NCBI GenBank assembly: GCA_963746845.1 | Contig: CAVVCZ010000006.1 | Location: 1 to 64,000 of the forward strand | Length of the DNA stretch: 64,000 nt | Direction: 5' to 3' | Source: an uncultured Chloroflexia bacterium | GTDB lineage: Bacteria; Chloroflexota; Limnocylindria; Limnocylindrales; CSP1-4 | Part shown: positions 1-64,000 of the stretch, piece by piece | How the letters are laid out: the number at the start of each line of letters is the position of its first letter | Position numbering within the stretch: the first letter of the stretch is position 1 | The notes under the pieces: generated by a model | Told to the model about the DNA's origin: nothing | What the model saw: only the letters and a program-made list of their open reading frames with translations | The model's database searches: none | Position numbers and translations under genes: made by a program

Positions 1-3000
1 GGCCGGTCAGTTCCAAGTTGATCGACGGACGATTGTTAAGCGCCTTGGCCAGGGCGGCGACTTTAGTCTGAGCGGTTTGATTCAAGTTGGCGCGGCCGTT
101 GTCGAATTCAACATAACTTAACTCGTCGCCGCTGCCACTGCCGCCGCTGAACACCGCGCCGAGCAGAGAGAAGGGTGCGGTGACCGCCTTGGTAAGAATG
201 TTGACGATGATGCGCCAGATGATGCCACCGACGCTGAACTGCGGATCGTCCAGCGACCCGCTGATCGGCAGATCGATATCGATGACACCATCGCGGTCTT
301 TTAACAATGCCACGGCAAGCAACACCGGTAGTTTAGTGGCATCGGGGCTTTCGATTCTTTCGCCGAAAGTGAGCTGGTTTAAGATGATTTTGTTTTCGGC
401 GGTCAACCTGCGATTCTCAAGTTTGTATTTGACGTTGAACGAAAGCTTGCCTTTCTCGATGCCGTAGCCGACGTAGCGCCCCGAATAGGGAGTCATCGGG
501 CTCAGCTCGATCTCCTTGGCATCGGCGACGATGTCGAGAAATAAGTCTTTCGAGAGTGGGTTGAGCTTGCCTTTAATTTCGACCGGGGCGGCGTTGTCGA
601 GCCGGGCTTTGATATCTAGATCGCCGGGCGCTTCCGGTTTGAGCTCGGAAATCGTTCCCTGAACGCCGGTGAGATTAGCGTTGTAGTTGGGCTTGATGAA
701 AAGGTCGCTGAAGTCAATGTTGCCCGCAGTCAAGTTAATCTTGCCGATGGTAATCGCTTTCTCTTCGGCTGCGGCGGAGGGAGCCGCGGGTGCTGGCTTG
801 TCCGGTGTTTTTGCCTCCGGCGCTTTCGCCGTGGTTTTTTCCGGCGCCGGCTCGGCTTTCTTATCCTGGCTTTCGGGCGTGAGCTTTTGCAAATTCATTT
901 TGCCGTCGGCGCCGAGGATCAAGCGGGAGTAGAAATCGCCGAGATTGATTTCGCCGATGCTTAATTTGAAAGGTTCGAGGTTGAACTGAAGGGCGTTTAA
1001 GTTGAGCGATTTCCACTTGAGCAGGTCGTTGGAGTTGCTTTTTTCCACGGTCGCAAAGTCGGTGATGTCGACGCTGCCGTCGTAGTTGACTTTGGCCGGG
1101 CCGTCGCCGCTGGTATCAAAAATTAGATTACCCTTGGTGCCAATACTACCGCTGGTGAACAAGAAGTTAACTCGGTCCTCCACATAAGGCCAAAATGGCA
1201 GGACGTCAATCCCCTGAGCATCGACTTCCAGCCGGCCTGTAACGGGCCGAGTTCCCACAGTTCCGGCAAATTTCAAGGTCCCTTTGTCGTTGATTGTGGC
1301 TTGGAACGTCGCTTTGCCGCGCGACTTTTCCACGTTGGAAAAATTCTCGCCGCGTAGTGTTGTATTGGATACGACGATGCGCGCCGGTGCCGCCAGGGAG
1401 CGATCATCGTAAACAATTCTATAACGGTTGAAAGCGACGCGCTTAGTGAGCACGGTCCAGGACGCCTGTTCTGCTTTCACCGGCTGTTTGGTTGCGCTTT
1501 CAGGACCGCGCGTCTTGAGCAGGCGGGCGTAGCTGATCGTCCCGTCCTTTTCCCGTTGGACATAGCCGTTGCCATCCTGGGTTTCCACGGACCCAATAAC
1601 GACCGAACGCTTGCCGACGTCAACCGTGGTGTCTTTTACGGTCAGGAGCGGAACGCGCCAAAGGGGTTCGGATTCTCCCGGCACGTCCATGCGCAATGTT
1701 CGCAGCGCCGCGTTCAGCTCGGAAAGTTTTATCTCCGGCTCGTCCGCTTTCTGCGCGAAGGCAACCTGAGTCGTAAGGTCGAGAAGTCCGTCCTTGAATT
1801 CGACTCCGAGCAAGTCTTCGTAATACGGGCGGAGTTTCTTGAGTTGCAGTGCCCGGATTTCCAATTTGCCGTCTGCCAGCAGCGGCGTCAGTTGGACGGT
1901 GCCGGCGTGAGAGAATGTTTCTTTTGCGTCAGATTCAAACGACAGTTCGACATTGGCCTTTTTATCGGCTTCATTGCTGAGCCCCGTGACTTTGAGGCGG
2001 ACATTGTCGAGGCGTGTCTTGTAGGGCTGCTGCGGCTGTTCGTCAATGAAGTGGATCGTCGCGCCATCGAGGGCGAACTCCTCGATTTGATAGATGAACG
2101 GCTTGGCGTCGTCTTTTTTTGCCGGGGCCGGCTGGCTGTTGGCCGACGGCGTCACCAGATTGGCCAGGTTCAATTCGCCCTTGCGGTCGATTGCGACATG
2201 GACTTCGAGGCCCTGGGACTTCACCGACTTGAGCGCCAGCTTGCTGTTGAAAACCTCGAAGGCGCCGACCACGACATCGAAGTTGGGCAGCTTGAGCAGC
2301 GGCGCGGCGCTCGGTCTGCTGCATCTCCAGCGCGTTCACGTTGAGATCGCCGGACAGCGCCAATACCGGCCCGGTTTTCGGGCCCGACTTGAAGCTAGCG
2401 GTGACCTTGCCGTTGAGTTGTCCCGACGGCACTTTGAAATTCAGCGCCACCGGCGAGTATTCCAAATACTTGGCGATCTCCAGTTTGTCGAGTTTGATGC
2501 TCAGCGTGCTTTCGAGAGAGTCCTTAAAGGGGGTGGTCGAATCGCCGGTAAGGTGAAACGGCGCGCCGTTGATCATCGCTGAGAACTCCGGCTTGATCTT
2601 GATCTCGACATCGGCCGGCAGGCTCGAGATAAACGGCACGCCGATTTTGAGCGCCGTGATCGCGTGCTTGGTCTGTTCGGGCTGGTCGTCGAAATCGATC
2701 TTGCCGTCGATGATTTGGATGTTGTTCAAAGCGAATCTCGGCGTCGGTCCGGAGGGGCCGGACGTGAATTCGTCGATCAGGTCTTGGAAGTTGTATTTGA
2801 GATCCTGATGGCGCACCAAGTTGATATAGGGTTTCACCAAACGCAGCTCTTTGATCACCGGCGCCAGGCGAATCAGCGACCTGAATTCAAGATTGACGAA
2901 CAGCTCGTCGAAGGACAGTGCCGGCGTTTGGCCCTGCTTCTCCTGCATCAGGAAGCCGCGCACCGTGACGGTGAGGTTGTAGGGATTGATCCTGATCTGC

Positions 3001-3197
3001 TCGATGGTGACCGGGCGGTGCAGTGATTTCGATAGCTCGCTGGCGATCTTACCGCGCAGTAGCGGCGGCGCGGCCAGACCCAAGAGCAGGCCGAAACCGA
3101 CAACGATCGCGGCAAGCCAAATGGCGATCTTGCGGGTCCGCGGATGGCGAACGATGGCGGTGGTTTTTGTCCGCAGATCGGTAAGTTTTGACGCCAT
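1..3197 (-). CDS. DUF748-type (AsmA-like) large membrane-anchored protein, runs off the window's left edge; frameshift near 2310
   Basis: N-terminal TM segment (IAIWLAAIVVGFGLLLGLAAP), repeated beta-rich modules, C-terminal LAVALLKDRDGVIDIDLPISGSLDDPQFSVGGII motif read on the minus strand at ~220-330. Confidence 0.8.
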
Positions 3198-3285
3198 GGC
3201 AAACTTCGTGAGGATGAATTGCCGCGAGCTTATCGCAAGGGGTATGGCATGTCCATCGAACGTGCCGAACTAAATTATGTTGATA

Positions 3286-3725
3286 TTAACCGCCGGTGTC
3301 GATGGTCTCCAACATGGCGATGTAAGTGCTTGGCATGTGCCAATGATGCGCGCCCTCGAGGATCAAGCGTTTGTATTCGGGATTGGGCAGCGGGACATTT
3401 TTCTCGATGGCGGCGACGTAGACCAATACTTGCAGCGGATGACTGCCGTTGTCCGGCGCGTAGACCGATAAAATCTCGCGGTGGTAGCCGTCTTCGAAGC
3501 CGTCCATGACGTCGAGATCGGCGTCGAGACATCGTACACTGCGCCCCAGACTTCCCGGCCGGCGACCGCGCAGACGTTGGCGGTGCCGCACTCGCGCAGG
3601 CGCGAGTGGCGGGTGATGCCAAATTCATAGTCGGGCAGCTTGGCGATGGTGACGAACTTCGTCGAAGGGCAGCGCCGCTGCATTTGCGGCCAATGCAAAT
3701 TCGATCCGTAAGCGAAATAGTACAC
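3286..3725 (-). CDS. gamma-glutamylcyclotransferase family protein (frameshift ~3530)
   Basis: MYYFAYGSNL motif; downstream frame gives LDVMDGFEDGY...PNPEYKRLILEGA. Confidence 0.85.
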
Positions 3726-3970
3726 GACAGCCTCACCTCCCGGTTAAGCGGCGATATTAAGGAAAGATTTTATTGCGCACAAGCTGTCGGAAATGCTCGC
3801 GGGTTACCAACTTCAATCGGCCTAAGCATCAGTGATGCGCTTAGGCCGATTTTTTTTCGCCGGCATAGGTATCGTTGCAAGCTGTCATTTCGCGCGCAGC
3901 GAGATATCTTTCCTGAGCCAAGCCAACCAAGCGTTGACGAACTCGGTGCGGTTCGATACTTGATCGTCCC

Positions 3971-4923
3971 ATGACCAAACTCAAAATCACTTTGGCCCTG
4001 GGCTCCTATGACCGGCACGCGCCTTTGCTCGAAGGCTGCATCCAACACCCGGATATCGACATCGAATATATCGAGTGCGACCCGCAGCAGGGGCGCCATG
4101 AGCGGTTCCTGCAACATTTCGAATTCGACGCGGCGGAACTGTCCTTTTCTTCGTACTGCATCGCCGTCGATCAAGGCATGCCGGTGCATGCGGTGCCGAT
4201 CTTTCCGCGCCGGCTGTTCAGCCAGTCGCAAATGTATAAGAACGTTAACTGTGGCATCGCGACGCCGAAGGATTTGCTTGGTAAGCGTATCGGCTTGAGC
4301 GGCTATCAGAATACTCTAGGCGTGCGCGCCAAGGGCGACCTGACGCATTTTTACGGCGTCGATCGAAAGTCGGTGACTTGGATCACGCCAGGTAAAGAAG
4401 TGGTCGATGTCGAGTTGCCCGCCGATTTGAAAATTGAAAGTCGCGGCAGCATGGCCGAGATCGAGCAGGAATTTGTCGACGGCAAAATTCAAGCGATGTT
4501 CGTGTCGCGCCTGCCCAAGCCCTTCCGCGACGGCAACAAGAACTTGGCCCGGCTGTTCGCCGATCCGCAAGCCGAAGAAGAACGCTACCTGCGCGAAGAA
4601 GGCTACTTCCCGATCATGCATGTGCTTGGCGTACAAAAAAGAGTTGGCCGAGAAACATCCCGAGCTGCCGCGCGCGCTTTTCGATGTCTTTGAACAAGCC
4701 CGCGCCCGCGCCACGCAGCGCTGGGTCGATCCCAACTGGTCCATGGTGATGTGGGGCAGGAAAGAGCTGGAGCGGCAGAATAGCGTTGTGCAGCTTCGAT
4801 CCGTGGAGGAACGGTCTAGAAGCCAACCGCAAAAACATCGAACGCTTCGCGCTCTACAGCCACGAGCAGGGCTTGACCAAGCGGCGGCTGACGCCGGAAG
4901 AGTTGTTTGTGGGGATCGAATAA
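3971..4923 (+). CDS. 4,5-dihydroxyphthalate decarboxylase-like / PBP2-fold protein (frameshifts ~4630, ~4790)
   Basis: LALGSYDRHAPL, FDAAELSFSSY, PIFPRRLF, FPIMH motifs; C-terminal EQGLTKRRLTPEELF in another frame. Confidence 0.75.
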
Positions 4924-4925
4924 GA

Positions 4926-4997
4926 ACGTTTCGAGTTTGATGTTTCGGGTTTAGTGTTCACGTCCTTCGGACAACTGAATACTGATAACTGCCGACT
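4926..4997. repeat. degenerate 7-mer microsatellite patches between convergent genes
   Basis: gtttcga/gtttgat/gtttcgg/gtttagt and actgaat/actgata/actgccg. Confidence 0.55.
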
Positions 4998-6295
4998 CCC
5001 GCCGCGGTGGCTTTGCCAACAGCACCAAGAACGCTGAAGTAAACAGCGCACAAGAAAAAATCGTGAACGATAGATCGTAGCTGCCGGTGCGGTCGTGCAG
5101 GAAACCGAAGAACGGCGCGCCGCTGGCGGCGAATAGATGCGAGAACAGCATCGATAGGCCGCGCACGGTGCCGAGGGAATTCCGGCCGAAGAAATTGGCC
5201 CAGATCACTTCGCGCAAGACGAAGCTTCCCGCCAAGCCGGTGCCATAGAGAAAAAAGCCGATATAGGTGACATGAATTTGCCGACTGGTGATGGCGGTGA
5301 TCAGGCCGATGCCTTGAATCAGGAACTGGATACAAGAAACTTTTCGGATATCGAATTTGTCGGCGAGCATGCCCCAGACCAGTGTCGAGCCCAGTTGCGT
5401 GATCGCGATGGTGCTCATGAACGAGGCGGCGACGAGCGGTGAGTGGCCGATGTCGGTGACGTAAGAGAAAATGTGGAGATTCAAACCGGCGATGCCGACG
5501 CTGGCGATGCCGAAGGTGATGACGAGCACCCAAAATGTCGGTAACCGAATAGCCTGGGCACGAGTCCACACCGTTTCGTCAGAACTTTGTGCCGGTTGTT
5601 TTCGGCGGTCGTCGGTTCTGGATTCTCGCGGCTCTGCAATGGCGGCCAGGCGGCGGATCGCCATCTGGGCGGAGTCCTAAGTCTTCGGGTTGGCGGCGCA
5701 CGAAGATCAGCGCTGGGGCGACAACTAACAGCGGCGCGATGATGCCGAAGATCGCCCAGGTGTAGCGCCAACCGACGAGCACGAACAGCGACGCGGCGGC
5801 GATCGGGATGCTCAGCTTGGCGACACCGGTGCCGAGGTTGGCGATGCCCATGGCGCGGCCGCGCTTGCGCACGAACCATTGGGCGATGGTGACGTTGATC
5901 ACCAGCGAGCCGAGCAGTGCTTCGCCGGCGATGACCAACGAGCAGCGCACGACGACGAACTGCCAGAAACTCTGCACCAAGCTCGAAAGCAACAGCCCCG
6001 CGCCTTCCATGAGCACGCCCAAGACGAGCACGCCACGCCCACCATGACGGTCGATCCACGAACCGAGCATGGGCACGATCAACGCGGCGACGCCGATCTC
6101 GAAAGTACGAATCAGCGAAAATGCGCCGCGAGTTACGCCAAGCTCTTCGGTGATCGGTTTGAGAAAAATGCTCAACGTGCTGGAAAAGGCGAAAGTGCCG
6201 GCGATGTTGACGAGAATGCCGACGGCAACGATGTACCAGCCGTAGAAGAAACGGGGCTGAATGGCGGAGCCATCCGTCTTGTGACGTGCGGTCAT
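4951..6295 (-). CDS. MFS transporter (frameshift ~5650)
   Basis: FFYGWYIV start, GSWIDRHGGR motif A, two 6-TM halves in adjacent ORFs 5579-6295 and 4951-5664. Confidence 0.85.
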
Positions 6296-6405
6296 ATTTG
6301 CAGCTGACGCCCGTGGTGTCTATTGACTGGCTATAGCGTTTGGGGGAAGTTCTCCGAACCCTGTAGGATGCGGTGAAGTTCAGGACAGTGAAATAGGCGG
6401 CAAAT

Positions 6406-7476
6406 TTACTTTGCCGCTTGTGGAACCTGTCGCAGTAACTCCGCTAAATGATGCTTCCACCACTTCGCTCTGCCGACTGTGCCGTGGCCGGCGGTTTCGT
6501 CGCTTGCCGGGATCAGCATATATTGGCCTTGCTTCACGCGCTTGATCTCGCGTTCCATGATTCCTAGCTCGGGCGGATTTCGTTCGTCGTCAGCAGAATT
6601 GATGGCGAGCAGGCGAGCTTTGATGCTCTCCAGTTTGGGCGACGGATTATAGTCGCGGGCCGACTCGTACTGATAAATCACATCGTTGGCGTCGGCCCTC
6701 GACGTTTGCGCTAGGCGCTGGTTCACCTGCTGATCGGCTTTTTCCCACGTCGGCGCCGCCTTTTGAAGTGCCTGGCTGCCGCCGTTGGTGGCGATGCTAA
6801 AATAGGTTTGCGCCAACTGTAAGCTGCGCGGTTGTTTGGTGTAGTTGCCGCCGTTCCACTCCGGGTCGCTGCGGATTAATTCGATCATCATGCGGCGGGT
6901 CATCCAGTTGCGGCCAGCCACCTCGACCGGCATGCACGACATGGGTACGAGCGCGTCCATGAAATCGGGAAACATCGTGCCCCAGACCCACGTGAGCATC
7001 CCACCGCCAGATGTCCCCATCACCAATCGCAGCCGCCGCATACCGAGATGCTCCGTGACCAAGCGGTGCTGTGCCCGGACTAGGTCGTCGGAGTTGTAGC
7101 GGGGAAAGTTCGTCCGCAACCCATTGGATGGCTTGGATGATTTTCCGGCGCCGATAGCGTCTGGAATAATAATGAAATAACGCTTTGCGTCGAGAGGCTG
7201 TCCAGGACCGAACAGTTCGCCGGCGAAGTTGTTGTTAAGAAAATTTTCTCCGGTTGCGCCCGTGCCGTGCAGGATCAACACCGGCTCGCCCGATGGATCG
7301 CCGACGGTTAAGTAACTTAACTTCAGCTCTGGCAACACCTCGCCGGTGTGAAAGCGAAAATCGCGCACTGTCCAGCTTGCTTCTTTTGGCGCAGGATAGT
7401 CGGCGGCTGGAAGAGAATTAGTGATGAAAAAACCAAGCAGGCTGAAAATAACGATCGAGAGTCTACTGGATATCAT
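6406..7476 (-). CDS. secreted alpha/beta hydrolase, homoserine acetyltransferase-like family
   Basis: Signal peptide, DFRFHTGEVLPEL, GTSGGG nucleophile elbow, SADDERNPP, TAGHGT; GGAGG RBS. Confidence 0.85.
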   Translation of the reverse strand: MISSRLSIVIFSLLGFFITNSLPAADYPAPKEASWTVRDFRFHTGEVLPELKLSYLTVGDPSGEPVLILHGTGATGENFLNNNFAGELFGPGQPLDAKRYFIIIPDAIGAGKSSKPSNGLRTNFPRYNSDDLVRAQHRLVTEHLGMRRLRLVMGTSGGGMLTWVWGTMFPDFMDALVPMSCMPVEVAGRNWMTRRMMIELIRSDPEWNGGNYTKQPRSLQLAQTYFSIATNGGSQALQKAAPTWEKADQQVNQRLAQTSRADANDVIYQYESARDYNPSPKLESIKARLLAINSADDERNPPELGIMEREIKRVKQGQYMLIPASDETAGHGTVGRAKWWKHHLAELLRQVPQAAK

Positions 7477-7826
7477 ACGGCCTCCTTGTTTTAAAACTGA
7501 ATGCTTTTGATCTCCCACCAGTTACCATTCAAATCCGCAAACAGAAATGACGCTTAATCATTGGATTCACTCACTGCTTCAAGCTCGCGCAGCCTTGGTG
7601 AGGTAAGGATTGGGTTGCGCGCACGTCAGCGCCGGCGCGGTGAGCAGGGCGAGAGACCCGGCGAAACACAAACTTTGCGTCCGTGCAGCGAATGGTTTCA
7701 TGGTTTAACCTTGACTCGATAAGACAATAGTCGGCCATGCGCTGTCAACCGGTTCGCCGTGCGGCTTGAAATACTTTCCAGACCGCATTAACAATGGCGC
7801 GACTCATAGACTCTGGGAGACGATTC

Positions 7827-8903
7827 ATGCTGATTCTATCCAATGACGACATCGAAAAAATTCTTCCGGTGGGCGCTTGCCTCGATGTGCTGGAAGAAGC
7901 CTATCGTGATCTTGGCAACGGCATGGCCGCAACGGTGCCGCGCTACGATGTTTTCAGTCCGACGAAACCCGGCGAGTTCTATGAGTACAAAACCATGAGC
8001 GGCGTGCTGCCCAATCGCGGCATCGCCGCGCTGCGGCTCAACTCCAGCGTGGTCAAGTGGTACGAGAAGGCGGGCGGCGTGCGCAAGGACAAACTGCCGG
8101 TCGCAGGGGGCGACCGCTACGTCGGGCTGGTGATGCTGTTCAGCACCGAAACCGGCGAACCGTTGGCGATTTTCCCCGATGGCTATGTGCAGAAATTGCG
8201 CGTTGCCGGCGCCAGCGCAATCGCCGCGCGCTACCTGGCGCGCAAGGATTCAACCACGATGGCGTTGCTCGGCTCGGGCTGGCAGGCGAGCGCGCATCTC
8301 GTCACGATGGCGATGATCCGTGATTTGCAACAGGTCCGAGTCTTTAGCCCGACGCCTGAGTCGCGTCGTAAGTTCGTCGAAGAATGGCGTGGCAAGGTGA
8401 AAGCGGAATTGATCGAGTCCATCAGCGCCGCCGAAGCGATCAAAGACGCCGACATGGTGATCTGCACGACCAACTCGATCTCGGCATTGTTTCCTGGCGA
8501 TATCTTGGAGCCGGGCATGCATGTGTCGTGCGTCAAACCCTGCGAGCTCGATGCATTGACTTACCAGCGCTCCGACCCGCTGATCATCCACTGGCGCGAG
8601 GCGAAACCGTTTCAGATCACCATCGGTGTCGATCCGCACTCGATCCCCGATATTGCCGAGGGCTGGCCCCACCCGATCACCCGCGAAGACACGGCGATCT
8701 GGGATCTACCGACGATCTCGCAGCTGGTCAATGGCCAACATGGCGGCCGCAGCAGCGACGAAGCGATCAGCTGTTTTTGTAACAACGTCGGCCTAGGTTT
8801 GCAGTTCGCCGCCGTCGGCAGCGAAGTATTGGCGCGGGCGCGGGAGGCGCGAGTCGGTCGGGAGATTCCGACGGATTGGTTTTTAGAAGATGTGCATCCT
8901 TAA
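7827..8903 (+). CDS. ornithine cyclodeaminase / mu-crystallin family protein
   Basis: LFSTETGEPLA, RVAGASAIAARYLA, GSGWQA Rossmann motif, GLGLQFAA. Confidence 0.88.
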   Translation: MLILSNDDIEKILPVGACLDVLEEAYRDLGNGMAATVPRYDVFSPTKPGEFYEYKTMSGVLPNRGIAALRLNSSVVKWYEKAGGVRKDKLPVAGGDRYVGLVMLFSTETGEPLAIFPDGYVQKLRVAGASAIAARYLARKDSTTMALLGSGWQASAHLVTMAMIRDLQQVRVFSPTPESRRKFVEEWRGKVKAELIESISAAEAIKDADMVICTTNSISALFPGDILEPGMHVSCVKPCELDALTYQRSDPLIIHWREAKPFQITIGVDPHSIPDIAEGWPHPITREDTAIWDLPTISQLVNGQHGGRSSDEAISCFCNNVGLGLQFAAVGSEVLARAREARVGREIPTDWFLEDVHP

Positions 8904-8904
8904 T

Positions 8905-8939
8905 TTTCGTTCAAGGTTCAAAGGTTCAATGTTCAAGGT
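8905..8939. repeat. gttcaag-type 7-8-mer tandem repeat
   Basis: gttcaag gttcaaag gttcaat gttcaag; a related patch at ~23926-23943. Confidence 0.6.
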
Positions 8940-8946
8940 CAGAACA

Positions 8947-9933
8947 ATGCCAATGATCCATTTAGCCTTTGTCATTTGGCTCGCCGTATTCAACGGGGTT
9001 ATTACCGCGCAGACGATCAAGCTTAAAGTCGCTTATCCGACGACGGTCGGTTCGATGGCTGTGGTTTGGGTCGCCAAAGAGGCCAAGCTGTTTGACAAGC
9101 ATGGACTCGATGTCGAGCTCATTTATGTCGCGGGCAGCTCACGTGTTGTCCAAGCAATGCTCGCCAAGGATATCCCGATCTCGGAGATCGCCATCCCCGC
9201 GGTGATCCAGGCCAATCTCGCCGGCGCCGATCTGGTGATGCTCGCCGGGCCCAATCACAAACCGGGGCAGAAGATCATGGTCAAGCCCGAGATCAAACGG
9301 CGGGAGGATCTCAAGGGCAAAAAAATCGCTATCAGCCGCTTCGGCACATCGGACGATTTTCTTCTGCGCTATGTGCTCGGTCAATGGAATCTTCAGCCCG
9401 ACCGTGACGTAGCGCTGATCCAAATGGGCGGCTCGCCGGAAACGCTCGCGGGCTTGGCGGCGGGCGCTGTCGATGGCGGCTTGCTCGCTTCGCCGCTCCA
9501 TCTCCAGGCTGCCAAGTTCGGTTTCAGTTTGCTCGCCGACCTGAGCACCCTCGGCGTCGACTACCAGGGCGCCGGTGTCGTGACGACCCGTTCGTACATG
9601 CGCGAGGCGCCGGACACGGTCCGCCGTTATCTGCGCGCTTACGTCGAAGGGCTGCACCGATTCAAAACCGACAAAGCCTTCGCGGCGAAAGTTATCGGCA
9701 AGTATTCGCGCATGACCGATGCCGACGCTTTGGAGGAAACCTATCAGCACTATGCCGTCAAAGTGATGCCGCGCGTGCCGTACCCGACAATCAAAGGCAT
9801 TCAAATGGTTCTTGACGAGATCGGCACACGCACGCCCAAGGCCAAGAACCTCGCGCCGGAGAGTTTCATCGATGTGAGTTATTTGAAGGAACTGGAGCAG
9901 GGTGGGTTTATCAAAAAGCTTTATGGGGATTAG
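8947..9933 (+). CDS. ABC substrate-binding protein, NMT1/SsuA-like
   Basis: Signal peptide, KHGLDVELI, DLKGKKIAISRFG, FIDVSYLKELEQGG. Confidence 0.88.
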   Translation: MPMIHLAFVIWLAVFNGVITAQTIKLKVAYPTTVGSMAVVWVAKEAKLFDKHGLDVELIYVAGSSRVVQAMLAKDIPISEIAIPAVIQANLAGADLVMLAGPNHKPGQKIMVKPEIKRREDLKGKKIAISRFGTSDDFLLRYVLGQWNLQPDRDVALIQMGGSPETLAGLAAGAVDGGLLASPLHLQAAKFGFSLLADLSTLGVDYQGAGVVTTRSYMREAPDTVRRYLRAYVEGLHRFKTDKAFAAKVIGKYSRMTDADALEETYQHYAVKVMPRVPYPTIKGIQMVLDEIGTRTPKAKNLAPESFIDVSYLKELEQGGFIKKLYGD

Positions 9934-10162
9934 AATCGTTAAGAACGAACGAGAAGAATTCAATCATAGGTTTCAACGCGGCGATTGAATTTCTGCTGAT
10001 TTCAGGAGCGGTTCACGCCCAGCCGGCGCCCACGGCCGCCAAAAAACTTGACGGTCTGCCGTCATGCTTGGAGATTTTGCCGAGCAAGGCCGTTAGATTT
10101 GTCGATCGCTGTGAGTGTAACTTTGAATCAATTTATTTTTTTTACGTCGCTCAATTATCTTA

Positions 10163-10191
10163 TTGACAGAGAAAAGCCACTTTCGTAAACT
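10163..10191 (+). promoter_or_regulatory. strong sigma70-type promoter with AT-rich upstream element
   Basis: TTGACA (10163-68), 17 nt spacer, TAAACT (10186-91); A/T tract at ~10125-10145. Confidence 0.8.
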
Positions 10192-10223
10192 AACGATCAG
10201 CAGGGAAAGGAGGTGGTCCAGAC

Positions 10224-10265
10224 ATGATTGATTTAAGTACTGGCTGTGAGGTGGCTGAGACTTAG
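10224..10265 (+). CDS. 13-aa small ORF MIDLSTGCEVAET
   Basis: ATG at 10224 and TAG at 10263-65, preceded by AAAGGAGGTG Shine-Dalgarno. Confidence 0.6.
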   Translation: MIDLSTGCEVAET

Positions 10266-10333
10266 GCTCTAGGCGGCGACTCTGAATGGAGATTCGGGCC
10301 TAGAGCCTGAGAATCTCCCTCAGCCACCGCAGT

Positions 10334-10385
10334 GGCCCGCTGCACCGGTCGCGCAAGCTGCCGAGTGTAGCGGGCCTTTTATTTT
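10334..10385 (+). terminator. intrinsic terminator
   Basis: ggcccgctgcac/gtgtagcgggcc stem followed by ttttattttt. Confidence 0.8.
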
Positions 10386-11083
10386 TGCAGCATTTTAAGT
10401 GCCGCATCGGCGCTCTTTTTGATCTGCCCATTGCCGTTCCGGCTCGCTTCGTTCAACGCCCGCATAAATTCTTCATCCGGCGACCCTAGACTAGCCAGGG
10501 TTACGGCGACTACGTTCTTCACGCGGTCATCTGCATCATGCAAATAAGTAGCTAGAAGCTTTTGCCGGACGGCGGCATCGACATCGGTTCTCACTTTCAG
10601 ACTGGTAGCGGCGGCAACGCGCACTGTCGGTTCTTCGTCGTCCAACGCCTTCAACATTGCTCGCCGGCTCTCAGCGTCGTGCAAAGCTAAGTCGCGCAGG
10701 CAGTAGAGCGCCATGCGTTTCTGATTGGCGCTGCCAGTCACGCACAGTTCTACCAGCAGCGGGACCACGGCGCCTTCCTGCTGGGCGATGCGCACGAGCA
10801 GCAGGCCGTTGGCCCAGCGAATATCCGGTTCGCGGTGATCGAGGGCGTCGAGCAGCGTGCGAATCACAACTCCCGAAGGCTGGGCTTGATGGCCGAGAAT
10901 GTAAGCGACCGGCCAATAGTTTCTGTGATCCGCTTCGCTGAGGCGATTATGGAGGGCTTGTCTTAGAGTTTCGGAAGTCTCGGCCAATGCGATGAGCTTG
11001 TCGACGGCGGCGCGGATCGTTGGCTTGTCGGGATGATCGAGGGCGGCGATGAGATCGGTAATCTCGCGTGGCTCGGTTGCCAT
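10379..11083 (-). CDS. HEAT-repeat protein
   Basis: Repeated helical motifs LIAALDHPDKPTIRAA, LLDALDHREPDIRWA, LKALDDEEPTVRVAAA. Confidence 0.8.
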   Translation of the reverse strand: MATEPREITDLIAALDHPDKPTIRAAVDKLIALAETSETLRQALHNRLSEADHRNYWPVAYILGHQAQPSGVVIRTLLDALDHREPDIRWANGLLLVRIAQQEGAVVPLLVELCVTGSANQKRMALYCLRDLALHDAESRRAMLKALDDEEPTVRVAAATSLKVRTDVDAAVRQKLLATYLHDADDRVKNVVAVTLASLGSPDEEFMRALNEASRNGNGQIKKSADAALKMLQK

Positions 11084-11114
11084 GGGCGAACTCCAACGCG
11101 AAAGGTTAGCCGAT

Positions 11115-12309
11115 TTAGATTTCTAAAAACTGCGGGCAGTCGGTCAAGTTGCGGTTGCCTTTGGGCTTGACCACGACGACATCTTCCAATCTGACGCCGC
11201 CGACGCCGATGTAATAGAGTCCCGGTTCCACGGTGACCACATGGCCGGTGCGCAAGATCGCGTCGACGGGTGCGATGCGCGGCGGCTCGTGAATGTCCAA
11301 ACCCAAGCCATGGCCGGTGCCGTGGAAGAAGCCCTGCATGCGGCCGTTGATTTTCCCGGTCGGGAAGCCGCGGGCGGCGAACATGTTCAAAATATTCTGG
11401 TGTACTTCTTTGCCGTTGACGCCGTCGCGGATCTGCTCGTAGCCGATCTGCTGGCCGGCTTGCACCGTGGCGTAGATCTCTTTTAATTTGTCCGACGCTC
11501 GGCCGCGCACCACGGTGCGGCTCAAATCGCCGAAATAACCATTGTGCTGCGAGCGCGGAAAGATATCGAAGATGATCGAGGTGTTCGCTTTGACCGGCCC
11601 GGTGCCTTCATGGTGCGGATCGACGCATTGGTTGCCGGATGAAATGATCGTGTGGCTCGGCAGCCAGCCTTGCGCCATGATCGTCGTGTTGACCGCGGTC
11701 TTGAGCATTTCCGAAGTCAGCCTGGTGCCGTTGAGATAGAGATAGCCGTCGCGCTTGGTCGTGGTCCGTTTGAGCATGCGGATGCCGGCTTCGAGGCCGA
11801 GGCGGGCGATGCGCAGGGATTCGGTGATCTGTTTCACTTCGAGATTATTCTTGGTCTCGCGCTGGGGCCAGAAGGGGTCGCGCTTGATTTGCACGCTGTA
11901 GCCCTTGGCGCGCAGCTGGTCCAACAGGAGCGCGGAGAAATTCGCCGGCACGATCAGCGAGCGAATGGCGCGCTCGCGAAATATCAAGTCGACGATGTCG
12001 ATGACCGCCGCCGGCGATTTGCCGAGCTTGCGCAGCTTCTTCTGATACAGGGACAAAGACAGAGTCCGGTCGGCATGGGCTTGCTTCTTGGCGCGGTCGA
12101 TCTCCAGATCGCTCATGACGATGTGGCTGATGGTTTTTGTGCTGAAAAAAAATAAACGGATCGGGCACGAAGAAGCCGGTGGCGTAAAGCATGTTGGCGT
12201 CGCCTTCGCTGGCGGCGTAAAGCAGGATCGCCTGATTCGGTTTGAGTTGGATCGATTGCGGCGCCGAGCCGCTCGATAGGTTTTTTGCTTTTGTCTTGGC
12301 TTCGAACAT
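11115..12309 (-). CDS. Xaa-Pro aminopeptidase (M24) family; frameshift at poly-A ~12145
   Basis: DIFPRS, GYFGDLSRT, HGTGHGLGLDIHE, TVEPGLY, GVRLED. Confidence 0.9.
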
Positions 12310-12420
12310 GATTACTTGATCGCCTCGATTCGCGTTGGTTATGGTTTTCTAGCAGCTCGATCAAGTTAACAAGTTGGCTCTGGAACTGCAAGATTTTCCT
12401 CGTGATTTCGCGCGATTCAG

Positions 12421-12448
12421 TTGACAGTCGAGAGGCTTTTGTTATGAT
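12421..12448 (+). promoter_or_regulatory. sigma70 promoter of carboxylase operon
   Basis: TTGACA-16 nt-TATGAT with extended -10 TG. Confidence 0.65.
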
Positions 12449-12502
12449 GCCGCCACTCGCTGGCGAAACTATTTTGCTTTCGCGTCTAAGGAATTTCTCT
12501 CG

Positions 12503-14053
12503 ATGACGATCGCTAACAATCTCGACAAACTTCGTGAACTCAACGACAACGCCGAAGCTGGCGGTGGCGCCGACCGCGCGCGCCGGCAGCATGAACAGGG
12601 TAAACTTCTGGCGCGTGAGCGTCTCGACATTCTGCTCGACAGCGGCAGTTTCGTCGAGATCGACCGCCTGCGCACGCACCACAGCACCGACTTCGGCCTC
12701 GATAAGCAGAAATTTTTAGGCGACGCGGTGGTCACCGGCTACGGCGCTATCGATGGCCGGCTCGTCTATGTCTACTCCCAGGACTTCACGGTTTTTGGCG
12801 GCAGCCTGAGCCGTGTGGTCGCCGACAAGATCTGCAAAGTCATGGACATGGCGATCAAGAACGGCGCGCCGCTGATCGGCATCAACGACTCCGGCGGCGC
12901 GCGCATTCAAGAAGGCGTCGACAGCCTCGCCGGCTACGGCGATATCTTTCAACGCAACGTGATGGCGTCCGGTGTGGTGCCGCAGATTACCGCGATCATG
13001 GGTCCGTGCGCCGGCGGCGCGGTCTATTCGCCGGCGATCACCGACTTCATCTTCATGGTCAAAACCAACAGCTACATGTTCATCACCGGTCCGGACGTGA
13101 TCAAGACGGTGACCCATGAAGAGGTGACTAAAGAAGACTTGGGCGGCGCGGAGACGCATACGGGCAAGAGCGGCGTGGCGCATTTTACCGCCAATACCGA
13201 AAAAGACTGCTTGCTGATGATTCGCGAGCTGGTCAGTTTTCTACCCAGCAACAATCAGGAAGATCCGCCGTTTCGGCCGACCCATGACGATCCGCTGCGG
13301 CGCGACAAGCGGCTCAAAGATATCATCCCTGATAATCCAAACCGCCCCTACGACATGAAAGAGTTGATCGGCGCGGTGGTGGATGAAGGTTACTTCTACG
13401 AAGTCCAACCGGAGTTCGCGCGCAATATTCTTATCGGCTTCGCTCATATCGGCGGCCGCTCGATCGGCATCGTCGCCAACCAGCCGAATCACTTGGCCGG
13501 CTGTCTCGACATCAATGCCTCGGTGAAGGCGGCGCGCTTTATCCGTTTCTGCGACTGTTTCAATATTCCCATCGTGACGTTTGTCGATGTGCCGGGTTTC
13601 TTGCCCGGCACCGAGCAGGAATATCATGGCATCATTCGCCATGGCGCGAAGTTGCTTTACGCTTATGCCGAAGCGACGGTGCCGAAAGTCACCATCGTCA
13701 CGCGCAAGGCTTACGGCGGCGGCTACATCGTCATGGCGAGCAAGCATCTGCGCGGCGATGTTAACTTGGTCTATCCCACCGGCGAGATCGCCGTCATGGG
13801 GCCGGAAGGGGCGATCAACATCGTCTTCCGCGGTGAATTGGAGAAGTCGGCCGACCCGGCCAAGGCCCGCGACGAGCTGGTCAACCATTATCGCGAGACC
13901 TTCGCCAATCCATTCAAAGCCGCCGAGTCAGGCTATGTCGACGGCATCGTCTATCCCGAGGACACCCGGCCGACCTTGATCCGCGCCTTGGAAATGCTCA
14001 AGAACAAGCAAGATCACAATCCCCCCAAGAAGCATGGGAATATTCCACTCTAA
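12503..14053 (+). CDS. pccB: acyl-CoA (propionyl-CoA-type) carboxylase carboxyltransferase subunit
   Basis: [49 protein letters not shown]. Confidence 0.93.
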
Positions 14054-14058
14054 GATGA

Positions 14059-14168
14059 GACGGGAGACAGAGATTAGAGACAGAGACCGGACTGTAGCGG
14101 TCCATGATCTCGATTCTCTGGCTTTATTCCTGATCTCGACTCTCTGTCTCAAATCTCTGTCTGCCGTC
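14059..14168. repeat. 28-bp inverted repeat built from gagacaga-type units
   Basis: gacgggagacagagattagagacagaga (14059-86) vs tctctgtctcaaatctctgtctgccgtc (14141-68), 26/28 complementary. Confidence 0.85.
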
Positions 14169-14169
14169 C

Positions 14170-15702
14170 ATGTTTAAGCGAATCCTCATCGCCAATCGCG
14201 GCGAGATCGCCGTGCGCATTGCGCGCGCTTGCCGCGAGCTCGATATCGAATCGATCGCGGTCTATTCGGAAGCCGACCGCGAGTCGCTGCATGTCAAATA
14301 CGCCGATTACGCTTACGCGATCGGCCCGGCACCGTCTGCGCAGAGTTATCTGGTCATCGACCGTATTATCGACGTCTGCAAGAAAAGCGGCGCCGAGGCG
14401 GTCCATCCGGGTTACGGTTTCTTGGCGGAGAACGCCAAGTTCGCCCAACGCTGCAAGGATGAAGGCATCGTCTTCATCGGCCCGTCGCCGGAAGTCATCG
14501 ATCAGATGGGCGACAAAGTTAAAGCGCGCCAGATCATGAAAAATGCCGGCGTGCCGGTGGTGCCGGGTTCCGACGGCATTCTCACTTCCGAAGAGGAAGT
14601 GCTCCAGACCATGGAAGCGATCGGCTATCCGTGCATGTTGAAGGCGGTGGCCGGCGGCGGCGGCAAAGGGCTACGGCTCGTGCGCTCACGGCGCGAAGTG
14701 TCGTCGGCCTATCGCGCCGTCGGTTCGGAAGCCAAGTCGTCCTTCGGCGATCCGCGGCTGTACGTCGAAAAGTTCATCGTCAAACCGCGTCATGTGGAGA
14801 TTCAGATCCTCGCCGATAGTTACGGCCGGGTCATTCATCTCTACGACCGCGAGTGTTCGATCCAGCGGCGCCATCAGAAAGTTATCGAAGAGTCGCCGGC
14901 TCCAGGACTGGAAGACCGCACGCGCCGGCGCATCGGCCGGATCGCCATTCAAGGCGCCCGTGCCGTCGGCTACGTCGGCGCCGGGACGTTGGAGTTTTTG
15001 CTCGACAGCGAGCAGAATTTTTATTTCTTGGAAATGAACACCCGCCTGCAAGTCGAGCATGCGGTGACCGAGCGGGTGGTCGGCATCGATCTGGTCAAGG
15101 CGCAGATCGAAATCGCCGCGGGCGGTTATCTGCCATGGCGCCAACGCCATATTACCCAGACCGGCCACGCCATCGAATGCCGGATTTACGCCGAAGATCC
15201 CGAGCATGACTTCATGCCTTGCCCCGGCCGGATCGAAGGCTTGCGTCTGCCCGAAGGGCTGGGCTTGAGAAACGATAACGGCGTCTACGAAGGCGCCGAA
15301 GTGCCGATCTATTACGATCCGATGATCGCCAAGTTGATCACCTGGGGTGAGAATCGCATCGAGGCGATCCTGCGCATGCGCCGGGCGCTGCGCGAGTACC
15401 AGGTGCGCGGCATCAAGACCAATATTTCGTTTCACCAATGGATCTTGCGCCATCCCCGGTTCATGTCCGGCGACGTCAATACCGGGTTTATCGACGAAGA
15501 ATATAGTCCCAAGGCCAACGAAGAAGTCTATCCGCACAAGGAGATCGCGCTCGCCTCGGCGGCCATCGCGGCGCTGCACGGCGAACATGAACGGACCATC
15601 GGCTTGCTTGCCAAGGGCGCGGCCGAGCCGTCCAAGTGGCGCCAGCAGCGCGCGTCATTGCGCCGGTCGGCGGCGCCCGGCAACCGCGGTTGGCGCCGTT
15701 AG
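14170..15702 (+). CDS. accC: biotin carboxylase subunit
   Basis: ILIANRGEIA, HPGYGFLAEN, GGGGKG, RECSIQRRHQK, EMNTRLQVEH. Confidence 0.93.
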   Translation: MFKRILIANRGEIAVRIARACRELDIESIAVYSEADRESLHVKYADYAYAIGPAPSAQSYLVIDRIIDVCKKSGAEAVHPGYGFLAENAKFAQRCKDEGIVFIGPSPEVIDQMGDKVKARQIMKNAGVPVVPGSDGILTSEEEVLQTMEAIGYPCMLKAVAGGGGKGLRLVRSRREVSSAYRAVGSEAKSSFGDPRLYVEKFIVKPRHVEIQILADSYGRVIHLYDRECSIQRRHQKVIEESPAPGLEDRTRRRIGRIAIQGARAVGYVGAGTLEFLLDSEQNFYFLEMNTRLQVEHAVTERVVGIDLVKAQIEIAAGGYLPWRQRHITQTGHAIECRIYAEDPEHDFMPCPGRIEGLRLPEGLGLRNDNGVYEGAEVPIYYDPMIAKLITWGENRIEAILRMRRALREYQVRGIKTNISFHQWILRHPRFMSGDVNTGFIDEEYSPKANEEVYPHKEIALASAAIAALHGEHERTIGLLAKGAAEPSKWRQQRASLRRSAAPGNRGWRR

Positions 15703-15713
15703 AGGATATCCCC

Positions 15714-16217
15714 ATGGCGTTTATCGGTAAGCTTGGCGATCAAACCTTCACCGTGGACATCGAGGAAACTGGTAAATCGGTTTACCGGGTCTCGGTGGAC
15801 GGCAATGAATTTATCGTCGACGGCAAGAAGACCGGCCGGACCAACTATTCGCTGATCGTCGACAATCGTTCCTTCGAGATCGAAGTCGACAACACCGACG
15901 ATGACTACCGGGTGCTGGTCGATGGGCGCAATTACCACATCAATCTGGTCGATGAGCGGCGTGTGCGCGTCGGCGGCGCCCAGGCCGGCCTCGAACTCCA
16001 GGGACGCCAGAAGGTCACTGTACCGATGCCGGGGAAAATCATCGCTGTCCTGGTTTCCGAGGGCGACCAGGTCGAAAAGGGCCAGGGACTGGTGATCGTC
16101 GAAGCGATGAAGATGGAAAACGAAGTGCATAGCCCCATCGCCGGCGAAGTCAAAGAGATCAAAGTGAAGCCGGGCGATACCGTCGAGGGCGGCGCCCTGC
16201 TGTTGATCGTCGAGTAA
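15714..16217 (+). CDS. biotin carboxyl carrier protein
   Basis: PMPGKI and EAMKMENE biotinylation motif. Confidence 0.92.
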   Translation: MAFIGKLGDQTFTVDIEETGKSVYRVSVDGNEFIVDGKKTGRTNYSLIVDNRSFEIEVDNTDDDYRVLVDGRNYHINLVDERRVRVGGAQAGLELQGRQKVTVPMPGKIIAVLVSEGDQVEKGQGLVIVEAMKMENEVHSPIAGEVKEIKVKPGDTVEGGALLLIVE

Positions 16218-16250
16218 GCAGGATTTAACCAAGATTTTTTCACATGATTA

Positions 16251-16279
16251 TTGTCAGCTTATTTCTTTCATGTTATAGC
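16251..16279 (+). promoter_or_regulatory. sigma70 promoter immediately upstream of pdaD
   Basis: TTGTCA-17 nt-TATAGC with TG extension; ATG only 8 nt downstream. Confidence 0.55.
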
Positions 16280-16287
16280 AGCGCTCC

Positions 16288-16839
16288 ATGATCCCGAAGA
16301 AATGTTTTTTTACCAAAGGTGTCGGCGTCCACAAGGAAAAGTTGGCGTCCTTCGAGCTCGCCTTGCGGCAAGCGGGTCTGGCCTACTGTAATCTGGTGTT
16401 GGTGTCGAGCATCTTCCCGCCTTATTGCAAGCGACTTTCCAAGGAAGAGGGCGCCAAACTACTGCGTCCCGGGGAGGTCGTGTTCAGCGTCTACGACCGT
16501 GAGAGCACCAACGAGCCCAACCGGTTGGTGGCGGCCTCCGTGGGTGTGGCGATTCCATCGGATGAGAGCCAATACGGCTATCTGTCGGAGCATCACTCCT
16601 TCGGCGAGACCGACGAAAAGGCCGGCGACTACGCCGAGGATCTCGCCGCCAGCATGTTGGCTACCACTCTAGGCATCGAGTTCAATCCCGACACCGCCTG
16701 GGACGAGCGCGAGCAGCTATTCAAAATGTCCGAGAAAATTGTCCGTACTTCCAACATCACCCAGTCCGCCATCGGCAACAAAGACGGCCTGTGGACCACG
16801 GTGTTTGCCGCTTGCGCGTTCATCAACGACGATAACTAA
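16288..16839 (+). CDS. pdaD: pyruvoyl-dependent arginine decarboxylase
   Basis: [18 protein letters not shown] self-cleavage Ser-Ser, YGYLSEHH. Confidence 0.9.
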
Positions 16840-16856
16840 GGGTTCACTCGAATTCT

Positions 16857-16894
16857 AAAAAAGGGGCGTTGGCTTTGGCTGACGCCCCTTTTTT
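16857..16894. terminator. bidirectional intrinsic terminator
   Basis: aaaaaaggggcgtt...gacgcccctttttt between convergent pdaD and tatC. Confidence 0.88.
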
Positions 16895-17666
16895 ATTCGG
16901 CGGCCCGGTCTAACCGGTTCATCCGGAAGCGCGCCAGGTAGGCGACGGCGATGCTGAGGCCATAGAGCAATAGCAGCGGCACCATCAGCAAGATTTGCGA
17001 GATCAAATCGGGCGGCGTCAGGATCGCCGCCAAAAGCGCGATGGCGATCAGAGCGTAGCGGCTGTGGCGGATCAAAAAGCGATGGTCGATCAGGCCCACC
17101 CGGGCGGTGAAAAACGCGATCACCGGCAGCTCGAACATGGCGCCGGAAGCTAAAACCATGCGTGAGATTGTCGACAGGTAGTCGCCGACTTGGAGCATCG
17201 GTGTAACGCCGATGACCTCGTAGCGATGCAGCAAAAAACTCAGTCCATGTTGCACCACGATGGCATAACTGAAAGCCGCTCCGAGGCAAAAGCACAGCGA
17301 ACCGGCGAAGACGAAGCTGCGCGTATAGCGCTTCTCATGTTCGTAGAGTCCGGGCGCGACGAATTGCCAGCCCTGCCACAAGAGCACCGGCAGAGCGACA
17401 ACCACCGCGGCGGCGAAGCCGAGTTTCATCTTGGTAAAGAACGCTTCGGTAACGCCGGTGCCGATGAGTATCAGCCCCGGGATATTGAGACGGCGCACTG
17501 GCGCGGCGAGAATCGCGAATATCGTGTCGACGTAATAGAAGCAGGCGAAGAACGCGACGGCGACGGCGAGCACTGATTTGACCAGCCGCGAGCGCAACTC
17601 CCCCAGGTGGGAGGTAAAGGGCATTTGGACATCGGCATGCTGCCCGTTGCCGTCTGGCGTGGTCAC
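16893..17666 (-). CDS. tatC: twin-arginine translocase TatC
   Basis: [38 protein letters not shown]. Confidence 0.95.
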
Positions 17667-17941
17667 TTTTTTTCTGCGGCGTTGGGAAGGGGATCGGCTA
17701 CCGGAGGTTCGGCGGCTTGCGCGGGTTGGGGATCGACTGTTAGCGGTTCGGCCGGCGGTGGCGGCTCGTCAAGATCGGCCTCCACTTTGCGAAACTCATC
17801 TTTGAGCTCATCGGTGGCGCGGCGAAACTCGGCCAGTCCTTTGCCTAGGGTTTTGGCCAGTTCGGGTAGTTTCTTGGGTCCAAGGACAATCAAGGCCAAT
17901 CCCAAGATCATCAGTAATTCCGGCATGCCGATACCAAACAT
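17663..17941 (-). CDS. tatA: twin-arginine translocase TatA/TatB
   Basis: [27 protein letters not shown]. Confidence 0.9.
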
Positions 17942-18290
17942 ACAGTTAAACTAAGCGATTTCACTTGGCTCCGCAAGATTGCGCGATGGATAACGTTTGC
18001 TTGGCCCTGGTTGCGCGGAGCGAGACGAGATTTCTCGCTGCGCTCGAAATCACAGCTGAATAGCGCCGCAGCCAAGCAATCTAAGAAGATTCGGAATCGG
18101 AAGATTAGCGGAAACAACGCAAATCAAAATCGCCAAAGGAGGGCAGGATTGGAAACCCGCCCGCTTGGATCATCACCGTAAGTAAAATACTAAGAACGTT
18201 GTCATCCCGAGTGCAGCGAGGGAGCTCGACCGAATCGAATCGCGGCGAAATCGCTTTGCAGCGCCTGGGCGTCGGTGTTAGGTTCTTTCT

Positions 18291-19320
18291 ATGGCGAAGA
18301 CGGCGGTCGTAGTCGATAAAGAATATTTGAAACACCAGCCCGGCGAGTCTCATCCGGAGCGGCCCGAGCGCGTCAAAGTGTTGCTCGACTTGGCCAGTGA
18401 ACTTGACACGGCGAAGTTTCAATTGCTGCCGCCCCAACCGGCGCAAGCGCAGCGATATCGCAGCGACCCATGGCGAAGAACACATCAAACTTATCGAAGC
18501 GACGGCGCAGCATAACCGCTACGCCTTGGACGGCGACACGATCACTTGCCGCGATTCGTTTGCGGTCAGTTTATTGGCGGTGGGCGGGTTCATCGGTCTG
18601 CTCGATGCGGTCGCTGCTAAAGATTGCCGCAACGGTTTCGCTCTGGTGCGGCCACCGGGCCATCATGCCCTGCGCAACCGCGCCATGGGGTTTTGTCTTT
18701 TCAACACCATGGCGATCGGCGCCGAGTATTTGCAGCGCACGCACGGCGCCAAGAAAATTCTCATCATGGATTGGGACGTGCACCATGGCAACGGCACTCA
18801 GGATGCTTTTTACGCCGATCCTTCGGTGCTGTTCATTTCGACCCATCAGTATCCCTATTACCCCGGCAGCGGTGCCGCCAACGAAGTTGGCAGCGGCGTG
18901 GGTGAAGGTTTCACCATCAATATCCCTCTGCCCGCCGGCTGTGCCGACGCCGAGTACGCTCAGGTATTTCACGATATCGTCGTGCCGGCGGCGGAAAAAT
19001 TCGCCCCCGATTGGATTTTGGTGTCCGCCGGTTTCGACCCGCACCGGCGCGATCCGCTCGGCGGCATGGGAGTGAGCGACCAAGGCTTTGCGCTCATGGC
19101 GAGCCGGTTACTCGGACTCGCAGATAAATTCGCCGATGCCAAGATCGCCTTTCTGCTCGAAGGCGGTTACGATCTTGCGGGATTGCGCGGGTCAGTGGCA
19201 GCGGTGCTCGATACCATGCAATCGGGCGTCGCCCCGACGATCGAGGCGCCCAAGTTGAGTGACAGCCGCATCGCCCCACTAGTTCGCCATATTCAACAGC
19301 TTCATGAACAATATCAGTAA
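18291..19320 (+). CDS. histone deacetylase-family amidohydrolase (frameshift ~18435)
   Basis: HPERPER, RPPGHHA, GFCLFN, DWDVHHGNGTQ, SAGFD, LEGGY. Confidence 0.92.
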
Positions 19321-19333
19321 CTTGAATTTCCTA

Positions 19334-19362
19334 TTGATTCACCGGCGAGTCTCCATTATCTT
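19334..19362 (+). promoter_or_regulatory. putative sigma70 promoter for fabF-fabH
   Basis: TTGATT-17 nt-TATCTT. Confidence 0.5.
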
Positions 19363-19397
19363 AAAGTTCCAAATTCATTAAAGATTGGTTAAGTATT

Positions 19398-20649
19398 GTG
19401 AACACAACTGAAGCACGCAGAGTTGTCGTGACGGGTATTGGTCTGGTCACGCCACTGGGCACCGGAGTCGAAAAAAATTGGGACGCATTGATGGCCGGGC
19501 GCTCGGGCATCCGCAAGATCAGCCGCTTTAACGCCGACGCGTTTCGCCTCGCGTATCGCCGGCGAAGTGCCCGACTTCAATGCCGAAGATTATATCGAAG
19601 CGAAAGAGATCAAAAAAATGGATCTCTTCATTCACTACGCCATGGGCGCCACGGCCCAGGCCATGGCCGACAGCGGTCTCAAGATCGAAGGCGAATTCGC
19701 CGAGAACGTCGGCGTCATCATCGGCGTCGGCATGAACGGCCTCGATACCCTCGAAACCACCAAAGAAGCGCTGATGGCCGGCGGGCCGCGCAAGATCTCG
19801 CCATTTTTCATTCCCAAAGTCATTTCCAATCTAGCGCCCGGCCATGTGGCGATTCGTTACGGCGCCAAGGGCATTAATTTTACGCCGACATCGGCCTGTG
19901 CCTCTGGCACCCATGCGATCGGCGAGGCCTATCATATGATTCGCCGCGGCTTGCAGGATGCCGTGATCGCCGGCGGCGCCGAGGCGGCGATCACGCCGCT
20001 GGGGGTGGGCGGTTTCGCCGCGATGAAAGCGTTGTCGACGCGCAACGACGAGCCCGAGCGCGCCAGCCGGCCCTTCGACAAAGATCGCGACGGTTTCGTC
20101 ATCGGCGAGGGCTCCGGCATTTTGATTCTCGAAGAACGCGAGCATGCGCTCGAACGCGGCGCCAAAATCTACGCCGAAGTGATCGGCTACGCCGCCAACG
20201 GCGATGCCTATCACATGACCGCGCCGGCGCCCGACGGCGAAGGGGCGGCGCGCTGCATGCGCTTGGCCTTGAAAGACGCCGGCATCGCGCCGAGCGATGT
20301 CAGCTACATCAACGCCCATGGCACGTCGACGGAGTATAACGACGCCAATGAAACCACGGCGATTAAAACTGTTTTTGGCGAAGCGGCGGCCAAGCTGGCG
20401 GTGAGCTCGACCAAATCGATGACCGGACATTTACTCGGTGCCGCCGGCGCGGTGGAAGGTGTCTATTCGGCGCTGACGCTGCATCACGGCATACTGCCGC
20501 CGACGATCAATTATGAAAATCCCGATCCGGCTTGCGATCTCGACTACGTGCCCAATCAAGCGCGCAAAGCCGATGTCAAAGTCGTGCTTTCCAACTCCTT
20601 CGGTTTCGGCGGCACCAATGCTTGCGTGATTTTCGGGAGGTGCGCATGA
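19398..20649 (+). CDS. fabF: beta-ketoacyl-ACP synthase II (frameshift ~19545)
   Basis: [39 protein letters not shown]. Confidence 0.95.
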
Positions 20650-21639
20650 GCCGCTCCGAACGCCGCAGCGTGATTCTCGGCACCGGCTCCGAACTGCCGT
20701 CTAAAATCGTCACCAACCATGACTTGGAAAAGATGGTCGACACCAGCGACGAGTGGATCACCGTGCGCACCGGCATCAAAGAACGGCGCGTTCTCGAAGA
20801 AGGCAAGGGCAATGCCGATATGGCCTACGAAGCCGCCAAGCGCGCTCTCGATGACGCTCAGCGTCGATCCGAAAGATCTCGATGCCATCATCATGGGCAC
20901 GGTTTCCGCCGACTATCCGTTTCCCAGTTCCGCCTGCGTCCTCGAGGACAAGCTCGGCGCGCGCAATGCCTTTTCCTTTGACGTCGGCGCCGCCTGTGCG
21001 GGGTTTCTCAACGCGCTTGCGGTGGGCGATTTATTCGTTCGCAGCGGCAAGGCTAATAAAGCACTGGTGGTCGGCTCCGACGCCCTAAGCCGCATGCTCA
21101 ACTGGAAGGATCGCGGCACCTGCATACTGTTTGGCGACGCCGCCGGCGCGGTGGTGCTGGGCGCGTCCGAAAACGGTTCCGGTGTCTTGAGCACCAAGCT
21201 GCGCACCGACGGTTCCTACGTTAAGCAGCTCTACGTTCCCGCCGGCGGCTCGCTCAAGCCTCCCTGTCCGGAGACGGTGCGCAACAACGAGCACACGATC
21301 ACCATGAACGGCAAAGAGGTGTTCAAGATCGCCGTGCGTTCCATGGAAGAGATCAGCCGGCAAGCCCTCGACGAAGCCGGCGTTAGCATCGATCAGGTGG
21401 CTCTAGTCATCCCACACCAGGCCAACAAACGCATCATCGTCGCGCTGGCCGAACGGCTCGGCGTGCCAATGGACAAAGTCGTGGTCAACGTCGACAAATA
21501 CGGCAACACGTCGGCGGCATCGATCCCGGTCGCCCTCGACGAAGCCAGACGCGCCGGCCGCATCCAGCCCGGCGACATTGTCTTGTTCAATGCTTTTGGC
21601 GCCGGCTTCGCCTGGGGCGCGGCGGTGGTGAAGTTCTAA
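20646..21639 (+). CDS. fabH: beta-ketoacyl-ACP synthase III (frameshift ~20860)
   Basis: [31 protein letters not shown]. Confidence 0.95.
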
Positions 21640-21857
21640 ACTGGCGGGCTTTGCCGGTTTCGTCGGTTCGTTGGCTGATATTCGGCCTCTTGAATCGAGT
21701 GCCGGACTGAAGCGTCGAGTTTCCCTATGAGGCAGTGAAGGTGGAGTTTCTTTTGCAAGCCGCATAGTACGCGCGACAATGTCGCCGCACATATCGCTAC
21801 AGCTGACGCCGCTACGCGACGGATGATCACTTTCTTCGGAAGAATTGTTTCACGTCG

Positions 21858-22680
21858 TTATCCAACCGCCTTCTTTAACCACTCCGTCACGATCTTCGAA
21901 ACTTTATCCTCCGCGCCGACGTAAAAGTGGTCGCAGTTGGGGATGATCGCGACTTCGCACAAGCCCGGGCAATTTGCCGCGAACTCTTCAGCGGGGTAGT
22001 TTTCTTTCGGCTCTTGGTCACCGCGGATGAAGAGCACCGGACAGGTGATCTTCTTGGCGTTCTCTAGCAGGTCGGGGGCGTTGGTCAGGCGGTCGAGGAA
22101 GGTGCGCGCGGAGATCACCCACCACCAGGCGGGGATGAGCATGAGCTCTCTGGGTTTGCCTGCGGCGATCAAGTGCCTCGGCTTCCTTTTTTTGCTTTTC
22201 GACATCGCCGGCGAGGGAATAATTGCGCGCGGCGCGCTGGTGCACCATGCGGTTGCCGCCGGTGTGGGCGGACAATAAAATTAACGCCTTGGTTTCCGGA
22301 TGATGCGCGACATGTTCGGCGGCGAGGACACCGCCGTTGCTGTGGCCGATGACGATCGGATTGGCGAATCCTTTGTCGGCCAAATATTTCGCTACCAGCG
22401 CGTTGTCTTCGACGCCTTCGGCGACGGTTTGGTAGGCGCCGCCGACGCATTCGCGGCTGTCAAAGGTACTGACCGAGTCGTGACCGCGGCGGTTAAACGC
22501 CAAGTACTCGTAACCCAATCCTGTGATGTGCGGCGCCAGGAAGCGCGCGGCGCAGACGTAAAAATTCATCTGGTTGCCGTGGCAATACATCGCCGCGCCT
22601 TTGCTCGGCCCGTCAGGGGTATAATAGGCGCCGTCGAGCGGGTGCGTTGGGGTTTCGATTCTGATAAGTTCGGTGCGCAT
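21858..22680 (-). CDS. alpha/beta hydrolase (frameshift at poly-A ~22185)
   Basis: NRRGHD, GHSNGG, CDHFY. Confidence 0.85.
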
Positions 22681-22775
22681 TGAGTGCTCCTGTGGTTTTG
22701 AGATTGCCAGGTTAGCGTCAAAGCTCGGACAATTTCAAAGCCTCACGGCGATTAACTTGGAAATAAGGACTTGCC

Positions 22776-23906
22776 ATGGCTGAAAAAAAACCCGCCCCGT
22801 TTCGCGCCGATCATGTCGGCAGTTTGCTCCGTCCCGCCGACCTGTTGCAGGCTCGGGAGCGACGGGAACGCAACCAGATTACCGATGCCGAACTGCGCGC
22901 AGTCGAGGATCGCTGCATTCGCGATGTTGTGAAGATGCAGGAAGATCTTGGCCTGCAGGCGGTCACCGATGGTGAGTACCGGCGCAAGCTATGGAACGTC
23001 GACTTCGTCAAAAAATTTGCCGGTGTGGTGGTCAAAGAAGGGCTCGCCGAGGATGCAGACAAATCGTTTCAAGGCGGCGATGCTAACTTGCAGCGCTCGC
23101 CGACCCGCTTTGAAGTCACGGGCAAATTGAGCCGCGTGCGCGAGCATGAGGTCGAGAATTTCAAATTTACTCAGTCCGCAACTAAGGTCGTTGCAAAGTT
23201 GTCGATTCCATCGCCTTCGGTGCTGCATTTCCGCGGTGGCCGCGGCGCCGTGAGCGCCGCGGCATATCCTGAGATGGGAGATTTTTTCACCGACCTGGCG
23301 CGGGTTTATCGCGAAGAGATTCAAGCGCTGGCGGCGGCCGGCTGCACCTATTTGCAGATCGACGATACCAACCTGGCTTATCTCTGCGATCCCAAGATGC
23401 GCGAAGGCGCCAAAAAAATTGGCGAAGACCCCGACCGCTTGCCTTCGCTCTACGCCAACCTGATCAACGAGTGCATCAAAGACCGGCCTGCCAACATGGT
23501 GGTGTGCACCCACCTGTGCCGCGGCAACTTCGCCAGCGCGTGGGTGGCCGAAGGCGGCTACGATCCGGTGGCGGAAGTCTTATTCAACGAGTTGAAGGTC
23601 GACGGCTACTTCCTCGAATTCGACTCGCCGCGGGCCGGAAACTTCGCGCCGCTACGCTACCTGCCCAAAGGCAAGCGTATCATGCTCGGCTTGGTCACGA
23701 CCAAGAGCGGCGTGCTGGAAAACCCCGACGACCTCAAACGGCGCATCGACGAGGCCGCTAAACTCGTTCCCCTCGACCAGCTCGGCATCAGCCCGCAGTG
23801 CGGCTTCTCCAGCACGGTGCTGGGCAACAAGCTGACGGTGCAAGATCAGATCGCCAAGTTGAGGCTCATCGTTCAGGTCGCAACTGACGTTTGGGGCGCG
23901 GTTTAG
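22776..23906 (+). CDS. cobalamin-independent methionine synthase C-terminal-domain family protein (MetE-like)
   Basis: RADHVGSLLRP, TDGEYRR, HLCRGN, SPQCGF. Confidence 0.9.
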   Translation: MAEKKPAPFRADHVGSLLRPADLLQARERRERNQITDAELRAVEDRCIRDVVKMQEDLGLQAVTDGEYRRKLWNVDFVKKFAGVVVKEGLAEDADKSFQGGDANLQRSPTRFEVTGKLSRVREHEVENFKFTQSATKVVAKLSIPSPSVLHFRGGRGAVSAAAYPEMGDFFTDLARVYREEIQALAAAGCTYLQIDDTNLAYLCDPKMREGAKKIGEDPDRLPSLYANLINECIKDRPANMVVCTHLCRGNFASAWVAEGGYDPVAEVLFNELKVDGYFLEFDSPRAGNFAPLRYLPKGKRIMLGLVTTKSGVLENPDDLKRRIDEAAKLVPLDQLGISPQCGFSSTVLGNKLTVQDQIAKLRLIVQVATDVWGAV

Positions 23907-24018
23907 GGGCATGAGCTGTGGCGAAGTTCGTTCAACGTTCAAGGGCCAACGTCGGGAAACCGGACTTGCGCTTCAATAGCGACGCCCCGGAAACGGCTTC
24001 TTGCCAACATTGTCGATC

Positions 24019-25087
24019 ATGAAATTTCGCGGTGAATTTGCTTTAAAGTTTGCCCTGCAAAGCGCCAGCCAGCACAGGTTGCCTGATCTGGTTCGGCTGG
24101 CGCAGCGAGCGCATGGCGAAGGGTTTAAGCAGGTTTGGGTTAACGATAATCTAGGCCAACGCAATGTCTTGGTTGTGCTGACCGCCATTGCGGCGCGGGT
24201 GCCGATCAAATTAGGCACGTCGATTCTCGTGCCTTATTTTCGCAATCCTGTCGATGTCGCCGGCAGCCTGGCAGCGCTGTCGGAATTGACCGATGGGCGC
24301 GAACTGAGTGTGGGCATCGCCCGCGGCGAGGCGGCGATCGCCGGCCGGCAGATCGCCATGCTCAAGCCGCTGGCGATGGTGCGCGAGACGACGTTAACGC
24401 TCAGGGCTTTGCTGGGCGGCGAAACAGTCTCCTTTCGCGACTTCCCGGTATGCGCCGCCTACCACCATATTCATCAGGAACAAGAGTTTCGTTTGGCGTT
24501 TGCGCCGGCAGCGCCGATTCGCTTTTACTGCGGCGGCAACGCTCCCAAGATACTCAAGATTGCCGGTGAGATCATGGATGGGGCGCTGATCGGCGACCAT
24601 TACATTCCTTTGGTTCGCAGCGGCCGGCTCGATCACTTGTTGACGCTTCAGCGCAGTGCGGCCGCCGAGCACCAGCCCGGCAAGAATATGTTTGACATTT
24701 GCGAGCTCGACATCGCGATCGCTCGGGATCGTACCCGCGCGATAGAATTCGCCAAACCTTTTGTTGCCAATATTCTGCTCGGGTCTCGAAGGCGCGGGAT
24801 ACTCGGATGACGAGATGCGCGTCTTGGGAGTGGAGCCGAAGCTTGTCAGTTCGTTGAAACAAGCGCGCGCCGCCGGCGCGACGGTTCAAGCGGTCGCGGC
24901 GCTCATTCCCGATCAAGCGGTGCAGCGTTGCTATGTGGCGGGCGGTCCGGAGGAGTGCCGCGACCAATTGGCGCCGTTGCTCGCTGAGGCAGAGCGATTG
25001 AAGTTTGGCCAGGTCGCGTTTGCCAAACTGGGCCCTGACTGGAATGAAGCGATGCCATTGCTGCGGCGGCAACTGGATCATCTCTAA
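24019..25087 (+). CDS. LLM-class (luciferase-like, Mer-type) flavin/F420 oxidoreductase (frameshift ~24780)
   Basis: GFKQVWVND, IKLGTSILVPYFRNP, LSELTDGR, GGPEEC. Confidence 0.85.
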
Positions 25088-25092
25088 CCGGC

Positions 25093-28000
25093 ATGAGCGA
25101 TTTTACAGCACGACGCGGTCTGCGCTCGCCGCCAAACCTTTGTCGAGTTTGCCGCTGCCGAACTCGACCAGTCGATTACACCAGCGCTTCGAGCGCCAAG
25201 TTCAGCAATATGGCGATGGCTGTGCGGTGCGCCTGCCATCCGGTGATGTCAGCTATGCGGCATTGAATGCTGCTGCCAATCGCGCCGCACGCCTGCTGCT
25301 CGCGACAGCGAAAAATATTTCCGGCCCAGTAGCCTTGATGATGGATCAGGGCTACCAGGCCATTGTCTGGACGCTGGCGATTCTCAAAGCGGGCCTTTGC
25401 TACGCGCCGTTGGACCAGCGTCTGCCCGACGCGGTGCTGAACGGCATAATCAAAGACTTGGCCCCAGGACTGTTAGTTGCCGATGGTAAGTACCTCGACC
25501 TAGCTCGAGGCCTGGCTGGAAGTGATTTCCCTGTCATCCAAGACGAATGCGGCTCGTGATGGCTTCTCTGGCGAACAATGTCGATCGACTGATTTCTCCC
25601 GATACTCTCGCCTATGTTTTTTATACGTCAGGCTCCACCGGCACGCCCAAGGGGCGTCGCGGATTGTCATCGTAACGTCCTGCATAATGTTTTGCGTTAT
25701 ACCAATAGCCTTAAGTTCGCGCCTGGCGACATCTTGAGTCTGGTGCAGAACCCGAGCTTCAGCGGCACGGTTTCCAGTCTGTTTGGCGCGCTGCTCAATG
25801 GCGCCGCGGTTGCGCCATTCGATCTGCACGGCGAGGGTTTGCCGGCAATCTCGCAATGGCTGCAGCGAGCACGGGTCACCGTGTTTCATGCCGTGCCATC
25901 GATCTTTCGCCAACTGTCGGATCCGCTAAACCGGTTTCCCGCTGTGCGGCTGATTCGACTCGAGGGTGATCGCGCGGCACCGCTGGATATCGAACATTTT
26001 CAGGCGAACTTCCAAGATAGTTGCACGTTGGTCAACGGTCTCGGCGCCACCGAGTGTGGCCTGGTGCGCCAGTTCTTCGTCGATAAAAAGACCACTCTCG
26101 GCGAAAACGAATCGGTGCCTGTCGGTTACCCGGTTACGGATATGACGGTGCGGGTGGTCGATGATCGGGGACATGAGCTGCCGCTCGGTGCCGCCGGTGA
26201 GATTGTCGTCGAGAGCCGCTTTTTGGCGAATGGTTACTGGCGCAACGGCGCTTTGACTGCGCAACGCTTCATTGAATTAGATAATGGCTTGCGCCGCTAT
26301 CGCACCGGCGATCTCGGCCGCATGAGCGAAGGGGGTTGTCTATTTCATTTGGGACGGGTGGATCAGCGTCTCCGCATCGGCGGCGAGTTCGTTGCTCCGG
26401 CAGATGTTGAAAGAATCTTGCTCAGCGTTGCGGGAGTGCAGCAGGCCGCTGTCCGTGATTTCTCGGATCAGCTTGGCGAGCGCAGGCTGTGCGCTTACCT
26501 CGTGGCTGACCCGGCCGTGAGCGCCGGGGCGGTTCGCGCAGAGTTGTCAGACCGCATCGCTATCTCACATTTGCCCAGCGCCTTTGTCTTTCTCGATGCG
26601 CTGCCGGTCACCAAGGATCTCAAGGTCGATTACTCGAGCTTACCGCCGCCGGGACGAAACCGTCCTCGGCTCGCCAACGGCTACGTTGCGCCGGGCAATG
26701 AGACCGAGCAACAGATGGCGCGTGTCTGGTCGGTGGTCTTGGAGCTCGATGAGGTGGGCGTGACCGATTCCTTCTTCGATTTAGGCGGCGATTCCATCCG
26801 TGCCGCGCGCTTCGTGACCCTGTTCAAGGAGCAGCAAGGCTTAGCGATACCGGTGACGAGCGTTTACGAGCATCTGACGATCCGCGCGCTGGTGCACGGG
26901 TTAGACGACGATCGGCCCGTTGCGCCGGAAACCGTTGCCGGTGCAAACCAAGAGAATCATGCGCCTCCCGCGCATTGCATCGCAATTATTGGCATGGCCG
27001 GGCGATTTCCCGGAGCCGATTCAATTGAACAGTTTTGGCATAATCTGCGCGCGGGAGTCGAGAGCCTGACAGTGTTGCCCCGCGAGTCTTCTGAACCAAG
27101 CCCTGCAGCTGTTCCAGACGCGGTGGCCGCGCGTGGATTGCTTGCCAATGTCGATCAGTTCGATGCCGCGCTTTTTCGCCTGACGCCGCGCCAAGCGCAG
27201 ATGCTCGATCCGCAGCAACGTTTGTGGCTGGAGTGCGTTCATCGTGCGCTCGAAGACGCTGGACTGCCGGTCAGCGAGGCCGGATACGCCGGCGCTAACG
27301 CCAACATCGGTGTGTTTGCCGGTGGCAATGCAAGCACTTATCTTTGGCATTTGCTCGGCGGCAGCCGTGATGCCGTCGATGCGCTGCTGCAGCGAACCGG
27401 CGATGAAGCCCATCAGTTGGCGATCAGCAACGATAGCGATTCGCTGGCGACGCGCACCTCCTTCGTCATGGGTTTCACCGGGCCGAGTATCAACGTTCAG
27501 ACTGCCTGTTCGACATCGTTAGTCGCAGTCGCCCAGGCCTGCCAGGCACTGAGCAGCAGACAGTGCGATATTGCCATCGCCGGCGGTGTTGCCGTGAGGT
27601 TTCCGCAAACGGACAACGCTTCGCGCCAAGTGGGCGGGATCTATTCCCAAGACGGCCATTGCCGCGCCTTCGATGCCAGAGCGACGGGAACCGTATTCAG
27701 CGATGGTGTCGGCGTCGTCGTGTTGAAAAGGCTGGGCGATGCGGAGCGCGATGGCGACCGCATCGATGCGCTGATTCGCGGCTGGGCGGTGAACAACGAC
27801 GGTTCGAACAAAGCCAGCTTTGCCGCGCCCAGTGTCAACGGCCAGGCGGCGGTTATCGCGCGCGCCCAAGCTCACGCCAACGTGCGGCCGCGCGATGTTA
27901 GCTACGTCGAAGCGCACGGTACCGGCACTCCGGTGGGCGACCCGATTGAATTTGCCGCGCTCGCTCGCGCGTTTCGGCGCGGCGCCGGCGAGCGGTGGGT

Positions 28001-30920
28001 TTGCGCCATGGGTTCGGTGAAAACCAATATCGGCCACCTCGATGCCGCGGCGGGCATTGCCGGATTGATCAAAACTGTACTGGCGCTAAAGCACCGTGAG
28101 ATTCCCGCGACGTTGCACTTCGAAAAAGCCAATCCGGAAATCGATCTGGATACAAGTCCATTCTATATCGTTGACCGGTTGATACCTTGGCCAACGGATG
28201 GGGACCGTCGGATCGCGGGCGTTTCTTCGTTCGGTATTGGCGGCACCAACTGTCACATGGTTTTGCAAGACGCGGCGCTCGCCGCACCGCTTGCCGGTAC
28301 AGACCGCGCTGCCTGCTCATCTGCTGACTTTCTCCGCTGCGTCCGCGGCCGCGTTGGACGAATTGGCCGGCAGTTACCGCCAATTTCTTGCGCGAGAACC
28401 CCATGGCGGATCTGGCCGGTATCGCCGCGGCAAGTCAGAAAAGCCGATCCCATTATTCCCATCGCGCGGCAATTGTCGGTACGTCGGTGCAGCAGTTGCG
28501 CGCGAGTTTATCGCAGGACCGAGGAGCGGGCGAAGTTGACAGGCGTTGGCGCGGCAAAGCCGTGACTTCCGCCAACCCCGAGATCGGCTTTCTATTTGCC
28601 GGGCAGGGCACGCAATACGTCAATATGGGCCGAGAGATTTATCAGGCGAGCGGCGATTTTCGCAGGGTGCTCGAGCGCTGCGATAAAATTTTGCGCGATC
28701 ATCTGGAGCGGCCGCTGCTCGACGTCATGTTCGGTGCTTCCGGCGAACTGATTCACCGCACCGACTATGCCCAGCCGGCTCTCTTTGCGCTTGAATTCGC
28801 TTTGGCCGAACTGCTGCAATCGTGGGGCATCAAACCAAAGTTCGTCATGGGCCATAGCCTCGGCGAGTATGTCGCCGCCTGTGTCGCGGGAGTGTTCACG
28901 CTTGAGGACGGGCTGCGGTTGGCCGCCGCGCGGGGCCGGTTGATGCAGCAGCTGCCAGATGCCGGCAAGATGCTTGCGGTCACCGCCGAGCAAACCACTC
29001 TCGATGCGCTGTTGCGCAGGTTCCCGGCAGTAGCGATCGCGGCGATCAACTCGCCCAGTCAAACGGTGCTTTCCGGCGCGGCTGAGGACATCGACCGGTT
29101 GCACGCAATGCTGCAAGCGCAAGGAACCTATTGCCGTGAACTGACGGTGTCCCATGGGTTTCATTCCGCGCAGATGGAGCCGGTTTTGGCGCCGCTGCGG
29201 CAGTTAATCAGCAAGACCGAGTTGCAGGCGCCGAGACTGTGTCTGATCGGCAACTTGCATGGCCGCGCGGTCACAACCGAAGTCACCGATCCGGAATATT
29301 GGTGTCAACAGGCGCGCCAACCGGTGCAATTTGCCGCGGGATTTCGCACCATGGTGCAAGCAGGCTGCGATCTGTTTGTGGAAATTGGCCCCGATGCGAT
29401 CTTCTCCGCGCTGACCCAGGAATCCTCTGCGCAGCAAAAGCTGGATGTCGTGCCAACCCTGCGCCGGGGTGATAACGATTGGGCGGCGTTGTTGGCAACC
29501 ATAGGGCGCTTATATGTCCGCGGCGTGCAGGTGGATTGGCCGGCGTTGCAAAAGGGACAAAGCTTTCGCTCGGTATCCTTGCCGAGCTATCCGTATCAGC
29601 GTTCGCGCTATTGGTATGACGGTCCGTTGCTCAATGCCCAACATCGTGTCGCGACCGCGCCGAATCACTCGGCCGGCCATCCTCTGCTCGGCCGGCGTTT
29701 ACGCTTGCCCGGCGCGACTGAGATCCGTTTCGAATCTCGCTTCAGCCAGAGCGCGCCGCAGTTCCTTAACGATCACCGCCTTTTCGGCGTCTCTTTGCCT
29801 CCGGCTGCATGCCATTTTGCCATGCTGGCCCAGGCGGCGGAATTTCTCGGCGGCACGCAAGGCGATCGCTATCGCTTTGAGGATCTTTATCTGTTGCGTC
29901 CGTTGTTATTGCCGGACGGATGCGAGCGCGATGTCCAGTTGATTTTCAAGCCGGACGCGCAGGGCTGGAGTCTGGAGCTGATGAGCGCCGAGGTTAACGA
30001 AGCGGCAATGGGCAGTGAATCCTGGACAGCGCACATGATTGGCTTGGGCCGGGCGCATGTGCCGGAGAAGACGACTCCTGCGCTGCCGACAATAGATTTG
30101 AGCGCCATCAAAGCGCGCTGCGCGGAGCATGCTTTCGCGCAGCGAGTTCTATTCAAGAATCTGGGCCAATCAGGGCGGAACCGGGTCGGCGTTTCGCTGG
30201 ATCGAAACGATCTGGCAGGGCGATCAGGAAGCGCTATGCCGAGCGGTCTGTCCCGCCACGATCCTTGACGCCGCGAGTTATCGATTGCACCCAGGTCTGA
30301 TCGAAGCCGCTTGCCAGGTGCTGCACTGTTGCGCCACCATCGAGACCGAGGAGCAGCTGCGACAAAACTCGACAACCTTTGTGCCGTTTTCCCTGGATGC
30401 GCTGTCGCTGTACGACGTCAAAGCGACCTACGAGCAGGCGTGGTGCCACGCGCAACTTCGCGAGCATAGCGAAAACAATGTGCTTGCCGATTTGTCGATT
30501 ATGAATAATTCCGGAGAACTGGTCGCCCAATTGGAGGGTTTTCGTCTGCGGCCGATCACCCAGCAGGGATTGGCATCTTCGCGGCAACGAGTCACCACCC
30601 ATGCCGATGGCAAATTGATATCCGGTTCGCTTCCCGGACCCATGGATGGCATCGACAAAGCGGCGCTGACCCTGCAACAAGTTGTGCGCTATCTGCAAGC
30701 GCAGTGTGCGGAACTCTCAGGCTACCCCGAATCGGCGATTTTCAGTGATCGAGGTTTCATGGCGATGGGGCTGGACTCCCTGGTTGCGATGATTCTATCC
30801 AACCGTATCCGTCAAGACTTCGGCTGCGCGGTTTCCGCCACGCAGATATTGCTGTGCGTGAGTATCGAAGCACTCGCTCAAGTCATCTGTGAAAGTATCT
30901 CTGACACGGGTTTCTTATAG
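25093..30920 (+). CDS. hybrid NRPS/type I PKS, A-T-KS-AT-DH-ACP (several frameshifts)
   Basis: A: YTSGSTG-like, GATECG, YRTGD; T: LGGDSI; KS: TACSTS, HGTGT, KTNIGHL; AT: GQGTQ, GHSLG, HGFHS; DH: HPLLG, DHRLFGVSLPP; ACP: MGLDSL. Confidence 0.9.
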
Positions 30921-31183
30921 TTCAAATGCCCCACTGATGCTCTCTGCTGAGCGGTCGCAACCAACGCGCAAGGACATGGGACTGCAGCGCGCGGGAATGA
31001 AAGCAGGCGAAGCCGATGTCGAGGCGCTTTGTCACAGCGATATATTTTTGCTTCAAGTCAGCCGGCGCTGTCGATCGGTTACGGCGGCTGAGGTTCGAGT
31101 CATTAGGCGCGGACGAGTTGGCGTCGGCCAGTCTGAGCGACGGGACGTACACGGTGACATATTCAGGTGAAGCGCTGAAGCTG

Positions 31184-32191
31184 CTAAAAGTTACAGCGTC
31201 CGTCTTTTTCCACTTCCGGAACTAAAGCGGCATCGACGAGATCTTGCGGTTTCATGGTTGCCGCCGAGGGGATCAACGCTGCGGTCATTTGAATGGCGAG
31301 ATCGACGCCTTCGGGTTTCAGATAGGGCTTCGCCGGAATCACGTCCGTGATGTAAAGCTGGTAAAGATACTCGATCCCCGCCGCGTCCATGTTCCTGCCG
31401 GTCTTGGCGACGAATTCCTTGGCTTTGACCTGATCTTTTCGCGCCAGGGCGATGCCTTCGCAAATTCCGCTCATAAATTTCTTCGCGTCTTCCCGGCGAT
31501 TTTTTAATAGCGCTGCCGAAATCGCATAGTCGGCGCCGCCACCGGCGTAAATCTTTAGCTGGCGATGATCGGTGAGCCGATTAAGTTTTTTGATTTGTCC
31601 GGTCTTTTCCAGGTCATACATGGTTTCCGCGGTGATCATCATCGCGGCGACCGCTCCGGTGAGTAGGCTTTTCACCCGGTCCGTGTTCCTGCCTTCGTCG
31701 AACGGAATTAACGTCACATCTTTGTCCGGATCGATGCCGAGCTTGCGCAGCGCTAGGCGCGTGAGCTGATCCGGCGTGCTGCCGGGCTCGCCGGTGCCGA
31801 TTTTTTTGCCTTTGAGATCGGCGGCACTCTTGATCGCCGCCTCGGCGAAAAATGCTGAATAGTTGAAGCCGGTGTTGCCTACCAGCCGCATCGCTGGGCC
31901 GCCGGAGGCGTTGTTGTGCCCGATGTGGTTGGCGCTGGCGACGGCGATGTCGGCCTCGCCGTTTTTCATGGCGGCGAGCAGCTTGTCGTTGGAACCGGGA
32001 TTGGTCCAGGTGATTTTCAAACCGTTGCGCTCGAAGATGCCGGCGTCGCGGGCCATGTACATCGGCAGTTTGCTGATGTTCCAGGGTGGGTAAAACAACA
32101 CGCGGAGGGTGTCGGATTGGGCGGCGGCGTGGGAGCAGAATGAGAGTAGGTAGAGAATTGCAACTAGTCTGGCCAGCGTGCGCGTACCCAC
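31184..32191 (-). CDS. ABC substrate-binding protein, NMT1/SsuA-like
   Basis: Signal peptide, GIFERNGL, DLKGKKIG, LGIDPDKDVTLI; GTG start inferred. Confidence 0.85.
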   Translation of the reverse strand: MGTRTLARLVAILYLLSFCSHAAAQSDTLRVLFYPPWNISKLPMYMARDAGIFERNGLKITWTNPGSNDKLLAAMKNGEADIAVASANHIGHNNASGGPAMRLVGNTGFNYSAFFAEAAIKSAADLKGKKIGTGEPGSTPDQLTRLALRKLGIDPDKDVTLIPFDEGRNTDRVKSLLTGAVAAMMITAETMYDLEKTGQIKKLNRLTDHRQLKIYAGGGADYAISAALLKNRREDAKKFMSGICEGIALARKDQVKAKEFVAKTGRNMDAAGIEYLYQLYITDVIPAKPYLKPEGVDLAIQMTAALIPSAATMKPQDLVDAALVPEVEKDGRCNF

Positions 32192-32215
32192 CGCCGCCCT
32201 TGTCCTCCCCCATCG

Positions 32216-32350
32216 GGAGCCTGTGTCACAGTTGGCAAAAGTCCTATTGCTGTCATCCTGAGTAGCAGCGAAGGATCTCGTCTTCTCTGCCACTCACGAA
32301 GACGAGATTCCTCGGCTTCGCCTCGAAATGACAATTACGAAACAGCCTCT
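32216..32350. repeat. MITE/REP-like palindromic element
   Basis: Imperfect terminal IRs ggagcctgtgtcacagtt / aattacgaaacagcctct; internal palindrome tgtcatcctgagtagcagcgaaggatctcgtctt...aagacgagattcctcggcttcgcctcgaaatgaca; half copies at ~18025-18052 and ~18199-18228. Confidence 0.7.
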
Positions 32351-32422
32351 GACGGGGAAAGGACGAATTCGGGCCGGTGTCGAATTGCATATCCAAATTC
32401 CGATTTGCCATTGTTGCGAGTC

Positions 32423-34127
32423 CTATTGTTTGAACGACACGATGAAATACGCCGTCGCGGAGCGCGACGCCGAGTCGCCTTGACCGACGACGATGACCGG
32501 ATAGGTGCCGATGTCCTTGGTCATCTGTGCCGGCACGATGGCTTCGAGTTCGCTAGTGCCGATAAATCGGGTTTCCAGCTCCTTGCCGTTCAACATGACC
32601 TTGTGGAATTTGTCGAAGCCGCGCCGGTGTGCTGATTTTCAAGGTTCCGGCTGTCCCCTGTGCCAGCGAGCGCGGCGCGATGTCAATCTCCTGCGGTGTC
32701 GAGCGCCAGGCACGAATCGCTGGAATCGGATTTTTGTAATTGGCGTGGAAGTCGCGGTCGACGACTTTTCCACCCTGCACCACCAGCTTGACGTTTTGCA
32801 CGGCCCAAATGTCTTGCAGCGGATCGCCGTCGATGACGACGATGTCGGCGACTTTGCCGGCCTCGACCGTGCCGTAGTCTTTGTCCTTGCGGAACGCTTT
32901 GGCGACGTTGATCGTGCCGGCCTGGATCGCTTGCATCGGCGTAATGCCCGCTTCGACGAACATGACCAGTTCCTGGTGCAGACCGAGGCCTGGCAGGCCA
33001 TTGTTCGGGTCCGAGCCGGCGCGAAGCAGTCCGCCGGCTTTGACATAGCGGCGCATCAAGTCTTCGAGCTTCTTGTAACCTTCGCGGGCATTGTTGAGCC
33101 GCTCGGGGGCGAATTTCGCGTAGCGTTCGTACTGGCCGAGAGCCTGCTCGCGCAAGACGCGCGGCAGGTAGCCGGCATTTTTCTGATCGAGAATCGACAG
33201 CTCGCGCTCTTTGAATCTTGCCACGCTGGGCGATAGCGGCCGGTACCAGGTGGCGATGGTCGGGCTCCAGGTGATGTTTTTGTCCACCGCCGCTTTGACG
33301 ACCTTGTCGAAGTTCTCCGGTTCATAGAAATAGGCGAGGTCGGCGGTGTTGATCTTGCCGGTCATGCGCCGCTCGTGCACTTCCCAGCGTTTCTTCAAAT
33401 CGCCGATGGTGGTCATGCCCATGCCCCAATGGTGCTCGACGCCGGCAAAATTATTTTCCGCAGCGAGAAAGACATCGAGGCAGTGGCAAGTGATCGGCAG
33501 GCCGAGTTTGTTGGCTTCCTCGGCGCCGGCTTTGATCACTTCCGGCGCGACGTATTCGTTGAATTTAATAATTTCGATGCCGGCGGCTTTTTTCTTGCGC
33601 ACGGCTTCGCGCGCTTCTTCCGGAGTCTTGACCAAATAGCCGCGCTCGCCGCGCAGCGCCCAGGCGGGCGGCGCGCCGACCAACCGGCCGCCGGTGGACC
33701 AGATGCGCGGGCCGCGAATCTTGCCGAGGTTGGTGCCGTGCTTTTGCGCCAGGGTCCAGTCGTCGTCGTTCTGGGTGATGTCGGGGCAAGTGGTGATGCC
33801 GAGATGGAGATAAAGCTCGCCGACGAAGTCGAGCAGGTGGCAGTGGCCGTCGATGAAGCCGGGCAGAATGGTTTTGCCTTTGGCGTCGATGATGTGTGCG
33901 CCGCGCGGGATCGTCACTTCGCCGCGCTTGCCGACCGCTTTGATACGCTCGCCTTCGACGACAATGACCGCGTCTTCGACCGGCGGCCGTCCCGTCGCGT
34001 CGATCAGCGTGCCGCCTTGAATCACCAGCGGCGTGATCTTTTGCGCTGCGCTCGGCGCCGGTGGCAGCGCGAATGCGAATAGCAGCAGCGCGGCGGCGAG
34101 TATGCGGCGGCGTTCAAAAGTTTCCAT
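32423..34127 (-). CDS. secreted amidohydrolase family protein with C-terminal Ig/IPT-like domain (frameshift ~32630)
   Basis: Signal peptide, LPGFIDGHCH, AGSD, GTVEAGKVADIVVIDGDP. Confidence 0.85.
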
Positions 34128-34323
34128 TATGCAGTCTCCTAAGTTGAAATTGTTTTGATCACTACGAAGGACAACGAAGGTTTCGGAAATACATTATTCG
34201 CGAGCTTCATGCGACTTGGATGTCCATTCGTGGTGAAAACTCTTTCCCATTTGGTTGCGGCTATGCCGCCCTCGGCTCTTCGTGGTGAAAGCATCGTCAC
34301 AGCAAACCTGAAATGCGCCGAGC

Positions 34324-35313
34324 TTATTTATTGAGCGAATCGAAAAAGCCGCTCTTTTCCAGTTGATCGACAATCGAAAAGTCGACGAACTGTTCGGGTT
34401 TTGGCAGCGGCTTTTTCCCGGCAAATTGGTTCTCAATCATAAACTGAACCGCTTTGAGCGACGGGCGCGGTGTTTTCTGCAACGTCGGCGCGTAGTCTTG
34501 CCAGGTGCCTTCCAAGATTTCCTCGTCATTGATCTTGCCGTACTTGGCCAAAACTTTTTTGCTGTATTCTTTATCCGTGCGATAGCGCTGCATGCCGCGC
34601 GTGAAGGCGCGCATGAAGCGCAGCGCCGTGTCGCGTTGCTGGGCGACGAAAGCGCGCGTCGTCATCACGGTGCCGTTGATGTCCTCGACACCGAGATCGG
34701 CGAAATTGACCAGCTCGCGCATGCCGCTTTTTATCGCCTTTGGATAGAGTGGATAGCTGAGCGCGGCGACCTGCACGATGCCGTTCATCAACGCAGCGAA
34801 CGCCTCCGGTTGCGCGCCGAAGGTGAGCAGCGCGACATCTTTGCTGGGGTCGAGATTGAACTGCTTGAACGCGATGCGCATGACTTGATCGGAAGTCGAG
34901 CCGAAAGTTGTGATGCCGGCTTTTTTGCCTTTCAAGTCGGACGGCTGCTTGATCTCCGGGCGCGCGATTAGACGGAAGGGCGAGACCGTACCCGTAGAAC
35001 CGATGATCACGACGTCGGCGCCGGCGACGTTGGCGGTGAGCGCCGCAATGGCGCCGGCCTGAATGATCGGCGCGCTGCCGCCAAGCATCGCCGCAACCAT
35101 TCGGCTGCTGCCGCCGACGCGGACGAGTTCGACGTCGAGCCCTTCGGCACTGAAGTATCCGGCTTCCTTGGCGATCCACGCCGTCGCCCAGCTGCCGGCG
35201 AAGCTCGGGTAGAGCAAGCGCATGGGTGTCAGAGTTGTCGCGCAGAATACCGGGTTCGTTAGGCCGCCGATACTTAGGAGCAGGGCAACCAGCGCAATTC
35301 TTGTAACGAACAT
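34324..35313 (-). CDS. ABC substrate-binding protein, NMT1/SsuA-like
   Basis: WIAKEAGYF, GLDVELV, DLKGKKAG, DFSIVDQLEKSGF. Confidence 0.88.
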   Translation of the reverse strand: MFVTRIALVALLLSIGGLTNPVFCATTLTPMRLLYPSFAGSWATAWIAKEAGYFSAEGLDVELVRVGGSSRMVAAMLGGSAPIIQAGAIAALTANVAGADVVIIGSTGTVSPFRLIARPEIKQPSDLKGKKAGITTFGSTSDQVMRIAFKQFNLDPSKDVALLTFGAQPEAFAALMNGIVQVAALSYPLYPKAIKSGMRELVNFADLGVEDINGTVMTTRAFVAQQRDTALRFMRAFTRGMQRYRTDKEYSKKVLAKYGKINDEEILEGTWQDYAPTLQKTPRPSLKAVQFMIENQFAGKKPLPKPEQFVDFSIVDQLEKSGFFDSLNK

Positions 35314-35457
35314 GGCTCCTCCTGGATTTGTTTACTCTTGGCGTTGGCTTCTTTGGCCAACCCATTGTAGAGATTGTCTCGATTACGACGATGCAGCGCG
35401 ACGATACCTCAAAGACGATGTTGAATAAAAGCGCCAGCGGCGGAAATTGCCGCGCCG

Positions 35458-36648
35458 ATGGCCGCATCCGGCGCGTCATTTGGGCGACAGGTCGCGCCGG
35501 TATTTTTTCTCGCGGCGATCTTTTTACTCAACTTCATCGCGCGGGTGATTCTCTCGCCGCTGTTGCCGACGATTGAAAAGGAGCTGGCGATCGGCCACGG
35601 CCAGGCGGGCTTTTTTTTCTTCTTGATCTCCGCCGGTTATCTCTCGGGTTTGCTCGGTTCGGGATTTCTCTCGTCGCGCACCAGCCATCGGCAGACGATT
35701 CTCCTCTCCGGCACCGGTGTCGGACTGGCGCTGTTCCTGCTCTCCGGCTCGACCAGCCTGTGGGCGATGCGGCTCGGGTTATACGCCTTGGGATTGGCCG
35801 CCGGGCTTTACATGCCGTCGGCGATCGCGACGATCACCGCGCTGGTCGATCAACGCCATTGGGGCAAAGCGATCGCGATTCACGAGCTGGCGCCCAATCT
35901 GGCGTTTTTCACCGGTCCGTTCGTTGCTGAACTATTTCTCCGCCACTCGACTTGGCGCGCCGCGCTGGGGGTGTTGGGGTGCGCCTCGGTGCTGATCACC
36001 ATGAGCTACTATCGTTATGGGCAGGGCGGCCGATTCGCCGGCGAATCGCCGGCGTCGAACGCCTTCGGTGCGCTGGTGCGGACGTCGGCGTTTTGGATCA
36101 TGTTGATTCTCTTCGGCCTGGGCGTCAGTTCGACCGTCGGGATTTATGCCATGTTGCCGCTCTATCTGGTCAGCGATCGCCATGTCGAGGCGAGCTGGGC
36201 GAATACGGTGACGGCCTTGTCGCGTTCCTACGGGCCGGTGTTCGGCATGCTCGGCGGCTGGGCCTCGGACCGGCTCGGGCCGAAGCGGACCATGGTGGTG
36301 AGTTTGATCGTCACCGGCGCTTTGACTTTGCTTTTGGGTTTCGTCGCCGACAGTTGGATCAGTGCCGTGGTGATCATCCAACCGGCCCTCGCCGTGTGGT
36401 TTTTCCCGGCCGGCTTCGCGGCACTAGCAGTGATCGCGCCGCCACAAGCGCGCAATCTCGCGGTCGGCTTCACCATTCCGTTTGGCTATTTGATCGGCGG
36501 CGGGGCGATCCCGACGTTTATCGGCATGATGGGCGACGCCGGACTGTTTGCGCTGGGCTTCACAATCACCGGGCTCTTGATCACTGGCGCCGGCGTTCTC
36601 GCGATGTCGCTCAAGCTGCCGCGCACGATCCAAGGCGGAGCCCACTAG
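35458..36648 (+). CDS. MFS transporter
   Basis: About 12 hydrophobic segments, GWASDRLGPKR. Confidence 0.88.
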   Translation: MAASGASFGRQVAPVFFLAAIFLLNFIARVILSPLLPTIEKELAIGHGQAGFFFFLISAGYLSGLLGSGFLSSRTSHRQTILLSGTGVGLALFLLSGSTSLWAMRLGLYALGLAAGLYMPSAIATITALVDQRHWGKAIAIHELAPNLAFFTGPFVAELFLRHSTWRAALGVLGCASVLITMSYYRYGQGGRFAGESPASNAFGALVRTSAFWIMLILFGLGVSSTVGIYAMLPLYLVSDRHVEASWANTVTALSRSYGPVFGMLGGWASDRLGPKRTMVVSLIVTGALTLLLGFVADSWISAVVIIQPALAVWFFPAGFAALAVIAPPQARNLAVGFTIPFGYLIGGGAIPTFIGMMGDAGLFALGFTITGLLITGAGVLAMSLKLPRTIQGGAH

Positions 36649-36692
36649 TTTTCGGTTGTCAGCGGCGCACCGGCTGTTCTATAAACCGTCAT

Positions 36693-37444
36693 ATGAAGCT
36701 GGACGAGTTCGCTGCGAGGATTCGCGAGAGCGATGAGATCGTGGTTTTTACCGGGGCGGGGATCAGCACCGAGTCCGGCATCCCGGACTTTCGCAGCCCC
36801 GGCGGCATCTGGACGCGCTATCGGCCGGTGACGTTTCAAGAATACATGACCAGCGAGTCGGCGCGCATCGAAGCGTGGAAGCGCCGCCTCGACGGCTGGG
36901 AACAATATAAAAATGCCAAACCCAACGTCGGCCATCATTTTATCCAGGCGCTTAGCTTGAAAGAAAAATTGATCGGCCTGATCACCCAAAATGTCGATGG
37001 CCTGCACAGCATGGCCGGCCTCGCCGACGACAAGATCGTCGAGCTGCACGGCTCGAACCGCAAGATTCTTTGCATGAGCTGCGCCAAGGAATTCGCACCG
37101 GAACCGATCATCAACAGTTTAGTCGGCGATTTCGTCTCGCCCAAGTGCGACAGCTGCGGCGGCATCCTCAAGTCGGCAACGGTGTCCTTCGGCCAAGCGA
37201 TGCCCGAGCAGGCGATGCGTGTAGCACAGGAATGGACCGAGCAAGCGGAAGTTTTCATCGTCATGGGCTCATCATTACAAGTGCAGCCCGCGGCGTCGTT
37301 TCCCGTCATGGCGAAACGCAATGGCGCGCTGTTGGCGATTATCAACCGTGAAGCAGGGCCGCTCGATGACTGGCGGATTTCGTTCACAACGGCGCGATCG
37401 GCGAGTTCTGCGGCAAATTCGGCGAGATGATCGCCGATGGGTGA
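36693..37444 (+). CDS. cobB: Sir2-family NAD-dependent deacylase (frameshift ~37372)
   Basis: TGAGISTESGIPDFR, TQNVDGLH, ELHGS, CxxC...CxxC, GSSLQVQPAA. Confidence 0.92.
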
Positions 37445-37645
37445 CGCGGATTCGGAATGTTGGCCGCAAAGAACACAAAGGGCGCAAAAGTTCGGAACTG
37501 TACGAGTAAATTCACCTCCGAATTTGGCGCACGAAAATTTGCGCAAGCTCGGCAAATAGTAATGTATCCGAAATCCGATCGGAAGTATTTCAGAACCTTC
37601 GTGGTGATAACGACCGAGACTTCCTGGCGACGAAAGGGCAAATTT

Positions 37646-38650
37646 ATGGCTGACTGGAAAATGATCGATGCCGATGGGCATATTCGCGAGGTCGAGAGCG
37701 ATGTCTACGAGTATCTGCCGGATTACTACAAAGCGCGGCGCGAGGCGGTGATGTATTTCCCGTTGCTGCCGCATCATGGCTGGCACCGGCAGGCGGGCCG
37801 GGCGGGGATCGGCGCGTCATTCTTGATCCCCACGTTGCAGGATTGGCAGCAGGCGTTGGATCTCGGAGGGCTCGAAGCGGCGGTGGTTTATCCGACCCGC
37901 TTCATGCATATCGGCCAGGTCGGCATGGCCGACTTCGCGGTGGATTTGAGCAGGGCTTACAACGACTATCTGCACGATCGCTTCCTGCGCCACGAGCCGC
38001 GCTTGAAAGGCATCGCGATTTTGCCGATGCAAGATGTGCCAGCGGCCGTCGCCGAGCTGCGCCGGGTCGTCAAAGACTACGGCATGGTCGGTGCGGTGTT
38101 GCCGGCCGACGGCCTGCCGCGGCCATTGGGCCACCCGGAGTTTCATCCAGTCTACGAAGAGGCCAATCGCTTGGGCTGCATGCTCGCCGTGCATTCGCAG
38201 AATTCATTGCGCAACAATGATTTGTTCATGTGGCGCGGCGAGGCGGCGACGCTGGCCCATGTCTGGCCGCAGATGCGCCAGTTCACCAACTTCATGTTTT
38301 CCGGAATCCTCGGCCGGTTGCCGGATTTGAAAATTGCTTTCTTGGAAGCCGGCTGCGGCTGGGTGCCTTACTTGATGAGTAAAATGGGCAACCGCATGGG
38401 CGAGGCGCCGCCGCCGGCGAAGCTGATCGAGCGCGGGCAGATTTATTTTCAATGCGGCGAAGAGATGACGACCGGGCGGGATTTGGAATTGCTCGGCGAC
38501 GAGTGCTTGTTCTGGGCCTCGGACTTTCCTCATGAAGGTATCGTCAGCATGAAGAAAGCCGTCGACGAGTTTCTCGAGCGCGACGATATCCCGACGGCAG
38601 CGAAGCGCAAGATCAGTTACGACAATCCGAAAAGACTTTACGCGCTCTAA
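37646..38650 (+). CDS. amidohydrolase_2 family protein
   Basis: IDADGH, FLEAGCGW, WASDFPH, DNPKRLY. Confidence 0.88.
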   Translation: MADWKMIDADGHIREVESDVYEYLPDYYKARREAVMYFPLLPHHGWHRQAGRAGIGASFLIPTLQDWQQALDLGGLEAAVVYPTRFMHIGQVGMADFAVDLSRAYNDYLHDRFLRHEPRLKGIAILPMQDVPAAVAELRRVVKDYGMVGAVLPADGLPRPLGHPEFHPVYEEANRLGCMLAVHSQNSLRNNDLFMWRGEAATLAHVWPQMRQFTNFMFSGILGRLPDLKIAFLEAGCGWVPYLMSKMGNRMGEAPPPAKLIERGQIYFQCGEEMTTGRDLELLGDECLFWASDFPHEGIVSMKKAVDEFLERDDIPTAAKRKISYDNPKRLYAL

Positions 38651-38656
38651 CGAGCG

Positions 38657-38760
38657 CGTTCCAATCGTTCCAAAGGTTCCAGCAGTTCCAAGTCGTTTGG
38701 AGACTTCAGCAGTTTCCCGAACGATTGGAACCGCTTGGAACATTTGGAACTTTTGGAACG
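38657..38760. repeat. inverted array of 9-mer gttccaNNN units between convergent genes
   Basis: gttccaatc gttccaaag gttccagca gttccaagt ... attggaac cgcttggaac atttggaac ttttggaac. Confidence 0.85.
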
Positions 38761-38769
38761 AATCGCGGC

Positions 38770-39161
38770 CTAGGTGCTGTCACGAATTCTTGCTGGACTT
38801 TTTGCCGGACATCTTTGCGCGTGACGTAGTCGATGATCTGGATATTTTCCGACGGGCCGGAGCGGTTGCCCATCATGATCATCGGTTTGTCGCTGGCATT
38901 TTCCAACTGATAGAACGAGCCGCCGGTGATGGTGGCGGCCATGCCGGGAGTGAGCACGGCTGTGCCGCCGTCGGGGAAGCGCATGGTGCACTCGCCGTCG
39001 ATGACGTAGAAAGTCTGGTCGGCGTTGTGGCAGTGCATGTCGTCTTTGTGACCGGGTTTGTAATAGTGCATCCAGGCGTGGAAGCGCGGCGTGTTGAAAA
39101 TTTCTTTGCGCTTTTTTTCCTGATGGGCGAAATCGACCATGTCGATGACTTCGATGGGCAT
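38770..39161 (-). CDS. cupin domain protein (probable homopolymer frameshift near 38800)
   Basis: MHCHNADQTFYVIDG cupin motif 1; alternative frame ends SPARIRDST* at 38770, before the repeat. Confidence 0.8.
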
Positions 39162-39190
39162 TGGCGTGTCCTCCTGTTTTGGGTTTTGGA

Positions 39191-39571
39191 TTAGAGTACT
39201 GCGATCACTTCGATCTGAAACAAATTGTCGCCGCGCAGATCGATTTTGACGGCGTGGCGCGCCGGGCGGTCATGTTCATCGGGAAACATTTTGAGCCATG
39301 CTTTGTTGACCGAATCGCGCAGCTTTTCTTCTTTCAAATAGACCTTCATGTAGGCGATCTGGTCCGGCGTTCCTCCCGCGGTTTCCATAAACAGACGAAG
39401 GTTTCGGAACATCGCTTCGGCCTGCTCGTCGGCATCCGTCGACAGCACGCCGGTCTTGGCGTCCTTGCCGGACAGCGCCGAGGAGAAAACCATGTTGCCG
39501 ATCACCACGCCGTTGGGGATCGGCGCGCCATGTTCCATGCCGGGAATATGAATGCTTTTGCGTTTTGCCAT
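39191..39571 (-). CDS. RidA/YjgF family protein
   Basis: HGAPIP, FPDEHDRPARH, QIEVIAV. Confidence 0.88.
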   Translation of the reverse strand: MAKRKSIHIPGMEHGAPIPNGVVIGNMVFSSALSGKDAKTGVLSTDADEQAEAMFRNLRLFMETAGGTPDQIAYMKVYLKEEKLRDSVNKAWLKMFPDEHDRPARHAVKIDLRGDNLFQIEVIAVL

Positions 39572-39716
39572 ACTTCACCTCCTTGTCCGACTCGTTGCCT
39601 TTCTCATAGCACGGCGCCGAATGTTGGTCTACCGCGCCAAGTGTTCACTGGCGCTGTGAAAAAATCGGTGCTATGGGAAAGACCAACCCTCTACACCCAA
39701 GCCGAAGGAGTCGCCC

Positions 39717-40380
39717 ATGGAAGCACTCGCGCAAATTGAAAATGGCCGGACGTTGACCGAACTCGAGGCCTACTTCAAAAAATACTCGGACATGCCGCGC
39801 GAGGTGGTGCTCAAGCATGACCTGTTGCGTGACGGCCATTGGTTCACCGATGCGGCGTTGGAGCTGGCGTCGGATGCGTTGGTCAAGTCCTACCGGCTGT
39901 TTTCCTACGATCTGATGCCGATGAAGGACATGAAGCGCAAGGAGCATCGCAAGATCACCGAGTGGTTCATGATGCGCGGCGGGCCCTATGGCTTGCGGCC
40001 GGTGACGGTGCAGACGACTTTGAATTCGGATTCGCCTTACCTGATCGATGCGGTCGATGGCAAGGCGAAGCTGTTTCTTCAAGGTAAGGAAATTTGCGAC
40101 GTGGCGTTTCCGCCGCCGTTGAAATATTACACGCGCAAGTTCGCCGACGGCACGGCCTATCACGAGATCATCGCCTACGGTTACTTCGTCACGGCGTTCC
40201 GCAATTGCCAATATTGGGGGCCGGATGAGGAGTGCCGCTTCTGCGATATCAATATCAATGCCCGGCAGATGAAAGATTCGCAAGACTTCACCTTCAATCC
40301 ACCGGTGAAGCCGCTGGACTACATGGTCGAAGTGGCGCGTTCCATCGAGCAGGACGCCACCGACGAGGTCGGCTACACGA
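39717..40380 (+). CDS. radical SAM protein, truncated shortly after the cluster motif
   Basis: CQYWGPDEECRFC (Cx8Cx2C); TIM-barrel remainder missing. Confidence 0.75.
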
Positions 40381-40740
40381 GGAGCCTTGGACCGCCGTCT
40401 TGAGGCAAGCAATCTCCGATCTTACCGGCTTGAGGCTTCGCATGGAATCAGCGTACCGCCCCGGTCAGCGCGCGGGGAAGGCACACCAGGCGCGATATTT
40501 TGCCCGCCTATGGTTTTTATCCGACAATCACCAACCATGCTCTTTCAAGTGAGTCTGCGATCATCTCGAACGTGATGCGCCATCGTTCCGCCGCCGGCTC
40601 TTTGAGATCGTCGACGGATCTCCGGAAGTCGCGGATAGAATACCGATTCAGCTTGAAGCTTTTTTGGCTGAGGAAGAAGAGGATAAGGAAAACGGCGCCC
40701 AGCCTACTTTACGCAGCCTGATGAGTAATCGAGGGCGTGT
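40381..40740 (+). pseudogene. fragment of a phage/ICE-type hypothetical protein
   Basis: Frame EPWTAVLRQAISDL...ARLWFLSD...SFK*VCDHL with an in-frame TGA and no start codon. Confidence 0.4.
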
Positions 40741-41233
40741 CGTTCGGAAGGTCGTCGATAAAATTTTCCGCTTCACGGTAGAGGATAAACCGATTGAATT
40801 TGCCAGCAACCCACATCATGAGGGCGACAAAGCCCGCCACAATGACAAGTATGGGTGAGTTAGATGTCATGATCCACATCCCGTCGCCGGCTGTCTTGTG
40901 CATCATGCGAACCAGCTCGCGAGACGCTTCGCGTCGAAACCTGTCGGCATTATGCTCGTGACCGCAACTTTGGTTGCGAATCATGAACCAGACAAAAGAA
41001 AGTAGGCTGATGGAGGGGACCACAGCCACGGTTTTGCAAATAAAACCTTCGACTTCGCGGTAGGAATACGACTCGTAATCTTCTTTACGATCGATCGCCA
41101 ACCGGCGCAACTCATCTCTCCGGGCAAACAACCGAAAGCGGACGGAGGTGATGAGCACCGGATGTACGACGTGCCAATAGAACGAGCTGACAATGCAGCA
41201 CGCAAAAAACGTCACAATTAAATGAACTGCCAT
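40709..41233 (-). CDS. hypothetical membrane protein
   Basis: 174-aa ORF with 2-3 hydrophobic segments, 2 bp from the upstream ORF. Confidence 0.7.
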   Translation of the reverse strand: MAVHLIVTFFACCIVSSFYWHVVHPVLITSVRFRLFARRDELRRLAIDRKEDYESYSYREVEGFICKTVAVVPSISLLSFVWFMIRNQSCGHEHNADRFRREASRELVRMMHKTAGDGMWIMTSNSPILVIVAGFVALMMWVAGKFNRFILYREAENFIDDLPNDTPSITHQAA

Positions 41234-41235
41234 CT

Positions 41236-41589
41236 TTATTCCCTCGGTCGCGTGAGCAACTGGATCTGTAGATTATCTCGTTCTTGGGCCACTCTCTTCA
41301 ACTCCTTTTCGTAAAACCGCATCAAAAGTTTAATCAACACAACTCCGGCAATCAGTTCTATGAGTGCCAATATCCAGCCCGTGATCGCCCAACTATTGGA
41401 TTCAACGAGAATCTTGACAATTTGAGGGACGTCTTTGGAGTCCGCTCTGATCATCGCTGTAATAAGAACCAGCCCGACTACGATGATCGAAAGATTTTTC
41501 GAGGTAAGAACCGGTTGTCCAGTGCGCTCGCTGGACTGCATAGGCCTAGCCGGCTGCGGTGTTTCCAAAGCCGTTGAGGCTATGCCCAT
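41236..41589 (-). CDS. hypothetical 2-TM protein with C-terminal coiled coil
   Basis: SIIVVGLVLITAMI and WAITGWILALIELIAGVVLI segments; probable operon with 40709-41233. Confidence 0.7.
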   Translation of the reverse strand: MGIASTALETPQPARPMQSSERTGQPVLTSKNLSIIVVGLVLITAMIRADSKDVPQIVKILVESNSWAITGWILALIELIAGVVLIKLLMRFYEKELKRVAQERDNLQIQLLTRPRE

Positions 41590-41699
41590 AGTACAGGTCC
41601 AGTGCGTAAGTCAACAGATATAAATTCGATGGGGCAATGTCAATGCTCTGTCGCTGCGGGGGCAAGCGTCCGGTCTTGGCCCCGAGATTGAAGTCCCTC

Positions 41700-42242
41700 T
41701 CATGTGGCCGCACGGATGCCCGTCATGCGTTCGCAGAACTCATCTGGTACTTTCGGGGAGGTAGCGACCATAAGGGTCAACATCCCCACAGCAAATAGAT
41801 ATCTGATTCGTGAAGAACTTTCGACCGGCTCGCTCGCCGCCTCGTGGCCGACTCCAGCGTCGACTATCTGGATCGCCGTGCACCAGTCGCTTACCGGCGA
41901 AGAATCGAACGTTGCGTCCCAGATGTGATGTGCAAAGTGATTCCGTACCTTGCGAACCAGGTCCATATCTCGAGCCAGGGGCTCGGTTATAATTCCAAGT
42001 GCCGCCGCTAACGAGATCTTAGCACCGAAAGAGCTTAACGCGCCTTGTCCGACGAACATAGTTTCGAGTCGAGTGCTCGGAATAAGGCAGCTCCGAATCG
42101 CTGCCTCCACAACTGCGTCGAGAAAGCCACCCGCGAGTACCGCCGCGGCGCGATCAGTCTCCTTGTGGAAGCGGCCCACAAACTCATTATAGGAGGAGGC
42201 GTCCAGTGATCGAATATTCGTTGCCTTTGTCATGTCATTCAT
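41700..42242 (-). CDS. MtlR-like / HEPN-superfamily protein
   Basis: ETDRAAAVLAGGFLD, LSSFGAKISLA, RKVRNHFAH (RxxxxH). Confidence 0.75.
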   Translation of the reverse strand: MNDMTKATNIRSLDASSYNEFVGRFHKETDRAAAVLAGGFLDAVVEAAIRSCLIPSTRLETMFVGQGALSSFGAKISLAAALGIITEPLARDMDLVRKVRNHFAHHIWDATFDSSPVSDWCTAIQIVDAGVGHEAASEPVESSSRIRYLFAVGMLTLMVATSPKVPDEFCERMTGIRAAT

Positions 42243-42331
42243 CCGCCCGGCTAATCAACGAACCAGCTCAAGCCATCGGCGCCGGCGTAGTAGGCACAGT
42301 CCCGAATCTTTTGCCCGTGGATCGCAAATTC

Positions 42332-42634
42332 TTATCGCCGCCGATAAGGCGATTTCGTTGTTTCCCGTTCAATAACTCGCTCAGTTTCCTCCCGCTCGCG
42401 CAGAAGTTCAGGGTAACAAGTGTCGACGATCAGCCGGGCGAGCTCCAGACCGATCAACTCGGCTACCTCGCGGTCCTCCAACTCGAAGTTGTGTACGTTC
42501 AGGGTGGTTAGCTCGACCACTGAATTGTCCGGGCGCTGATTCAAAACGCAAGCACCGGGCGTCGAGTTATTGCCGCCGGGATAGCCGGGAGTGGCATCGC
42601 CGGAAATCCAAAGGTCTTTGTATTGTTCCATCAT
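42332..42634 (-). CDS. hypothetical protein
   Basis: 100-aa ORF with protein-like composition. Confidence 0.55.
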   Translation of the reverse strand: MMEQYKDLWISGDATPGYPGGNNSTPGACVLNQRPDNSVVELTTLNVHNFELEDREVAELIGLELARLIVDTCYPELLREREETERVIERETTKSPYRRR

Positions 42635-42681
42635 GGCGCTGGATCTCGAGGCGTTCGTGCTTTTCGTATGCCTGCGCTACA

Positions 42682-42924
42682 TCAACGCGACTCTATTTTG
42701 AACCAGTCGAGCAGACCTATGAGAAGCCTCCGGCCTGTCTGATTGATAAGTGTAAAATACCCGACGATTATAAAAGACGTGATCTTTAGAACGATTCTCA
42801 AAAATCGACTTTTAATCTCGTCGATCAAGCCGTAAACAAGCACAAGAAGAGCGGCGAATACGAATGCAAAAAATTGCCAGCTCTCAGCACCGCGGATAAC
42901 ATCAATAGCGAGCTTTTCTGTCAT
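42682..42924 (-). CDS. small 2-TM hypothetical protein
   Basis: 80 aa, GGAG RBS, preceded by copy 1 of the 29-bp motif. Confidence 0.65.
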   Translation of the reverse strand: MTEKLAIDVIRGAESWQFFAFVFAALLVLVYGLIDEIKSRFLRIVLKITSFIIVGYFTLINQTGRRLLIGLLDWFKIESR

Positions 42925-43042
42925 TCAATGACTCCCTCAGGGCCTTCTACCGCACGGCACAGAGACAAAGCAACCAGAGCAACCGCTACTTGCTTTCTAT
43001 CTCAGACATCGGGTAGAAAATCCAAGTAAGAGACGGATCGCG

Positions 43043-43342
43043 ATGAAACTAAGTCAAAAAACATGGTGGCAACCGAGTTGGCGATATGAAACCGGTAACA
43101 GTGACCCCGTTCCGGCCGCAGTGGCTACCGAATACGGCATCTTGCGAAGGTGCTCGATTGTGGCGGGGAGCTTGATTATGAGTGTCGACTGCAAAGGCAA
43201 ATCCGTTCGCGGCCGTATTGGTCTCTCGGTTAATGCACCACTCTTGGACAGAGTTCTAGTCTTCCTTCGAGCCTACGAAGGCGACTCCATTGAATCAATC
43301 GAAAACCTTGAGATTGAAGAGAACCAGTTCGGTACTCCTTGA
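43043..43342 (+). CDS. hypothetical protein
   Basis: 99-aa ORF preceded by TTGCTT-18 nt-TAGAAA (42990-43019). Confidence 0.6.
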   Translation: MKLSQKTWWQPSWRYETGNSDPVPAAVATEYGILRRCSIVAGSLIMSVDCKGKSVRGRIGLSVNAPLLDRVLVFLRAYEGDSIESIENLEIEENQFGTP

Positions 43343-43360
43343 TTGAAAGATAGACAAGCA

Positions 43361-43386
43361 GGCGCCGAGCCCGAAGACCCGGCGCT
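43361..43386 (-). terminator. UUCG-loop hairpin ending duplicated module, copy A
   Basis: Minus strand gcgccgggtc TTCG ggctcggcgc; paralogs at 44157-44182 and a partial one at ~44681. Confidence 0.65.
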
Positions 43387-43392
43387 ACCAAG

Positions 43393-43611
43393 CTACTTGC
43401 GACGTTTCTTGACGAGTTTCTTCTTTCCGCGGCGCGTAAGGACTTCGAGTTGCTTAGCCCCCATATCCGCTAGGATAGAAGCAAAGGCCTTCGTGATCGG
43501 TGCCAGTAGCACTGCGCAGCCCAGTTTTTTGCTCCCGATCGCCCACTTCAGAAGTTCAATCAAATGACCGTTGAGCTGTACAAGTCGCGCGAGATTCACT
43601 GCGTCGCTCAT
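43393..43611 (-). CDS. 72-aa helical protein with basic tail, paralog A
   Basis: MSDAVNLARLVQLNGHLIELL...RGKKKLVKKRRK; same length as paralog B. Confidence 0.75.
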   Translation of the reverse strand: MSDAVNLARLVQLNGHLIELLKWAIGSKKLGCAVLLAPITKAFASILADMGAKQLEVLTRRGKKKLVKKRRK

Positions 43612-43691
43612 AAAATGGTTCCTTCCGCGCCGTTTCCGGCCAGAACAAAGAGGGCACCAAGGATCGCCAAGACTGAGAGGAAACTCTGCAT
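43608..43691 (-). CDS. 27-aa hydrophobic peptide MQSFLSVLAILGALFVLAGNGAEGTIL
   Basis: GAGAGGTG SD 6 nt before ATG; TGA overlaps the next ATG (ATGA coupling). Confidence 0.6.
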   Translation of the reverse strand: MQSFLSVLAILGALFVLAGNGAEGTIL

Positions 43692-43881
43692 CGTAGTCAC
43701 CTCTCGCGGAGCGTTCTTCTACCGCACGCCACAGAGATAAAGCAACCGGGAGCCTTCTCCTTTTTATGTCAGATTTCTGACACATAAATTATGGACCCGG
43801 ATCGTGGCGCCTCCCAATTTCTAATAGAATTTTACCTCGAAGCCGTTCGCACCGGCGCCGGCATCTGTTACCATTTTCTTT

Positions 43882-43965
43882 GTGAAGTTCTGGCAAATTA
43901 TCGTTTTTATCTTTGGCGTGGTTCTGCCTATTCTTTACATTGTCTATGTTTTGATCTTTGAATAG
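43882..43965 (+). CDS. 27-aa single-TM peptide 1 MKFWQIIVFIFGVVLPILYIVYVLIFE
   Basis: GTG 7 nt after TG-T-TACCAT; two paralogs nearby. Confidence 0.7.
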   Translation: MKFWQIIVFIFGVVLPILYIVYVLIFE

Positions 43966-44067
43966 AAACCGGACGCCGTATAACATGCGCTGCCTTCTAC
44001 CGCACGTCACAGAGATATAACAATTGGGCGCTAGTTGTACCCCCGAGGCAACTGTTACCATTCCTTT

Positions 44068-44151
44068 GTGGATTTCCGAACACTACTCGTAATCCTCTTT
44101 GGAATAGTTCTGCCGGCTCTTTTCATTGCCTTTTACTTGATCAGCCCCTAG
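44068..44151 (+). CDS. 27-aa single-TM peptide 2 MDFRTLLVILFGIVLPALFIAFYLISP
   Basis: GTG 6 nt after TG-T-TACCAT; G12, V14, L15, P16 aligned with peptide 1. Confidence 0.7.
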   Translation: MDFRTLLVILFGIVLPALFIAFYLISP

Positions 44152-44188
44152 AGCAAGGCGCCGAGCCCGAAGACCCGACGCCACCAAG

Positions 44189-44407
44189 CTAATGGCGACG
44201 CTTCTTGACGAGTTTCTTCTTTCCGCGAGGCGTATCAACAGGGAGTTGCTTAGTCGCCATTTCTGCTAGGATCGAAGCAAAGGCCCTCGTGATCGGTGCT
44301 AGTTGCGCTGCGTAGTCTAGTTTGTCGGTCTCCATCGCCCACCTCAGAAGCTCGATCAAATGATCGTTGAGCTGTACAAGTCGCCCGAGATTCACTGCGT
44401 CGCGCAT
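44189..44407 (-). CDS. 72-aa helical protein with basic tail, paralog B
   Basis: MRDAVNLGRLVQLNDHLIELL...RGKKKLVKKRRH. Confidence 0.75.
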   Translation of the reverse strand: MRDAVNLGRLVQLNDHLIELLRWAMETDKLDYAAQLAPITRAFASILAEMATKQLPVDTPRGKKKLVKKRRH

Positions 44408-44595
44408 AACATGGTGTTCCTTCCGCGCCGTTTCCGGCGAAAACAAACAGGGCACCAATGATCGCCAAGACAGAGAATAAACTCTGCATCGTAGTCACGC
44501 CTCAAGGAGCGTTCTTGTACCGCACGTCACAGAGATAAAGCAATCCGGCGCCAGTTGTCCTGGCGCGCTATCCTCTGTTACCATTTTGCTTGATT

Positions 44596-44676
44596 ATGCT
44601 CTCGTCAACTATCGTGATTTTGCTTGGCGCGGTTCTGCCCGTTCTTTTCGTTGTCTATATTTGGTTCTTTGCATAG
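44596..44676 (+). CDS. 26-aa single-TM peptide 3 MLSSTIVILLGAVLPVLFVVYIWFFA
   Basis: Follows TG-T-TACCAT (44576-84), in-frame TTG at 44590; conserved GxVLP. Confidence 0.7.
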   Translation: MLSSTIVILLGAVLPVLFVVYIWFFA

Positions 44677-44799
44677 AGCGGGCGCCGAGCCTAAGCCCGC
44701 GGGTGCGTGAGCCCATGAACTGATTTTAGCTTCCGGATGCCGACAGTCGCGTAAATCTCCTTCGTTGAGATGCTCGCATGACCGAGTAGTTGTTGAATC

Positions 44800-45699
44800 A
44801 CTCGTATATCGGAGCGAACCGCCTTTGTGGCGATCGTTTCGGCTTACCTTGTCGAATCGGTGGTAACCGGCAAGAGTAAGAAGCGCCTGGACGCGCTCGA
44901 AATAAATTTCCGCCGTTTCATCGTTCCCCACTTTGGCGAGAATACCGCAGTCACTGCCATCACTCACACGCAAGTCGAGTATTTCATCAGCGTACAGACC
45001 CAGCGCGGGGTAAAGAATTCGACGGTCTGGCACTATGTCTCGGACCTTCGCGCCTGTTTGAATTACGCCATCAGGAAGGATTGCTGCGAGATAACCCGGT
45101 GAAGCGTGCCGACAAAACCAGAATCATGAACCGCAAGGTGATCAAGCCCCCGCTCGATCCTCATGCCGTCGACCTGGCGGCCGAAGCGATCGCGCACCCC
45201 GTTGACAGGGCTTGGTTTAACGTCGTTCGATTCGTCGGCTTGCGCAAGGATGAAGGCAATCGGCCCGAATGGTCAGACATCAATTTCGAACTGGCAATAC
45301 ATTCGAGGCAGCAAGACCGAAGGGGCCGACGTTTGGTTACCGCTGGCGCCGATCGCGCTGCACACCTTGCGCGAATTGAGAAAGATCAGCGACCCCAAGA
45401 ACCCGCTGATATTCCCGGGAAGGTCGGCACAGAGCAAAGGAAAGAAAGACTACGAGTGCGGCCTGATGTTCAAGAAGATCTTGAAGAAGACCGGCATCAC
45501 GCTTATGCCGAAGGATCTCCGTGATTACTTTTGCAATGAGGTAGCCGCACCCACGCGAGACCCCGCCGTTCTCATGCGCTTGATGCGTCATCAGTCCTTG
45601 GAAACAACGACAAAGTACCTGCGCACCGTACCGGAACGCATGGAGGATGCTGTCAAGAATCTGGGGCGAGCTTTGGTGGTGGATTCGATTCAAATCTAG
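44800..45699 (+). mobile_element. tyrosine recombinase/integrase, N-terminally truncated and frameshifted
   Basis: SAM-like domain then GLRKDE (R), GSKT (K), PKDLR, RH, TTTKY across three frames. Confidence 0.85.
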
Positions 45700-45758
45700 T
45701 GCAGAAAGCGACGGAAAACGACAATGCGCCAGAAAATATTGTTGCATTGAATGAGGGT

Positions 45759-47276
45759 TCAACTACGCGAAATAGTTCGGTGAATGTGGACGGCATTGGG
45801 ACCAGTCAAGACGCTATCGACATGCCACATGGCCAGGCAATCGTCTTGGTTGTAGATCAGCGCGCGGTCGATGGCGAACAGGTCGGTGTTTTCCAGATAA
45901 TCCCAGTAGCAGACCATGGACTGATAGGCGCCGATGTCTTTCTGGCGCCAGTGAAAGCCCAGGGCGGGGGCGACGGATTTGATCGAGAAGGTCGGCACGG
46001 GCAGGTAGACGGCGGCCTGAATCGCTGCTTTCAAGTCGACGCATTTGGCGACGATCTGTTCGATCGAAGCGGACAGCAGTGGCCAGCGGCGGGCGACGCG
46101 GTGCATCTGGTGAATTTCAAAGTCGGTCCAGTGATACAAGCAAACATCGCGCGGGTCGCCGACATAGTCGAAGAACTCGGTGAAGATGCGCGCTTCATCG
46201 GCCGCGCCACGGGCGAGAAACTTGACGAATTGATCGCGGCTGCCGTCGTAACAGCCGATGAGATAGGTGTGCGGCGGCTCGCTCGGATGGATTGCATCGG
46301 AAGTTTCGAAATCGAAATAGAGCAGACGCTTGGCGCGCGGGATATCGAGCTCGCGGCCGGGCCGCAAAAGCGGGCCACCGAATTTGTAGGCCTGGCTGAC
46401 ATGGTGCGCGATCTCGCCATAATGTTCGCCGATTATTTCCACGAGTTCTTCCTGCCGCAGGTTCCATGCTTGATCGACTCTGTGAATTCCGGCGCGGCGC
46501 AGCTTGTCGCGTTCGCGCTTGGTGAGGCCGGCCAACAAGATCAGGTCGCGCTCGTCGCTGGCGCGCTGGTTGGCGTAGAGGCGCCAAGGCGAACTCGCTG
46601 CGTTGGGTGGACGATTCATTTCGGGGATGACGCTGCCGTTTCGCAATTCATTCCAAAACTGGCGCGCTGCGACAACCTCTTCGGCTTTTTCGGAAAAGGC
46701 AACAGTTGTTTCGCTGTCTTTGAGAACGATGGTGAACTCGTCGGGCACGAGGCCCTGAAGCTTGCCGATGTTTTCATTGTAGAAAGCGCCTTGGAGCGCG
46801 TGGGAAGCTTGCAGAGACTGCGATCTTTTGATTTCGATGACGCGGTAGTGAAATGGCCCGAGATCCGACGGTGCCGAATCGTCGCGAATCAGTAAGTCGC
46901 CTTTTCCGTAGATCGTCTGCGCTAAATCCCACAGCTGGGGTTGATAAATTGCCCGCGGGCCGGCGAGCAGGGCGCGGCAAGTATTTTTCAGCGCCTCGAA
47001 CCCGAAGCCCGGTGTGATTTCCATGGCATCGGGATAGTTGCTTTTAACCCAGCGCCGCTCGTAGTCGACGCCCTGCTGCATGCGCAGTCTTTCATAGCGC
47101 GTGGTTTCATCGACGGCGGCACTTTTCGGCGCATGATGTTCGCACCAGAGCCAGAAGGGATCTTTGAGCAGGTAGTAGCTGTGCGAGGGGCGAAAAAGGT
47201 TGTGGCGGTTGAATTTCTGCCCGGCGGTGGCGCGCTGGATCAATGCCTCAAGGGTGACTTTTGCCGTTGTCGTCAT
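45759..47276 (-). CDS. TM0106-family RecB-like nuclease with C-terminal RNase H-like domain
   Basis: GKGDLL...YRVIEIK (PD-D/ExK), YFDFET, FSIKSVAPALGF, YNQDDC. Confidence 0.85.
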   Translation of the reverse strand: MTTTAKVTLEALIQRATAGQKFNRHNLFRPSHSYYLLKDPFWLWCEHHAPKSAAVDETTRYERLRMQQGVDYERRWVKSNYPDAMEITPGFGFEALKNTCRALLAGPRAIYQPQLWDLAQTIYGKGDLLIRDDSAPSDLGPFHYRVIEIKRSQSLQASHALQGAFYNENIGKLQGLVPDEFTIVLKDSETTVAFSEKAEEVVAARQFWNELRNGSVIPEMNRPPNAASSPWRLYANQRASDERDLILLAGLTKRERDKLRRAGIHRVDQAWNLRQEELVEIIGEHYGEIAHHVSQAYKFGGPLLRPGRELDIPRAKRLLYFDFETSDAIHPSEPPHTYLIGCYDGSRDQFVKFLARGAADEARIFTEFFDYVGDPRDVCLYHWTDFEIHQMHRVARRWPLLSASIEQIVAKCVDLKAAIQAAVYLPVPTFSIKSVAPALGFHWRQKDIGAYQSMVCYWDYLENTDLFAIDRALIYNQDDCLAMWHVDSVLTGPNAVHIHRTISRS

Positions 47277-48030
47277 TCGACTATCCACCCGCCAACAGAT
47301 ATCTGCTCACGATTGGAAAAATTTATCGGCGGCGTCGATATGGACCCAATGGCCGGTGTTGGCGGACGACCAGGCCATTCGGGAAGCGCTCGCGGATTTC
47401 CGGAATGTTTGTCATGGGCAATGAAATTTGACCGGCCCGCTCGAATGAAGCAAGTTTGGCTAGAGACGGCGCCATCGGCGCTGAACGCTTCAGTAAGCGC
47501 ATCATAATTTGCGATAATCTCTTCCAAGCCGATGCGCCAATGGAATCATGCATCCGTACCGCAGGCGAGATTGGCAATCAAGAACTGGCGTAGCGTCGGT
47601 TCCGGAATGTTTCCTGTGTGCGCCCGGTCGGCGTCGCTGGAGGTCTACCCGCTTGCGAGCGTAAGCGCCTCTAGGCGGCAGCGGGCTTATGCGCGGCGGG
47701 CTTCGGGCGCGATGTCGACTACGACTAGCCCATTGATGGAACTGGCGTTGACCGCGGCGCATTGCCGGGCCACCTTGCCGACCATGGAGTGGCCGCATAG
47801 ATGGGCACGATCGAGTTCTCGCGGCAAAAAATTCTCTCACATCCTTCGCCATGGCGCATGATGCGTCACCGGATGATGCGCTGAGGCGCCGTGATTTCTC
47901 AAATCTAAATCATAGACTTTGAAGTAGACAGCGAGCCGCTTGACGATGGCGCGCCAATTGTCGGTCGCGCCGAGAAAGCCTGCAGGGTGATCCTCGGGAC
48001 ACCGATCCCTTGGACTTGGAAGTTGAGACG
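47273..48030 (-). pseudogene. degraded YbfF-like alpha/beta esterase
   Basis: Fragments GFLGATDNWR, LDLRNHGAS, MAKDV, GHSMVGKVA, VVVDIAP, FIRAGRSNFI in several frames. Confidence 0.7.
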
Positions 48031-48214
48031 GATGGTTCTGGTTGTGGCGGGCGGCCGACGAAACTCTGCCAAGATCGGGAGCAAGGAAGCGCCGCGAGGC
48101 GCTCAAGTTCGAAGAGAGTTGCGAAGGAATCGTTGAGGCGGGGGGTTAACAACGCGCTGGCGATCGCAAAGGAGAGTAGCGCTAGTATGTCGGTTGCCGT
48201 GAAACGAGCCGTGA

Positions 48215-49780
48215 TCAGCCGCCGACTCGCGCCACGGCGTCGCCGCGGATATATCCTGGCGGCCGGCCATGTTTGGAGTGAATCTCCAGCCAGCCATCGC
48301 GGGAGTTGACGACGTTTACTTTAAGGCCGGCTTCGATCTCGCCCAGTTGCTGGGCAAACTCTGTAGGCGCGGCGAAGACCCGGGTGCTGCGAGTGACTTC
48401 GTAAGTGCCCGCGGCTGCCTCCGGCTGTATTTTGGTTTGTCTTGCCGGGTGCGCCGTCGCTGTCTCGTTGGCCTTGCCGACCGGGGTCGCCGAAGCGACC
48501 GCATCGCCAGCGGGCGCGCGCTTCAGTTGGACCGGCGTCGGCGCGGCTTTTTTCTCCGGACCGGCTAGCGCCAACGGTTTGGCGGCGTGGATAACCGGCT
48601 GCTCGCCGCTCTGGCTCCAGAACAGCGCCGCCATGGCAGCGCACACCACCAGGGCAATCAAAGCGTGGAAGATACCGAGGCCGCGTTTGGCCTGGGGTGC
48701 TAATTCTTGGTTGACGGGGTCGGTACGGACCGATGCCGTCGCGGCATGGTGGCTGTCGCTACCGTTGTTTGACGCCGCCATGTGCAGCAACGCTGCCGGC
48801 GCGACCGTGTCCGGCTCGGATTGGAGATCGAATAATGTCGGCGCGGCAATGGTGCCGTCGTGGGACGCCGAGATAAATTGCGCGAAGGCTTTTAGCTCGC
48901 CATGATAGGCGCGTTGATGCTCGATGATCGAGCTTTGTTTGGCGACCAGCTGATCGTAAACCGGCTGCAGGGCGAGCAGGCGATGCTTGATTTCTTCGCT
49001 GGCGGCGATCCGCTCTTGCCATTGAGGAATCTCATCCTCGCGCCGCCGCAGTGAGTCGCGCAGCTCGCGCTCCAGCTTCTCCGATTCGCGGATGCGCTGC
49101 TGCAGAGTGTCGAGCTGGCGGGTGATTTCGGCGCCGGCGCGCAAGTCTTTTTCCAACTCGGCGATTCTCGCCTGGAGCCTTTGGCTTTCTTCCTGGTGGC
49201 TGGCTTCGTTGGCGCTCGCATCGGCCACGGGCGTAGGCGAGTTTTCCAGTTGGCGAACTTTTGACTGGCTTTTTTCCAATTGCTGTTTCAAATCGATGAG
49301 CGCGTTTTCCAACTGCGTCTGCCGTTCGCCGGCGCCACTGTCGACGACGCTGGCATTCTGGACTTTAGCTTCGCTCTCCTGCAGCTGGCGGCGCAGCTCT
49401 TGCACTCGAGCGTCGAGTTGGGTGTTGGCGCTGCGTAACTGTTCCACCTGGGCGAGTGTCGTGTCGTTTTCGGCCGCGGGCTTGCCGGTGCGAAGTTCGT
49501 CGATGGCCCGGTGGGCGGCTTCCAAATCGTCTTGCAACAAGGCCATTTCTTTTTTCAGCTCTTGGTTATTGGCGCGCAGGCCGGTGACCTCGGCGCCGTT
49601 GCCGCCGGCTTCGCTGCTCGCCGGGGCGGACGCCATTGGGGCGTCTTCCAAGCGGGTCAAAAGGTCGTTGATTTCGCCGCGTTTTTTCTTGAGCTCTTTC
49701 TCGGACGCGACCAAGAATAGGCCGAGCAACAGTACCGTCGCTCCTGAAAACAATACGATCCAGAGGAACATGCTCTCCAT
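48215..49780 (-). CDS. membrane-anchored long coiled-coil protein with second TM and C-terminal SH3-like domain
   Basis: N-terminal TM, heptad-rich middle, TM IFHALIALVVCAAMAALFW, VNVVNSRDGWLEI...PGYI. Confidence 0.8.
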   Translation of the reverse strand: MESMFLWIVLFSGATVLLLGLFLVASEKELKKKRGEINDLLTRLEDAPMASAPASSEAGGNGAEVTGLRANNQELKKEMALLQDDLEAAHRAIDELRTGKPAAENDTTLAQVEQLRSANTQLDARVQELRRQLQESEAKVQNASVVDSGAGERQTQLENALIDLKQQLEKSQSKVRQLENSPTPVADASANEASHQEESQRLQARIAELEKDLRAGAEITRQLDTLQQRIRESEKLERELRDSLRRREDEIPQWQERIAASEEIKHRLLALQPVYDQLVAKQSSIIEHQRAYHGELKAFAQFISASHDGTIAAPTLFDLQSEPDTVAPAALLHMAASNNGSDSHHAATASVRTDPVNQELAPQAKRGLGIFHALIALVVCAAMAALFWSQSGEQPVIHAAKPLALAGPEKKAAPTPVQLKRAPAGDAVASATPVGKANETATAHPARQTKIQPEAAAGTYEVTRSTRVFAAPTEFAQQLGEIEAGLKVNVVNSRDGWLEIHSKHGRPPGYIRGDAVARVGG

Positions 49781-49825
49781 AGCGATCTCCCGTCGAGTTT
49801 GAGGCTGAATTTGATGACTGAATAA

Positions 49826-49841
49826 CGCTAAACTCATGCCA
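49826..49841 (-). promoter_or_regulatory. putative sigma54 -24/-12 promoter
   Basis: Minus strand TGGCATGAGTTTAGCG (GG-N10-GC). Confidence 0.5.
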
Positions 49842-50099
49842 CTTGACGCAAGGCTAGTTACCTAGAGACAAGCAAGGTAGTTCCGGAGATCATTCGATAC
49901 TTTGCCAGACAGTTTTCCGGGTATTCCGGCTGAACAGAGCTGCACAAATCGGTGAATCGTTACGAAAACTGTTTAGCTATGTCTGCGTTGCCCGCGGCAG
50001 CAGCGCTGGTTCCGAGGAAAAAAACTCGCATCGTCTGGCAGATCGCTGGCGCTATGAGCGTCGTTGGGCTAAGAAAAATTACCCCAAGATGTCCTTCCA

Positions 50100-51007
50100 T
50101 GATCCCGCAATCTCAAACCGCCACGCCGCCAAAGAATCTATCCATCGCCGAAGAGCGGGCGATCCTTTCGGTGACCTGTCTGGCGGCGTTTCTATTCTTC
50201 AACAGTTTTGGCAGCATCAGCGTCGCCCTACCGGCGATTCAGAAACAATTTGGCAATAGTTTGTCGGAGATTCAGTGGGTCACGCTGATGGGCGTGGTGA
50301 CGATCTCCAGCTTGTCGTTCTGTTTCGGCCGTGCCGGCGGTATTCTCGGCCAGCGCCGGCTCTACAAGATCGGTGTGGCGCTTTATGCCGCCGGCGCCGG
50401 CTTGGGCGCGCTGGCGCTGTCGTTTCCACAGCTGCTGATCGCGCGCGCGGTGATGGCGGTTGGGCTGGCGATGGCGTTGCCGATGTCGACGGCGTTGTTG
50501 GCCGGCAGTTTCGCCGCCGCGCGGCGCGGCCAGGTGCTGGGCACCTTCGCCTCGGCTATCGCCGTCGGGCGCATGTCTGGGCCGACCGTCGGCGGCTTGC
50601 TCTTACAAATGGGCGGCTGGACCTGGATCTTCTGGATGAATTTTGTCGTCGGCTTGGCGGTGACGTTGGCGGTGGTGAAAATTTTTCGCGGCGCCGGCGA
50701 GCAACGGCCGGAGAAATTCGACATCTGGGGCTCGTTGGCCTTACTGCTTGGCTATCCGTCGCTGTTGATCGGCTTGAGTTTTGGCGCCCGCCTCGGTTGG
50801 AGTTCGTTGCCGGTGATCCTGTGCTTTGCCGTCGCCACGATTGGGCTGGTGGGTTTCGTCGGCATCGAACTGCGCACCGCGAAGCCGTTGGTCGATGTGG
50901 CGATTTTTCGCAATAAAATGCTGTCCGCGGCTATCGTCGCGCTGATCCTCAGTCATATGCTCCACAATCCGATCGCCTTGGCGGCGCCGCTTTATTTGCA
51001 AAACGTG
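50100..51007 (+). CDS. DHA2/EmrB-like MFS transporter, truncated at junction
   Basis: VALPAIQKQF, GILGQRR, GPTVGGLL, WIFWMN; stops after PLYLQNV. Confidence 0.85.
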
Positions 51008-51219
51008 AAGAGGTCGAGCGGGCGGCCTCCGAGACGGGCGATCAAGTCGTCGATGACCGGCTCGAAGACGGCGTCGACACCACCTGCCTTGCTCAGCGCA
51101 TTGCCGAAGTCGAACAGGATCGTCCGTTCGATCGGCTGGCCGTTCTCGGTATCCGGGATCGAGACAAGGATCGCGTCGCCGAAGCGCACGTCGTAGGCCC
51201 GGACGATCAGCTCGCTCAT
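51008..51219 (-). CDS. N-terminus of ComEC/Rec2-like MBL-fold hydrolase, truncated at junction
   Basis: YDVRFGDAILV, ILFDFG, RPLDLF then cut just before the expected THxHxDH. Confidence 0.7.
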
Positions 51220-52982
51220 TCGTCCAGGTCCGATACGACGTGGAGGAGCCGGGCCGTCTGCTTGACCCGGAGGATCCCGCTCGTGGCGACGGCGTCGATG
51301 CCGGACGCGGTTCGTTCGCCGTGAGCCCGGACCTCGGGCTCGGTGATCTCGACGATCCCCCGGCCGACGAGGTCGTCCAGCATCGCGTCGCGGGCGGCCC
51401 GGCGCCCCGCGAAGTCGAGCGGCCGCTGGAGCGCCCGGATCCGCTTCGCATTCGAGTCGATGACGAGGGTGGTGCCGGTCTGGACCCGGCGCCGCGGCGG
51501 ATCGAAGCCGCGTGGGTTGTCCTCGACCTGGCTCCAGCGGACCTTGAACAGCAGCTCACGGAACGGCGTTCCCGCCTCCTCGGCGGCGGCGGCATCGGCC
51601 GGCGGCTCGTCGTCGTCGTCGGGGGCGCCGGCGGCGGCCGCGGGCGGCGCCGGGGCCTGGCCGGCATGTGCTGCCGTCTCGTCGGGGCTCTGGACCCGAC
51701 CATCGACCACGACGCGCTTCAGCACCTCGAACTCCGCGTCATCGGGGATCTCGAGCAGGTCGCGATTGACGTCCGCGAACTTGTACGCGACCCAGTCGCT
51801 GTCCGCGAGTCCCTGGAGGTCCGCGGCGGCGACTGCCGGGTGGTCGATGTTCACCCTGACGTCGAGGGCTGACGCGTCGGCGACGATCCGGCGCGCGACG
51901 AACTTCGTCCGGAGTTTCTGGCCCCACTGCCGATCCCCCGGTGACGCCTCGTCGGCCGCGAGGATCGCCCGCCCGAAGTCCGCGAACGTGACCTCGCCCG
52001 GCGGCAGGTAGTCGAGTCCTCGGAGGACCATCCGTCGGAAGAGGCCTGCCGCGACGGCAAGCGCGAGTCCGGACGCCTTGAACCGGTCGCCACCGAACCG
52101 GCCCGCGTACTCGTCCTTGAAGGACTCGTGCATCTCGACGATCAGCTCGTACAGGACGCCGCTGATCACCTCGCTCAGCGCGTGCGGCTCGATCTCCTCG
52201 TTCTTCGGATCGATCTTCGCGTCGTTCTTCAGGTTCCGGAGATAGCCGGGCCTCCGCCCGCCGGCGATCGCGTCGCCGAACTGCTCGCCGATCGAGCTGA
52301 ACGCGTTCGACTTGTCGATCCGGCCGCCCGTCGCGTCGAGGATCGCGTGGGTCAGGCGACTGCTGTCGAACGCGATCAGCATCGCGGTCAAGTCGGCGAT
52401 CCCCTCGTGGAGCGCGAGCCCCTGTGGGTCGAGGGCGTCGTAGAGGTCCGGATCGATCCCGTCGATCAGGGCATGGGCCGTCTCGTGGGAGACGATGTCC
52501 CGCGAGAGGCTCGTGTAGATGGTCTTGCCGTCGGCATCGAACGAGAAGAACTGGAGGCTGTGCGAGGCTCGCTCGTAGTAGGCGTTCTCCATCCAGCCGG
52601 CGCGCGGGACGAGGAGGAGCTGCGGGGCATCGAACCCCCAATGGATCTCCCGGCCGAGGGTGCGCTTCTCCTCGAACAGCTTGATCGTCCGCCAGACGGT
52701 CGCGAACGCGCTGACCGCGATGAACGGCGGCGACTCGATATCGTCGCGATCGACGGTGTACCGGCCCAGCGTGCGCCCACCGGATGGCGGCTCGAACGGG
52801 ACCGGGTCGAGCAGGGTTTCGCTGTCGGGGTCGAGGTCGACGACGGCGAGCCGCGGCGTGATCGGGCCGGCGAGGAAGTGGTCCTGTTCCAGGCCCTTCC
52901 AGTCCTCGACCATCCGGCCCACCGCGGTCTCGGCGATCTCCGGGTCCTGGATCATCATCGGCAGCCGGGCGCGGGTCGCCAT
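51216..52982 (-). CDS. gluzincin (M4/M36-like) metallopeptidase
   Basis: ENAYY, SHETAH (HExxH), ALHEGIAD, EPH. Confidence 0.85.
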   Translation of the reverse strand: MATRARLPMMIQDPEIAETAVGRMVEDWKGLEQDHFLAGPITPRLAVVDLDPDSETLLDPVPFEPPSGGRTLGRYTVDRDDIESPPFIAVSAFATVWRTIKLFEEKRTLGREIHWGFDAPQLLLVPRAGWMENAYYERASHSLQFFSFDADGKTIYTSLSRDIVSHETAHALIDGIDPDLYDALDPQGLALHEGIADLTAMLIAFDSSRLTHAILDATGGRIDKSNAFSSIGEQFGDAIAGGRRPGYLRNLKNDAKIDPKNEEIEPHALSEVISGVLYELIVEMHESFKDEYAGRFGGDRFKASGLALAVAAGLFRRMVLRGLDYLPPGEVTFADFGRAILAADEASPGDRQWGQKLRTKFVARRIVADASALDVRVNIDHPAVAAADLQGLADSDWVAYKFADVNRDLLEIPDDAEFEVLKRVVVDGRVQSPDETAAHAGQAPAPPAAAAGAPDDDDEPPADAAAAEEAGTPFRELLFKVRWSQVEDNPRGFDPPRRRVQTGTTLVIDSNAKRIRALQRPLDFAGRRAARDAMLDDLVGRGIVEITEPEVRAHGERTASGIDAVATSGILRVKQTARLLHVVSDLDE

Positions 52983-52986
52983 CGTG

Positions 52987-53925
52987 TCAGCCCGCAGCCG
53001 CAGCGATGGCCTGGGCGATCAGCGGGATCTTCAGGTAGCCCGTCAGTTCGTGGTTGTTCCGGGCCTGGTTGTTGACCGACTCGTCATGCGCGAAGTTCGG
53101 CGGCGGCGTGAACTCGTCACGCAGCGTGTGCTCGAGCGCGACCGGGTCGAACGGATCCGAGTAGTTCGACCAGGCGCCGATCTGCGGGGGAACCGGGTTG
53201 GGTCGACCGGCGCTGTCGCGGATCAGCTTCTGGACGTTGCCGATCCCCAGGGGGCAGCCGACCGTGAACAGGATGTCGACCTTGAGGCCAGCGAGGTCCG
53301 GCTGGTTGAGGACGTCGTAGGTGATGATCGTGCCGAGGCTGTGGGCGACGACGACCTTCGGCGCCGGGCTCGCGAGGAGCGCCTTGCGCACCGGCTCGCG
53401 CATCGCCTGCTTGAACGGCCCGTACAGGTAGTCGAGCACGTCGCTGGCGAACTTCCCGACGACGAACCGGAAGATCGGGTCGGGGAACGTGACGTTCAAC
53501 GCGGTGCCGCGACGGGGCGGCCGCGGCGAGCGATCCGCGATCCGGTCGGCCTCCCGGAAGAGCTCCTCGACCAGCGCGGTCGCGCTGTCCCGGTCCTTGG
53601 CGGAGATCGTGGTCGCGGCCGCCCCTCGACCGCCTCCGGCGGATGGCGCCAGCGTCGCGGCGACGATCCGGGAGGCCGCGACATCGGCACTGAGGTCGGG
53701 CGCCATGGCCGCACGGATGGCCCGCGTGCGTCGCTGCTTGTTCGCGCCAGCTGCCGCGGCCGCCCCACCGCCCGACGCGGCCGGCCACCGGACGTTCGCG
53801 TAGTAGCCGACACGCGTGGATGGCATGTCCCGGCCGAAGATCAGCGTGTCGGCGTCGCGCTTGAACTCCTTGACCGGCGCCTGTGGCCCGGCGCCGTGGA
53901 CGTAGACGAGCGGCAAAGGCGGCAC
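52987..53925 (-). CDS. alpha/beta-hydrolase-fold protein
   Basis: VYVHG, AHSLGT, TVGCPLG, WSNYSDPFDPVA, NNH; GGAGG RBS before GTG. Confidence 0.8.
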   Translation of the reverse strand: MPPLPLVYVHGAGPQAPVKEFKRDADTLIFGRDMPSTRVGYYANVRWPAASGGGAAAAAGANKQRRTRAIRAAMAPDLSADVAASRIVAATLAPSAGGGRGAAATTISAKDRDSATALVEELFREADRIADRSPRPPRRGTALNVTFPDPIFRFVVGKFASDVLDYLYGPFKQAMREPVRKALLASPAPKVVVAHSLGTIITYDVLNQPDLAGLKVDILFTVGCPLGIGNVQKLIRDSAGRPNPVPPQIGAWSNYSDPFDPVALEHTLRDEFTPPPNFAHDESVNNQARNNHELTGYLKIPLIAQAIAAAAG

Positions 53926-54028
53926 CGGGGAACCTCCGAGCTTCGTTGGATGCGTCGGGCACTCGCCCCTCGATCGCACGCCGACGCTATCGGACCACCG
54001 TCGCGCCGGCGTCGTGCGCCGCGCTCGA

Positions 54029-57000
54029 CTACGCCAGGAGCGCGTCCGCCTCCGCGAGATCGGGCGTCGAAGCGCCCTCGGTGATGCCGGCGCGGACCGC
54101 CCGGAGGGCGTCCAGCCGGCCCCGACGGTCCGGCTCCGGTGCGACCTGGCAGCGTCGGACGGCAGCCCGAAGCTGCGGCATCCGCGCCCCGAAGCGCTCC
54201 GCCATCGCGAACGCATGCTCGTACGACGCCATCGCGGCCGCGACATCGGGGTCCGGCCCCACGAGCAACAGGTCGCCGCGGACGACGTGGAAGAGCGGCG
54301 CGATCGGGTTGGTCGGTCCGCCCAGGTCGATCGCCTCGCCGATCAGCGGCAACCCCTGGCCGGGCAGGCCCGCCTCGACGTGCGCCCCTCCCTGGATGAA
54401 CCGAAGAAACGGCCAGAAGATCGGCGGCGTTCGGAGATCCTGATACTGGTCGAGGCCGTCCGCGATCTGGTGGAGACCCTCCGTCGGCCGGCCGAGCGCG
54501 CTCGTTGCCGCGCCGAGCAGGCACGTCCCGAGCGCACGCCAGATCGGCAGGTCACTCGCCTCGGCGACTCGCAGCGCCGCGGTTGCGCGCGCCGCGACGA
54601 GGTCCGGCTCGCGGCGCCACAGATGCAGGAACCCGGAGTGGAACAGCCCGTACGCCAGCGAGTACGGGTGGTCGAGCTCGGTCGCGACCACGATCGAGCG
54701 GTCGGCCCGTTCGACGGCCCGATCGGGGTGGCCCAGGAGCCAGAGGAAGAACCCCGACGTCGTCAGGCACGACACCCGCACGTCCAGCCCGAGCCGGTAC
54801 CGCCGGGGCCGGTAGGCGGGGCTCTCGAACCCCCCGATCGCCTGGTCGAGGTACCGCAGACCTCCCTCGAGATCGCCGGCGAACCCGGTGTCGGCGCCGA
54901 GGATGAAGTTGCCGTCGACCCGCATGCTCGGGTCGTTCTCGGCATCGGCCAGCTGCAGGATCTGATTCGCGTACCCGATGCCCTTGTCGACCTCCCCGCG
55001 GAACCCATGGAAGCTCGCGAGGCTGCGCAGGACCGGGAAGAGCAGCGGGACGTCGGGGTGGTCCTGGAGCAGTGCCAGCGCCTCGACGTAGGCGTCCTCG
55101 GCCTCGCCGGTGTAGCCGCGCAGCAGCGTGAGCGCCCGGGCGAGGCTCGTCCGGAGCGTCAGCTCCTCCTGCCAGTGATCGGACCGGTCGGGCATCGCCG
55201 TCAGGACGCCGAGCATGTCGCGGATCGCTTCGACGGTCGCGTGGTACCAGCCTCGTCCGTCGTAGAAGGGCCACATCGCGCCCTTGAGCTCTTTCAGTCC
55301 ATCGAGATCGCGCTCCGCCACCCGGTGGCCCCACGCGATCCGGAGGTTGTCGATCTCGAGCGCCACGGCATCGCTGGAACCGGCACGCTCGGCGTCGCCG
55401 GTCGTTCGGGCGATGTCTGTCGCGTACTGCACGAAGAAGCGTGCGTGGTGGTCTCGCGCCGAGGTGGCGAACGCGGGGCGCGCATCGAGCCGCTCCGCCG
55501 CGTACTCGCGGATCGTCTCGAGCATGACGATCCGCGGCTCGCCGTCGGTGGCGGTCGTGTCGGCCTGCCGGACAAGGCTCTTGTCCAGCAGGGAGCCGAG
55601 ACCTTCGAGCGCGTTGAGCTCGACACCGGCGTCCTCGTCGAGCCCGGCCGCCACCGCCTCCACCGCTTCGACCGACGCGCCGGCAAAGACCGACAGCAGC
55701 TCGAGCAGCCGTTGCTCGGCCGGCTCCAGGAGCAGGTAGCTCCACTCGATCGTCGCCCGGAGCGTCTGCTGCCGTTCCGGGAGGTCGCGCGCTCCGCCGG
55801 CCAGCATCTTCAGCCGGCTTCCGAGCCGGTCGCGGAGCGCCTCGGGCGAGAAGAGGTTCAGCCGGGCGGTGGCGAGCTCGATCGCGAGCGGCAGCCCGTC
55901 GAGCCGGCGGCAGATCTCGAGGACGGCGGCCGCGTTGTCGTCGGTGAGATGGAAGTCGGACCGGACGGCCCGTGCCCGCTCGACGAAGAGCTGGATCGCC
56001 TCGAACTGCGTGAGCTCCGCCGCCGTCGTCGCGTGGCCCGCCGCGGCCGGGAGCGACAGCGGCGGCACGGACACGACGTTCTCCCCCCGCACCCGGAGGG
56101 CCTGGCGGCTCGTGACGAGCAGCTTCAGGCCGGGACAGTCGGCGAGGAGGTCGATGAGGACGGGCGCCGCGACGGCGACCTGCTCGAAGTTGTCCAGGAC
56201 GAGCAGCACACGCTGGGAGCGCAGCTGGCGGCGGAGCTCGTCGAGCGGCGCGCGATTGGTCGTGTCGGCGAGACCAACGGCGACCGCGACGAGGGCGACG
56301 ACGCCGTCCGCGTCGCTCGCGGTGACGAGGTTCACGAAGAAGACGCCGTCGGTGAACCGGTCGATCTGGTCGGCGGCTGCCCGGAGGGCGAGGCGGGTCT
56401 TGCCCGTCCCGCCGGGTCCCGTCAGGGTGACGAGCCGGACGCCGGCGTCATCGAGGCGCTCGCGGATGACGCGCAGCTCGGCGTCGCGACCGATGAACGC
56501 CGACGACTCCGTCGGCAGGTTGTTCGGCCGGCGATCGAGCGTGGCGAGCGGCGGGAACTCGGCGGGCAGGTCCGGATGGGTCAGCTGGAAGAGGCGCTCG
56601 GGCCGGCCGAGATCCTTCAACCGATGCTCGCCGAGATCTCGAAGCGCGACGCTTCCCGGAAGGTCACCGTCGAGGAGCGCGGCGGCCGAGCCCGACAGCA
56701 GGACCTGGCCGCCGTGACCGACCGCCATGATCCGCGCGGTCCGGTTGACGGCCGGACCGAAGAAGTCCCCGCCTCGCGACTCCGCCTCGCCGGTGTGGAT
56801 CCCCATCCGGACGCGGATCGGGCAGGAGCTCGGCCACGTCTCCGCGAACAACGCCCCCTGGGCGGCGATCGCCGCCGTCACGGCACCGATCGGGGCGTCG
56901 AACACGGCCATCAGGCCGTCGCCGGTCGTCTTGACGACGTCGCCGTTCGAGCCCTCGATCGCTGACCGGATCAGGACCTCGTGCCGGGCCAGTGCGGCCT

Positions 57001-57145
57001 GCATCTCGCGCGGGTTCTGCTCCCAGAGACGCGTGCTGCCCTCGACGTCGGTGAAGAGGAAGGTCCGCGGCGCATCGCGGAGCGACGCGGACGACGGCTC
57101 CTCGACGACCTGACCCGAGGTCGATCCGCTCGGTGGTGAGACCAA
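54029..57145 (-). CDS. class III adenylate/guanylate cyclase - STAND ATPase - TPR protein (start approximate)
   Basis: FLFTDVEGST, KTTGDG, RMGIHTG, VNRTARI; GPGGTGKT, LLVLDNFE, LDGLPLAIELA. Confidence 0.92.
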   Translation of the reverse strand: MVSPPSGSTSGQVVEEPSSASLRDAPRTFLFTDVEGSTRLWEQNPREMQAALARHEVLIRSAIEGSNGDVVKTTGDGLMAVFDAPIGAVTAAIAAQGALFAETWPSSCPIRVRMGIHTGEAESRGGDFFGPAVNRTARIMAVGHGGQVLLSGSAAALLDGDLPGSVALRDLGEHRLKDLGRPERLFQLTHPDLPAEFPPLATLDRRPNNLPTESSAFIGRDAELRVIRERLDDAGVRLVTLTGPGGTGKTRLALRAAADQIDRFTDGVFFVNLVTASDADGVVALVAVAVGLADTTNRAPLDELRRQLRSQRVLLVLDNFEQVAVAAPVLIDLLADCPGLKLLVTSRQALRVRGENVVSVPPLSLPAAAGHATTAAELTQFEAIQLFVERARAVRSDFHLTDDNAAAVLEICRRLDGLPLAIELATARLNLFSPEALRDRLGSRLKMLAGGARDLPERQQTLRATIEWSYLLLEPAEQRLLELLSVFAGASVEAVEAVAAGLDEDAGVELNALEGLGSLLDKSLVRQADTTATDGEPRIVMLETIREYAAERLDARPAFATSARDHHARFFVQYATDIARTTGDAERAGSSDAVALEIDNLRIAWGHRVAERDLDGLKELKGAMWPFYDGRGWYHATVEAIRDMLGVLTAMPDRSDHWQEELTLRTSLARALTLLRGYTGEAEDAYVEALALLQDHPDVPLLFPVLRSLASFHGFRGEVDKGIGYANQILQLADAENDPSMRVDGNFILGADTGFAGDLEGGLRYLDQAIGGFESPAYRPRRYRLGLDVRVSCLTTSGFFLWLLGHPDRAVERADRSIVVATELDHPYSLAYGLFHSGFLHLWRREPDLVAARATAALRVAEASDLPIWRALGTCLLGAATSALGRPTEGLHQIADGLDQYQDLRTPPIFWPFLRFIQGGAHVEAGLPGQGLPLIGEAIDLGGPTNPIAPLFHVVRGDLLLVGPDPDVAAAMASYEHAFAMAERFGARMPQLRAAVRRCQVAPEPDRRGRLDALRAVRAGITEGASTPDLAEADALLA

Positions 57146-57299
57146 CGCCGCTCCAATCTCCAGCCTGACTCGACCAGGTGATCGTGACACGGGCAGCGCC
57201 GACTCGTCCGAAAGCCGCGACGAACGTCCACCGGAACACCTTCGGCAGTGGGCGTGAGGGCTCCGAACATGCAGCCTCGATGCCCGGGTGGGCGAGGCG

Positions 57300-58433
57300 T
57301 CACCCTCCGAAGAACGCGCGGACGCTACTGACGAGTATCCCGACCACACCGGCGACCAGCGGCGCAGCGACCGCAGCCCAGGCGGTCCGCAGCGCGGTTG
57401 TGTGGATCGGCCAGGCCGGATAGGTCAGGGTGATCTCGGCGGCGCGTCGATCCAGCTCGACCAGGAGATCCGTACCTTCCTTCAGCCTTCTCGTGATCAC
57501 AGCGGGCGTCTGGCTCGTGACGATCGTCGCCCGAGCGACGCGATCGTAAACAGCGCCAACTTCACCCAGCACCGTCCCGCGCGCCGTCAGCATCGCCTCA
57601 TGCGGAAAGTGCAGCCAGAACCAGAGGACGAGCGGGGCCACCACGAGGAGAGCGCCGACGCCGAATACGGATTCCATCGAGGCCAGCAGGTTGTTGCCCT
57701 GCTGAAGCGACAACACGTTGATGAATAGCACAGCGGACCCCGCCGCGGCGCCGGCCCAGGCCAGGATCGTGACGCGCCGGCCGATCGGGCCGAATCCTCC
57801 GGCGCCGTCCGGGTGGTACGGGTAGACCCGGATCCGATACCGATCGAACAACTCGGTCGTCACTCGAATTCCCGCGACCATCCGGAAGAACGACAGCGTT
57901 GCGGCGTAGATCACCGGTGCGGCGACGAGGAGATCGAGGATGAGTTGGACGGTCGCTGCCGTACTGCCCGGCGGCAGGTTGCGGAACTTGACGATCGAGT
58001 AGAGGGCGATCAGGTAGATGCCGGGGACGAAAAACCACGCGTACTCGTATCGGTCTTTCGCGTTTGCCTCGAACTGATCGATCGAGACGGTCGTCCCCTC
58101 CTTGGGCCCCAGGATGACGCCGTTTGCCCGGAGCTCCGGGATCAGTGCAACGGATGAACCGGGCGACCAGAAGTACAGGTACATCGCGACCGGGACGGCG
58201 AGGAAAGCCCAGGCGGCCATCTGTTGGGAATCCGGGCTGGACAGAGGCGGGATCGATTGTCCGCTGAGGGTCAGCGCCGGCCGAAGCAGGCCGTTGACGG
58301 CGGTCAGGATTACCACCGACACGATCATGATCAGGGCCCGATCCGACACCTTTGTGCCGCGCGTCATGACCGTCGGACCCATCGCCCGAAGGAGAGGGTC
58401 GCCCGGCATCCGCTCAGTCGTGGCGCTGCTCAT
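57300..58433 (-). CDS. multi-pass membrane hypothetical protein
   Basis: About 7 hydrophobic segments, HPDGAGGFGPIG motif. Confidence 0.7.
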   Translation of the reverse strand: MSSATTERMPGDPLLRAMGPTVMTRGTKVSDRALIMIVSVVILTAVNGLLRPALTLSGQSIPPLSSPDSQQMAAWAFLAVPVAMYLYFWSPGSSVALIPELRANGVILGPKEGTTVSIDQFEANAKDRYEYAWFFVPGIYLIALYSIVKFRNLPPGSTAATVQLILDLLVAAPVIYAATLSFFRMVAGIRVTTELFDRYRIRVYPYHPDGAGGFGPIGRRVTILAWAGAAAGSAVLFINVLSLQQGNNLLASMESVFGVGALLVVAPLVLWFWLHFPHEAMLTARGTVLGEVGAVYDRVARATIVTSQTPAVITRRLKEGTDLLVELDRRAAEITLTYPAWPIHTTALRTAWAAVAAPLVAGVVGILVSSVRAFFGG

Positions 58434-58446
58434 CCGGGTGCTCCGT

Positions 58447-59580
58447 TCAGGGCTCCGGCCAGAGCAGCTGGTATGCCGAGGCCGACGAGACTGCAAGACC
58501 GAGGTCGTGCTCGAGATCGAGCAAGGTCTTCAGCGGCATCGTCGACGCGAGATGACACGACGCCGGGTTGCCTGCCTTCGCGCAGTAGACGACCTCAGGC
58601 TCGATGAATGACGCAGGGCGGGCTCCGCTCAACTGCTCGCTGAGCTCGCAGGGATCGACCGCGGTCGCATTGTCGCTGGCCGTCATCGGATCGCACGTTG
58701 CGCCCGAGCTCCGGAGATGGCCGACCATCGTCGCCGGTCGCCACTCGACGGCCAGACGCCGTTCGTCCGGGAACATCGATCCGAGAACCGGCGTGCGGTT
58801 CTCGACCCGCCAGTAGGTCCAATAGATCGGGCGCACCGTCAGGTCGCCCTCGAGGTCCGGGCGGCAGCCGGCTGCGCTGTCGCCCGCCAACTCCCCAGCC
58901 GTCCAGTTCGTCGGCTCGTCATCGGTCTGGATTACATCACCCTTCGCGACCCACAGGTCGACGGAGAACATGGCCACGTCGGCCTCGGACGGACGTGCGA
59001 ACAAGATGACCCGCTCGTCGGTCTCCTGGCCGGCGTCGAGCCAGCTGCCATCGAGCATCCGACCGGTCGCGAGCATCGTCCAGGAGTCGGCCGCTGCCTC
59101 GAGGTACCGGCCGCCAAACGGCGTCGAGCAGAACCCTTGTTCCTTCGGGAGCGCCGCGTCGAACTCGGCGCCGTTTCGTTGCACGAGCCTCGCGCCCCAC
59201 AGGTTGTACTGGGCGGCGAGCACGGTCACCCGGCGGCTACCGGCGTTCTTGACGTGGACGACGGCCTCGAACTGTCGCAAGTCGCCGAGGCCCTCGGACT
59301 CGGGAACCGGCTTCGGGTCTCCGAGCTGGACTGACACGGACAGGTCCGCGGGCAGCGTCGATGGGACGTACGCAGACTGGTGCCACAGGGCGAAGCCGGA
59401 CAGACTGACACCGATGACCGCGACGACGGCGCTGAGCTGAAACGCGCGCAACCACGGAACACGTGCTCGCCAGCCAGTCGACGGCGGCTGATGGATGACG
59501 ACATGGACTCGTTGATCACCATCACCCGCGGGCCCGGCCACCGCGGGGGGTCCTGACGGCGGCGGCAGTTGATCGGTCAC
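58447..59580 (-). CDS. hypothetical single-TM protein
   Basis: 377-aa ORF, AGGAGG RBS, one N-terminal TM, Cys-containing extracytoplasmic part. Confidence 0.65.
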   Translation of the reverse strand: MTDQLPPPSGPPAVAGPAGDGDQRVHVVIHQPPSTGWRARVPWLRAFQLSAVVAVIGVSLSGFALWHQSAYVPSTLPADLSVSVQLGDPKPVPESEGLGDLRQFEAVVHVKNAGSRRVTVLAAQYNLWGARLVQRNGAEFDAALPKEQGFCSTPFGGRYLEAAADSWTMLATGRMLDGSWLDAGQETDERVILFARPSEADVAMFSVDLWVAKGDVIQTDDEPTNWTAGELAGDSAAGCRPDLEGDLTVRPIYWTYWRVENRTPVLGSMFPDERRLAVEWRPATMVGHLRSSGATCDPMTASDNATAVDPCELSEQLSGARPASFIEPEVVYCAKAGNPASCHLASTMPLKTLLDLEHDLGLAVSSASAYQLLWPEP

Positions 59581-59938
59581 GAGCGATCCCTCCTGCGCGG
59601 GTGGGCCGTTTCGAGAGATTCACCGGAGCAACTCGAGATCCGGGCGCGTGACGGTCTGGGCGCAATCGCGGTATAGCAGCGGCACATCTCCGCTCCGTCT
59701 CGCACCTTGTCGAGACACCCTCCCGACCCCATGTCCGCCCTGAGCCTCATCGGGCTCCTCCATGCGGCTCTCTCACCCGAACATGGGACGAGCGATCCGG
59801 AATGTTACGGGCCAGATGGAACCAATTCGCCTTGGCCTGGACCTCAATACGTCGTTCGTGCAGCAACTGGGCTCTGTCCTGGTCGCCGCATGGCCGGACG
59901 ATCGCCTTCGATATCGACAACCACGCCGCGTCAGACAG

Positions 59939-60475
59939 TCAGCGGCCTCCGGGTCGTTCCGACCACGGCTCCAGGACGACGATCGCGGTCTCGCGGGACC
60001 GGAGCGCCGCGCTCGCATCCGTGAATGCGGAGGACCCCAGGGCGAGGAAGTTCGCCCATAGGCGCGCGCGCTCGTCGCCGATGGCGGCCCGCGCTCGGAC
60101 CTCGCGCCGACCCTCGGGCAGCTCGACGACGGCCTCCGGATGCGCCTGGAGGTTGAGCCACCACGCGGGCTCGGGATCGGCCCAGCCGTTCATCGCCGGG
60201 GTGACGAGGTTCGGGCCATCGGCGATGAAGCCGACGATCGCCACTCGGCTCTTGCCGGTCTTGCGGCCGACGGTCGTGAGCCGGAGCATCCCCCAGCGAT
60301 GGTCGTTGGCGGTCCGCAGCCCGAGGCGGCCGCCCGTGAGCCGGTATGCGGTCCGGTGCACGATCCAGATCGTCCGGACGAGCCACCGCGGGACGTAGGG
60401 CGGCGCCTTCGGGGTCTCGGTCATCTCGCTGGTCTCGGTCATCTCGTTGGTCTCGGTCATCTCGCTCTCCTCCAT
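59939..60475 (-). CDS. deazaflavin (F420)-dependent nitroreductase family protein
   Basis: LTTVGRKTGKSR, PAWWLNLQAHP, RETAIVVLEP. Confidence 0.88.
   Translation of the reverse strand: MEESEMTETNEMTETSEMTETPKAPPYVPRWLVRTIWIVHRTAYRLTGGRLGLRTANDHRWGMLRLTTVGRKTGKSRVAIVGFIADGPNLVTPAMNGWADPEPAWWLNLQAHPEAVVELPEGRREVRARAAIGDERARLWANFLALGSSAFTDASAALRSRETAIVVLEPWSERPGGR
60413..60464. repeat. 3 x 18-bp tandem repeat in the Ddn N-terminus
   Basis: ggtctcggtcatctcg at 60413, 60431 and 60449 (encodes EMTET x3). Confidence 0.9.
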
Positions 60476-60521
60476 GTTTACACCGTCAACTACGGCGTAA
60501 ACATAGCGCTACACCGTAAAC
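60474..60521. promoter_or_regulatory. probable TetR operator array
   Basis: atgtttacaccgt-caact-acggcgtaaacat inverted repeat plus a third ctacaccgtaaac unit. Confidence 0.7.
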
Positions 60522-60529
60522 TCGTCAAG

Positions 60530-61183
60530 GTGATGATCGAAGAAGAGCCCAGCGCTGCACGTCGGCCGCCTGTGAGCCGCGAGCGCGTGCTCGCGGCCGC
60601 AGTCGAGCTCGCCGACGGGGGCGGCCTCGATGCGATGAGCATGCGCAAGATCGGCCAGAGGCTCGACGTCGAGGCGATGGCCCTCTACCGCCATGTCCGC
60701 GACAAGGACGACCTCCTCGACGGCATCGTCGACGTCGTCATCGGTGAGATCGACCGACCGCGGCCGAATGACGATTGGAAGGCCGGCCTCCGGGATCAGG
60801 TCCTTGCCGCGCGACGAGTGATGCTCCGCCACCCGTGGGCACCACGGTTGATCCAGGAGCGCGGTACGAGTGGTCCGGCCTCACTCGACCGGATCGAGGC
60901 GGCGATCGGCACGCTCCTGGCCGGAGGGTTCTCCATCGATCTCGTCCATCACGCCCTCCACGTCCTGAGCAGTCGGATCTACGGGTTCAACCAGGATTTG
61001 TTCGACGACTCGCCGCGGGGCCGCGAACCCGGGCCGGTCCCGCCGGCCGACCGGTACCCGAGCATCGGTCGGATGGCGCAGGCCGCCAGCCACGAGGGCG
61101 GGCTCGGCTACTGCGACGACGACGTGGAATTCGCCTTCGGCCTCGACCTGATCCTTGACGGCCTCGAGCGCCTGCGGGCCTGA
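60530..61183 (+). CDS. TetR/AcrR regulator with TetR_C domain
   Basis: VSRERVLAAA, SMRKIG, AMALYRHV, FAFGLDLILDGL. Confidence 0.92.
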   Translation: MMIEEEPSAARRPPVSRERVLAAAVELADGGGLDAMSMRKIGQRLDVEAMALYRHVRDKDDLLDGIVDVVIGEIDRPRPNDDWKAGLRDQVLAARRVMLRHPWAPRLIQERGTSGPASLDRIEAAIGTLLAGGFSIDLVHHALHVLSSRIYGFNQDLFDDSPRGREPGPVPPADRYPSIGRMAQAASHEGGLGYCDDDVEFAFGLDLILDGLERLRA

Positions 61184-61251
61184 TCCGGCCGTATGCGCCA
61201 GCGCTGCGACACGCATGTCACCTTTCGCGTGAGATGTGGCCCTTTGGGTCG

Positions 61252-61737
61252 ATGGACGTTGCCACCGAGCTCGCCGAACCGCGCCTGACCGTCGAGGCCG
61301 TGTATCGCGCCGACGCGGAGCGGCTGTGGCATGCCGTCCTCGCCTGGGCCGGCGACCCGGAGATCGCCAGCGATGCCGTGGCTGAGGCATACGCCCAGGT
61401 GATCCGTCGCGGCGATTCCGTTCGGGATCCGGCCGCCTGGACGTGGCGTGCCGCCTTCCGGATCGCCGCCGGTGCCATGAAGTCGCGGCCGTCCACCATC
61501 GACACGGATCGAGCGGACCTCGGCGTCCACGTCGACCGATATGCCGATCCGGACCTCCTCGCCGCGCTCCAACGGCTCCCGGACGGCCAGCGGGCCGCCG
61601 TCGTCCTGTTCTATCTCGCCGACCTGCCGATCGGGCAGATCGCCAACCGGCTCGGCTCGAACAGCATCGCCGTCCGGGCCAACCTCAGCCGGGGCCGGCG
61701 CCGCCTCCGTGAGCTTCTGGGTGACCGAGATGGATGA
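61252..61737 (+). CDS. ECF RNA polymerase sigma factor
   Basis: ASDAVAEAY, PAAWTWRAAF, LPDGQRAAVVLFY, VRANLSRGRRRL. Confidence 0.9.
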   Translation: MDVATELAEPRLTVEAVYRADAERLWHAVLAWAGDPEIASDAVAEAYAQVIRRGDSVRDPAAWTWRAAFRIAAGAMKSRPSTIDTDRADLGVHVDRYADPDLLAALQRLPDGQRAAVVLFYLADLPIGQIANRLGSNSIAVRANLSRGRRRLRELLGDRDG

Positions 61738-63031
61738 CCTTCGCGACCGCCTTGCCCCCCTCAAGCGGGTCCCGATGCCGGACCTGTGGCCGACGATCGA
61801 GGCGCGCGCGGGAGCGTCGGCCGACCTGCCGCCGGCGGAGCGGGTCCGAGCGACTCGACCGACCGCCGCCGCGGTCGGCAGGGGCCTGTTCGATCGTCCC
61901 GCCTTCGCGTGGCTCGTCGTGCTCGTGCTGCTGCTCGCGCTCGTCGTCGGCGTGCTCGCGGTCGGCGCCCCGCGTCCCGGACCGCTGCCGGCGGTCGTCC
62001 CGCCGATCGCGATCGCAGGCTCGGCCGAGCCGTCGACGACTACGCCGGTCGAGCCGACGACGGCGCCTTCCGACTCGGCCCGCCCGACACCCTCCGACCC
62101 GGTCCCCGCCGACCCCGCAGGATGCCCGGCCATGCCGGCGGCGCCCGGGCAGGCGACCCTCACGGCGATCACGATGTTCGACTACGCCGTGGATCTCACC
62201 GCCGCCGGCTGCTCGCTGTGGGCGCAGAGCGAGTCGAACAACGGTGGCATCGTGCGCATCGATCCGACGACCGGCCGGATCCTCACCCAGATCGTCCCCG
62301 ATGAGGTCGTCGACTCGATCGTCGCCAGCGACGGTGCGATCTGGGCTGTCGCCCATCCGTCGAACCTCACCGGGCAGATCCAGCCACGTCTGGTCCGGAT
62401 CGATCCGGTCACGAACGAACTGTCGACCATGCGCGACCTGCCGACAGAAGGCGACCTTGCCATCCTCGGCGACGTCGTGTGGGTTCGCGACACCCTGGGG
62501 GGCAAGCGCTGGATGGCCCCGCTCGACGGCCATCGCCCGACCCTCCGGGTGGGGACCTCCGGTCCGTTCCTCGGTGTCGCCTTCGACACCGTGTGGGTCC
62601 AGCCAGGCCAGACGGGCCGCCTGGAGCGGTTCGACGCGGTCGGGGGGACGATGGCCTCCATCGACGTCGGCGACGCCTCGTCGTGCGCGATCGCGGAGAC
62701 CGGCGTCGCCTGCGCATCCGGCTCCGGGCGCGTGCTGTTCGTCTCCCCGGAGACGAACACCGTCGTCTGGTCCGTGCAACTGCCCCACTGGACGGGCGAC
62801 GTCACGTCGGTCGCCGCCCTCGGCGGCTCGATCTGGGTCTTGCCGGCCGAGATCGGGCCGGGCCGGCTCGACGCTCCGGGGCTCGTCGAGCTCGACGCCG
62901 CGACCGGTGCGGTGCTCCGAGACATCGCGCTGCCGGTCCGCCAGCCGCTCGACCTCTGGGGCGAGCTCGGCAGCCTGTGGCTCGCCTCCGCGGAACAGCC
63001 GCTGGCCCGGGTGGACCTGCCTCCGCGATAA
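61730..63031 (+). CDS. putative anti-sigma membrane protein with extracytoplasmic beta-propeller
   Basis: Overlaps the sigma stop; PDLWPTIEAR, one TM, Pro/Thr linker, repeated VRIDPxT / IWV blades. Confidence 0.75.
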   Translation: MDDLRDRLAPLKRVPMPDLWPTIEARAGASADLPPAERVRATRPTAAAVGRGLFDRPAFAWLVVLVLLLALVVGVLAVGAPRPGPLPAVVPPIAIAGSAEPSTTTPVEPTTAPSDSARPTPSDPVPADPAGCPAMPAAPGQATLTAITMFDYAVDLTAAGCSLWAQSESNNGGIVRIDPTTGRILTQIVPDEVVDSIVASDGAIWAVAHPSNLTGQIQPRLVRIDPVTNELSTMRDLPTEGDLAILGDVVWVRDTLGGKRWMAPLDGHRPTLRVGTSGPFLGVAFDTVWVQPGQTGRLERFDAVGGTMASIDVGDASSCAIAETGVACASGSGRVLFVSPETNTVVWSVQLPHWTGDVTSVAALGGSIWVLPAEIGPGRLDAPGLVELDAATGAVLRDIALPVRQPLDLWGELGSLWLASAEQPLARVDLPPR

Positions 63032-63101
63032 GCGCTGATGCGGCGCAAGAGGGCCTCCGGCGACCGCCCGCGACGGGCGCGCGCCCGGCGACAATGTCGG
63101 C

Positions 63102-63989
63102 ATGCCGGGGAAGGACTCGTACTCGTTCGTGATCGGATCGATCCGGTGCACCGCCGTGAACGACGGCGACGCCTGGTACCAATCCGCCGACTACGTCGCG
63201 AACGCGTCGCGCGACGAGGTCACGGCGGCGCTCTCCCCCCACGGTCACGACCCGGATGCCATCCCCTCTCCATGGAGCGGGCTGGTCGTCGACACCGGCA
63301 GCGCGCGGATCCTGATCGACACCGGCGGCGGCCCGGTCACGTCCGAGGTCGGGCGCTTGTACGAGAACCTCGGCCGGGCCGGGATCGCGCCGGACACGAT
63401 CGACACCGTCGTGATCACCCACGCCCACCCGGACCACATCGGCGGGAACACGAATGGCGACGGCCGGGCGGCCTTCCCGAACGCCCGCTACGTCATCGAT
63501 GAGCGCGAGTGGCGGTTCTGGACGGACGAGACGGAGCTGGCGCGCGTGAACGACGGCTTCGCCCAGGCCGCACGGCGACATCTGCTCCCGCTCGACGAGC
63601 GGCTCGAACCCATCGGGCGGGACATCGAGATCGCGAGCGGCATCGAGCTGATCACGACGCCCGGCCACACCCCCGGCCACCTCGGGGTCGCGATCCGCTC
63701 GGGCGGCTCCGAGCTGGTGTACATCTCGGACGCCGCGCTCCACCCCATCCATCTCGAGCATCCGACCTGGCACCCGGCGTTCGACCAGGATCCCGTTGCC
63801 GCCCTCGCGAGCCGGCGCCGGCTGTTCGACCGGGCCGCGACGACCGGCGCCACCGTGCTGGCGATGCACTTCCCGCCGTTCCCGAGCCTCGGCCACGTCG
63901 CGAAGCACGGGACCGGCTGGCACTGGGAACCGCTGTCATCCACATCCGCGGATCCGCTGGCGCCGCCGCGCCCGGCAACCGGCGGTTGA
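63102..63989 (+). CDS. MBL-fold metallo-hydrolase
   Basis: ILIDTG, THAHPDHIGG, PGHTPGH, SDA, MHFP. Confidence 0.9.
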   Translation: MPGKDSYSFVIGSIRCTAVNDGDAWYQSADYVANASRDEVTAALSPHGHDPDAIPSPWSGLVVDTGSARILIDTGGGPVTSEVGRLYENLGRAGIAPDTIDTVVITHAHPDHIGGNTNGDGRAAFPNARYVIDEREWRFWTDETELARVNDGFAQAARRHLLPLDERLEPIGRDIEIASGIELITTPGHTPGHLGVAIRSGGSELVYISDAALHPIHLEHPTWHPAFDQDPVAALASRRRLFDRAATTGATVLAMHFPPFPSLGHVAKHGTGWHWEPLSSTSADPLAPPRPATGG

Positions 63990-64000
63990 CCGGCGCCTGC

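What the first reader, a model, noticed from the sequence alone, without database searches (positions are those of the whole stretch)
10163..10385. Stand-alone small transcription unit: consensus promoter, 13-aa ORF, long hairpin, terminator
Between two convergent genes lies a complete unit with no downstream gene to regulate: TTGACA-N17-TAAACT, a strong SD, MIDLSTGCEVAET*, an ~90-nt rod-like hairpin and a U-tailed terminator. It is therefore not an attenuator. I do not recognise it as SRP, 6S, tmRNA, RNase P or a riboswitch. It is a candidate undescribed dual-function sRNA or micro-peptide gene, probably highly expressed (inference from promoter quality).
Basis: partly seen in the sequence, partly recalled or inferred. 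Interest (0 to 1): 0.85.

Follow-up and report, generated by a model that had tools for sequence, protein, structure and literature searches.

The report
Ribosome-loading small RNA, Ms_IGR-5 relative
This is a real, self-contained small RNA gene carrying a tiny open reading frame; it is a distant relative of a catalogued but functionally unstudied actinobacterial small RNA (Ms_IGR-5), and it sits in a stretch of foreign DNA at the end of the contig.

Summary
Window 10163-10386 (+) carries a TTGACA-17-TAAACT promoter, a very strong Shine-Dalgarno (SD) site, a 13-codon ORF (10224-10265), a 91-nt rod hairpin and a U-tailed terminator, between convergent genes. It is not undescribed. It matches Rfam RF02471 (Ms_IGR-5, "Actinobacteria sRNA") over the full model at 42 bits (cut-off 45; E 3e-8). 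I read it as a divergent family member.

Family-wide features, which four text searches did not find in print:
- The 5' end can pair with 15-22 contiguous nt of the 16S rRNA 3' end.
- A 12-14-codon ORF keeps its start, frame and stop position. The stop is TAG, TGA or TAA, always 5 codons after GAG-GTG. The residues vary freely.

This points to ribosome loading and transit as the selected feature, not the peptide.

The gene lies in a 50-kb block of 57% GC in a 71% GC genome. Congeners lack it. Three 56% GC soil metagenome contigs share the RNA, and two share neighbouring genes. A DUF748/AsmA-type gene in the block argues against an actinobacterial donor. The block is either an island or a chimeric join. 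Function is unknown, and transcription of this copy is not shown.

The parts
10163..10191 (+). Sigma-70-type promoter: TTGACA (10163-10168), 17-nt spacer, TAAACT (10186-10191). The start of the RNA is inferred at about 10198-10200.
   Evidence: scores it 10 of 12. Both hexamers are conserved at the same spacing in L159, L160 and L161 while the spacer differs. The Rfam match begins at 10199.
10199..10383 (+). Full-length match to Rfam RF02471 (Ms_IGR-5). The RNA body is about 187 nt, from about 10198 to 10386.
   Evidence: 42.0 bits, gathering cut-off 45, E 3.3e-8 over 551 nt and 5.1e-8 over the whole genome, model positions 1-184 of 184.
10204..10221 (+). 'Super-SD': 18 contiguous nt able to pair with the 3' end of 16S rRNA, two of the pairs being G.U.
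   Evidence: The 16S 3' end was read from G000 contig C4. Run lengths come; the 18-nt figure for the window is my hand count (the close relative L160 also has 18). The duplex with the last 15 nt of 16S is -25.7 kcal/mol, against -0.3 to -10.3 for 21 gene starts of the same block. In the 3.56-Mb genome the 14-mer occurs only here and antisense to a 16S gene.
10224..10265 (+). 13-codon ORF, ATG to TAG, reading MIDLSTGCEVAET*. The start lies 10 nt after the GGAGG core. The stop lies 5 codons after GAG-GTG and is base-paired inside the rod.
   Evidence: A soil relative differs by net +3 nt and stays in frame. L160 and L161 have 14 codons in the same frame.
10219..10242 (+). Weak hairpin P1, joining the 3' part of the SD block to the middle of the ORF. 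It encloses the start codon.
   Evidence: The fold. The family-wide P1 base (GGUC with GGAC) is paired in 92.1% of cells.
10243..10333 (+). Rod hairpin P2. Its base helix pairs GGTGGCTGAG (10250-10259, inside the ORF) with CTCAGCCACC (10319-10328). A conserved unpaired 3' segment, GAGAATCTCCC, lies at 10309-10319.
   Evidence: The base helix is paired in 91.7% of cells across 38 sequences, against 24-46% when the partner is slid by 1-3 columns. Pair 63-147 has 9 double changes. Among the three close relatives, 6 of 63 pairs have compensatory changes.
10334..10386 (+). Intrinsic terminator: a 43-nt GC-rich hairpin followed by TTTTATTTTT.
   Evidence: L160 and L161 have terminators with different stem sequences at the same place.
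1..51000 (.). Foreign low-GC block (52-63% GC in a 71.2% GC genome) at the start of contig C6. It contains the RNA gene.

Best explanation
The element is a divergent member of the Ms_IGR-5 small-RNA family (Rfam RF02471). It is an independently transcribed RNA of about 187 nt that ends at its own terminator.

The conserved design, shown here:
1. A 5' end that is antisense to the whole single-stranded 3' tail of 16S rRNA (15-22 nt).
2. A start codon 8-13 nt further on (one locus has 4).
3. An ORF of fixed length (12-14 codons). Its last six codons are the 5' strand of the base of a long hairpin, and its stop codon sits inside that stem.
4. A conserved unpaired segment (GAAUYCC) and an anti-SD-like CAGYCACC on the 3' strand of the hairpin.

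Inferred mechanism: a 30S subunit is captured very tightly at the 5' end. The ribosome then translates the mini-ORF and melts the base of the rod each time it reaches the stop. This transiently frees the conserved 3' strand, which could pair with other RNAs or with the RNA's own SD. The selected feature is ribosome binding and transit, not the peptide. The likely uses are protecting the RNA's 5' end and gating or reporting on the RNA's structure.

This copy lies in a 50-kb foreign block. The block's native lineage is a soil bacterium of about 56% GC, probably with an outer membrane, and not the MAG's own lineage.
For: Identity:
- RF02471 matches full-length at 42 bits, E 3.3e-8 and 5.1e-8 genome-wide.
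- In a sample of 41 Actinomycetota genomes, 13 have a match and only 8 of those pass the cut-off. The other 5 genomes score 26.7-43.9 bits, so sub-threshold members are normal.
- The relative L161 scores 30.3 bits full-length.

Design:
- All 133 rows examined have 15-22 contiguous pairs with the 16S end.
- The duplex is -25.7 kcal/mol, against -0.3 to -10.3 for 21 gene starts in the block.
- An ORF in the GAG-GTG frame is present in 115 of 115 pattern-found loci, against 0 of 115 in each other frame, and in 9 of 11 loci found with the Rfam model alone.
- The stop is exactly 5 codons after GAG in 131 of the 132 ORFs that reach past it (133 rows) and uses TAG, TGA or TAA. Starts are ATG, TTG, GTG or CTG.
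- There are 69 distinct peptides among the 115 loci. Variation does not fall on third codon positions except in one codon.
- A relative in a soil RNA library differs by a net +3 nt and stays in frame.
- The helices are supported.

Expression of the family (passages read): RNA-seq validation in S. lividans (PMC8079986), an sRNA transcription unit in S. avermitilis (PMC8780764), and ribosome footprints in M. abscessus and M. smegmatis (PMC4974804).

Foreign block.
Against: - The match is 3 bits under Rfam's curated cut-off.
- The pattern-found loci had GTGAGGTGGC and CAGNCACC fixed by my own search pattern, so conservation of E-V-A and of the base helix in that set is by construction. Only start, frame, length and stop are free there.
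- Two of the 11 model-found loci lack the ORF. In L152 the frame runs on. L153 has no ATG, GTG, TTG or CTG start.
- The conserved codons coincide with conserved RNA blocks, so coding and structural constraint cannot be fully separated.
- No transcript ends, strand or translation were shown for this copy. The one RNA-library contig also covers the -35 region and could be DNA or read-through.
- The melting-and-gating step and any target are inference only.
- The function of Ms_IGR-5 is not described in any text I could read.
Confidence: 0.75

Rival explanations
1. It is a true micro-peptide gene. The 12-14-residue peptide (the C-terminal ..T-x-E-V-A-x-x; Cys-x-x-Cys in the closest relatives) is the effector, and the RNA structure only tunes its synthesis.
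For: Start, frame, length and stop are conserved. The stop uses three different stop codons. One codon (ACN, Thr) varies only at its third position. The closest relatives read MIDDKCIVCEVAET, MIDDTCSDCEVAET and MNDDNCTVCEVAET, which share a C-x-x-C.
Against: Positions 2-5 and 7 change radically (W/R/G; R/C/S), and there are 69 distinct peptides in 115 loci. Every conserved residue coincides with a conserved RNA block (GGAC, GAGGUGRCUG). This window's copy has lost the first Cys of the C-x-x-C. Text searches for four peptide strings returned no paper, and the fifth only an unrelated one.
Confidence: 0.15
2. It is a purely non-coding, base-pairing small RNA. The SD-like 5' end and the ORF are incidental, or serve only as a 5' stabiliser that binds 30S without productive translation.
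For: A strong SD near the 5' end is known to stabilise RNAs in Gram-positive bacteria (the STAB-SD of cryIIIA; recalled, not looked up). The conserved unpaired GAAUYCC segment looks like a seed. The peptide is weakly constrained.
Against: A stabiliser alone does not explain a start codon at fixed spacing together with a stop codon at a fixed position in 115 of 115 and 9 of 11 loci, with none in the other two frames. It also does not explain in-frame indels.
Confidence: 0.1
3. It is a cis-antisense partner of the convergent HEAT-repeat gene. That gene's transcript would read through the RNA gene to a terminator-like site on the minus strand at 10064-10049.
For: The HEAT stop codon overlaps the T-run. 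A minus-strand terminator-like site lies upstream of the RNA's promoter. A HEAT homologue is also convergent in L160.
Against: In the 115 actinobacterial loci no flanking-gene cluster covers more than 39 loci, yet the RNA is conserved. Terminator-like sites in this region are no more frequent than in shuffles: 3 found, 3.5 expected.
Confidence: 0.04
4. It is a leader-peptide transcription attenuator or riboswitch for a downstream gene.
For: A short ORF followed by hairpins and a terminator resembles trp-type leaders.
Against: There is no same-strand gene downstream: two minus-strand genes follow, up to 12116. In the actinobacterial loci, three of the four flanking-gene clusters that lie mainly downstream are on the opposite strand. 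Rfam gives no riboswitch match.
Confidence: 0.02

Closest known systems
Rfam RF02471, Ms_IGR-5 ('Actinobacteria sRNA'), first reported in Mycobacterium smegmatis
   Same: Full-length model match. The order of blocks is the same: the 5' anti-16S/SD block, the mini-ORF, GAGGUGRCUG, a variable hairpin, GAAUYCC..CAGYCACC, and a terminator. It is a single-copy, stand-alone gene.
   Different: It scores 42 bits, under the 45-bit cut-off. The peptide ends ..CEVAET rather than ..EVA(A/V)(R/S). The rod is longer and almost perfectly paired. The terminator has a true U-tail. The promoter is sigma-70-like with TTGACA. The host DNA is 57% GC and carries a DUF748/AsmA-type gene that was not found in 121 sampled Actinomycetota genomes.
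Dual-function small RNAs (SgrS/SgrT, RNAIII/delta-haemolysin, SR1/SR1P; recalled)
   Same: A small stand-alone RNA that carries a short translated ORF beside structured, conserved non-coding parts.
   Different: In those RNAs the peptide is conserved and has its own activity, and the base-pairing region is separate. Here the ORF overlaps the structural core, the peptide is poorly conserved, and no target is known.
5' stabiliser STAB-SD of Bacillus thuringiensis cryIIIA mRNA (recalled)
   Same: An extended SD-like sequence close to the 5' end that can hold a 30S subunit and could block 5' exonucleolytic decay.
   Different: As I recall it, STAB-SD is not followed by a start codon and protects a long mRNA. 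Here a start codon and a fixed-length ORF follow, and the complementarity covers the whole 16S tail (15-22 nt).
Attenuator-derived rnTrpL / peTrpL of Sinorhizobium (PMC6614838 and PMC7968998; search listing and abstracts only)
   Same: A small RNA with a leader-type mini-ORF that acts in trans.
   Different: That RNA arises from an attenuator upstream of trpE(G). This one has no downstream gene and no codon bias pointing to an amino acid.

Membership tests
Rfam RF02471 Ms_IGR-5 | Covariance-model score at or above the curated gathering cut-off (45 bits) | tested here: not met
   42.0 bits; E 3.3e-8 and 5.1e-8 genome-wide. No match at the gathering threshold. In the Actinomycetota sample, 5 of the 13 genomes with a match also fall under the cut-off, at 26.7-43.9 bits.
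Rfam RF02471 Ms_IGR-5 | Match over the whole model with all conserved blocks in order | tested here: met
   Model positions 1-184 of 184. The blocks are aligned.
Rfam RF02471 Ms_IGR-5 | 5' block complementary to the 16S rRNA 3' end (a hallmark derived here, not taken from Rfam) | tested here: met
   18 contiguous pairs in the window by hand count. All 133 rows have 15-22. Duplex energy -25.7 kcal/mol.
Rfam RF02471 Ms_IGR-5 | 12-14-codon ORF with its stop 5 codons after GAG-GTG (a hallmark derived here) | tested here: met
   The window has 13 codons with TAG at that position. Family: 115 of 115 and 9 of 11 loci.
Rfam RF02471 Ms_IGR-5 | Base helix GGUGRCUG with CAGYCACC, and an unpaired GAAUYCC on the 3' strand | tested here: met
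   91.7% of cells paired, and one pair with 9 double changes.
Rfam RF02471 Ms_IGR-5 | Host belongs to Actinobacteria (the family's stated range) | tested here: not met
   The MAG's phylum: 2 of 151 genomes match RF02471, namely G000 itself and a weak 27-bit hit, against 13 of 41 in Actinomycetota. The block carries DUF748 at 618 bits, which was found in 0 of 121 sampled Actinomycetota genomes. The donor lineage is not named by any tool.
Dual-function sRNA | The ORF is translated, and the RNA also regulates targets by base pairing | not testable with these tools
   For family members there is only a literature statement of ribosome footprints (PMC4974804, passage read). No target search was made.
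Leader-peptide attenuator / riboswitch | A co-oriented downstream gene controlled by the terminator | tested here: not met
   The next two genes are on the minus strand. No cis-regulatory Rfam match.
6S RNA, SRP RNA, tmRNA, RNase P RNA | Match to the Rfam model (ARAGORN for tmRNA) | tested here: not met
   No such match among the 8 hits with E up to 10. No gathering-level hit in the 64-kb window. ARAGORN found 0 genes.

The most novel reading that the evidence does not exclude
Ms_IGR-5-type RNAs form a family that crosses phylum boundaries. Their job would be to engage the ribosome itself. The 5' end is a full antisense of the 16S rRNA 3' tail, reaching into helix 45 in some members (up to 22 nt). 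Together with a fixed-length mini-ORF and an internal SD/anti-SD mimic helix, it would act as an RNA-based sensor, sponge or parking device for free 30S subunits. That would be an RNA counterpart of protein hibernation or anti-SD-blocking factors, rather than a messenger or a classic base-pairing regulator.
Probability: 0.2. Interest if true: 0.85.

Novelty: new member of a known kind. Interest (0 to 1): 0.45.

Why it matters
Ms_IGR-5 is conserved and expressed in mycobacteria and streptomycetes, yet no function for it appears in any text I could read. This work makes three points:
1. The family has a sharply defined, testable design: a whole-tail anti-16S 5' end plus a mini-ORF with a fixed stop inside a stem.
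2. The conservation pattern favours ribosome transit over peptide function.
3. Close relatives of this copy live in 56% GC soil DNA that is probably not actinobacterial. The family would then be wider than its Rfam name and cut-off suggest.

For genome annotation there is a caution. The first 50 kb of this contig do not belong compositionally to the MAG, so features found there should not be credited to the MAG's lineage without checking the join.

Tried and rejected
Rfam at gathering thresholds gave nothing in the whole window. The match appeared only in E-value mode.

Homologues in the MAG's own lineage:
- RF02471 in 41 relatives: only G000 and a 27-bit hit in G025. On reading it, that hit is a strong SD with an unrelated small ORF and hairpins upstream of a gene. 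I do not count it as a homologue.
- BLAST of 246 nt against 43 genomes of the genus: only a 48-nt, 81% match to the terminator part in G044.
- RF02471 in 151 genomes of the phylum: the same two hits.
- A two-block pattern in 401 genomes of the phylum: 13 genomes match. By eye most lie inside GC-rich coding sequence. The reversed control pattern gave a similar number, about 19 by my reading of the table.
- Those searches scored only 16-48 first-look candidates per genome, so weak members could be missed.

Synteny test for an insertion: neither flanking gene has an orthologue in the 42 congeners, so empty-site comparison was not possible.

Gene context in actinobacterial loci: the largest flanking-gene cluster covers 39 loci. 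I did not annotate these clusters with a tool. No context is shared with the window.

It therefore cannot show that the family is absent from other phyla.

RF02471 on L159-L161 searched whole gave no hit at E up to 0.001. A narrow search gave 30.3 bits for L161.

RNAalifold on the MAFFT alignment of 38 sequences recovered only 9 pairs, because the variable hairpins are not structurally aligned. I therefore counted only the two anchored helices. No covariance model of my own was built.

Sequencing runs. The 5-kb stretch is partly held by soil, permafrost and mine-drainage metagenomes (shares 0.26-0.46) and in small shares by RNA libraries. Laid contigs cannot show strand, ends or level. Parts of the stretch without RNA cover mean nothing. 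Reads were laid on the RNA gene, so the 48-52 kb GC switch was not tested with reads.

ESM Atlas for the neighbouring M24 peptidase listed nearest clusters commonest in Planctomycetota, Binatota and Verrucomicrobiota. This is a lead only, not a taxonomic assignment.

Literature. 'Ms_IGR-5' returned 3 papers, none on function. 'RF02471' returned 1. Of the five peptide strings, four returned no paper and 'TCEVAA' returned one unrelated paper. A term search on conserved sRNA, SD and small ORF found nothing on this family. The original description (PMC3527728) is not held, and supplements are closed. Either may say more about the ORF or the 16S complementarity than I could see.

Unpublished genomes G475 and G458. 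They are 2 of the 13 hits. They are in the comparison and in the 121 genomes. My notebook entry quotes a short ORF reading from L148; it should be treated as unpublished data.

Full report
WHAT IS THERE. TTGACA is at 10163-10168. After 17 nt comes TAAACT at 10186-10191, which the scan scores 10 of 12. GGAAAGGAGGTGGTCC is at 10204-10219. The ORF runs from ATG 10224 to TAG 10263-10265 and reads MIDLSTGCEVAET. A 91-nt rod hairpin spans 10243-10333. A 43-nt GC-rich hairpin spans 10334-10376 and is followed by TTTTATTTTT. The fold is -101 kcal/mol, with z = -6.65 against 200 shuffles. The flanking genes converge on the element: an NMT1-family binding protein at 8890-9933 (+) and a HEAT-repeat protein at 10379-11083 (-). 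Nothing co-oriented follows before 12503, so the element is not an attenuator.

WHAT IT IS. At curated thresholds Rfam finds nothing in the window. In E-value mode the region 10199-10383 matches RF02471, Ms_IGR-5 'Actinobacteria sRNA', over all 184 model positions at 42.0 bits. The cut-off is 45. E is 3.3e-8 and 5.1e-8 for the whole 3.56-Mb genome. The next best hit is a microRNA model at 23 bits.

All but one title name Actinomycetota taxa; L114 is titled only 'uncultured bacterium'. Four of those genomes each have a single copy, scoring 68-137 bits. In an even sample of 41 Actinomycetota genomes, 13 have a match and only 8 pass the cut-off. The other 5 genomes score 26.7-43.9 bits (two of the 13 are the unpublished genomes G475 and G458). 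A 42-bit full-length match is therefore what a divergent member looks like. I file the element as a distant member that fails the formal Rfam threshold.

THE FAMILY'S DESIGN. I extracted the RNA from 135 sources and dropped the two unpublished ones, leaving 133 rows. Four of these, L139-L142, are the same genes as L027, L054, L024 and L007. Five of the 120 pattern loci and the truncated L159 were not picked up by my extraction.

First, the 5' end of every row can form 15-22 contiguous pairs (G.U allowed) with the 3' end of 16S rRNA. Most rows have 17. The window has 18 by hand count, and its close relative L160 also has 18. For the window, the duplex with the last 15 nt of 16S is -25.7 kcal/mol with all 15 paired. 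The 21 gene starts of the same block give -0.3 to -10.3, and 400 random 25-mers have a mean of -5.0 and a minimum of -14.6. In the whole genome the 14-mer occurs only here and antisense to a 16S gene.

Second, a mini-ORF is conserved as an ORF.
- In the 115 pattern-found loci, an ORF of 12-14 codons in the GAG-GTG frame is present in 115. The other two frames have 0 each.
- Among the 11 loci found with the Rfam model alone, 9 have it. L152 and L153 do not.
- L160, L161 and the window also have it.
- The stop lies exactly 5 codons after GAG in 131 of the 132 ORFs that reach past it (L152 runs on; L153 has no start). It is TAG in 117, TGA in 8 and TAA in 7.
- Starts are ATG, TTG, GTG or CTG, 8-13 nt after the GGAGG core, with one outlier at 4.
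- My pattern fixed GTGAGGTGGC, so E-V-A in the 115 loci is conserved by construction. Start, frame, length and stop were free.

Third, the peptide is poorly constrained. There are 69 different peptides in the 115 loci. Codons 2-5 and 7 vary at first and second positions (W/R/G; R/C/S). Only one codon (ACN) shows third-position variation, and it abuts the conserved GGAC of hairpin P1.

Fourth, two helices hold across 38 diverse sequences. One is the P1 base, GGUC with GGAC. The other is the P2 base, GGUGRCUGN with NCAGYCACC. Together 91.8% of cells are paired, against 24-46% when the partner is slid. One pair has 9 double changes (C-G, U-G, U-A, A-U). The 5' strand of the P2 base is the last part of the ORF, and the stop codon is paired in the stem. 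The 3' strand carries a conserved unpaired GAAUYCC and an anti-SD-like CACC.

THIS COPY'S OWN KIN. A pattern taken from the window found three metagenome contigs, L159-L161, with 56-57% GC. They share several features with the window:
- The promoter hexamers at the same spacing.
- The same 5' block.
- A 14-codon ORF in the same frame: MIDDKCIVCEVAET and MIDDTCSDCEVAET.
- The rod, with 6 of 63 pairs changed on both sides among three sequences.
- U-tailed terminators with unrelated stems.

L161 scores 30.3 bits on RF02471. L161 keeps the downstream M24 peptidase (86% amino-acid identity) and the carboxyltransferase (78%) in the same order. L160 keeps a convergent HEAT homologue.

In two soil DNA runs the summed contig depth rises 3- to 10-fold over 10212-10312, so many organisms there share the core. 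One metatranscriptome contig from a relative differs by three substitutions and +1 and +2 nt insertions. That is a net +3 nt, and it reads MNDDNCTVCEVAET in frame. That contig also covers the -35 region, so it does not prove a discrete transcript.

WHERE IT SITS. The assembly has 71.2% GC, and every contig is between 69.5 and 72.2%. C6:1-50,000, which is the first 50 kb of the window, has 52-63% GC. It is the only such stretch: 5 of 350 10-kb bins, all here. The switch lies near 51 kb. Further evidence that the block is foreign:
- Neither flanking gene has an orthologue in 42 congeners.
- The block's carboxyltransferase is only 61-62% identical to that of two congeners, and 62.5% identical to the genome's own second copy on C4.
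- A truncated phage-integrase-family ORF lies at 45163-45699.
- The block carries a DUF748/AsmA/YhdP-type gene at 618 bits that occurs nowhere else in the genome. This family was found in 0 of 121 sampled Actinomycetota genomes. In the run at E up to 1e-5 it matched weakly in the E. coli and Bacteroides controls.

The block is therefore foreign to the MAG and probably not actinobacterial. I cannot tell whether it is a real island or a chimeric join at the contig end. I put the odds near even, leaning to a chimeric join, because the block holds ordinary housekeeping-type genes (fatty-acid synthesis, TatC, biotin carboxylase) and runs off the contig end.

HOW IT PROBABLY WORKS. Three things are shown: the design is conserved; the ORF is kept as an ORF while the peptide drifts; and the SD is far stronger than any gene start nearby. 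From papers (passages read), family members are transcribed in S. lividans and S. avermitilis (PMC8079986, PMC8780764). They also carry ribosome footprints in M. abscessus and M. smegmatis (PMC4974804).

The rest is inferred. A 30S subunit is captured at the extreme 5' end, which would also shield the RNA from 5' decay. The ribosome then runs 12-14 codons and stops inside the P2 stem. Each passage opens the SD-like/anti-SD-like base helix and frees the conserved 3' strand. What that strand then does is unknown. It could pair with targets, or fold back on the RNA's own SD to limit loading. The peptide as effector is a weaker rival (0.15).

NOVELTY. Three features did not turn up in print in four text searches:
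- The whole-tail 16S complementarity.
- The fixed mini-ORF.
- Members outside Actinomycetota.

Noticed in passing
window 1-51000 (G000:C6:1-51000): A block of 52-63% GC at the contig end in a 71% GC genome, and the only such stretch in the 3.56-Mb assembly. It is either a genomic island or a chimeric join. Features in it should not be credited to the MAG's lineage unchecked.
   Followed up: partly
window 45163-45699 (+): A short (178 aa) ORF with a partial Phage_integrase domain, about 5 kb inside the GC switch. The stretch 42243-45162 has no ORF of 150 aa or more, and there is no tRNA in the window.
   Followed up: partly
window 2-3197 (-): A DUF748/AsmA/YhdP-type gene read in two overlapping frames (2-2272 and 2043-3197). 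The Pfam match comes in four pieces. It may be frameshifted, or this may be an assembly error. It also runs off the contig end.
   Followed up: no
window 19567-30268 (+): A fatty-acid/polyketide cluster in the foreign block: KS, FabH-like, a hybrid AMP-binding/PP-binding/KS protein (983 aa), and an AT-DH protein whose frame overlaps the previous one by about 180 nt.
   Followed up: no
window 10049-10064 (-): A terminator-like hairpin with a T-run on the minus strand, upstream of the RNA's promoter. It could end a read-through transcript of the HEAT gene, which would be antisense to the whole RNA.
   Followed up: no
L003 (G025:C2) 1501-1635: In a 1.2-Mb genome of the same order: a strong SD, a 15-codon ORF and two hairpins just upstream of a gene. 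It hits RF02471 weakly (27 bits) but does not share the blocks. It is probably an unrelated leader.
   Followed up: partly
L150 and L155 (G478): One Actinomycetota genome carries two copies of the Ms_IGR-5-type RNA (43.9 and 41.1 bits) on different contigs. Every other genome examined has one copy.
   Followed up: no
window 8890-9933, 31184-32293, 34324-35313: Three NMT1/THI5-like substrate-binding paralogues in the foreign block. and differ on whether the 34324-35313 copy matches the 8890-9933 copy: only one search lists it, at 39% identity.
   Followed up: no

What the first reader, a model, noticed from the sequence alone, without database searches (positions are those of the whole stretch)
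10205..10226. 16-nt complement to the 16S rRNA 3' end: possible ribosome-trapping RNA
AAAGGAGGTGGTCCAG (10206-21) can pair at all 16 positions (one G-U) with the conserved 16S tail 5'-CUGGAUCACCUCCUUU-3', and it closely resembles the 1541R primer AAGGAGGTGATCCAG. Ordinary SD duplexes are much shorter, and this one would reach toward helix 45. Such a leader on a 13-codon ORF could sequester or stall 30S/70S particles (hibernation or translation throttle) or act in 16S 3'-end maturation. Flanking bases do not continue as rRNA sequence. Function is inference.
Basis: partly seen in the sequence, partly recalled or inferred. Interest (0 to 1): 0.8.

Follow-up and report, generated by a model that had tools for sequence, protein, structure and literature searches.

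The report
Small mRNA with 18-nt Shine-Dalgarno
This is a free-standing gene for a roughly 190-base messenger RNA that encodes a 13-residue peptide and starts with an 18-base stretch able to pair with the whole free tail of 16S ribosomal RNA; it belongs to a little-studied kind of ribosome-binding mini-mRNA whose job is still unknown.

Summary
AAAGGAGGTGGTCCAG (10206-10221) pairs at 16 of 16 positions with the 16S tail, and at 18 of 18 from 10204. It is the only such site in the 3.56-Mb assembly apart from the 16S gene itself.

It sits about 5 nt from the 5' end of a self-contained unit: sigma-70 promoter, 13-codon sORF (MIDLSTGCEVAET), a covariation-supported hairpin and a terminator. The unit aligns end to end with Rfam RF02471 (Ms_IGR-5, an actinobacterial "sRNA") at 42 bits against a cut-off of 45.

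Homologues keep the distal GGTCC, although the search pattern did not require it. The 18 positions vary almost only as A/G opposite a 16S U. G opposite C never varies. This indicates selection for pairing along the whole tail.

The closest described kind is rreB/rreR of alpha-proteobacteria (Hahn 2017). Those small mRNAs have 16-17-nt SDs, bind 30S and are weakly translated; their function is unknown. "Ribosome trapping" remains unshown.

The window's first ~51 kb belongs to a different organism from the rest of the assembly, which explains why the element is missing from that assembly's relatives.

Verdict: new member of a known kind, moderate interest.

The parts
10163..10191 (+). Sigma-70-type promoter: -35 TTGACA (10163-10168), 17-nt spacer, -10 TAAACT (10186-10191). 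The predicted 5' end is near 10199.
   Evidence: scores it 10 of 12 matches. The same -35 and -10 boxes, with varying spacer sequence, stand at the same distance in the 25 loci of the window's subfamily shown. The Rfam alignment starts at 10199. The 5' end itself is inferred.
10204..10221 (+). Extended Shine-Dalgarno, GGAAAGGAGGTGGTCCAG, complementary to the 16S tail CUGGAUCACCUCCUUUCU.
   Evidence: It is unpaired in the minimum-free-energy fold.
10224..10265 (+). sORF of 13 codons plus TAG, encoding MIDLSTGCEVAET.
   Evidence: Homologues have in-frame starts, in-frame 3-nt indels and a fixed stop position with TAG, TGA or TAA.
10248..10254 (+). Second SD-like motif GAGGTGG inside the sORF (the Glu-Val codons). 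The stop codon is always the fifth codon after the GAG. The motif is also the 5' arm of the base of the long hairpin.
   Evidence: The motif and its spacing to the stop are kept in 28 of 28 diverse actinomycetotal loci (GAAGAGGTG in one). They are also kept in all loci displayed. Pairing to CAGCCACC is shown.
10244..10332 (+). Long imperfect hairpin. It encloses the 3' third of the sORF and the stop codon.
   Evidence: Fold: whole RNA -96.7 kcal/mol, z = -6.1, 0 of 200 shuffles fold as well. Compensatory changes are seen (helices 3, 5 and 6).
10334..10386 (+). Intrinsic terminator: hairpin 10334-10376, then a U-rich tract 10377-10386.
   Evidence: Helices 7 and 8 have 9 of 12 pairs with changes on both sides. 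The simple scan missed it because its loop is too long for that scan.
10379..11083 (-). Convergent HEAT-repeat protein gene (234 aa). Its stop codon abuts the terminator. It is a conserved neighbour and is not shown to be part of the mechanism.
   Evidence: Pfam HEAT_2, E = 2.5e-11. A homologue (36-81% identity) lies convergently just downstream in 11 of 13 other subfamily loci examined.

Best explanation
Window 10199-10386 is a free-standing gene for a small mRNA of the rre type, and a homologue of Rfam Ms_IGR-5.

The RNA begins about 5 nt before an 18-nt stretch that can pair with the entire single-stranded 3' tail of 16S rRNA, plus the last three pairs of helix 45. This stretch is unpaired in the predicted fold. 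It most likely serves as a very high-affinity docking site for a 30S subunit. The start codon of a 13-codon sORF then lies 10 nt after the GGAGG core.

The sORF is translated. By analogy with rreB this is probably inefficient, because a -32 kcal/mol duplex slows departure from the start site. Its last third and its stop codon lie inside a conserved hairpin. A second SD-like GAGGUGG stands a fixed five codons before the stop.

Shown here: the anatomy, the homology, and selection on pairing, reading frame and hairpins. Shown by others for relatives: 30S binding and weak translation of rreB, and ribosome footprints on Ms_IGR-5. Inferred: that this RNA binds 30S in the same way, that translation is throttled, and any cellular role. 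The physiological function is unknown for the whole kind.
For: Anatomy: promoter, unpaired 5' SD, hairpin and terminator (z = -6.1), sORF.

Homology: full-length alignment to RF02471 positions 1-184 at 42.0 bits, E = 3.6e-8.

Homologues: a pattern anchored on the sORF, which left the distal SD free, found 104 loci. Of these, 93 are Actinomycetota and 11 are of the window's type. GGTCC is kept in 102 of 104.

Pairing signature, in 28 diverse actinomycetotal loci. Positions opposite a 16S U vary A/G: p1 G7/A19, p3 G7/A21, p13 G25/A3, p17 G12/A13/C3. G opposite C is kept in 168 of 168 cells. The contiguous duplex is 16-18 nt in 27 of 28 of these loci, in 92 of 93 A-type loci, and is 18 nt in 11 of 12 B-type loci.

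Perfect matches: three loci of a sister subfamily carry the perfect 18-nt complement AGAAAGGAGGTGATCCAG.

16S tails: the tails of the actinomycetotal hosts and of G341-343 are identical.

Coding signature: an in-frame NTG lies 1-6 nt after GGTCC in 26 of 28 loci, and the stop is the fifth codon after GAG in 28 of 28, as TAG, TGA or TAA. Only 3-nt indels occur in the sORF of 23 aligned B-type RNAs.

Structure: 96.8% of cells are paired, 15 of 41 pairs show changes on both sides, 0 of 500 shuffles reach this, and slid controls reach 54% or less.

RNA libraries: one contig of 199-254 nt in each of 4 metatranscriptome runs from 4 studies covers 10207/10209 to 10380/10461. All four left ends fall at 10207-10209, which is a weak hint of a nearby 5' end.

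Precedent: rreB (PMC5711450, abstract and sections 13, 14, 18, 19 read). Ribo-seq reads on Ms_IGR-5 homologues (PMC4974804, one passage).
Against: The Rfam score is below the family's gathering cut-off (42 against 45 bits).

The homologue sets are biased towards the consensus. The scan fixed GGAGGTG and parts of the sORF. The 28 loci came from a covariance-model search and were anchored with a regular expression, although none of the 28 failed it. Related sequences are not independent.

Two of 28 loci have no in-frame NTG start. The Glu-Val codons are invariant as GAG GTG, which is an RNA-level constraint, so part of the apparent peptide conservation is not evidence of a functional peptide.

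The window's start is ATG with a 2-nt gap after the complement. rreB has a GTG that overlaps the complement.

Contigs from RNA libraries cannot prove transcription, strand or ends.

No binding or translation data exist for this RNA. rreB overexpression gave no phenotype (PMC5711450, section 19), so the mechanism has no known consequence.
Confidence: 0.72

Rival explanations
1. It is an ordinary small-protein gene. The 13-residue peptide is the only functional product. Many relatives carry a CxxC motif, for example MIDKCTDCEVAET. On this view the very long SD merely secures efficient or stress-proof translation.
For: The coding signature. CxxC is seen in many B-type relatives (strings). Extended SD helices are used for normal initiation in S. 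aureus (PMC13009471, passages seen).
Against: The window's own peptide lacks the first Cys, and most actinomycetotal peptides have none or one. The N-terminal halves differ freely (MIDL.., MHKP.., MYEY..), while the SD is far better kept than the peptide. In rreB the extension lowered translation rather than raising it (PMC5711450, section 19). No maturation or partner gene is shared between phyla.
Confidence: 0.17
2. It is a ribosome-directed riboregulator. The RNA's purpose would be to occupy the 16S tail: parking or throttling 30S or 70S particles, or sensing free subunits or the integrity of the 3' tail. The sORF would be incidental or would serve only to release the ribosome.
For: Selection for pairing over 17-18 nt, including positions that compete with helix 45. 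The second SD-like site is fixed five codons before the stop. rreB co-sediments with 30S (PMC5711450, section 14).
Against: According to the rreB authors, ribosomes far outnumber the RNA and overexpression did not affect growth (PMC5711450, section 19). The reading frame and stop position are conserved. There is no link to hibernation or rRNA-maturation genes in any neighbourhood examined.
Confidence: 0.1
3. It is a chance match, a fragment of an rRNA operon, or a leader of a downstream gene.
For: None beyond the resemblance to the reverse primer site.
Against: It is the only non-rRNA 18-of-18 site in 3.56 Mb. It is conserved in over 100 loci. There is no rRNA match in the flanks. The next gene is convergent and a terminator intervenes.
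Confidence: 0.01

Closest known systems
rreB / rreR small mRNAs of alpha-proteobacteria (Hahn et al. 2017, RNA Biol; PMC5711450)
   Same: A free-standing RNA of about 165-190 nt with its own RpoD-type promoter and terminator. It has 16-17 nt (here 16-18) of contiguous complementarity to the 16S 3' end directly before a 14-18-codon (here 13-codon) sORF. The 5' part of the complement is single-stranded and the RNA is otherwise structured. It is conserved within clades, and the genomic context is not conserved between clades.
   Different: A different phylum. The start is ATG two bases after the complement, not a GTG overlapping it, although relatives do have the overlapping GTG. One or two G-U pairs replace perfect pairing. 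The peptide could not be compared, because the RreB and RreR sequences are only in figures and supplements that were not visible. No binding data exist for this RNA.
Rfam RF02471, Ms_IGR-5 (Actinobacteria sRNA)
   Same: End-to-end alignment with the model (positions 1-184). It shares the 5' GGAAGGAGGUGGUCC, the sORF (mycobacterial MIDLWTCEVAAS against MIDLSTGCEVAET here), GAGGUGGCUG, the closing CAG.CACC arm and the terminator.
   Different: It scores 42.0 bits, under the 45-bit cut-off. The host is not an actinobacterium. There is one extra codon, and the apical part of the hairpin differs. In the held library I found no text describing Ms_IGR-5 as an mRNA with an extended SD. The original paper, PMC3527728, is not held.
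Rfam RF01867, CC2171 (Caulobacter sRNA)
   Same: The family consensus begins cAAcaAucGAAAGGAGGUGAUCCAG. This is the same complement to the 16S tail, at the same distance from the 5' end.
   Different: It scores only 13.2 bits against a cut-off of 75. Nothing beyond the 5' 25 nt and a generic hairpin aligns, so it is an analogue and not a shown homologue.
Leader-peptide transcription attenuators
   Same: A tiny ORF followed by hairpins and a terminator.
   Different: There is no downstream gene on the same strand: the next gene is convergent. There is no run of regulatory codons.

Membership tests
rre-type small mRNA (Hahn 2017) | At least 16 nt of contiguous complementarity to the 3' end of the host's 16S rRNA | tested here: met
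   16 of 16 (18 of 18 with G-U pairs) against the tails read.
rre-type small mRNA (Hahn 2017) | The complement stands immediately before a conserved sORF of about 14-18 codons | tested here: met
   A 13-codon sORF starts 2 nt after the complement. In relatives the complement overlaps a GTG start.
rre-type small mRNA (Hahn 2017) | Free-standing small transcript with its own promoter and terminator | tested here: met
   Predicted promoter and terminator. Short contigs in 4 RNA libraries span it. The ends were not mapped experimentally.
rre-type small mRNA (Hahn 2017) | Weak GTG start codon | tested here: not met
   The window has ATG. The authors themselves note an ATG in Azospirillum (PMC5711450, section 18). 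Relatives use GTG, TTG or CTG.
rre-type small mRNA (Hahn 2017) | Strong association with 30S subunits; weak translation | not testable with these tools
   Needs gradients, toeprints and reporter fusions.
Rfam RF02471 Ms_IGR-5 | Bit score at or above the gathering cut-off of 45 | tested here: not met
   42.0 bits, E = 3.6e-8, model positions 1-184. Two sister loci score 37.7 and 34.4 bits.
Rfam RF02471 Ms_IGR-5 | Shared sequence blocks and architecture with seed-like members | tested here: met
   The same SD, sORF frame and motif, stop position, closing helix and terminator as in mycobacterial members that score 165-186 bits.
Rfam RF01867 CC2171 | Bit score at or above the gathering cut-off of 75 | tested here: not met
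   13.2 bits.
Leader-peptide attenuator | A regulated gene downstream on the same strand | tested here: not met
   The next gene (10379-11083) is on the opposite strand.

The most novel reading that the evidence does not exclude
The rre genes, CC2171, Ms_IGR-5 and this Binatia-type family may be one trans-phylum class of 'anti-tail' RNAs whose selected function is to capture the complete 3' tail of 16S rRNA. This would include fraying the base of helix 45. The ribosome would then be passed to a second SD-like site fixed five codons before the stop. The RNA would act as a parking site for ribosomes, or as a sensor of free 30S subunits or of the integrity of the 16S 3' end, rather than mainly as a template for a peptide.
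Probability: 0.12. Interest if true: 0.8.

Novelty: new member of a known kind. Interest (0 to 1): 0.5.

Why it matters
Small mRNAs with 16-17-nt Shine-Dalgarno sequences have been described once, in alpha-proteobacteria, and their function is unknown.

This locus and its relatives show that the same design exists in at least two more lineages. One is a soil clade whose records are labelled Binatia or delta-proteobacteria. The other is much of the Actinomycetota, where it is filed in Rfam as the sRNA Ms_IGR-5.

The substitution pattern (A/G only opposite a 16S U, G opposite C invariant) indicates that pairing with the whole 16S tail is what selection preserves.

This makes an open question testable in tractable laboratory hosts such as M. 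smegmatis and Streptomyces. It also flags an Rfam "non-coding" family as a probable mRNA.

Tried and rejected
1. Relatives of the assembly. blastn of the element found it in 0 of 42 same-genus genomes; the one hit, L005, is a 48-nt terminator-like match. Two patterns found it in 0 of 42 same-genus genomes and 0 of 300 same-family genomes. This is not evidence of sporadic occurrence. The window's left ~51 kb belongs to another organism.

2. RF02471 in 40 relatives. The only match is a 27-bit hit in G025 (L003): a 15-codon ORF behind GAAAGGAGGTGGTGTG. Not pursued.

3. A local hairpin pairing the distal SD (GGUCC) with GGAC in the sORF. Best stems were 3-10 bp, against 3.4-4.8 bp for shuffled partners, in the 37 sequences printed before the script stopped on L045. 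This is too weak to claim. One locus (L123) has a 10-bp version with a G-C to A-U change.

4. A PafBC/RecA-NDp promoter upstream of the mycobacterial homologues. The TTGTCG box is 17 nt from TAnnnT, which is an ordinary -35/-10 arrangement. The motif itself is recalled. The PafBC paper says no sRNA has been implicated (PMC6789036, passages). Rejected.

5. Other long matches. Site 2526-2538 (13 nt) lies antisense inside a 384-aa gene. The other sites of 13 nt or more in the assembly that I looked at (5 of the 14 listed) are coding sequence or an ordinary RBS.

6. A third group (GGAGGTGATTCGAGCCATG...) has no purine run upstream and opens a 49-residue frame. It is unrelated.

7. Function of the HEAT neighbour. 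Pfam gives HEAT_2 only. NCBIfam gives nothing specific. PDB gives only designed alphaRep proteins.

8. Shared gene context between phyla: none found.

9. Read laying. The lack of cover upstream of 10207 and beyond 10461 proves nothing. No DNA run was laid beside the RNA runs.

10. The 13-residue peptide is too short for the protein search, fold and complex tools, so none was run.

12. Supplements were closed. Fig. S1 of PMC5711450 (extended rre alignments and peptides) and Dataset S2 of PMC4974804 (Ribo-seq of Ms_IGR-5) could bear on the peptide comparison and on ribosome occupancy.

Full report
OBSERVATION

AAAGGAGGTGGTCCAG stands at 10206-10221 on the + strand. The assembly's 16S gene ends ...GCGGCTGGATCACCTCCTTTCT. 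The 16-mer pairs with CUGGAUCACCUCCUUU at 16 of 16 positions, with one G-U. The two G residues before it pair with the last C and U, giving 18 of 18.

The predicted duplex energies are -32.0 kcal/mol (18-mer), -27.6 (16-mer), -19.8 (a 12-nt SD) and -8.7 (GGAGG).

In the whole 3.56-Mb assembly, only this site and the antisense strand of the 16S gene pair at all 18 positions. The sORF is ATG 10224 to TAG 10265, MIDLSTGCEVAET.

WHOSE DNA IS THIS?

The element was absent from 42 same-genus and 300 same-family genomes of the assembly. The reason is that the window is composite:
- Its first ~51 kb has 52-63% G+C. The rest of contig C6 and all other contigs have 70-72%.
- Window 47414-51000 matches genome G341 at 97% identity, right up to position 51000. 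Window 51000-58000 matches nothing there.
- The flanks of the element are 72-97% identical and collinear with eleven loci from other genomes. Five of these genomes were sized, at 3.7-7.2 Mb.
- The assembly's 16S is only about 80% identical to those of G341-G343.

So the element belongs to a relative of G341. The record titles of the related loci read Candidatus Binatia or "uncultured delta proteobacterium". It does not belong to the 71%-G+C organism.

ANATOMY

- A TTGACA-17-TAAACT promoter lies at 10163-10191. It predicts a 5' end near 10199.
- Folding 10199-10386 leaves the first 19 nt, which include the SD, unpaired.
- The start codon sits in a weak local hairpin.
- A long hairpin spans 10244-10332. 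It contains the last third of the sORF and the stop codon.
- A terminator hairpin spans 10334-10376 and is followed by a U-rich tract.
- The fold is -96.7 kcal/mol with z = -6.1.
- The next gene is convergent, so this is a free-standing unit.

On 23 related RNAs the structure is 96.8% paired, and 15 of 41 pairs show changes on both sides. None of 500 shuffles reaches this, and slid controls reach 54% or less. The SD region is in no supported helix.

An Rfam scan aligns the unit end to end with RF02471, Ms_IGR-5, at 42.0 bits (cut-off 45), E = 3.6e-8.

I then scanned one genome per species with a pattern that fixed only GGAGGTG and parts of the sORF. It returned 104 loci:
- 93 are from Actinomycetota, mostly Mycobacterium and Mycolicibacterium, plus Mumia and Microlunatus. 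Their sORF is TTG ATT GAC TTA TGG ACA TGT GAG GTG GCT GCG AGC TAG.
- 11 are of the window's type.
- The free bases after GGAGGTG read GTCC in 102 of 104.

RF02471 itself matched 45 of 151 sampled Actinomycetota at E <= 1e-3, with 23 over the cut-off. This is a lower bound, because only 16 candidates per genome were scored. Four of the matching genomes are unpublished.

I examined 28 of the 46 matches. Two loci were dropped because they come from unpublished genomes, and 16 matches were not fetched.

A looser pattern in 251 genomes of G341's class found three groups:
- 14 genomes with the window's subfamily.
- 8 genomes with a sister subfamily (GTG ACG TTT TTC CCT ACG GTG ATC TGT GAG GTG GTC ...). 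In it, the complement overlaps the GTG start, as in rreB.
- Ordinary or chance matches, including the group checked.

Three sister loci carry the perfect 18-mer AGAAAGGAGGTGATCCAG.

WHAT SELECTION PRESERVES

I aligned the 18 positions to the tail. In the 28 diverse loci, positions opposite a 16S U vary between A and G:

| Position | Bases seen |
|---|---|
| p1 | G7 / A19 / other 2 |
| p3 | G7 / A21 |
| p4 | A25 / G3 |
| p5 | A23 / G5 |
| p13 | G25 / A3 |
| p17 | G12 / A13 / C3 |

The six positions opposite C are G in 168 of 168 cells. The two positions opposite G are C in 55 of 56 cells, and the exception is a U. The contiguous duplex is 16-18 nt in 27 of 28 loci.

The hosts' 16S tails are identical. 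A G-to-A transition is therefore tolerated only where it keeps a pair. This is what selection for pairing with the tail predicts.

Caveats: the covariance-model search and my anchoring expression favour the consensus, although no locus failed the expression. Relatives are also not independent.

Positions p16-p18 would pair with 16S nucleotides that form the last three pairs of helix 45. This rests on the sequence and on E. coli numbering that I recalled. Whether those pairs form is not known.

CODING OR NOT

In 26 of 28 diverse loci an in-frame NTG lies 1-6 nt after GGTCC. In 28 of 28 the stop is the fifth codon after GAG, and it is TAG, TGA or TAA. The Thr codon before it uses all four synonymous forms. 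The window's subfamily shows only 3-nt indels within the sORF. This is a coding signature.

Against a purely peptide-level reading:
- GAG GTG is invariant at the nucleotide level. It is a 7-nt SD-like motif and also the 5' arm of the hairpin base.
- Its partner arm covaries beyond the GGUG/CACC core.
- The N-terminal halves of the peptides differ freely.
- Many Binatia-type peptides have CxxC, but the window's own peptide does not.

EXPRESSION

Six metatranscriptome runs hold 54-65% of the sampled words of a 301-nt query. I laid four of them, from four studies. Each contains one contig of 199-254 nt covering 10207/10209 to 10380, 10402, 10458 or 10461, at 95-100% identity.

The shared left end is a weak hint of a nearby 5' end. 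Contigs cannot show strand or transcription.

COMPARISON WITH WHAT IS KNOWN

Hahn et al. (PMC5711450; abstract and sections 13, 14, 18, 19 read) describe rreB:
- a 165-nt mRNA with a 17-nt perfect complement and a 14-codon GTG sORF;
- co-sedimentation with 30S;
- weak translation caused by the extension and the GTG start;
- stability that depends on the start codon;
- no growth effect on overexpression;
- analogues in four alpha-proteobacterial orders.

The consensus of Rfam CC2171 (Caulobacter) also starts with GAAAGGAGGUGAUCCAG.

Ms_IGR-5 is listed as an expressed sRNA in S. lividans and S. avermitilis (PMC8079986 and PMC8780764, passages). It is listed as carrying ribosome footprints in M. 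abscessus and M. smegmatis (PMC4974804, passage).

My searches found no text in the held library that links Ms_IGR-5 to an extended SD or to rre. The original Ms_IGR-5 paper is not held.

VERDICT

The thing is a small mRNA of the rre kind and a just-sub-threshold homologue of Ms_IGR-5, carried by a non-actinobacterial soil bacterium.

The most likely mechanism is high-affinity docking of 30S to the 5'-terminal complement with restrained translation of the sORF. This is partly inferred from rreB. Trapping, hibernation and a role in 16S maturation remain speculation.

Novelty: new member of a known kind. The added value is the cross-phylum reach and the pairing-specific substitution pattern.

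Noticed in passing
window 1-64000; junction near 51000: The window is composite. About 1-51000 has 52-63% G+C and is collinear with genome G341 (97% identity over the 47414-51000 stretch tested). From about 51000 onward it has 66-74% G+C, like all other contigs of the assembly, and has no match in G341-G343. This is either a chimeric join in the assembly or a very recent large transfer. The assembly's 16S and its 'relatives' describe a different organism from the one that carries the finding.
   Followed up: yes
window 10379-11083 (-): A HEAT-repeat protein gene lies tail to tail with the small mRNA, and its stop codon abuts the terminator. A homologue (36-81% identity) holds the same place in 11 of 13 other loci of the subfamily, while the upstream genes differ. 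No specific function was found.
   Followed up: partly
L191-L196, L166, L168 (genomes of G341's class): A sister subfamily with the same 18-nt complement, now overlapping a GTG start, and a 14-codon sORF (MTFFPTVICEVVAS or MTYSPTVICEVV..). It has a different upstream region, a GC-rich hairpin instead of the TTGACA promoter. Three loci have the perfect Watson-Crick 18-mer.
   Followed up: partly
Rfam RF01867 consensus: The Caulobacter sRNA family CC2171 begins with GAAAGGAGGUGAUCCAG. It is probably the Caulobacterales rre analogue mentioned by Hahn et al., and it is filed as a non-coding sRNA.
   Followed up: no
L003 1505-1575 (G025, a 1.2-Mb genome of the assembly's order): GAAAGGAGGTGGTGTG followed by a 15-codon ORF (MSNGSCTAASHEVSA), a 27-bit RF02471 match. 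It may be another extended-SD mini-gene in an unrelated small genome.
   Followed up: no
L114-L117, L128-L138 (Actinomycetota): In 12 of about 34 loci compared, a GcvT/YgfZ-like folate-binding protein gene lies divergently upstream of the Ms_IGR-5 homologue. Mycobacterial loci also have a class IV aminotransferase gene and a THAP4-type haem-binding protein gene beside it. None of these is shared with the window's locus.
   Followed up: partly
L124, L129, L132, L133, L137, L139, L142 (Actinomycetota): Several homologues carry, inside the long hairpin, a stretch such as GGACCACCUCC or GGAUCACCCCC. It mimics the 16S tail and could pair with the RNA's own extended SD, which hints at alternative folds. 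The window's RNA has no such stretch.
   Followed up: no
window 2526-2538 (+): A 13-nt partial complement to the 16S tail (AAAGGGGGTGGTC). It lies antisense inside a 384-aa gene and is taken as chance.
   Followed up: yes

What the first reader, a model, noticed from the sequence alone, without database searches (positions are those of the whole stretch)
43866..44676. Hidden family of three leaderless 26-27-aa transmembrane peptides
These are below the ORF-track cutoff: MKFWQIIVFIFGVVLPILYIVYVLIFE, MDFRTLLVILFGIVLPALFIAFYLISP and MLSSTIVILLGAVLPVLFVVYIWFFA. The DNA has diverged considerably, yet length, hydrophobicity, the GxVLP core and the TAG stop are kept, which suggests selection on the peptide. 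Each follows an identical CTGTTACCATT extended -10 by 5-7 nt (to GTG/GTG/TTG) with no SD. Size and context resemble type I toxins or phage exclusion/regulatory microproteins, but I recognise no family.
Basis: partly seen in the sequence, partly recalled or inferred. Interest (0 to 1): 0.8.

Follow-up and report, generated by a model that had tools for sequence, protein, structure and literature searches.

The report
Leaderless membrane micropeptide genes on island
Three tiny genes for 26-27-residue membrane-spanning peptides, each starting right at its own promoter, are real members of a rare unnamed family carried on mobile DNA islands of soil bacteria; what the peptides do is not known.

Summary
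Three paralogous 26-27-codon ORFs (43882-43965, 44068-44151, 44596-44676, + strand) each lie 5-7 nt after a TGn-TACCAT extended -10 inside CTGTTACCATT. That 11-mer occurs only three times in the 3.56-Mb genome.

They belong to a wider family. I found 19 DNA copies (16 intact) in this genome, two other MAGs and six metagenome contigs, plus six over-called database proteins. No Pfam, NCBIfam, PHROGs, PADLOC or PDB family matches.

Coding is well supported:
- T occupies 56-70% of second codon positions in all 16 copies analysed.
- In the P2 subfamily, variable sites by codon position are 11/2/14, with 27 synonymous and 22 nonsynonymous changes (p = 2.5e-5; six sequences were found by a peptide search).
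- Four pairs found without that search give pN/pS 0.52 (p = 0.046).
- The three window paralogs alone show no purifying signal.

A -10-like hexamer 5-7 nt before the start is kept in 13 of 17 copies, and none of the 17 has an SD. This supports leaderless translation.

The genes sit in a recombining bidirectional-promoter module on a ~6-kb low-GC island with decayed integrases.

Function is inferred only: type-I-toxin-like (about 0.35) or an exclusion/regulatory micropeptide (about 0.3). No antitoxin RNA was found.

The parts
43865..43875 (+). CTGTTACCATT: TGn extended -10 plus TACCAT (43869-43874) for P1
43882..43965 (+). P1, GTG start, 27 aa, TAG stop; single transmembrane helix
   Evidence: a 94%-identical copy lies in L038
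44052..44062 (+). CTGTTACCATT promoter element for P2; part of the imperfect palindrome GGCAAC-T-GTTACC
44068..44151 (+). P2, GTG start, 27 aa, TAG stop; the best-sampled subfamily (9 DNA copies, 8 unique CDS)
44575..44585 (+). CTGTTACCATT promoter element for P3
44590..44676 (+). P3, TTG at 44590 (28 aa) or ATG at 44596 (26 aa), TAG stop
   Evidence: the relative in L040 starts at the codon between these two
43716..43760 (-). D4 repeat: conserved promoter-like region reading leftwards into the module A cargo genes, back to back with the peptide promoter
   Evidence: the same motif lies upstream of unrelated genes in L079, L082, L085 and L087
43994..44038 (-). D4 repeat copy B without cargo; it lies 29 nt after the P1 stop and points antisense into P1
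   Evidence: the same arrangement follows the P1-like copy in L038
44514..44558 (-). D4 repeat of module C
42944..42975 (-). Fourth D4 copy, upstream of the 80-aa membrane-protein gene 42682..42924; no peptide gene beside it
44153..44183 (.). D6 repeat: GC-rich hairpin (GGCGCCG, 12 nt, CGACGCC) directly after the P2 stop and directly after the convergent 72-aa gene
   Evidence: hairpin read from the sequences; compensated variant in L042b
44677..44705 (.). D6 repeat after P3, abutting the stop of a XerC/D-like gene fragment
43357..43385 (.). D6 repeat at the 3' end of module A cargo
43393..43700 (-). Module A cargo: a 27-30-aa signal-peptide-like ORF (43608..43700) overlapping by ATGA a 72-aa basic protein (43393..43611); SD GAGAGGTGA
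44189..44498 (-). Module C cargo: paralogue of the 72-aa protein (72% identical) plus the same N-terminal hydrophobic ORF, here without its own stop
44691..45699 (.). Decayed tyrosine recombinases: XerC/D-like C-terminal fragment (44691..44801, minus strand) and a frameshifted integrase (44827..45102 and 45163..45699, plus strand)
39600..45800 (.). Low-GC island absent from the two closest relatives with synteny (L059, L066)

Best explanation
Shown: P1, P2 and P3 are genuine protein-coding micro-genes of a rare, unnamed family. Each encodes one transmembrane helix of 26-31 residues. It has a short polar N-terminus, an invariant G12 and L15 and a nearly invariant P16 (14 of 15 aligned copies) in mid-helix, and an aromatic-rich C-terminus.

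Each gene sits 5-7 nt after an extended -10 promoter and has no Shine-Dalgarno sequence. The mRNA should therefore begin at, or within a few bases of, the GUG/AUG and be translated as a leaderless message. This step is inferred from conserved architecture.

The gene is one half of a roughly 180-330-bp bidirectional-promoter module (D4 + TGTTAYC + peptide + GC hairpin). The module recurs between variable small cargo genes on integrase-associated islands and recombines at its repeats.

Inferred function: the peptide inserts into the inner membrane and acts as a growth-inhibiting, type-I-toxin-like effector that favours retention of the island or array. Output would be held low by weak GUG leaderless initiation and by convergent or antisense transcription: from the D4 copy behind P1, and from the cargo operon that shares the hairpin behind P2.

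My confidence that the genes are coding is about 0.85. My confidence in leaderless expression is about 0.65. My confidence in the toxin-like role is about 0.35, and that is the figure given below.
For: Coding:
- T occupies 56-70% of second codon positions but only 19-33% of first and 22-48% of third positions in all 16 copies analysed.
- The core, codons 7-22, aligns without gaps in all 16. Upstream DNA carries a 1-nt indel between P2 and L054.
- In the P2 subfamily (8 unique CDS), variable sites by codon position are 11/2/14.
- Parsimony on the same set gives 27 synonymous and 22 nonsynonymous changes against a neutral synonymous share of 0.267, p = 2.5e-5. pN/pS is 0.30 in the sense frame and 0.55-3.72 in the other five frames.
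- All 21 amino-acid replacements there are swaps among L/F/I/V/A, or G/S and P/S; the 22nd nonsynonymous change creates the early stop in L058.
- Four pairs found without the peptide-pattern search give pN/pS 0.52, p = 0.046.
- Antisense frame 0 carries stops in 7 of 16 copies.
- Soil contigs show 5 indels in the 1461-nt stretch, and none lies in the three ORFs.

Leaderless architecture:
- TANNNT lies 5-7 nt before the start in 13 of 17 copies, against 152 of 6291 (2.4%) for all ATG/GTG in the same loci.
- That includes the unrelated hexamers TAGTAT (L049) and TAGTGT (L006a).
- None of the 17 copies has an SD-like motif.

Toxin-like role, by analogy:
- The peptides are extremely hydrophobic (GRAVY 1.9-2.3).
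- AlphaFold2 predicts a single helix, residues 5-30, at pLDDT 90.
- Three tandem diverged copies lie within 800 nt.
- The island context includes integrases, an excisionase-type HTH_17 gene, an Imm_superinfect gene and PADLOC 1TM/2TM-TIR hits.
- Decayed copies exist, the distribution is narrow and patchy, and a hairpin is shared with a convergent transcription unit.
- These features match those used to find type I toxins (PMC2887945, passages) and described for Fst/Ldr, including the GUG start and I/L/V interchangeability (PMC7472228, passages).
Against: - No antitoxin RNA was identified.
- Complementarity between the peptide mRNA 5' ends and the cargo transcripts is at chance level: best scores 6-9 against shuffle maxima 8-11.
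- The peptide mRNA is not unusually structured (z = -0.75), unlike typical type I toxin mRNAs.
- There is no charged C-terminal tail.
- An extended -10 promoter with no visible repression would be risky for a toxin.
- The P1/L038 and P3/L040a pairs give pN/pS 1.10 and 1.20, on 5 and 8 changes.
- The window paralogs give dN/dS 0.70-2.93.
- Six of the nine P2-type sequences were found by a search that requires conserved peptide words. This inflates the apparent purifying selection.
- In two copies (L042a, L040b) the A of the hexamer is replaced (TTCCAT), and L056 has TACGAG.
- No transcription start or translation data exist.
Confidence: 0.35

Rival explanations
1. The peptide is a non-toxic membrane micropeptide of the island. 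It would bind a host or incoming-phage membrane component through its GxxLP helix face. That would make it an exclusion or immunity factor, or a small regulator in the manner of single-helix modulators of transporters and sensors.
For: - G12 and L15 are invariant, and P16 is kept in 14 of 15 aligned copies, on one helix face across all subfamilies. This suggests specific helix packing rather than generic membrane damage.
- The promoter looks constitutive and no antitoxin was found.
- Neighbours include an Imm_superinfect gene (L048/L057) and PADLOC 1TM/2TM-TIR-like genes in the window island.
- One subfamily (31 aa) sits next to the same malonyl-CoA decarboxylase gene in two MAGs, which looks like an ordinary chromosomal gene.
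Against: - No partner gene is consistently linked; the neighbours differ from locus to locus.
- Multi-copy tandem paralogs and decayed copies are less usual for dedicated regulators.
- Selection is weak in two subfamilies.
Confidence: 0.3
2. The ORF is a cis-acting leaderless short ORF. What matters is the act of translating it. A ribosome stopping at the stop codon would cover the 5' arm of the hairpin that begins 6-8 nt later. This would set read-through into the downstream gene or into the convergent cargo operon.
For: - A hairpin follows the stop codon directly in the D6-type copies, with a compensated variant in L042b.
- In L056 an HTH_17 gene starts 13 nt after the peptide stop, so there the peptide gene is the first cistron.
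- Leaderless short ORFs acting as attenuators are described in mycobacteria (10.1101/834739, abstract in the search listing only).
Against: - An attenuator needs particular codons, not a conserved hydrophobic helix with an invariant G and L and a nearly invariant P.
- Second codon positions are the most conserved.
- Most copies have no downstream gene on the same strand.
- The hairpin is missing or different in about half of the copies.
Confidence: 0.12
3. The DNA is a non-coding repeat: a promoter or recombination module of the island. The ORF would be an accident of T-rich sequence.
For: - The ORF lies inside a repeat that recombines. Contigs show deletion and duplication joints at the repeats, for example 43715 to 43994, and 44155 back to 43360.
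- The window paralogs show no purifying signal.
- Some copies are broken: the L049 frameshift, truncated L006b, the L084 fragment and the P0006 stop-loss form.
- Part of the comparative sample is biased by the peptide-pattern search.
Against: - Three-base periodicity is present in all 16 copies.
- The sense frame has the lowest pN/pS of the six frames.
- There is a synonymous excess.
- Length is conserved at 26-31 codons with a gapless core, while the flanks carry indels.
- The start codon is kept at a fixed distance from several different -10 hexamers.
- There is no attC-like fold (z = -0.93), no Rfam match and no integron integrase.
Confidence: 0.1

Closest known systems
Fst/Ldr superfamily of type I toxins (par of pAD1, ldr-rdl long direct repeats of E. 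coli)
   Same: - Both are roughly 30-residue single-helix peptides.
- Both have an essential-looking glycine/proline pair in mid-helix.
- I/L/V are interchangeable in both.
- Fst uses a GUG start.
- Both have a hairpin shared with a convergent transcript.
- Both occur in tandem diverged copies and on mobile elements.
(PMC7472228 and PMC2887945, passages read.)
   Different: - The motif order is GxxxP here, not PxxxG.
- There is no conserved Trp followed by a highly charged C-terminus.
- No Pfam toxin model matches.
- There is no SD or structured 5' UTR to sequester; the genes look leaderless.
- No antitoxin RNA or direct-repeat complementarity was found.
Ibs-Sib and Zor-Orz (Z3289/Z3290) tandem type I toxin loci of E. 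coli
   Same: Both have very short, wholly hydrophobic peptides (Ibs 19 aa is recalled; Z3289/Z3290 at 29 aa is). In both, the genes are repeated in tandem in one intergenic region with similarity that extends beyond the ORF.
   Different: Those loci have mapped antisense or divergent sRNAs and leadered mRNAs, and none is known here. There is no sequence similarity. Here the repeats also carry a second, outward-facing promoter that drives variable cargo genes.
Leaderless short ORFs of mycobacteria
   Same: In both, the transcript begins with AUG or GUG and a short ORF is the first element (10.1101/834739, abstract in the listing only).
   Different: Those described act through codon content as attenuators. 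Here the peptide sequence itself is constrained as a membrane helix. The host is a deltaproteobacterium-labelled or Binatia-like soil MAG, not an actinobacterium.
Small single-helix membrane proteins of enterobacteria (YohP, YoaK and YncL type)
   Same: Size and hydrophobicity are similar. The nearest protein-atlas clusters by features are of this kind.
   Different: Atlas scores are 0.78-0.82, which is chance level by the tool's own calibration. Those genes are single-copy chromosomal genes with SD sequences (recalled).

Membership tests
Type I toxin-antitoxin system (generic, criteria of Fozo et al. 2010, PMC2887945) | Toxin under 60 aa, highly hydrophobic, with a predicted transmembrane segment | tested here: met
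   26-31 aa; GRAVY 1.91-2.34; AlphaFold2 single helix 5-30, pLDDT 90
Type I toxin-antitoxin system (generic, criteria of Fozo et al. 2010, PMC2887945) | Tandem repetition in one region | tested here: met
   Three copies within 43866-44676, inside tandem modules
Type I toxin-antitoxin system (generic, criteria of Fozo et al. 2010, PMC2887945) | Cluster of charged and bulky residues at the C-terminus | tested here: inconclusive
   Aromatic F/Y/W residues are common in the last 9 residues, but a charged residue occurs only in P1/L038 (a final E)
Type I toxin-antitoxin system (generic, criteria of Fozo et al. 2010, PMC2887945) | Antisense or partly complementary sRNA that represses the toxin mRNA | tested here: inconclusive
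   There is no complementarity above chance to neighbouring minus-strand transcripts. A promoter-like D4 copy points antisense into P1 and into its L038 relative. No RNA data were available.
Type I toxin-antitoxin system (generic, criteria of Fozo et al. 2010, PMC2887945) | Growth arrest or membrane damage on overexpression | not testable with these tools
   This needs an experiment
Fst/Ldr superfamily | [quoted passage not shown] | tested here: not met
   There is no charged tail, and the motif is G12-x-x-L15-P16
Fst/Ldr superfamily | Match to the Pfam toxin models | tested here: not met
   No toxin family was listed at E up to 10 for P1, P2 and P3. Only chance rows appeared (TCR_zetazeta 0.24, TMIE 1.4).
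Leaderless gene | A -10 element 5-8 nt upstream of the start codon, and no SD | tested here: met
   13 of 17 copies have TANNNT at 5-7 nt, against 2.4% of all ATG/GTG in the same loci. None of the 17 has an SD-like motif.
Leaderless gene | Mapped transcription start at the start codon | not testable with these tools
   No RNA run was available to lay on the stretch
Integron cassette array (attC sites) | Integron integrase beside the array | tested here: not met
   Only generic tyrosine-recombinase matches far below the curated cut-offs (25.9 bits against 220), and these are decayed genes
Integron cassette array (attC sites) | Imperfect-palindrome attC hairpin between cassettes | tested here: not met
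   The single-stranded DNA fold of 43990-44185 has z = -0.93. No inverted repeat was found within the module.

The most novel reading that the evidence does not exclude
The peptide genes and the cargo operons form an interlocked addiction array. Each leaderless GUG-initiated membrane toxin would be silenced only by transcription arriving from the neighbouring cassette, across a shared hairpin or from the D4 promoter behind it. Loss of a neighbouring cassette would then unleash the toxin. This would be a type-I-like system with no dedicated antitoxin gene and no ribosome-binding site to mask, one that stabilises a new kind of promoter-bearing cassette array on integrase islands.
Probability: 0.1. 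Interest if true: 0.75.

Novelty: new variant of a known kind. Interest (0 to 1): 0.5.

Why it matters
Genes this short are missed by gene callers. In the 1.84-billion-protein library the family appears only as the tail of six over-called ORFs.

The finding gives a clean, testable example of a conserved leaderless, GUG-started micro-gene outside the phyla where leaderless translation is best known. It sits in a compact bidirectional-promoter module that shuffles cargo genes on soil-bacterial islands.

If the peptide proves toxic, it would be a type-I-like toxin controlled without an SD or a 5' UTR. If it does not, it adds an island-borne membrane micropeptide with an invariant G and L and a nearly invariant P (GxxLP face) whose partner can be sought.

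Either way the biological pay-off is moderate. New small membrane-protein families are common in metagenomes.

Tried and rejected
- Rfam scan of 40000-48000 at E up to 1: no match.
- Pfam, NCBIfam, PADLOC and PHROGs on the peptides: nothing beyond chance. Examples are PsbK at E 0.042 and 14.1 bits against a cut-off of 66, and TCR_zetazeta at 0.24.
- PDB profile search: PsbM at E 1.4, which is chance.
- Protein atlas: scores 0.78-0.82 for the 31-aa member and no usable hit for the 72-aa cargo protein.
- DNA search of 40 relatives: no match.
- Profile search of 401 genomes of the class: only the own genome is significant. The next best hit (E 0.0085, L008) lies inside a longer ORF and is unrelated. 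That tally includes the unpublished genomes G323 and G126, which had only chance-level rows.
- Viral contigs, two scans: none.
- Genome-contig scan with the A5 alignment: only the MAG already known.
- The search for homologous proteins cannot take queries under 40 aa, and the first peptide alignment was too variable for the search for related loci.
- No RNA holder was listed among the sequencing runs, so expression could not be examined.
- Homo-oligomer prediction with four copies: no verdict, score 0.16 against a mark of 0.42.
- A par-like direct-repeat pairing was considered and not found. A first script for this timed out.
- Integron/attC reading: rejected.
- Antisense-strand coding: rejected. 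There are stops in 7 of 16 copies and pN/pS is 0.55-1.47.
- An upstream in-frame extension as the true start: rejected, because a 1-nt indel separates P2 and L054 upstream of the GTG.
- Literature: searches listed no paper whose title or abstract describes a leaderless type I toxin or this family. '2TM-1TM-TIR' found no paper.
- Supplementary tables of PMC2887945 (candidate toxin lists) could not be seen and might hold similar peptides.
Full report
**1. The observation**

The three ORFs are present as described. P1 is 43882..43965 (GTG, 27 aa). P2 is 44068..44151 (GTG, 27 aa). P3 is 44596..44676 (ATG, 26 aa), or 28 aa from the TTG at 44590. All three end in TAG.

The 11-mer CTGTTACCATT is exact at 43865, 44052 and 44575. 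Allowing one mismatch, the window holds 4 matches against 0.26 expected, and 0 of 100 shuffles reached 4. The whole 3.56-Mb assembly holds exactly these 3 copies.

Read as TGn + TACCAT, the hexamer ends 7, 6 and 5 nt before GTG, GTG and TTG. No SD-like motif precedes any start.

**2. Local anatomy**

The ORFs are not isolated. They lie in a tandem module of about 797 bp. The segments 43360-43754 and 44156-44552 are 86-88% identical, whereas the 93-nt peptide repeat is only 65-74% identical. Each module has four parts:
- A conserved 45-nt element, D4 (43716, 43994, 44514; a fourth copy at 42944). On the minus strand it reads like a promoter region.
- On the minus strand, an SD and ATG, a 27-30-aa signal-peptide-like ORF, and a 72-aa basic protein that overlaps it by ATGA. 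The two copies of the 72-aa protein are 72% identical and match no family.
- On the plus strand, the TGTTACCAT element and the peptide gene.
- A GC-rich repeat, D6, directly after the stop. In several copies it can form a 6-7-bp hairpin. I read this from the sequences, and L042b has a different but equally paired stem.

Module B has lost its cargo. Its D4 copy therefore lies 29 nt after the P1 stop and points antisense into P1.

Two decayed tyrosine recombinases follow P3.

The segment at 41-45 kb has 50-53% GC, against mostly 55-62% in the 30-50-kb flanks. The two closest relatives with synteny, L059 and L066, lack window ~39.6-45.8 kb beside the conserved RecB-like nuclease gene. The genes therefore sit on a ~6-kb island at an insertion hotspot.

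The nearest named relatives are MAGs titled delta proteobacterium, Syntrophobacter sp. SbD2 and Candidatus Binatia.

**3. The family elsewhere**

The 72-aa cargo protein and a 100-aa cargo protein of the island led to related islands in two MAGs of about 6.5 Mb. A profile of the peptides then found further copies there. A peptide-pattern scan of metagenome contigs found six more. A nucleotide search of the three genomes added one fragment.

In all there are 19 DNA copies:
- 3 in the window.
- 6 in G423: L006a, L038, L040a and L040b are intact. L049 has a 1-nt deletion near the 3' end that extends it to 51 aa. L006b is truncated at 15 aa.
- 4 in G424: L042a, L042b and L048 are intact. L084 is a fragment with no start.
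- 6 on metagenome contigs, all intact. The L057 coding sequence is identical to that of L048.

So 16 of 19 copies are intact at 26-31 codons.

A full HMMER pass over 1.84 billion representative proteins returned 6 hits at E ≤ 0.001:
- Four carry the peptide as the C-terminal tail of an over-called ORF.
- P0004 is a frameshift-type form, like L049.
- P0006 is an 88-aa stop-loss form that starts with the peptide.

No copy was found in the following:
- 40 relatives searched by DNA.
- 400 other genomes of the class. That tally includes the unpublished G323 and G126, which gave only chance-level rows. The best outside hit was checked and is unrelated.
- Viral contigs.

No Pfam, NCBIfam, PADLOC, PHROGs or PDB family matches.

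**4. Is it coding?**

The window copies alone say little. Their dN/dS values are 0.70, 2.93 and 0.74.

The wider sample is informative:
- All 16 copies analysed keep three-base periodicity. T is at 56-70% of second codon positions, 19-33% of first and 22-48% of third.
- The core aligns without gaps. The flanks carry indels: a 1-nt indel between P2 and L054 just upstream of the GTG, and 5 indels in soil contigs, all outside the ORFs.
- In the P2 subfamily (9 copies, 8 unique CDS), variable sites by codon position are 11, 2 and 14.
- Parsimony on a tree of that subfamily gives 27 synonymous and 22 nonsynonymous changes against a neutral synonymous share of 0.267 (binomial p = 2.5e-5).
- pN/pS is 0.30 in the sense frame against 0.55-3.72 in the other five frames.
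- All 21 amino-acid replacements there are swaps among L/F/I/V/A, or G/S and P/S. The 22nd nonsynonymous change creates the early stop in L058.

There is a caveat. Six of those nine sequences were found by a search that demands conserved peptide words, which biases towards low pN/pS.

Restricting the test to four independent pairs found without that search gives a weaker result:

| Pair | pN/pS |
|---|---|
| P1/L038 | 1.10 |
| P2/L048 | 0.28 |
| P3/L040a | 1.20 |
| L042a/L040b | 0.59 |
| All four | 0.52 (14 synonymous, 21 nonsynonymous; p = 0.046) |

The opposite strand is not the coding one. Its matching frame has stops in 7 of 16 copies.

I put coding at about 0.85. Constraint acts mainly on hydrophobicity and on G12, L15 and P16.

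**5. Leaderless expression (inferred)**

TANNNT lies 5-7 nt before the start codon in 13 of 17 copies. The control rate is 152 of 6291 (2.4%) for all ATG/GTG in the same loci.

The property holds even where the hexamer is unrelated: TAGTAT in L049 and TGC-TAGTGT in L006a. This argues that the spacing itself is selected.

The bases between hexamer and start are pyrimidine-rich, so the first purine at the usual start distance is the G or A of the start codon. This is read from the sequences.

The four exceptions are:
- L056, with TACGAG.
- L042a and L040b, with TTCCAT.
- L040a, whose promoter was replaced by a truncated integrase ORF beside a tRNA gene.

None of the 17 copies has an SD-like motif, whereas the neighbouring cargo genes do have one. 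No RNA data could be obtained.

**6. What the peptide is**

AlphaFold2 with the 15-row alignment gives one helix, residues 5-30, at pLDDT 90. GRAVY is 1.9-2.3. The N-terminus carries the only charges in most members, which suggests N-in topology by the positive-inside rule. That step is inference.

**7. Mechanism**

The features that match type I toxins are:
- Size and extreme hydrophobicity.
- Tandem diverged copies.
- Location on mobile elements.
- Narrow distribution, with some copies decaying.
- A GUG start.
- A mid-helix Gly/Pro pair, and free I/L/V exchange.
- A hairpin shared with a convergent transcription unit.

The criteria and the Fst/Ldr features come from passages of PMC2887945 and PMC7472228.

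The defining element is missing. No antisense RNA is known. The 5' ends of the peptide mRNAs show no complementarity above chance to the cargo transcripts. The mRNA is not unusually folded. There is no charged tail.

I therefore commit to a toxin-like, island-retention role at only about 0.35. Three rivals follow:
- A non-toxic exclusion or regulatory micropeptide, at about 0.3. It is favoured by the invariant helix face, the apparently constitutive promoter, and Imm_superinfect and 1TM/2TM-TIR-like neighbours.
- A cis-acting leaderless ORF that controls the hairpin, at about 0.12.
- A non-coding repeat, at about 0.1.

Membership in Fst/Ldr, or in any named family, is not supported. An integron/attC reading is rejected.

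**8. Verdict**

The functional label remains open.

Novelty: a new variant of a known kind, namely island-borne single-helix micropeptides resembling type I toxins. It is distinguished by the conserved leaderless architecture and by its place in a bidirectional-promoter cassette module. Interest is 0.5.

Noticed in passing
window 40709-41589 (minus strand): Two adjacent island genes, of 117 aa and 174 aa, match the PADLOC models 2TM-TIR (E 1.1e-12) and 1TM-TIR (E 1.6e-11). These are the membrane components of a candidate defence system. No TIR protein was recognised beside them.
   Followed up: partly
window 43608-43700 and 44410-44498 (minus strand); L056 820-1173: The 27-30-aa hydrophobic ORF ahead of the 72-aa cargo gene has the same N-terminus as a 117-aa ORF in a metagenome contig. 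It looks like a Sec signal peptide kept together with the D4 promoter and SD, that is, a reusable expression/secretion head for swapped cargo.
   Followed up: partly
window 43393-43611 and 44189-44407 (minus strand): A 72-aa protein with a strongly basic C-terminal tail is present in two copies (72% identical). It matches no family in Pfam, NCBIfam, PADLOC, PHROGs or the atlas. A degraded copy lies in L006.
   Followed up: partly
window 43748-43865: Module A carries about 100 extra bases between D4 and the peptide promoter. They include a terminator-like hairpin plus T run (43748-43770, + strand) and a palindrome, TGTCAGA-TTT-CTGACA.
   Followed up: no
window 43300-44760 in soil-labelled run contigs X1-X4: Contigs show structural variants at the repeats: a deletion 43715 to 43994 that removes P1, skips 43748 to 44047 and 44015 to 44152, and a 796-bp tandem-duplication joint. 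The module therefore recombines in nature.
   Followed up: partly
window 42332-42634 (minus strand); L037-L042: A 100-aa protein of unknown family occurs at 5 loci in one MAG and 1 locus in another, at 70-90% identity. It is a recurrent cargo of these islands.
   Followed up: partly
L040 371-466 and L042 7657-7752: A 31-aa subfamily ending in TAA sits divergently beside a malonyl-CoA decarboxylase gene in both large MAGs. Its promoter motif is changed to TTCCAT.
   Followed up: partly
L040 5460-6040: A tRNA gene is followed by a truncated P4-type integrase ORF whose stop codon directly abuts the ATG of a P3-like peptide gene. This suggests a recombination junction at the start of the peptide gene.
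   Followed up: no
window 51000-56000: GC content rises to 68-73% here, against 55-63% nearer the island. I did not examine this.
   Followed up: no
window 44046-44058 and P2-type loci: The promoter motif is the right half of an imperfect palindrome, GGCAAC-T-GTTACC. It is kept, with small changes, in most P2-type copies and could be an operator overlapping the -10.
   Followed up: no
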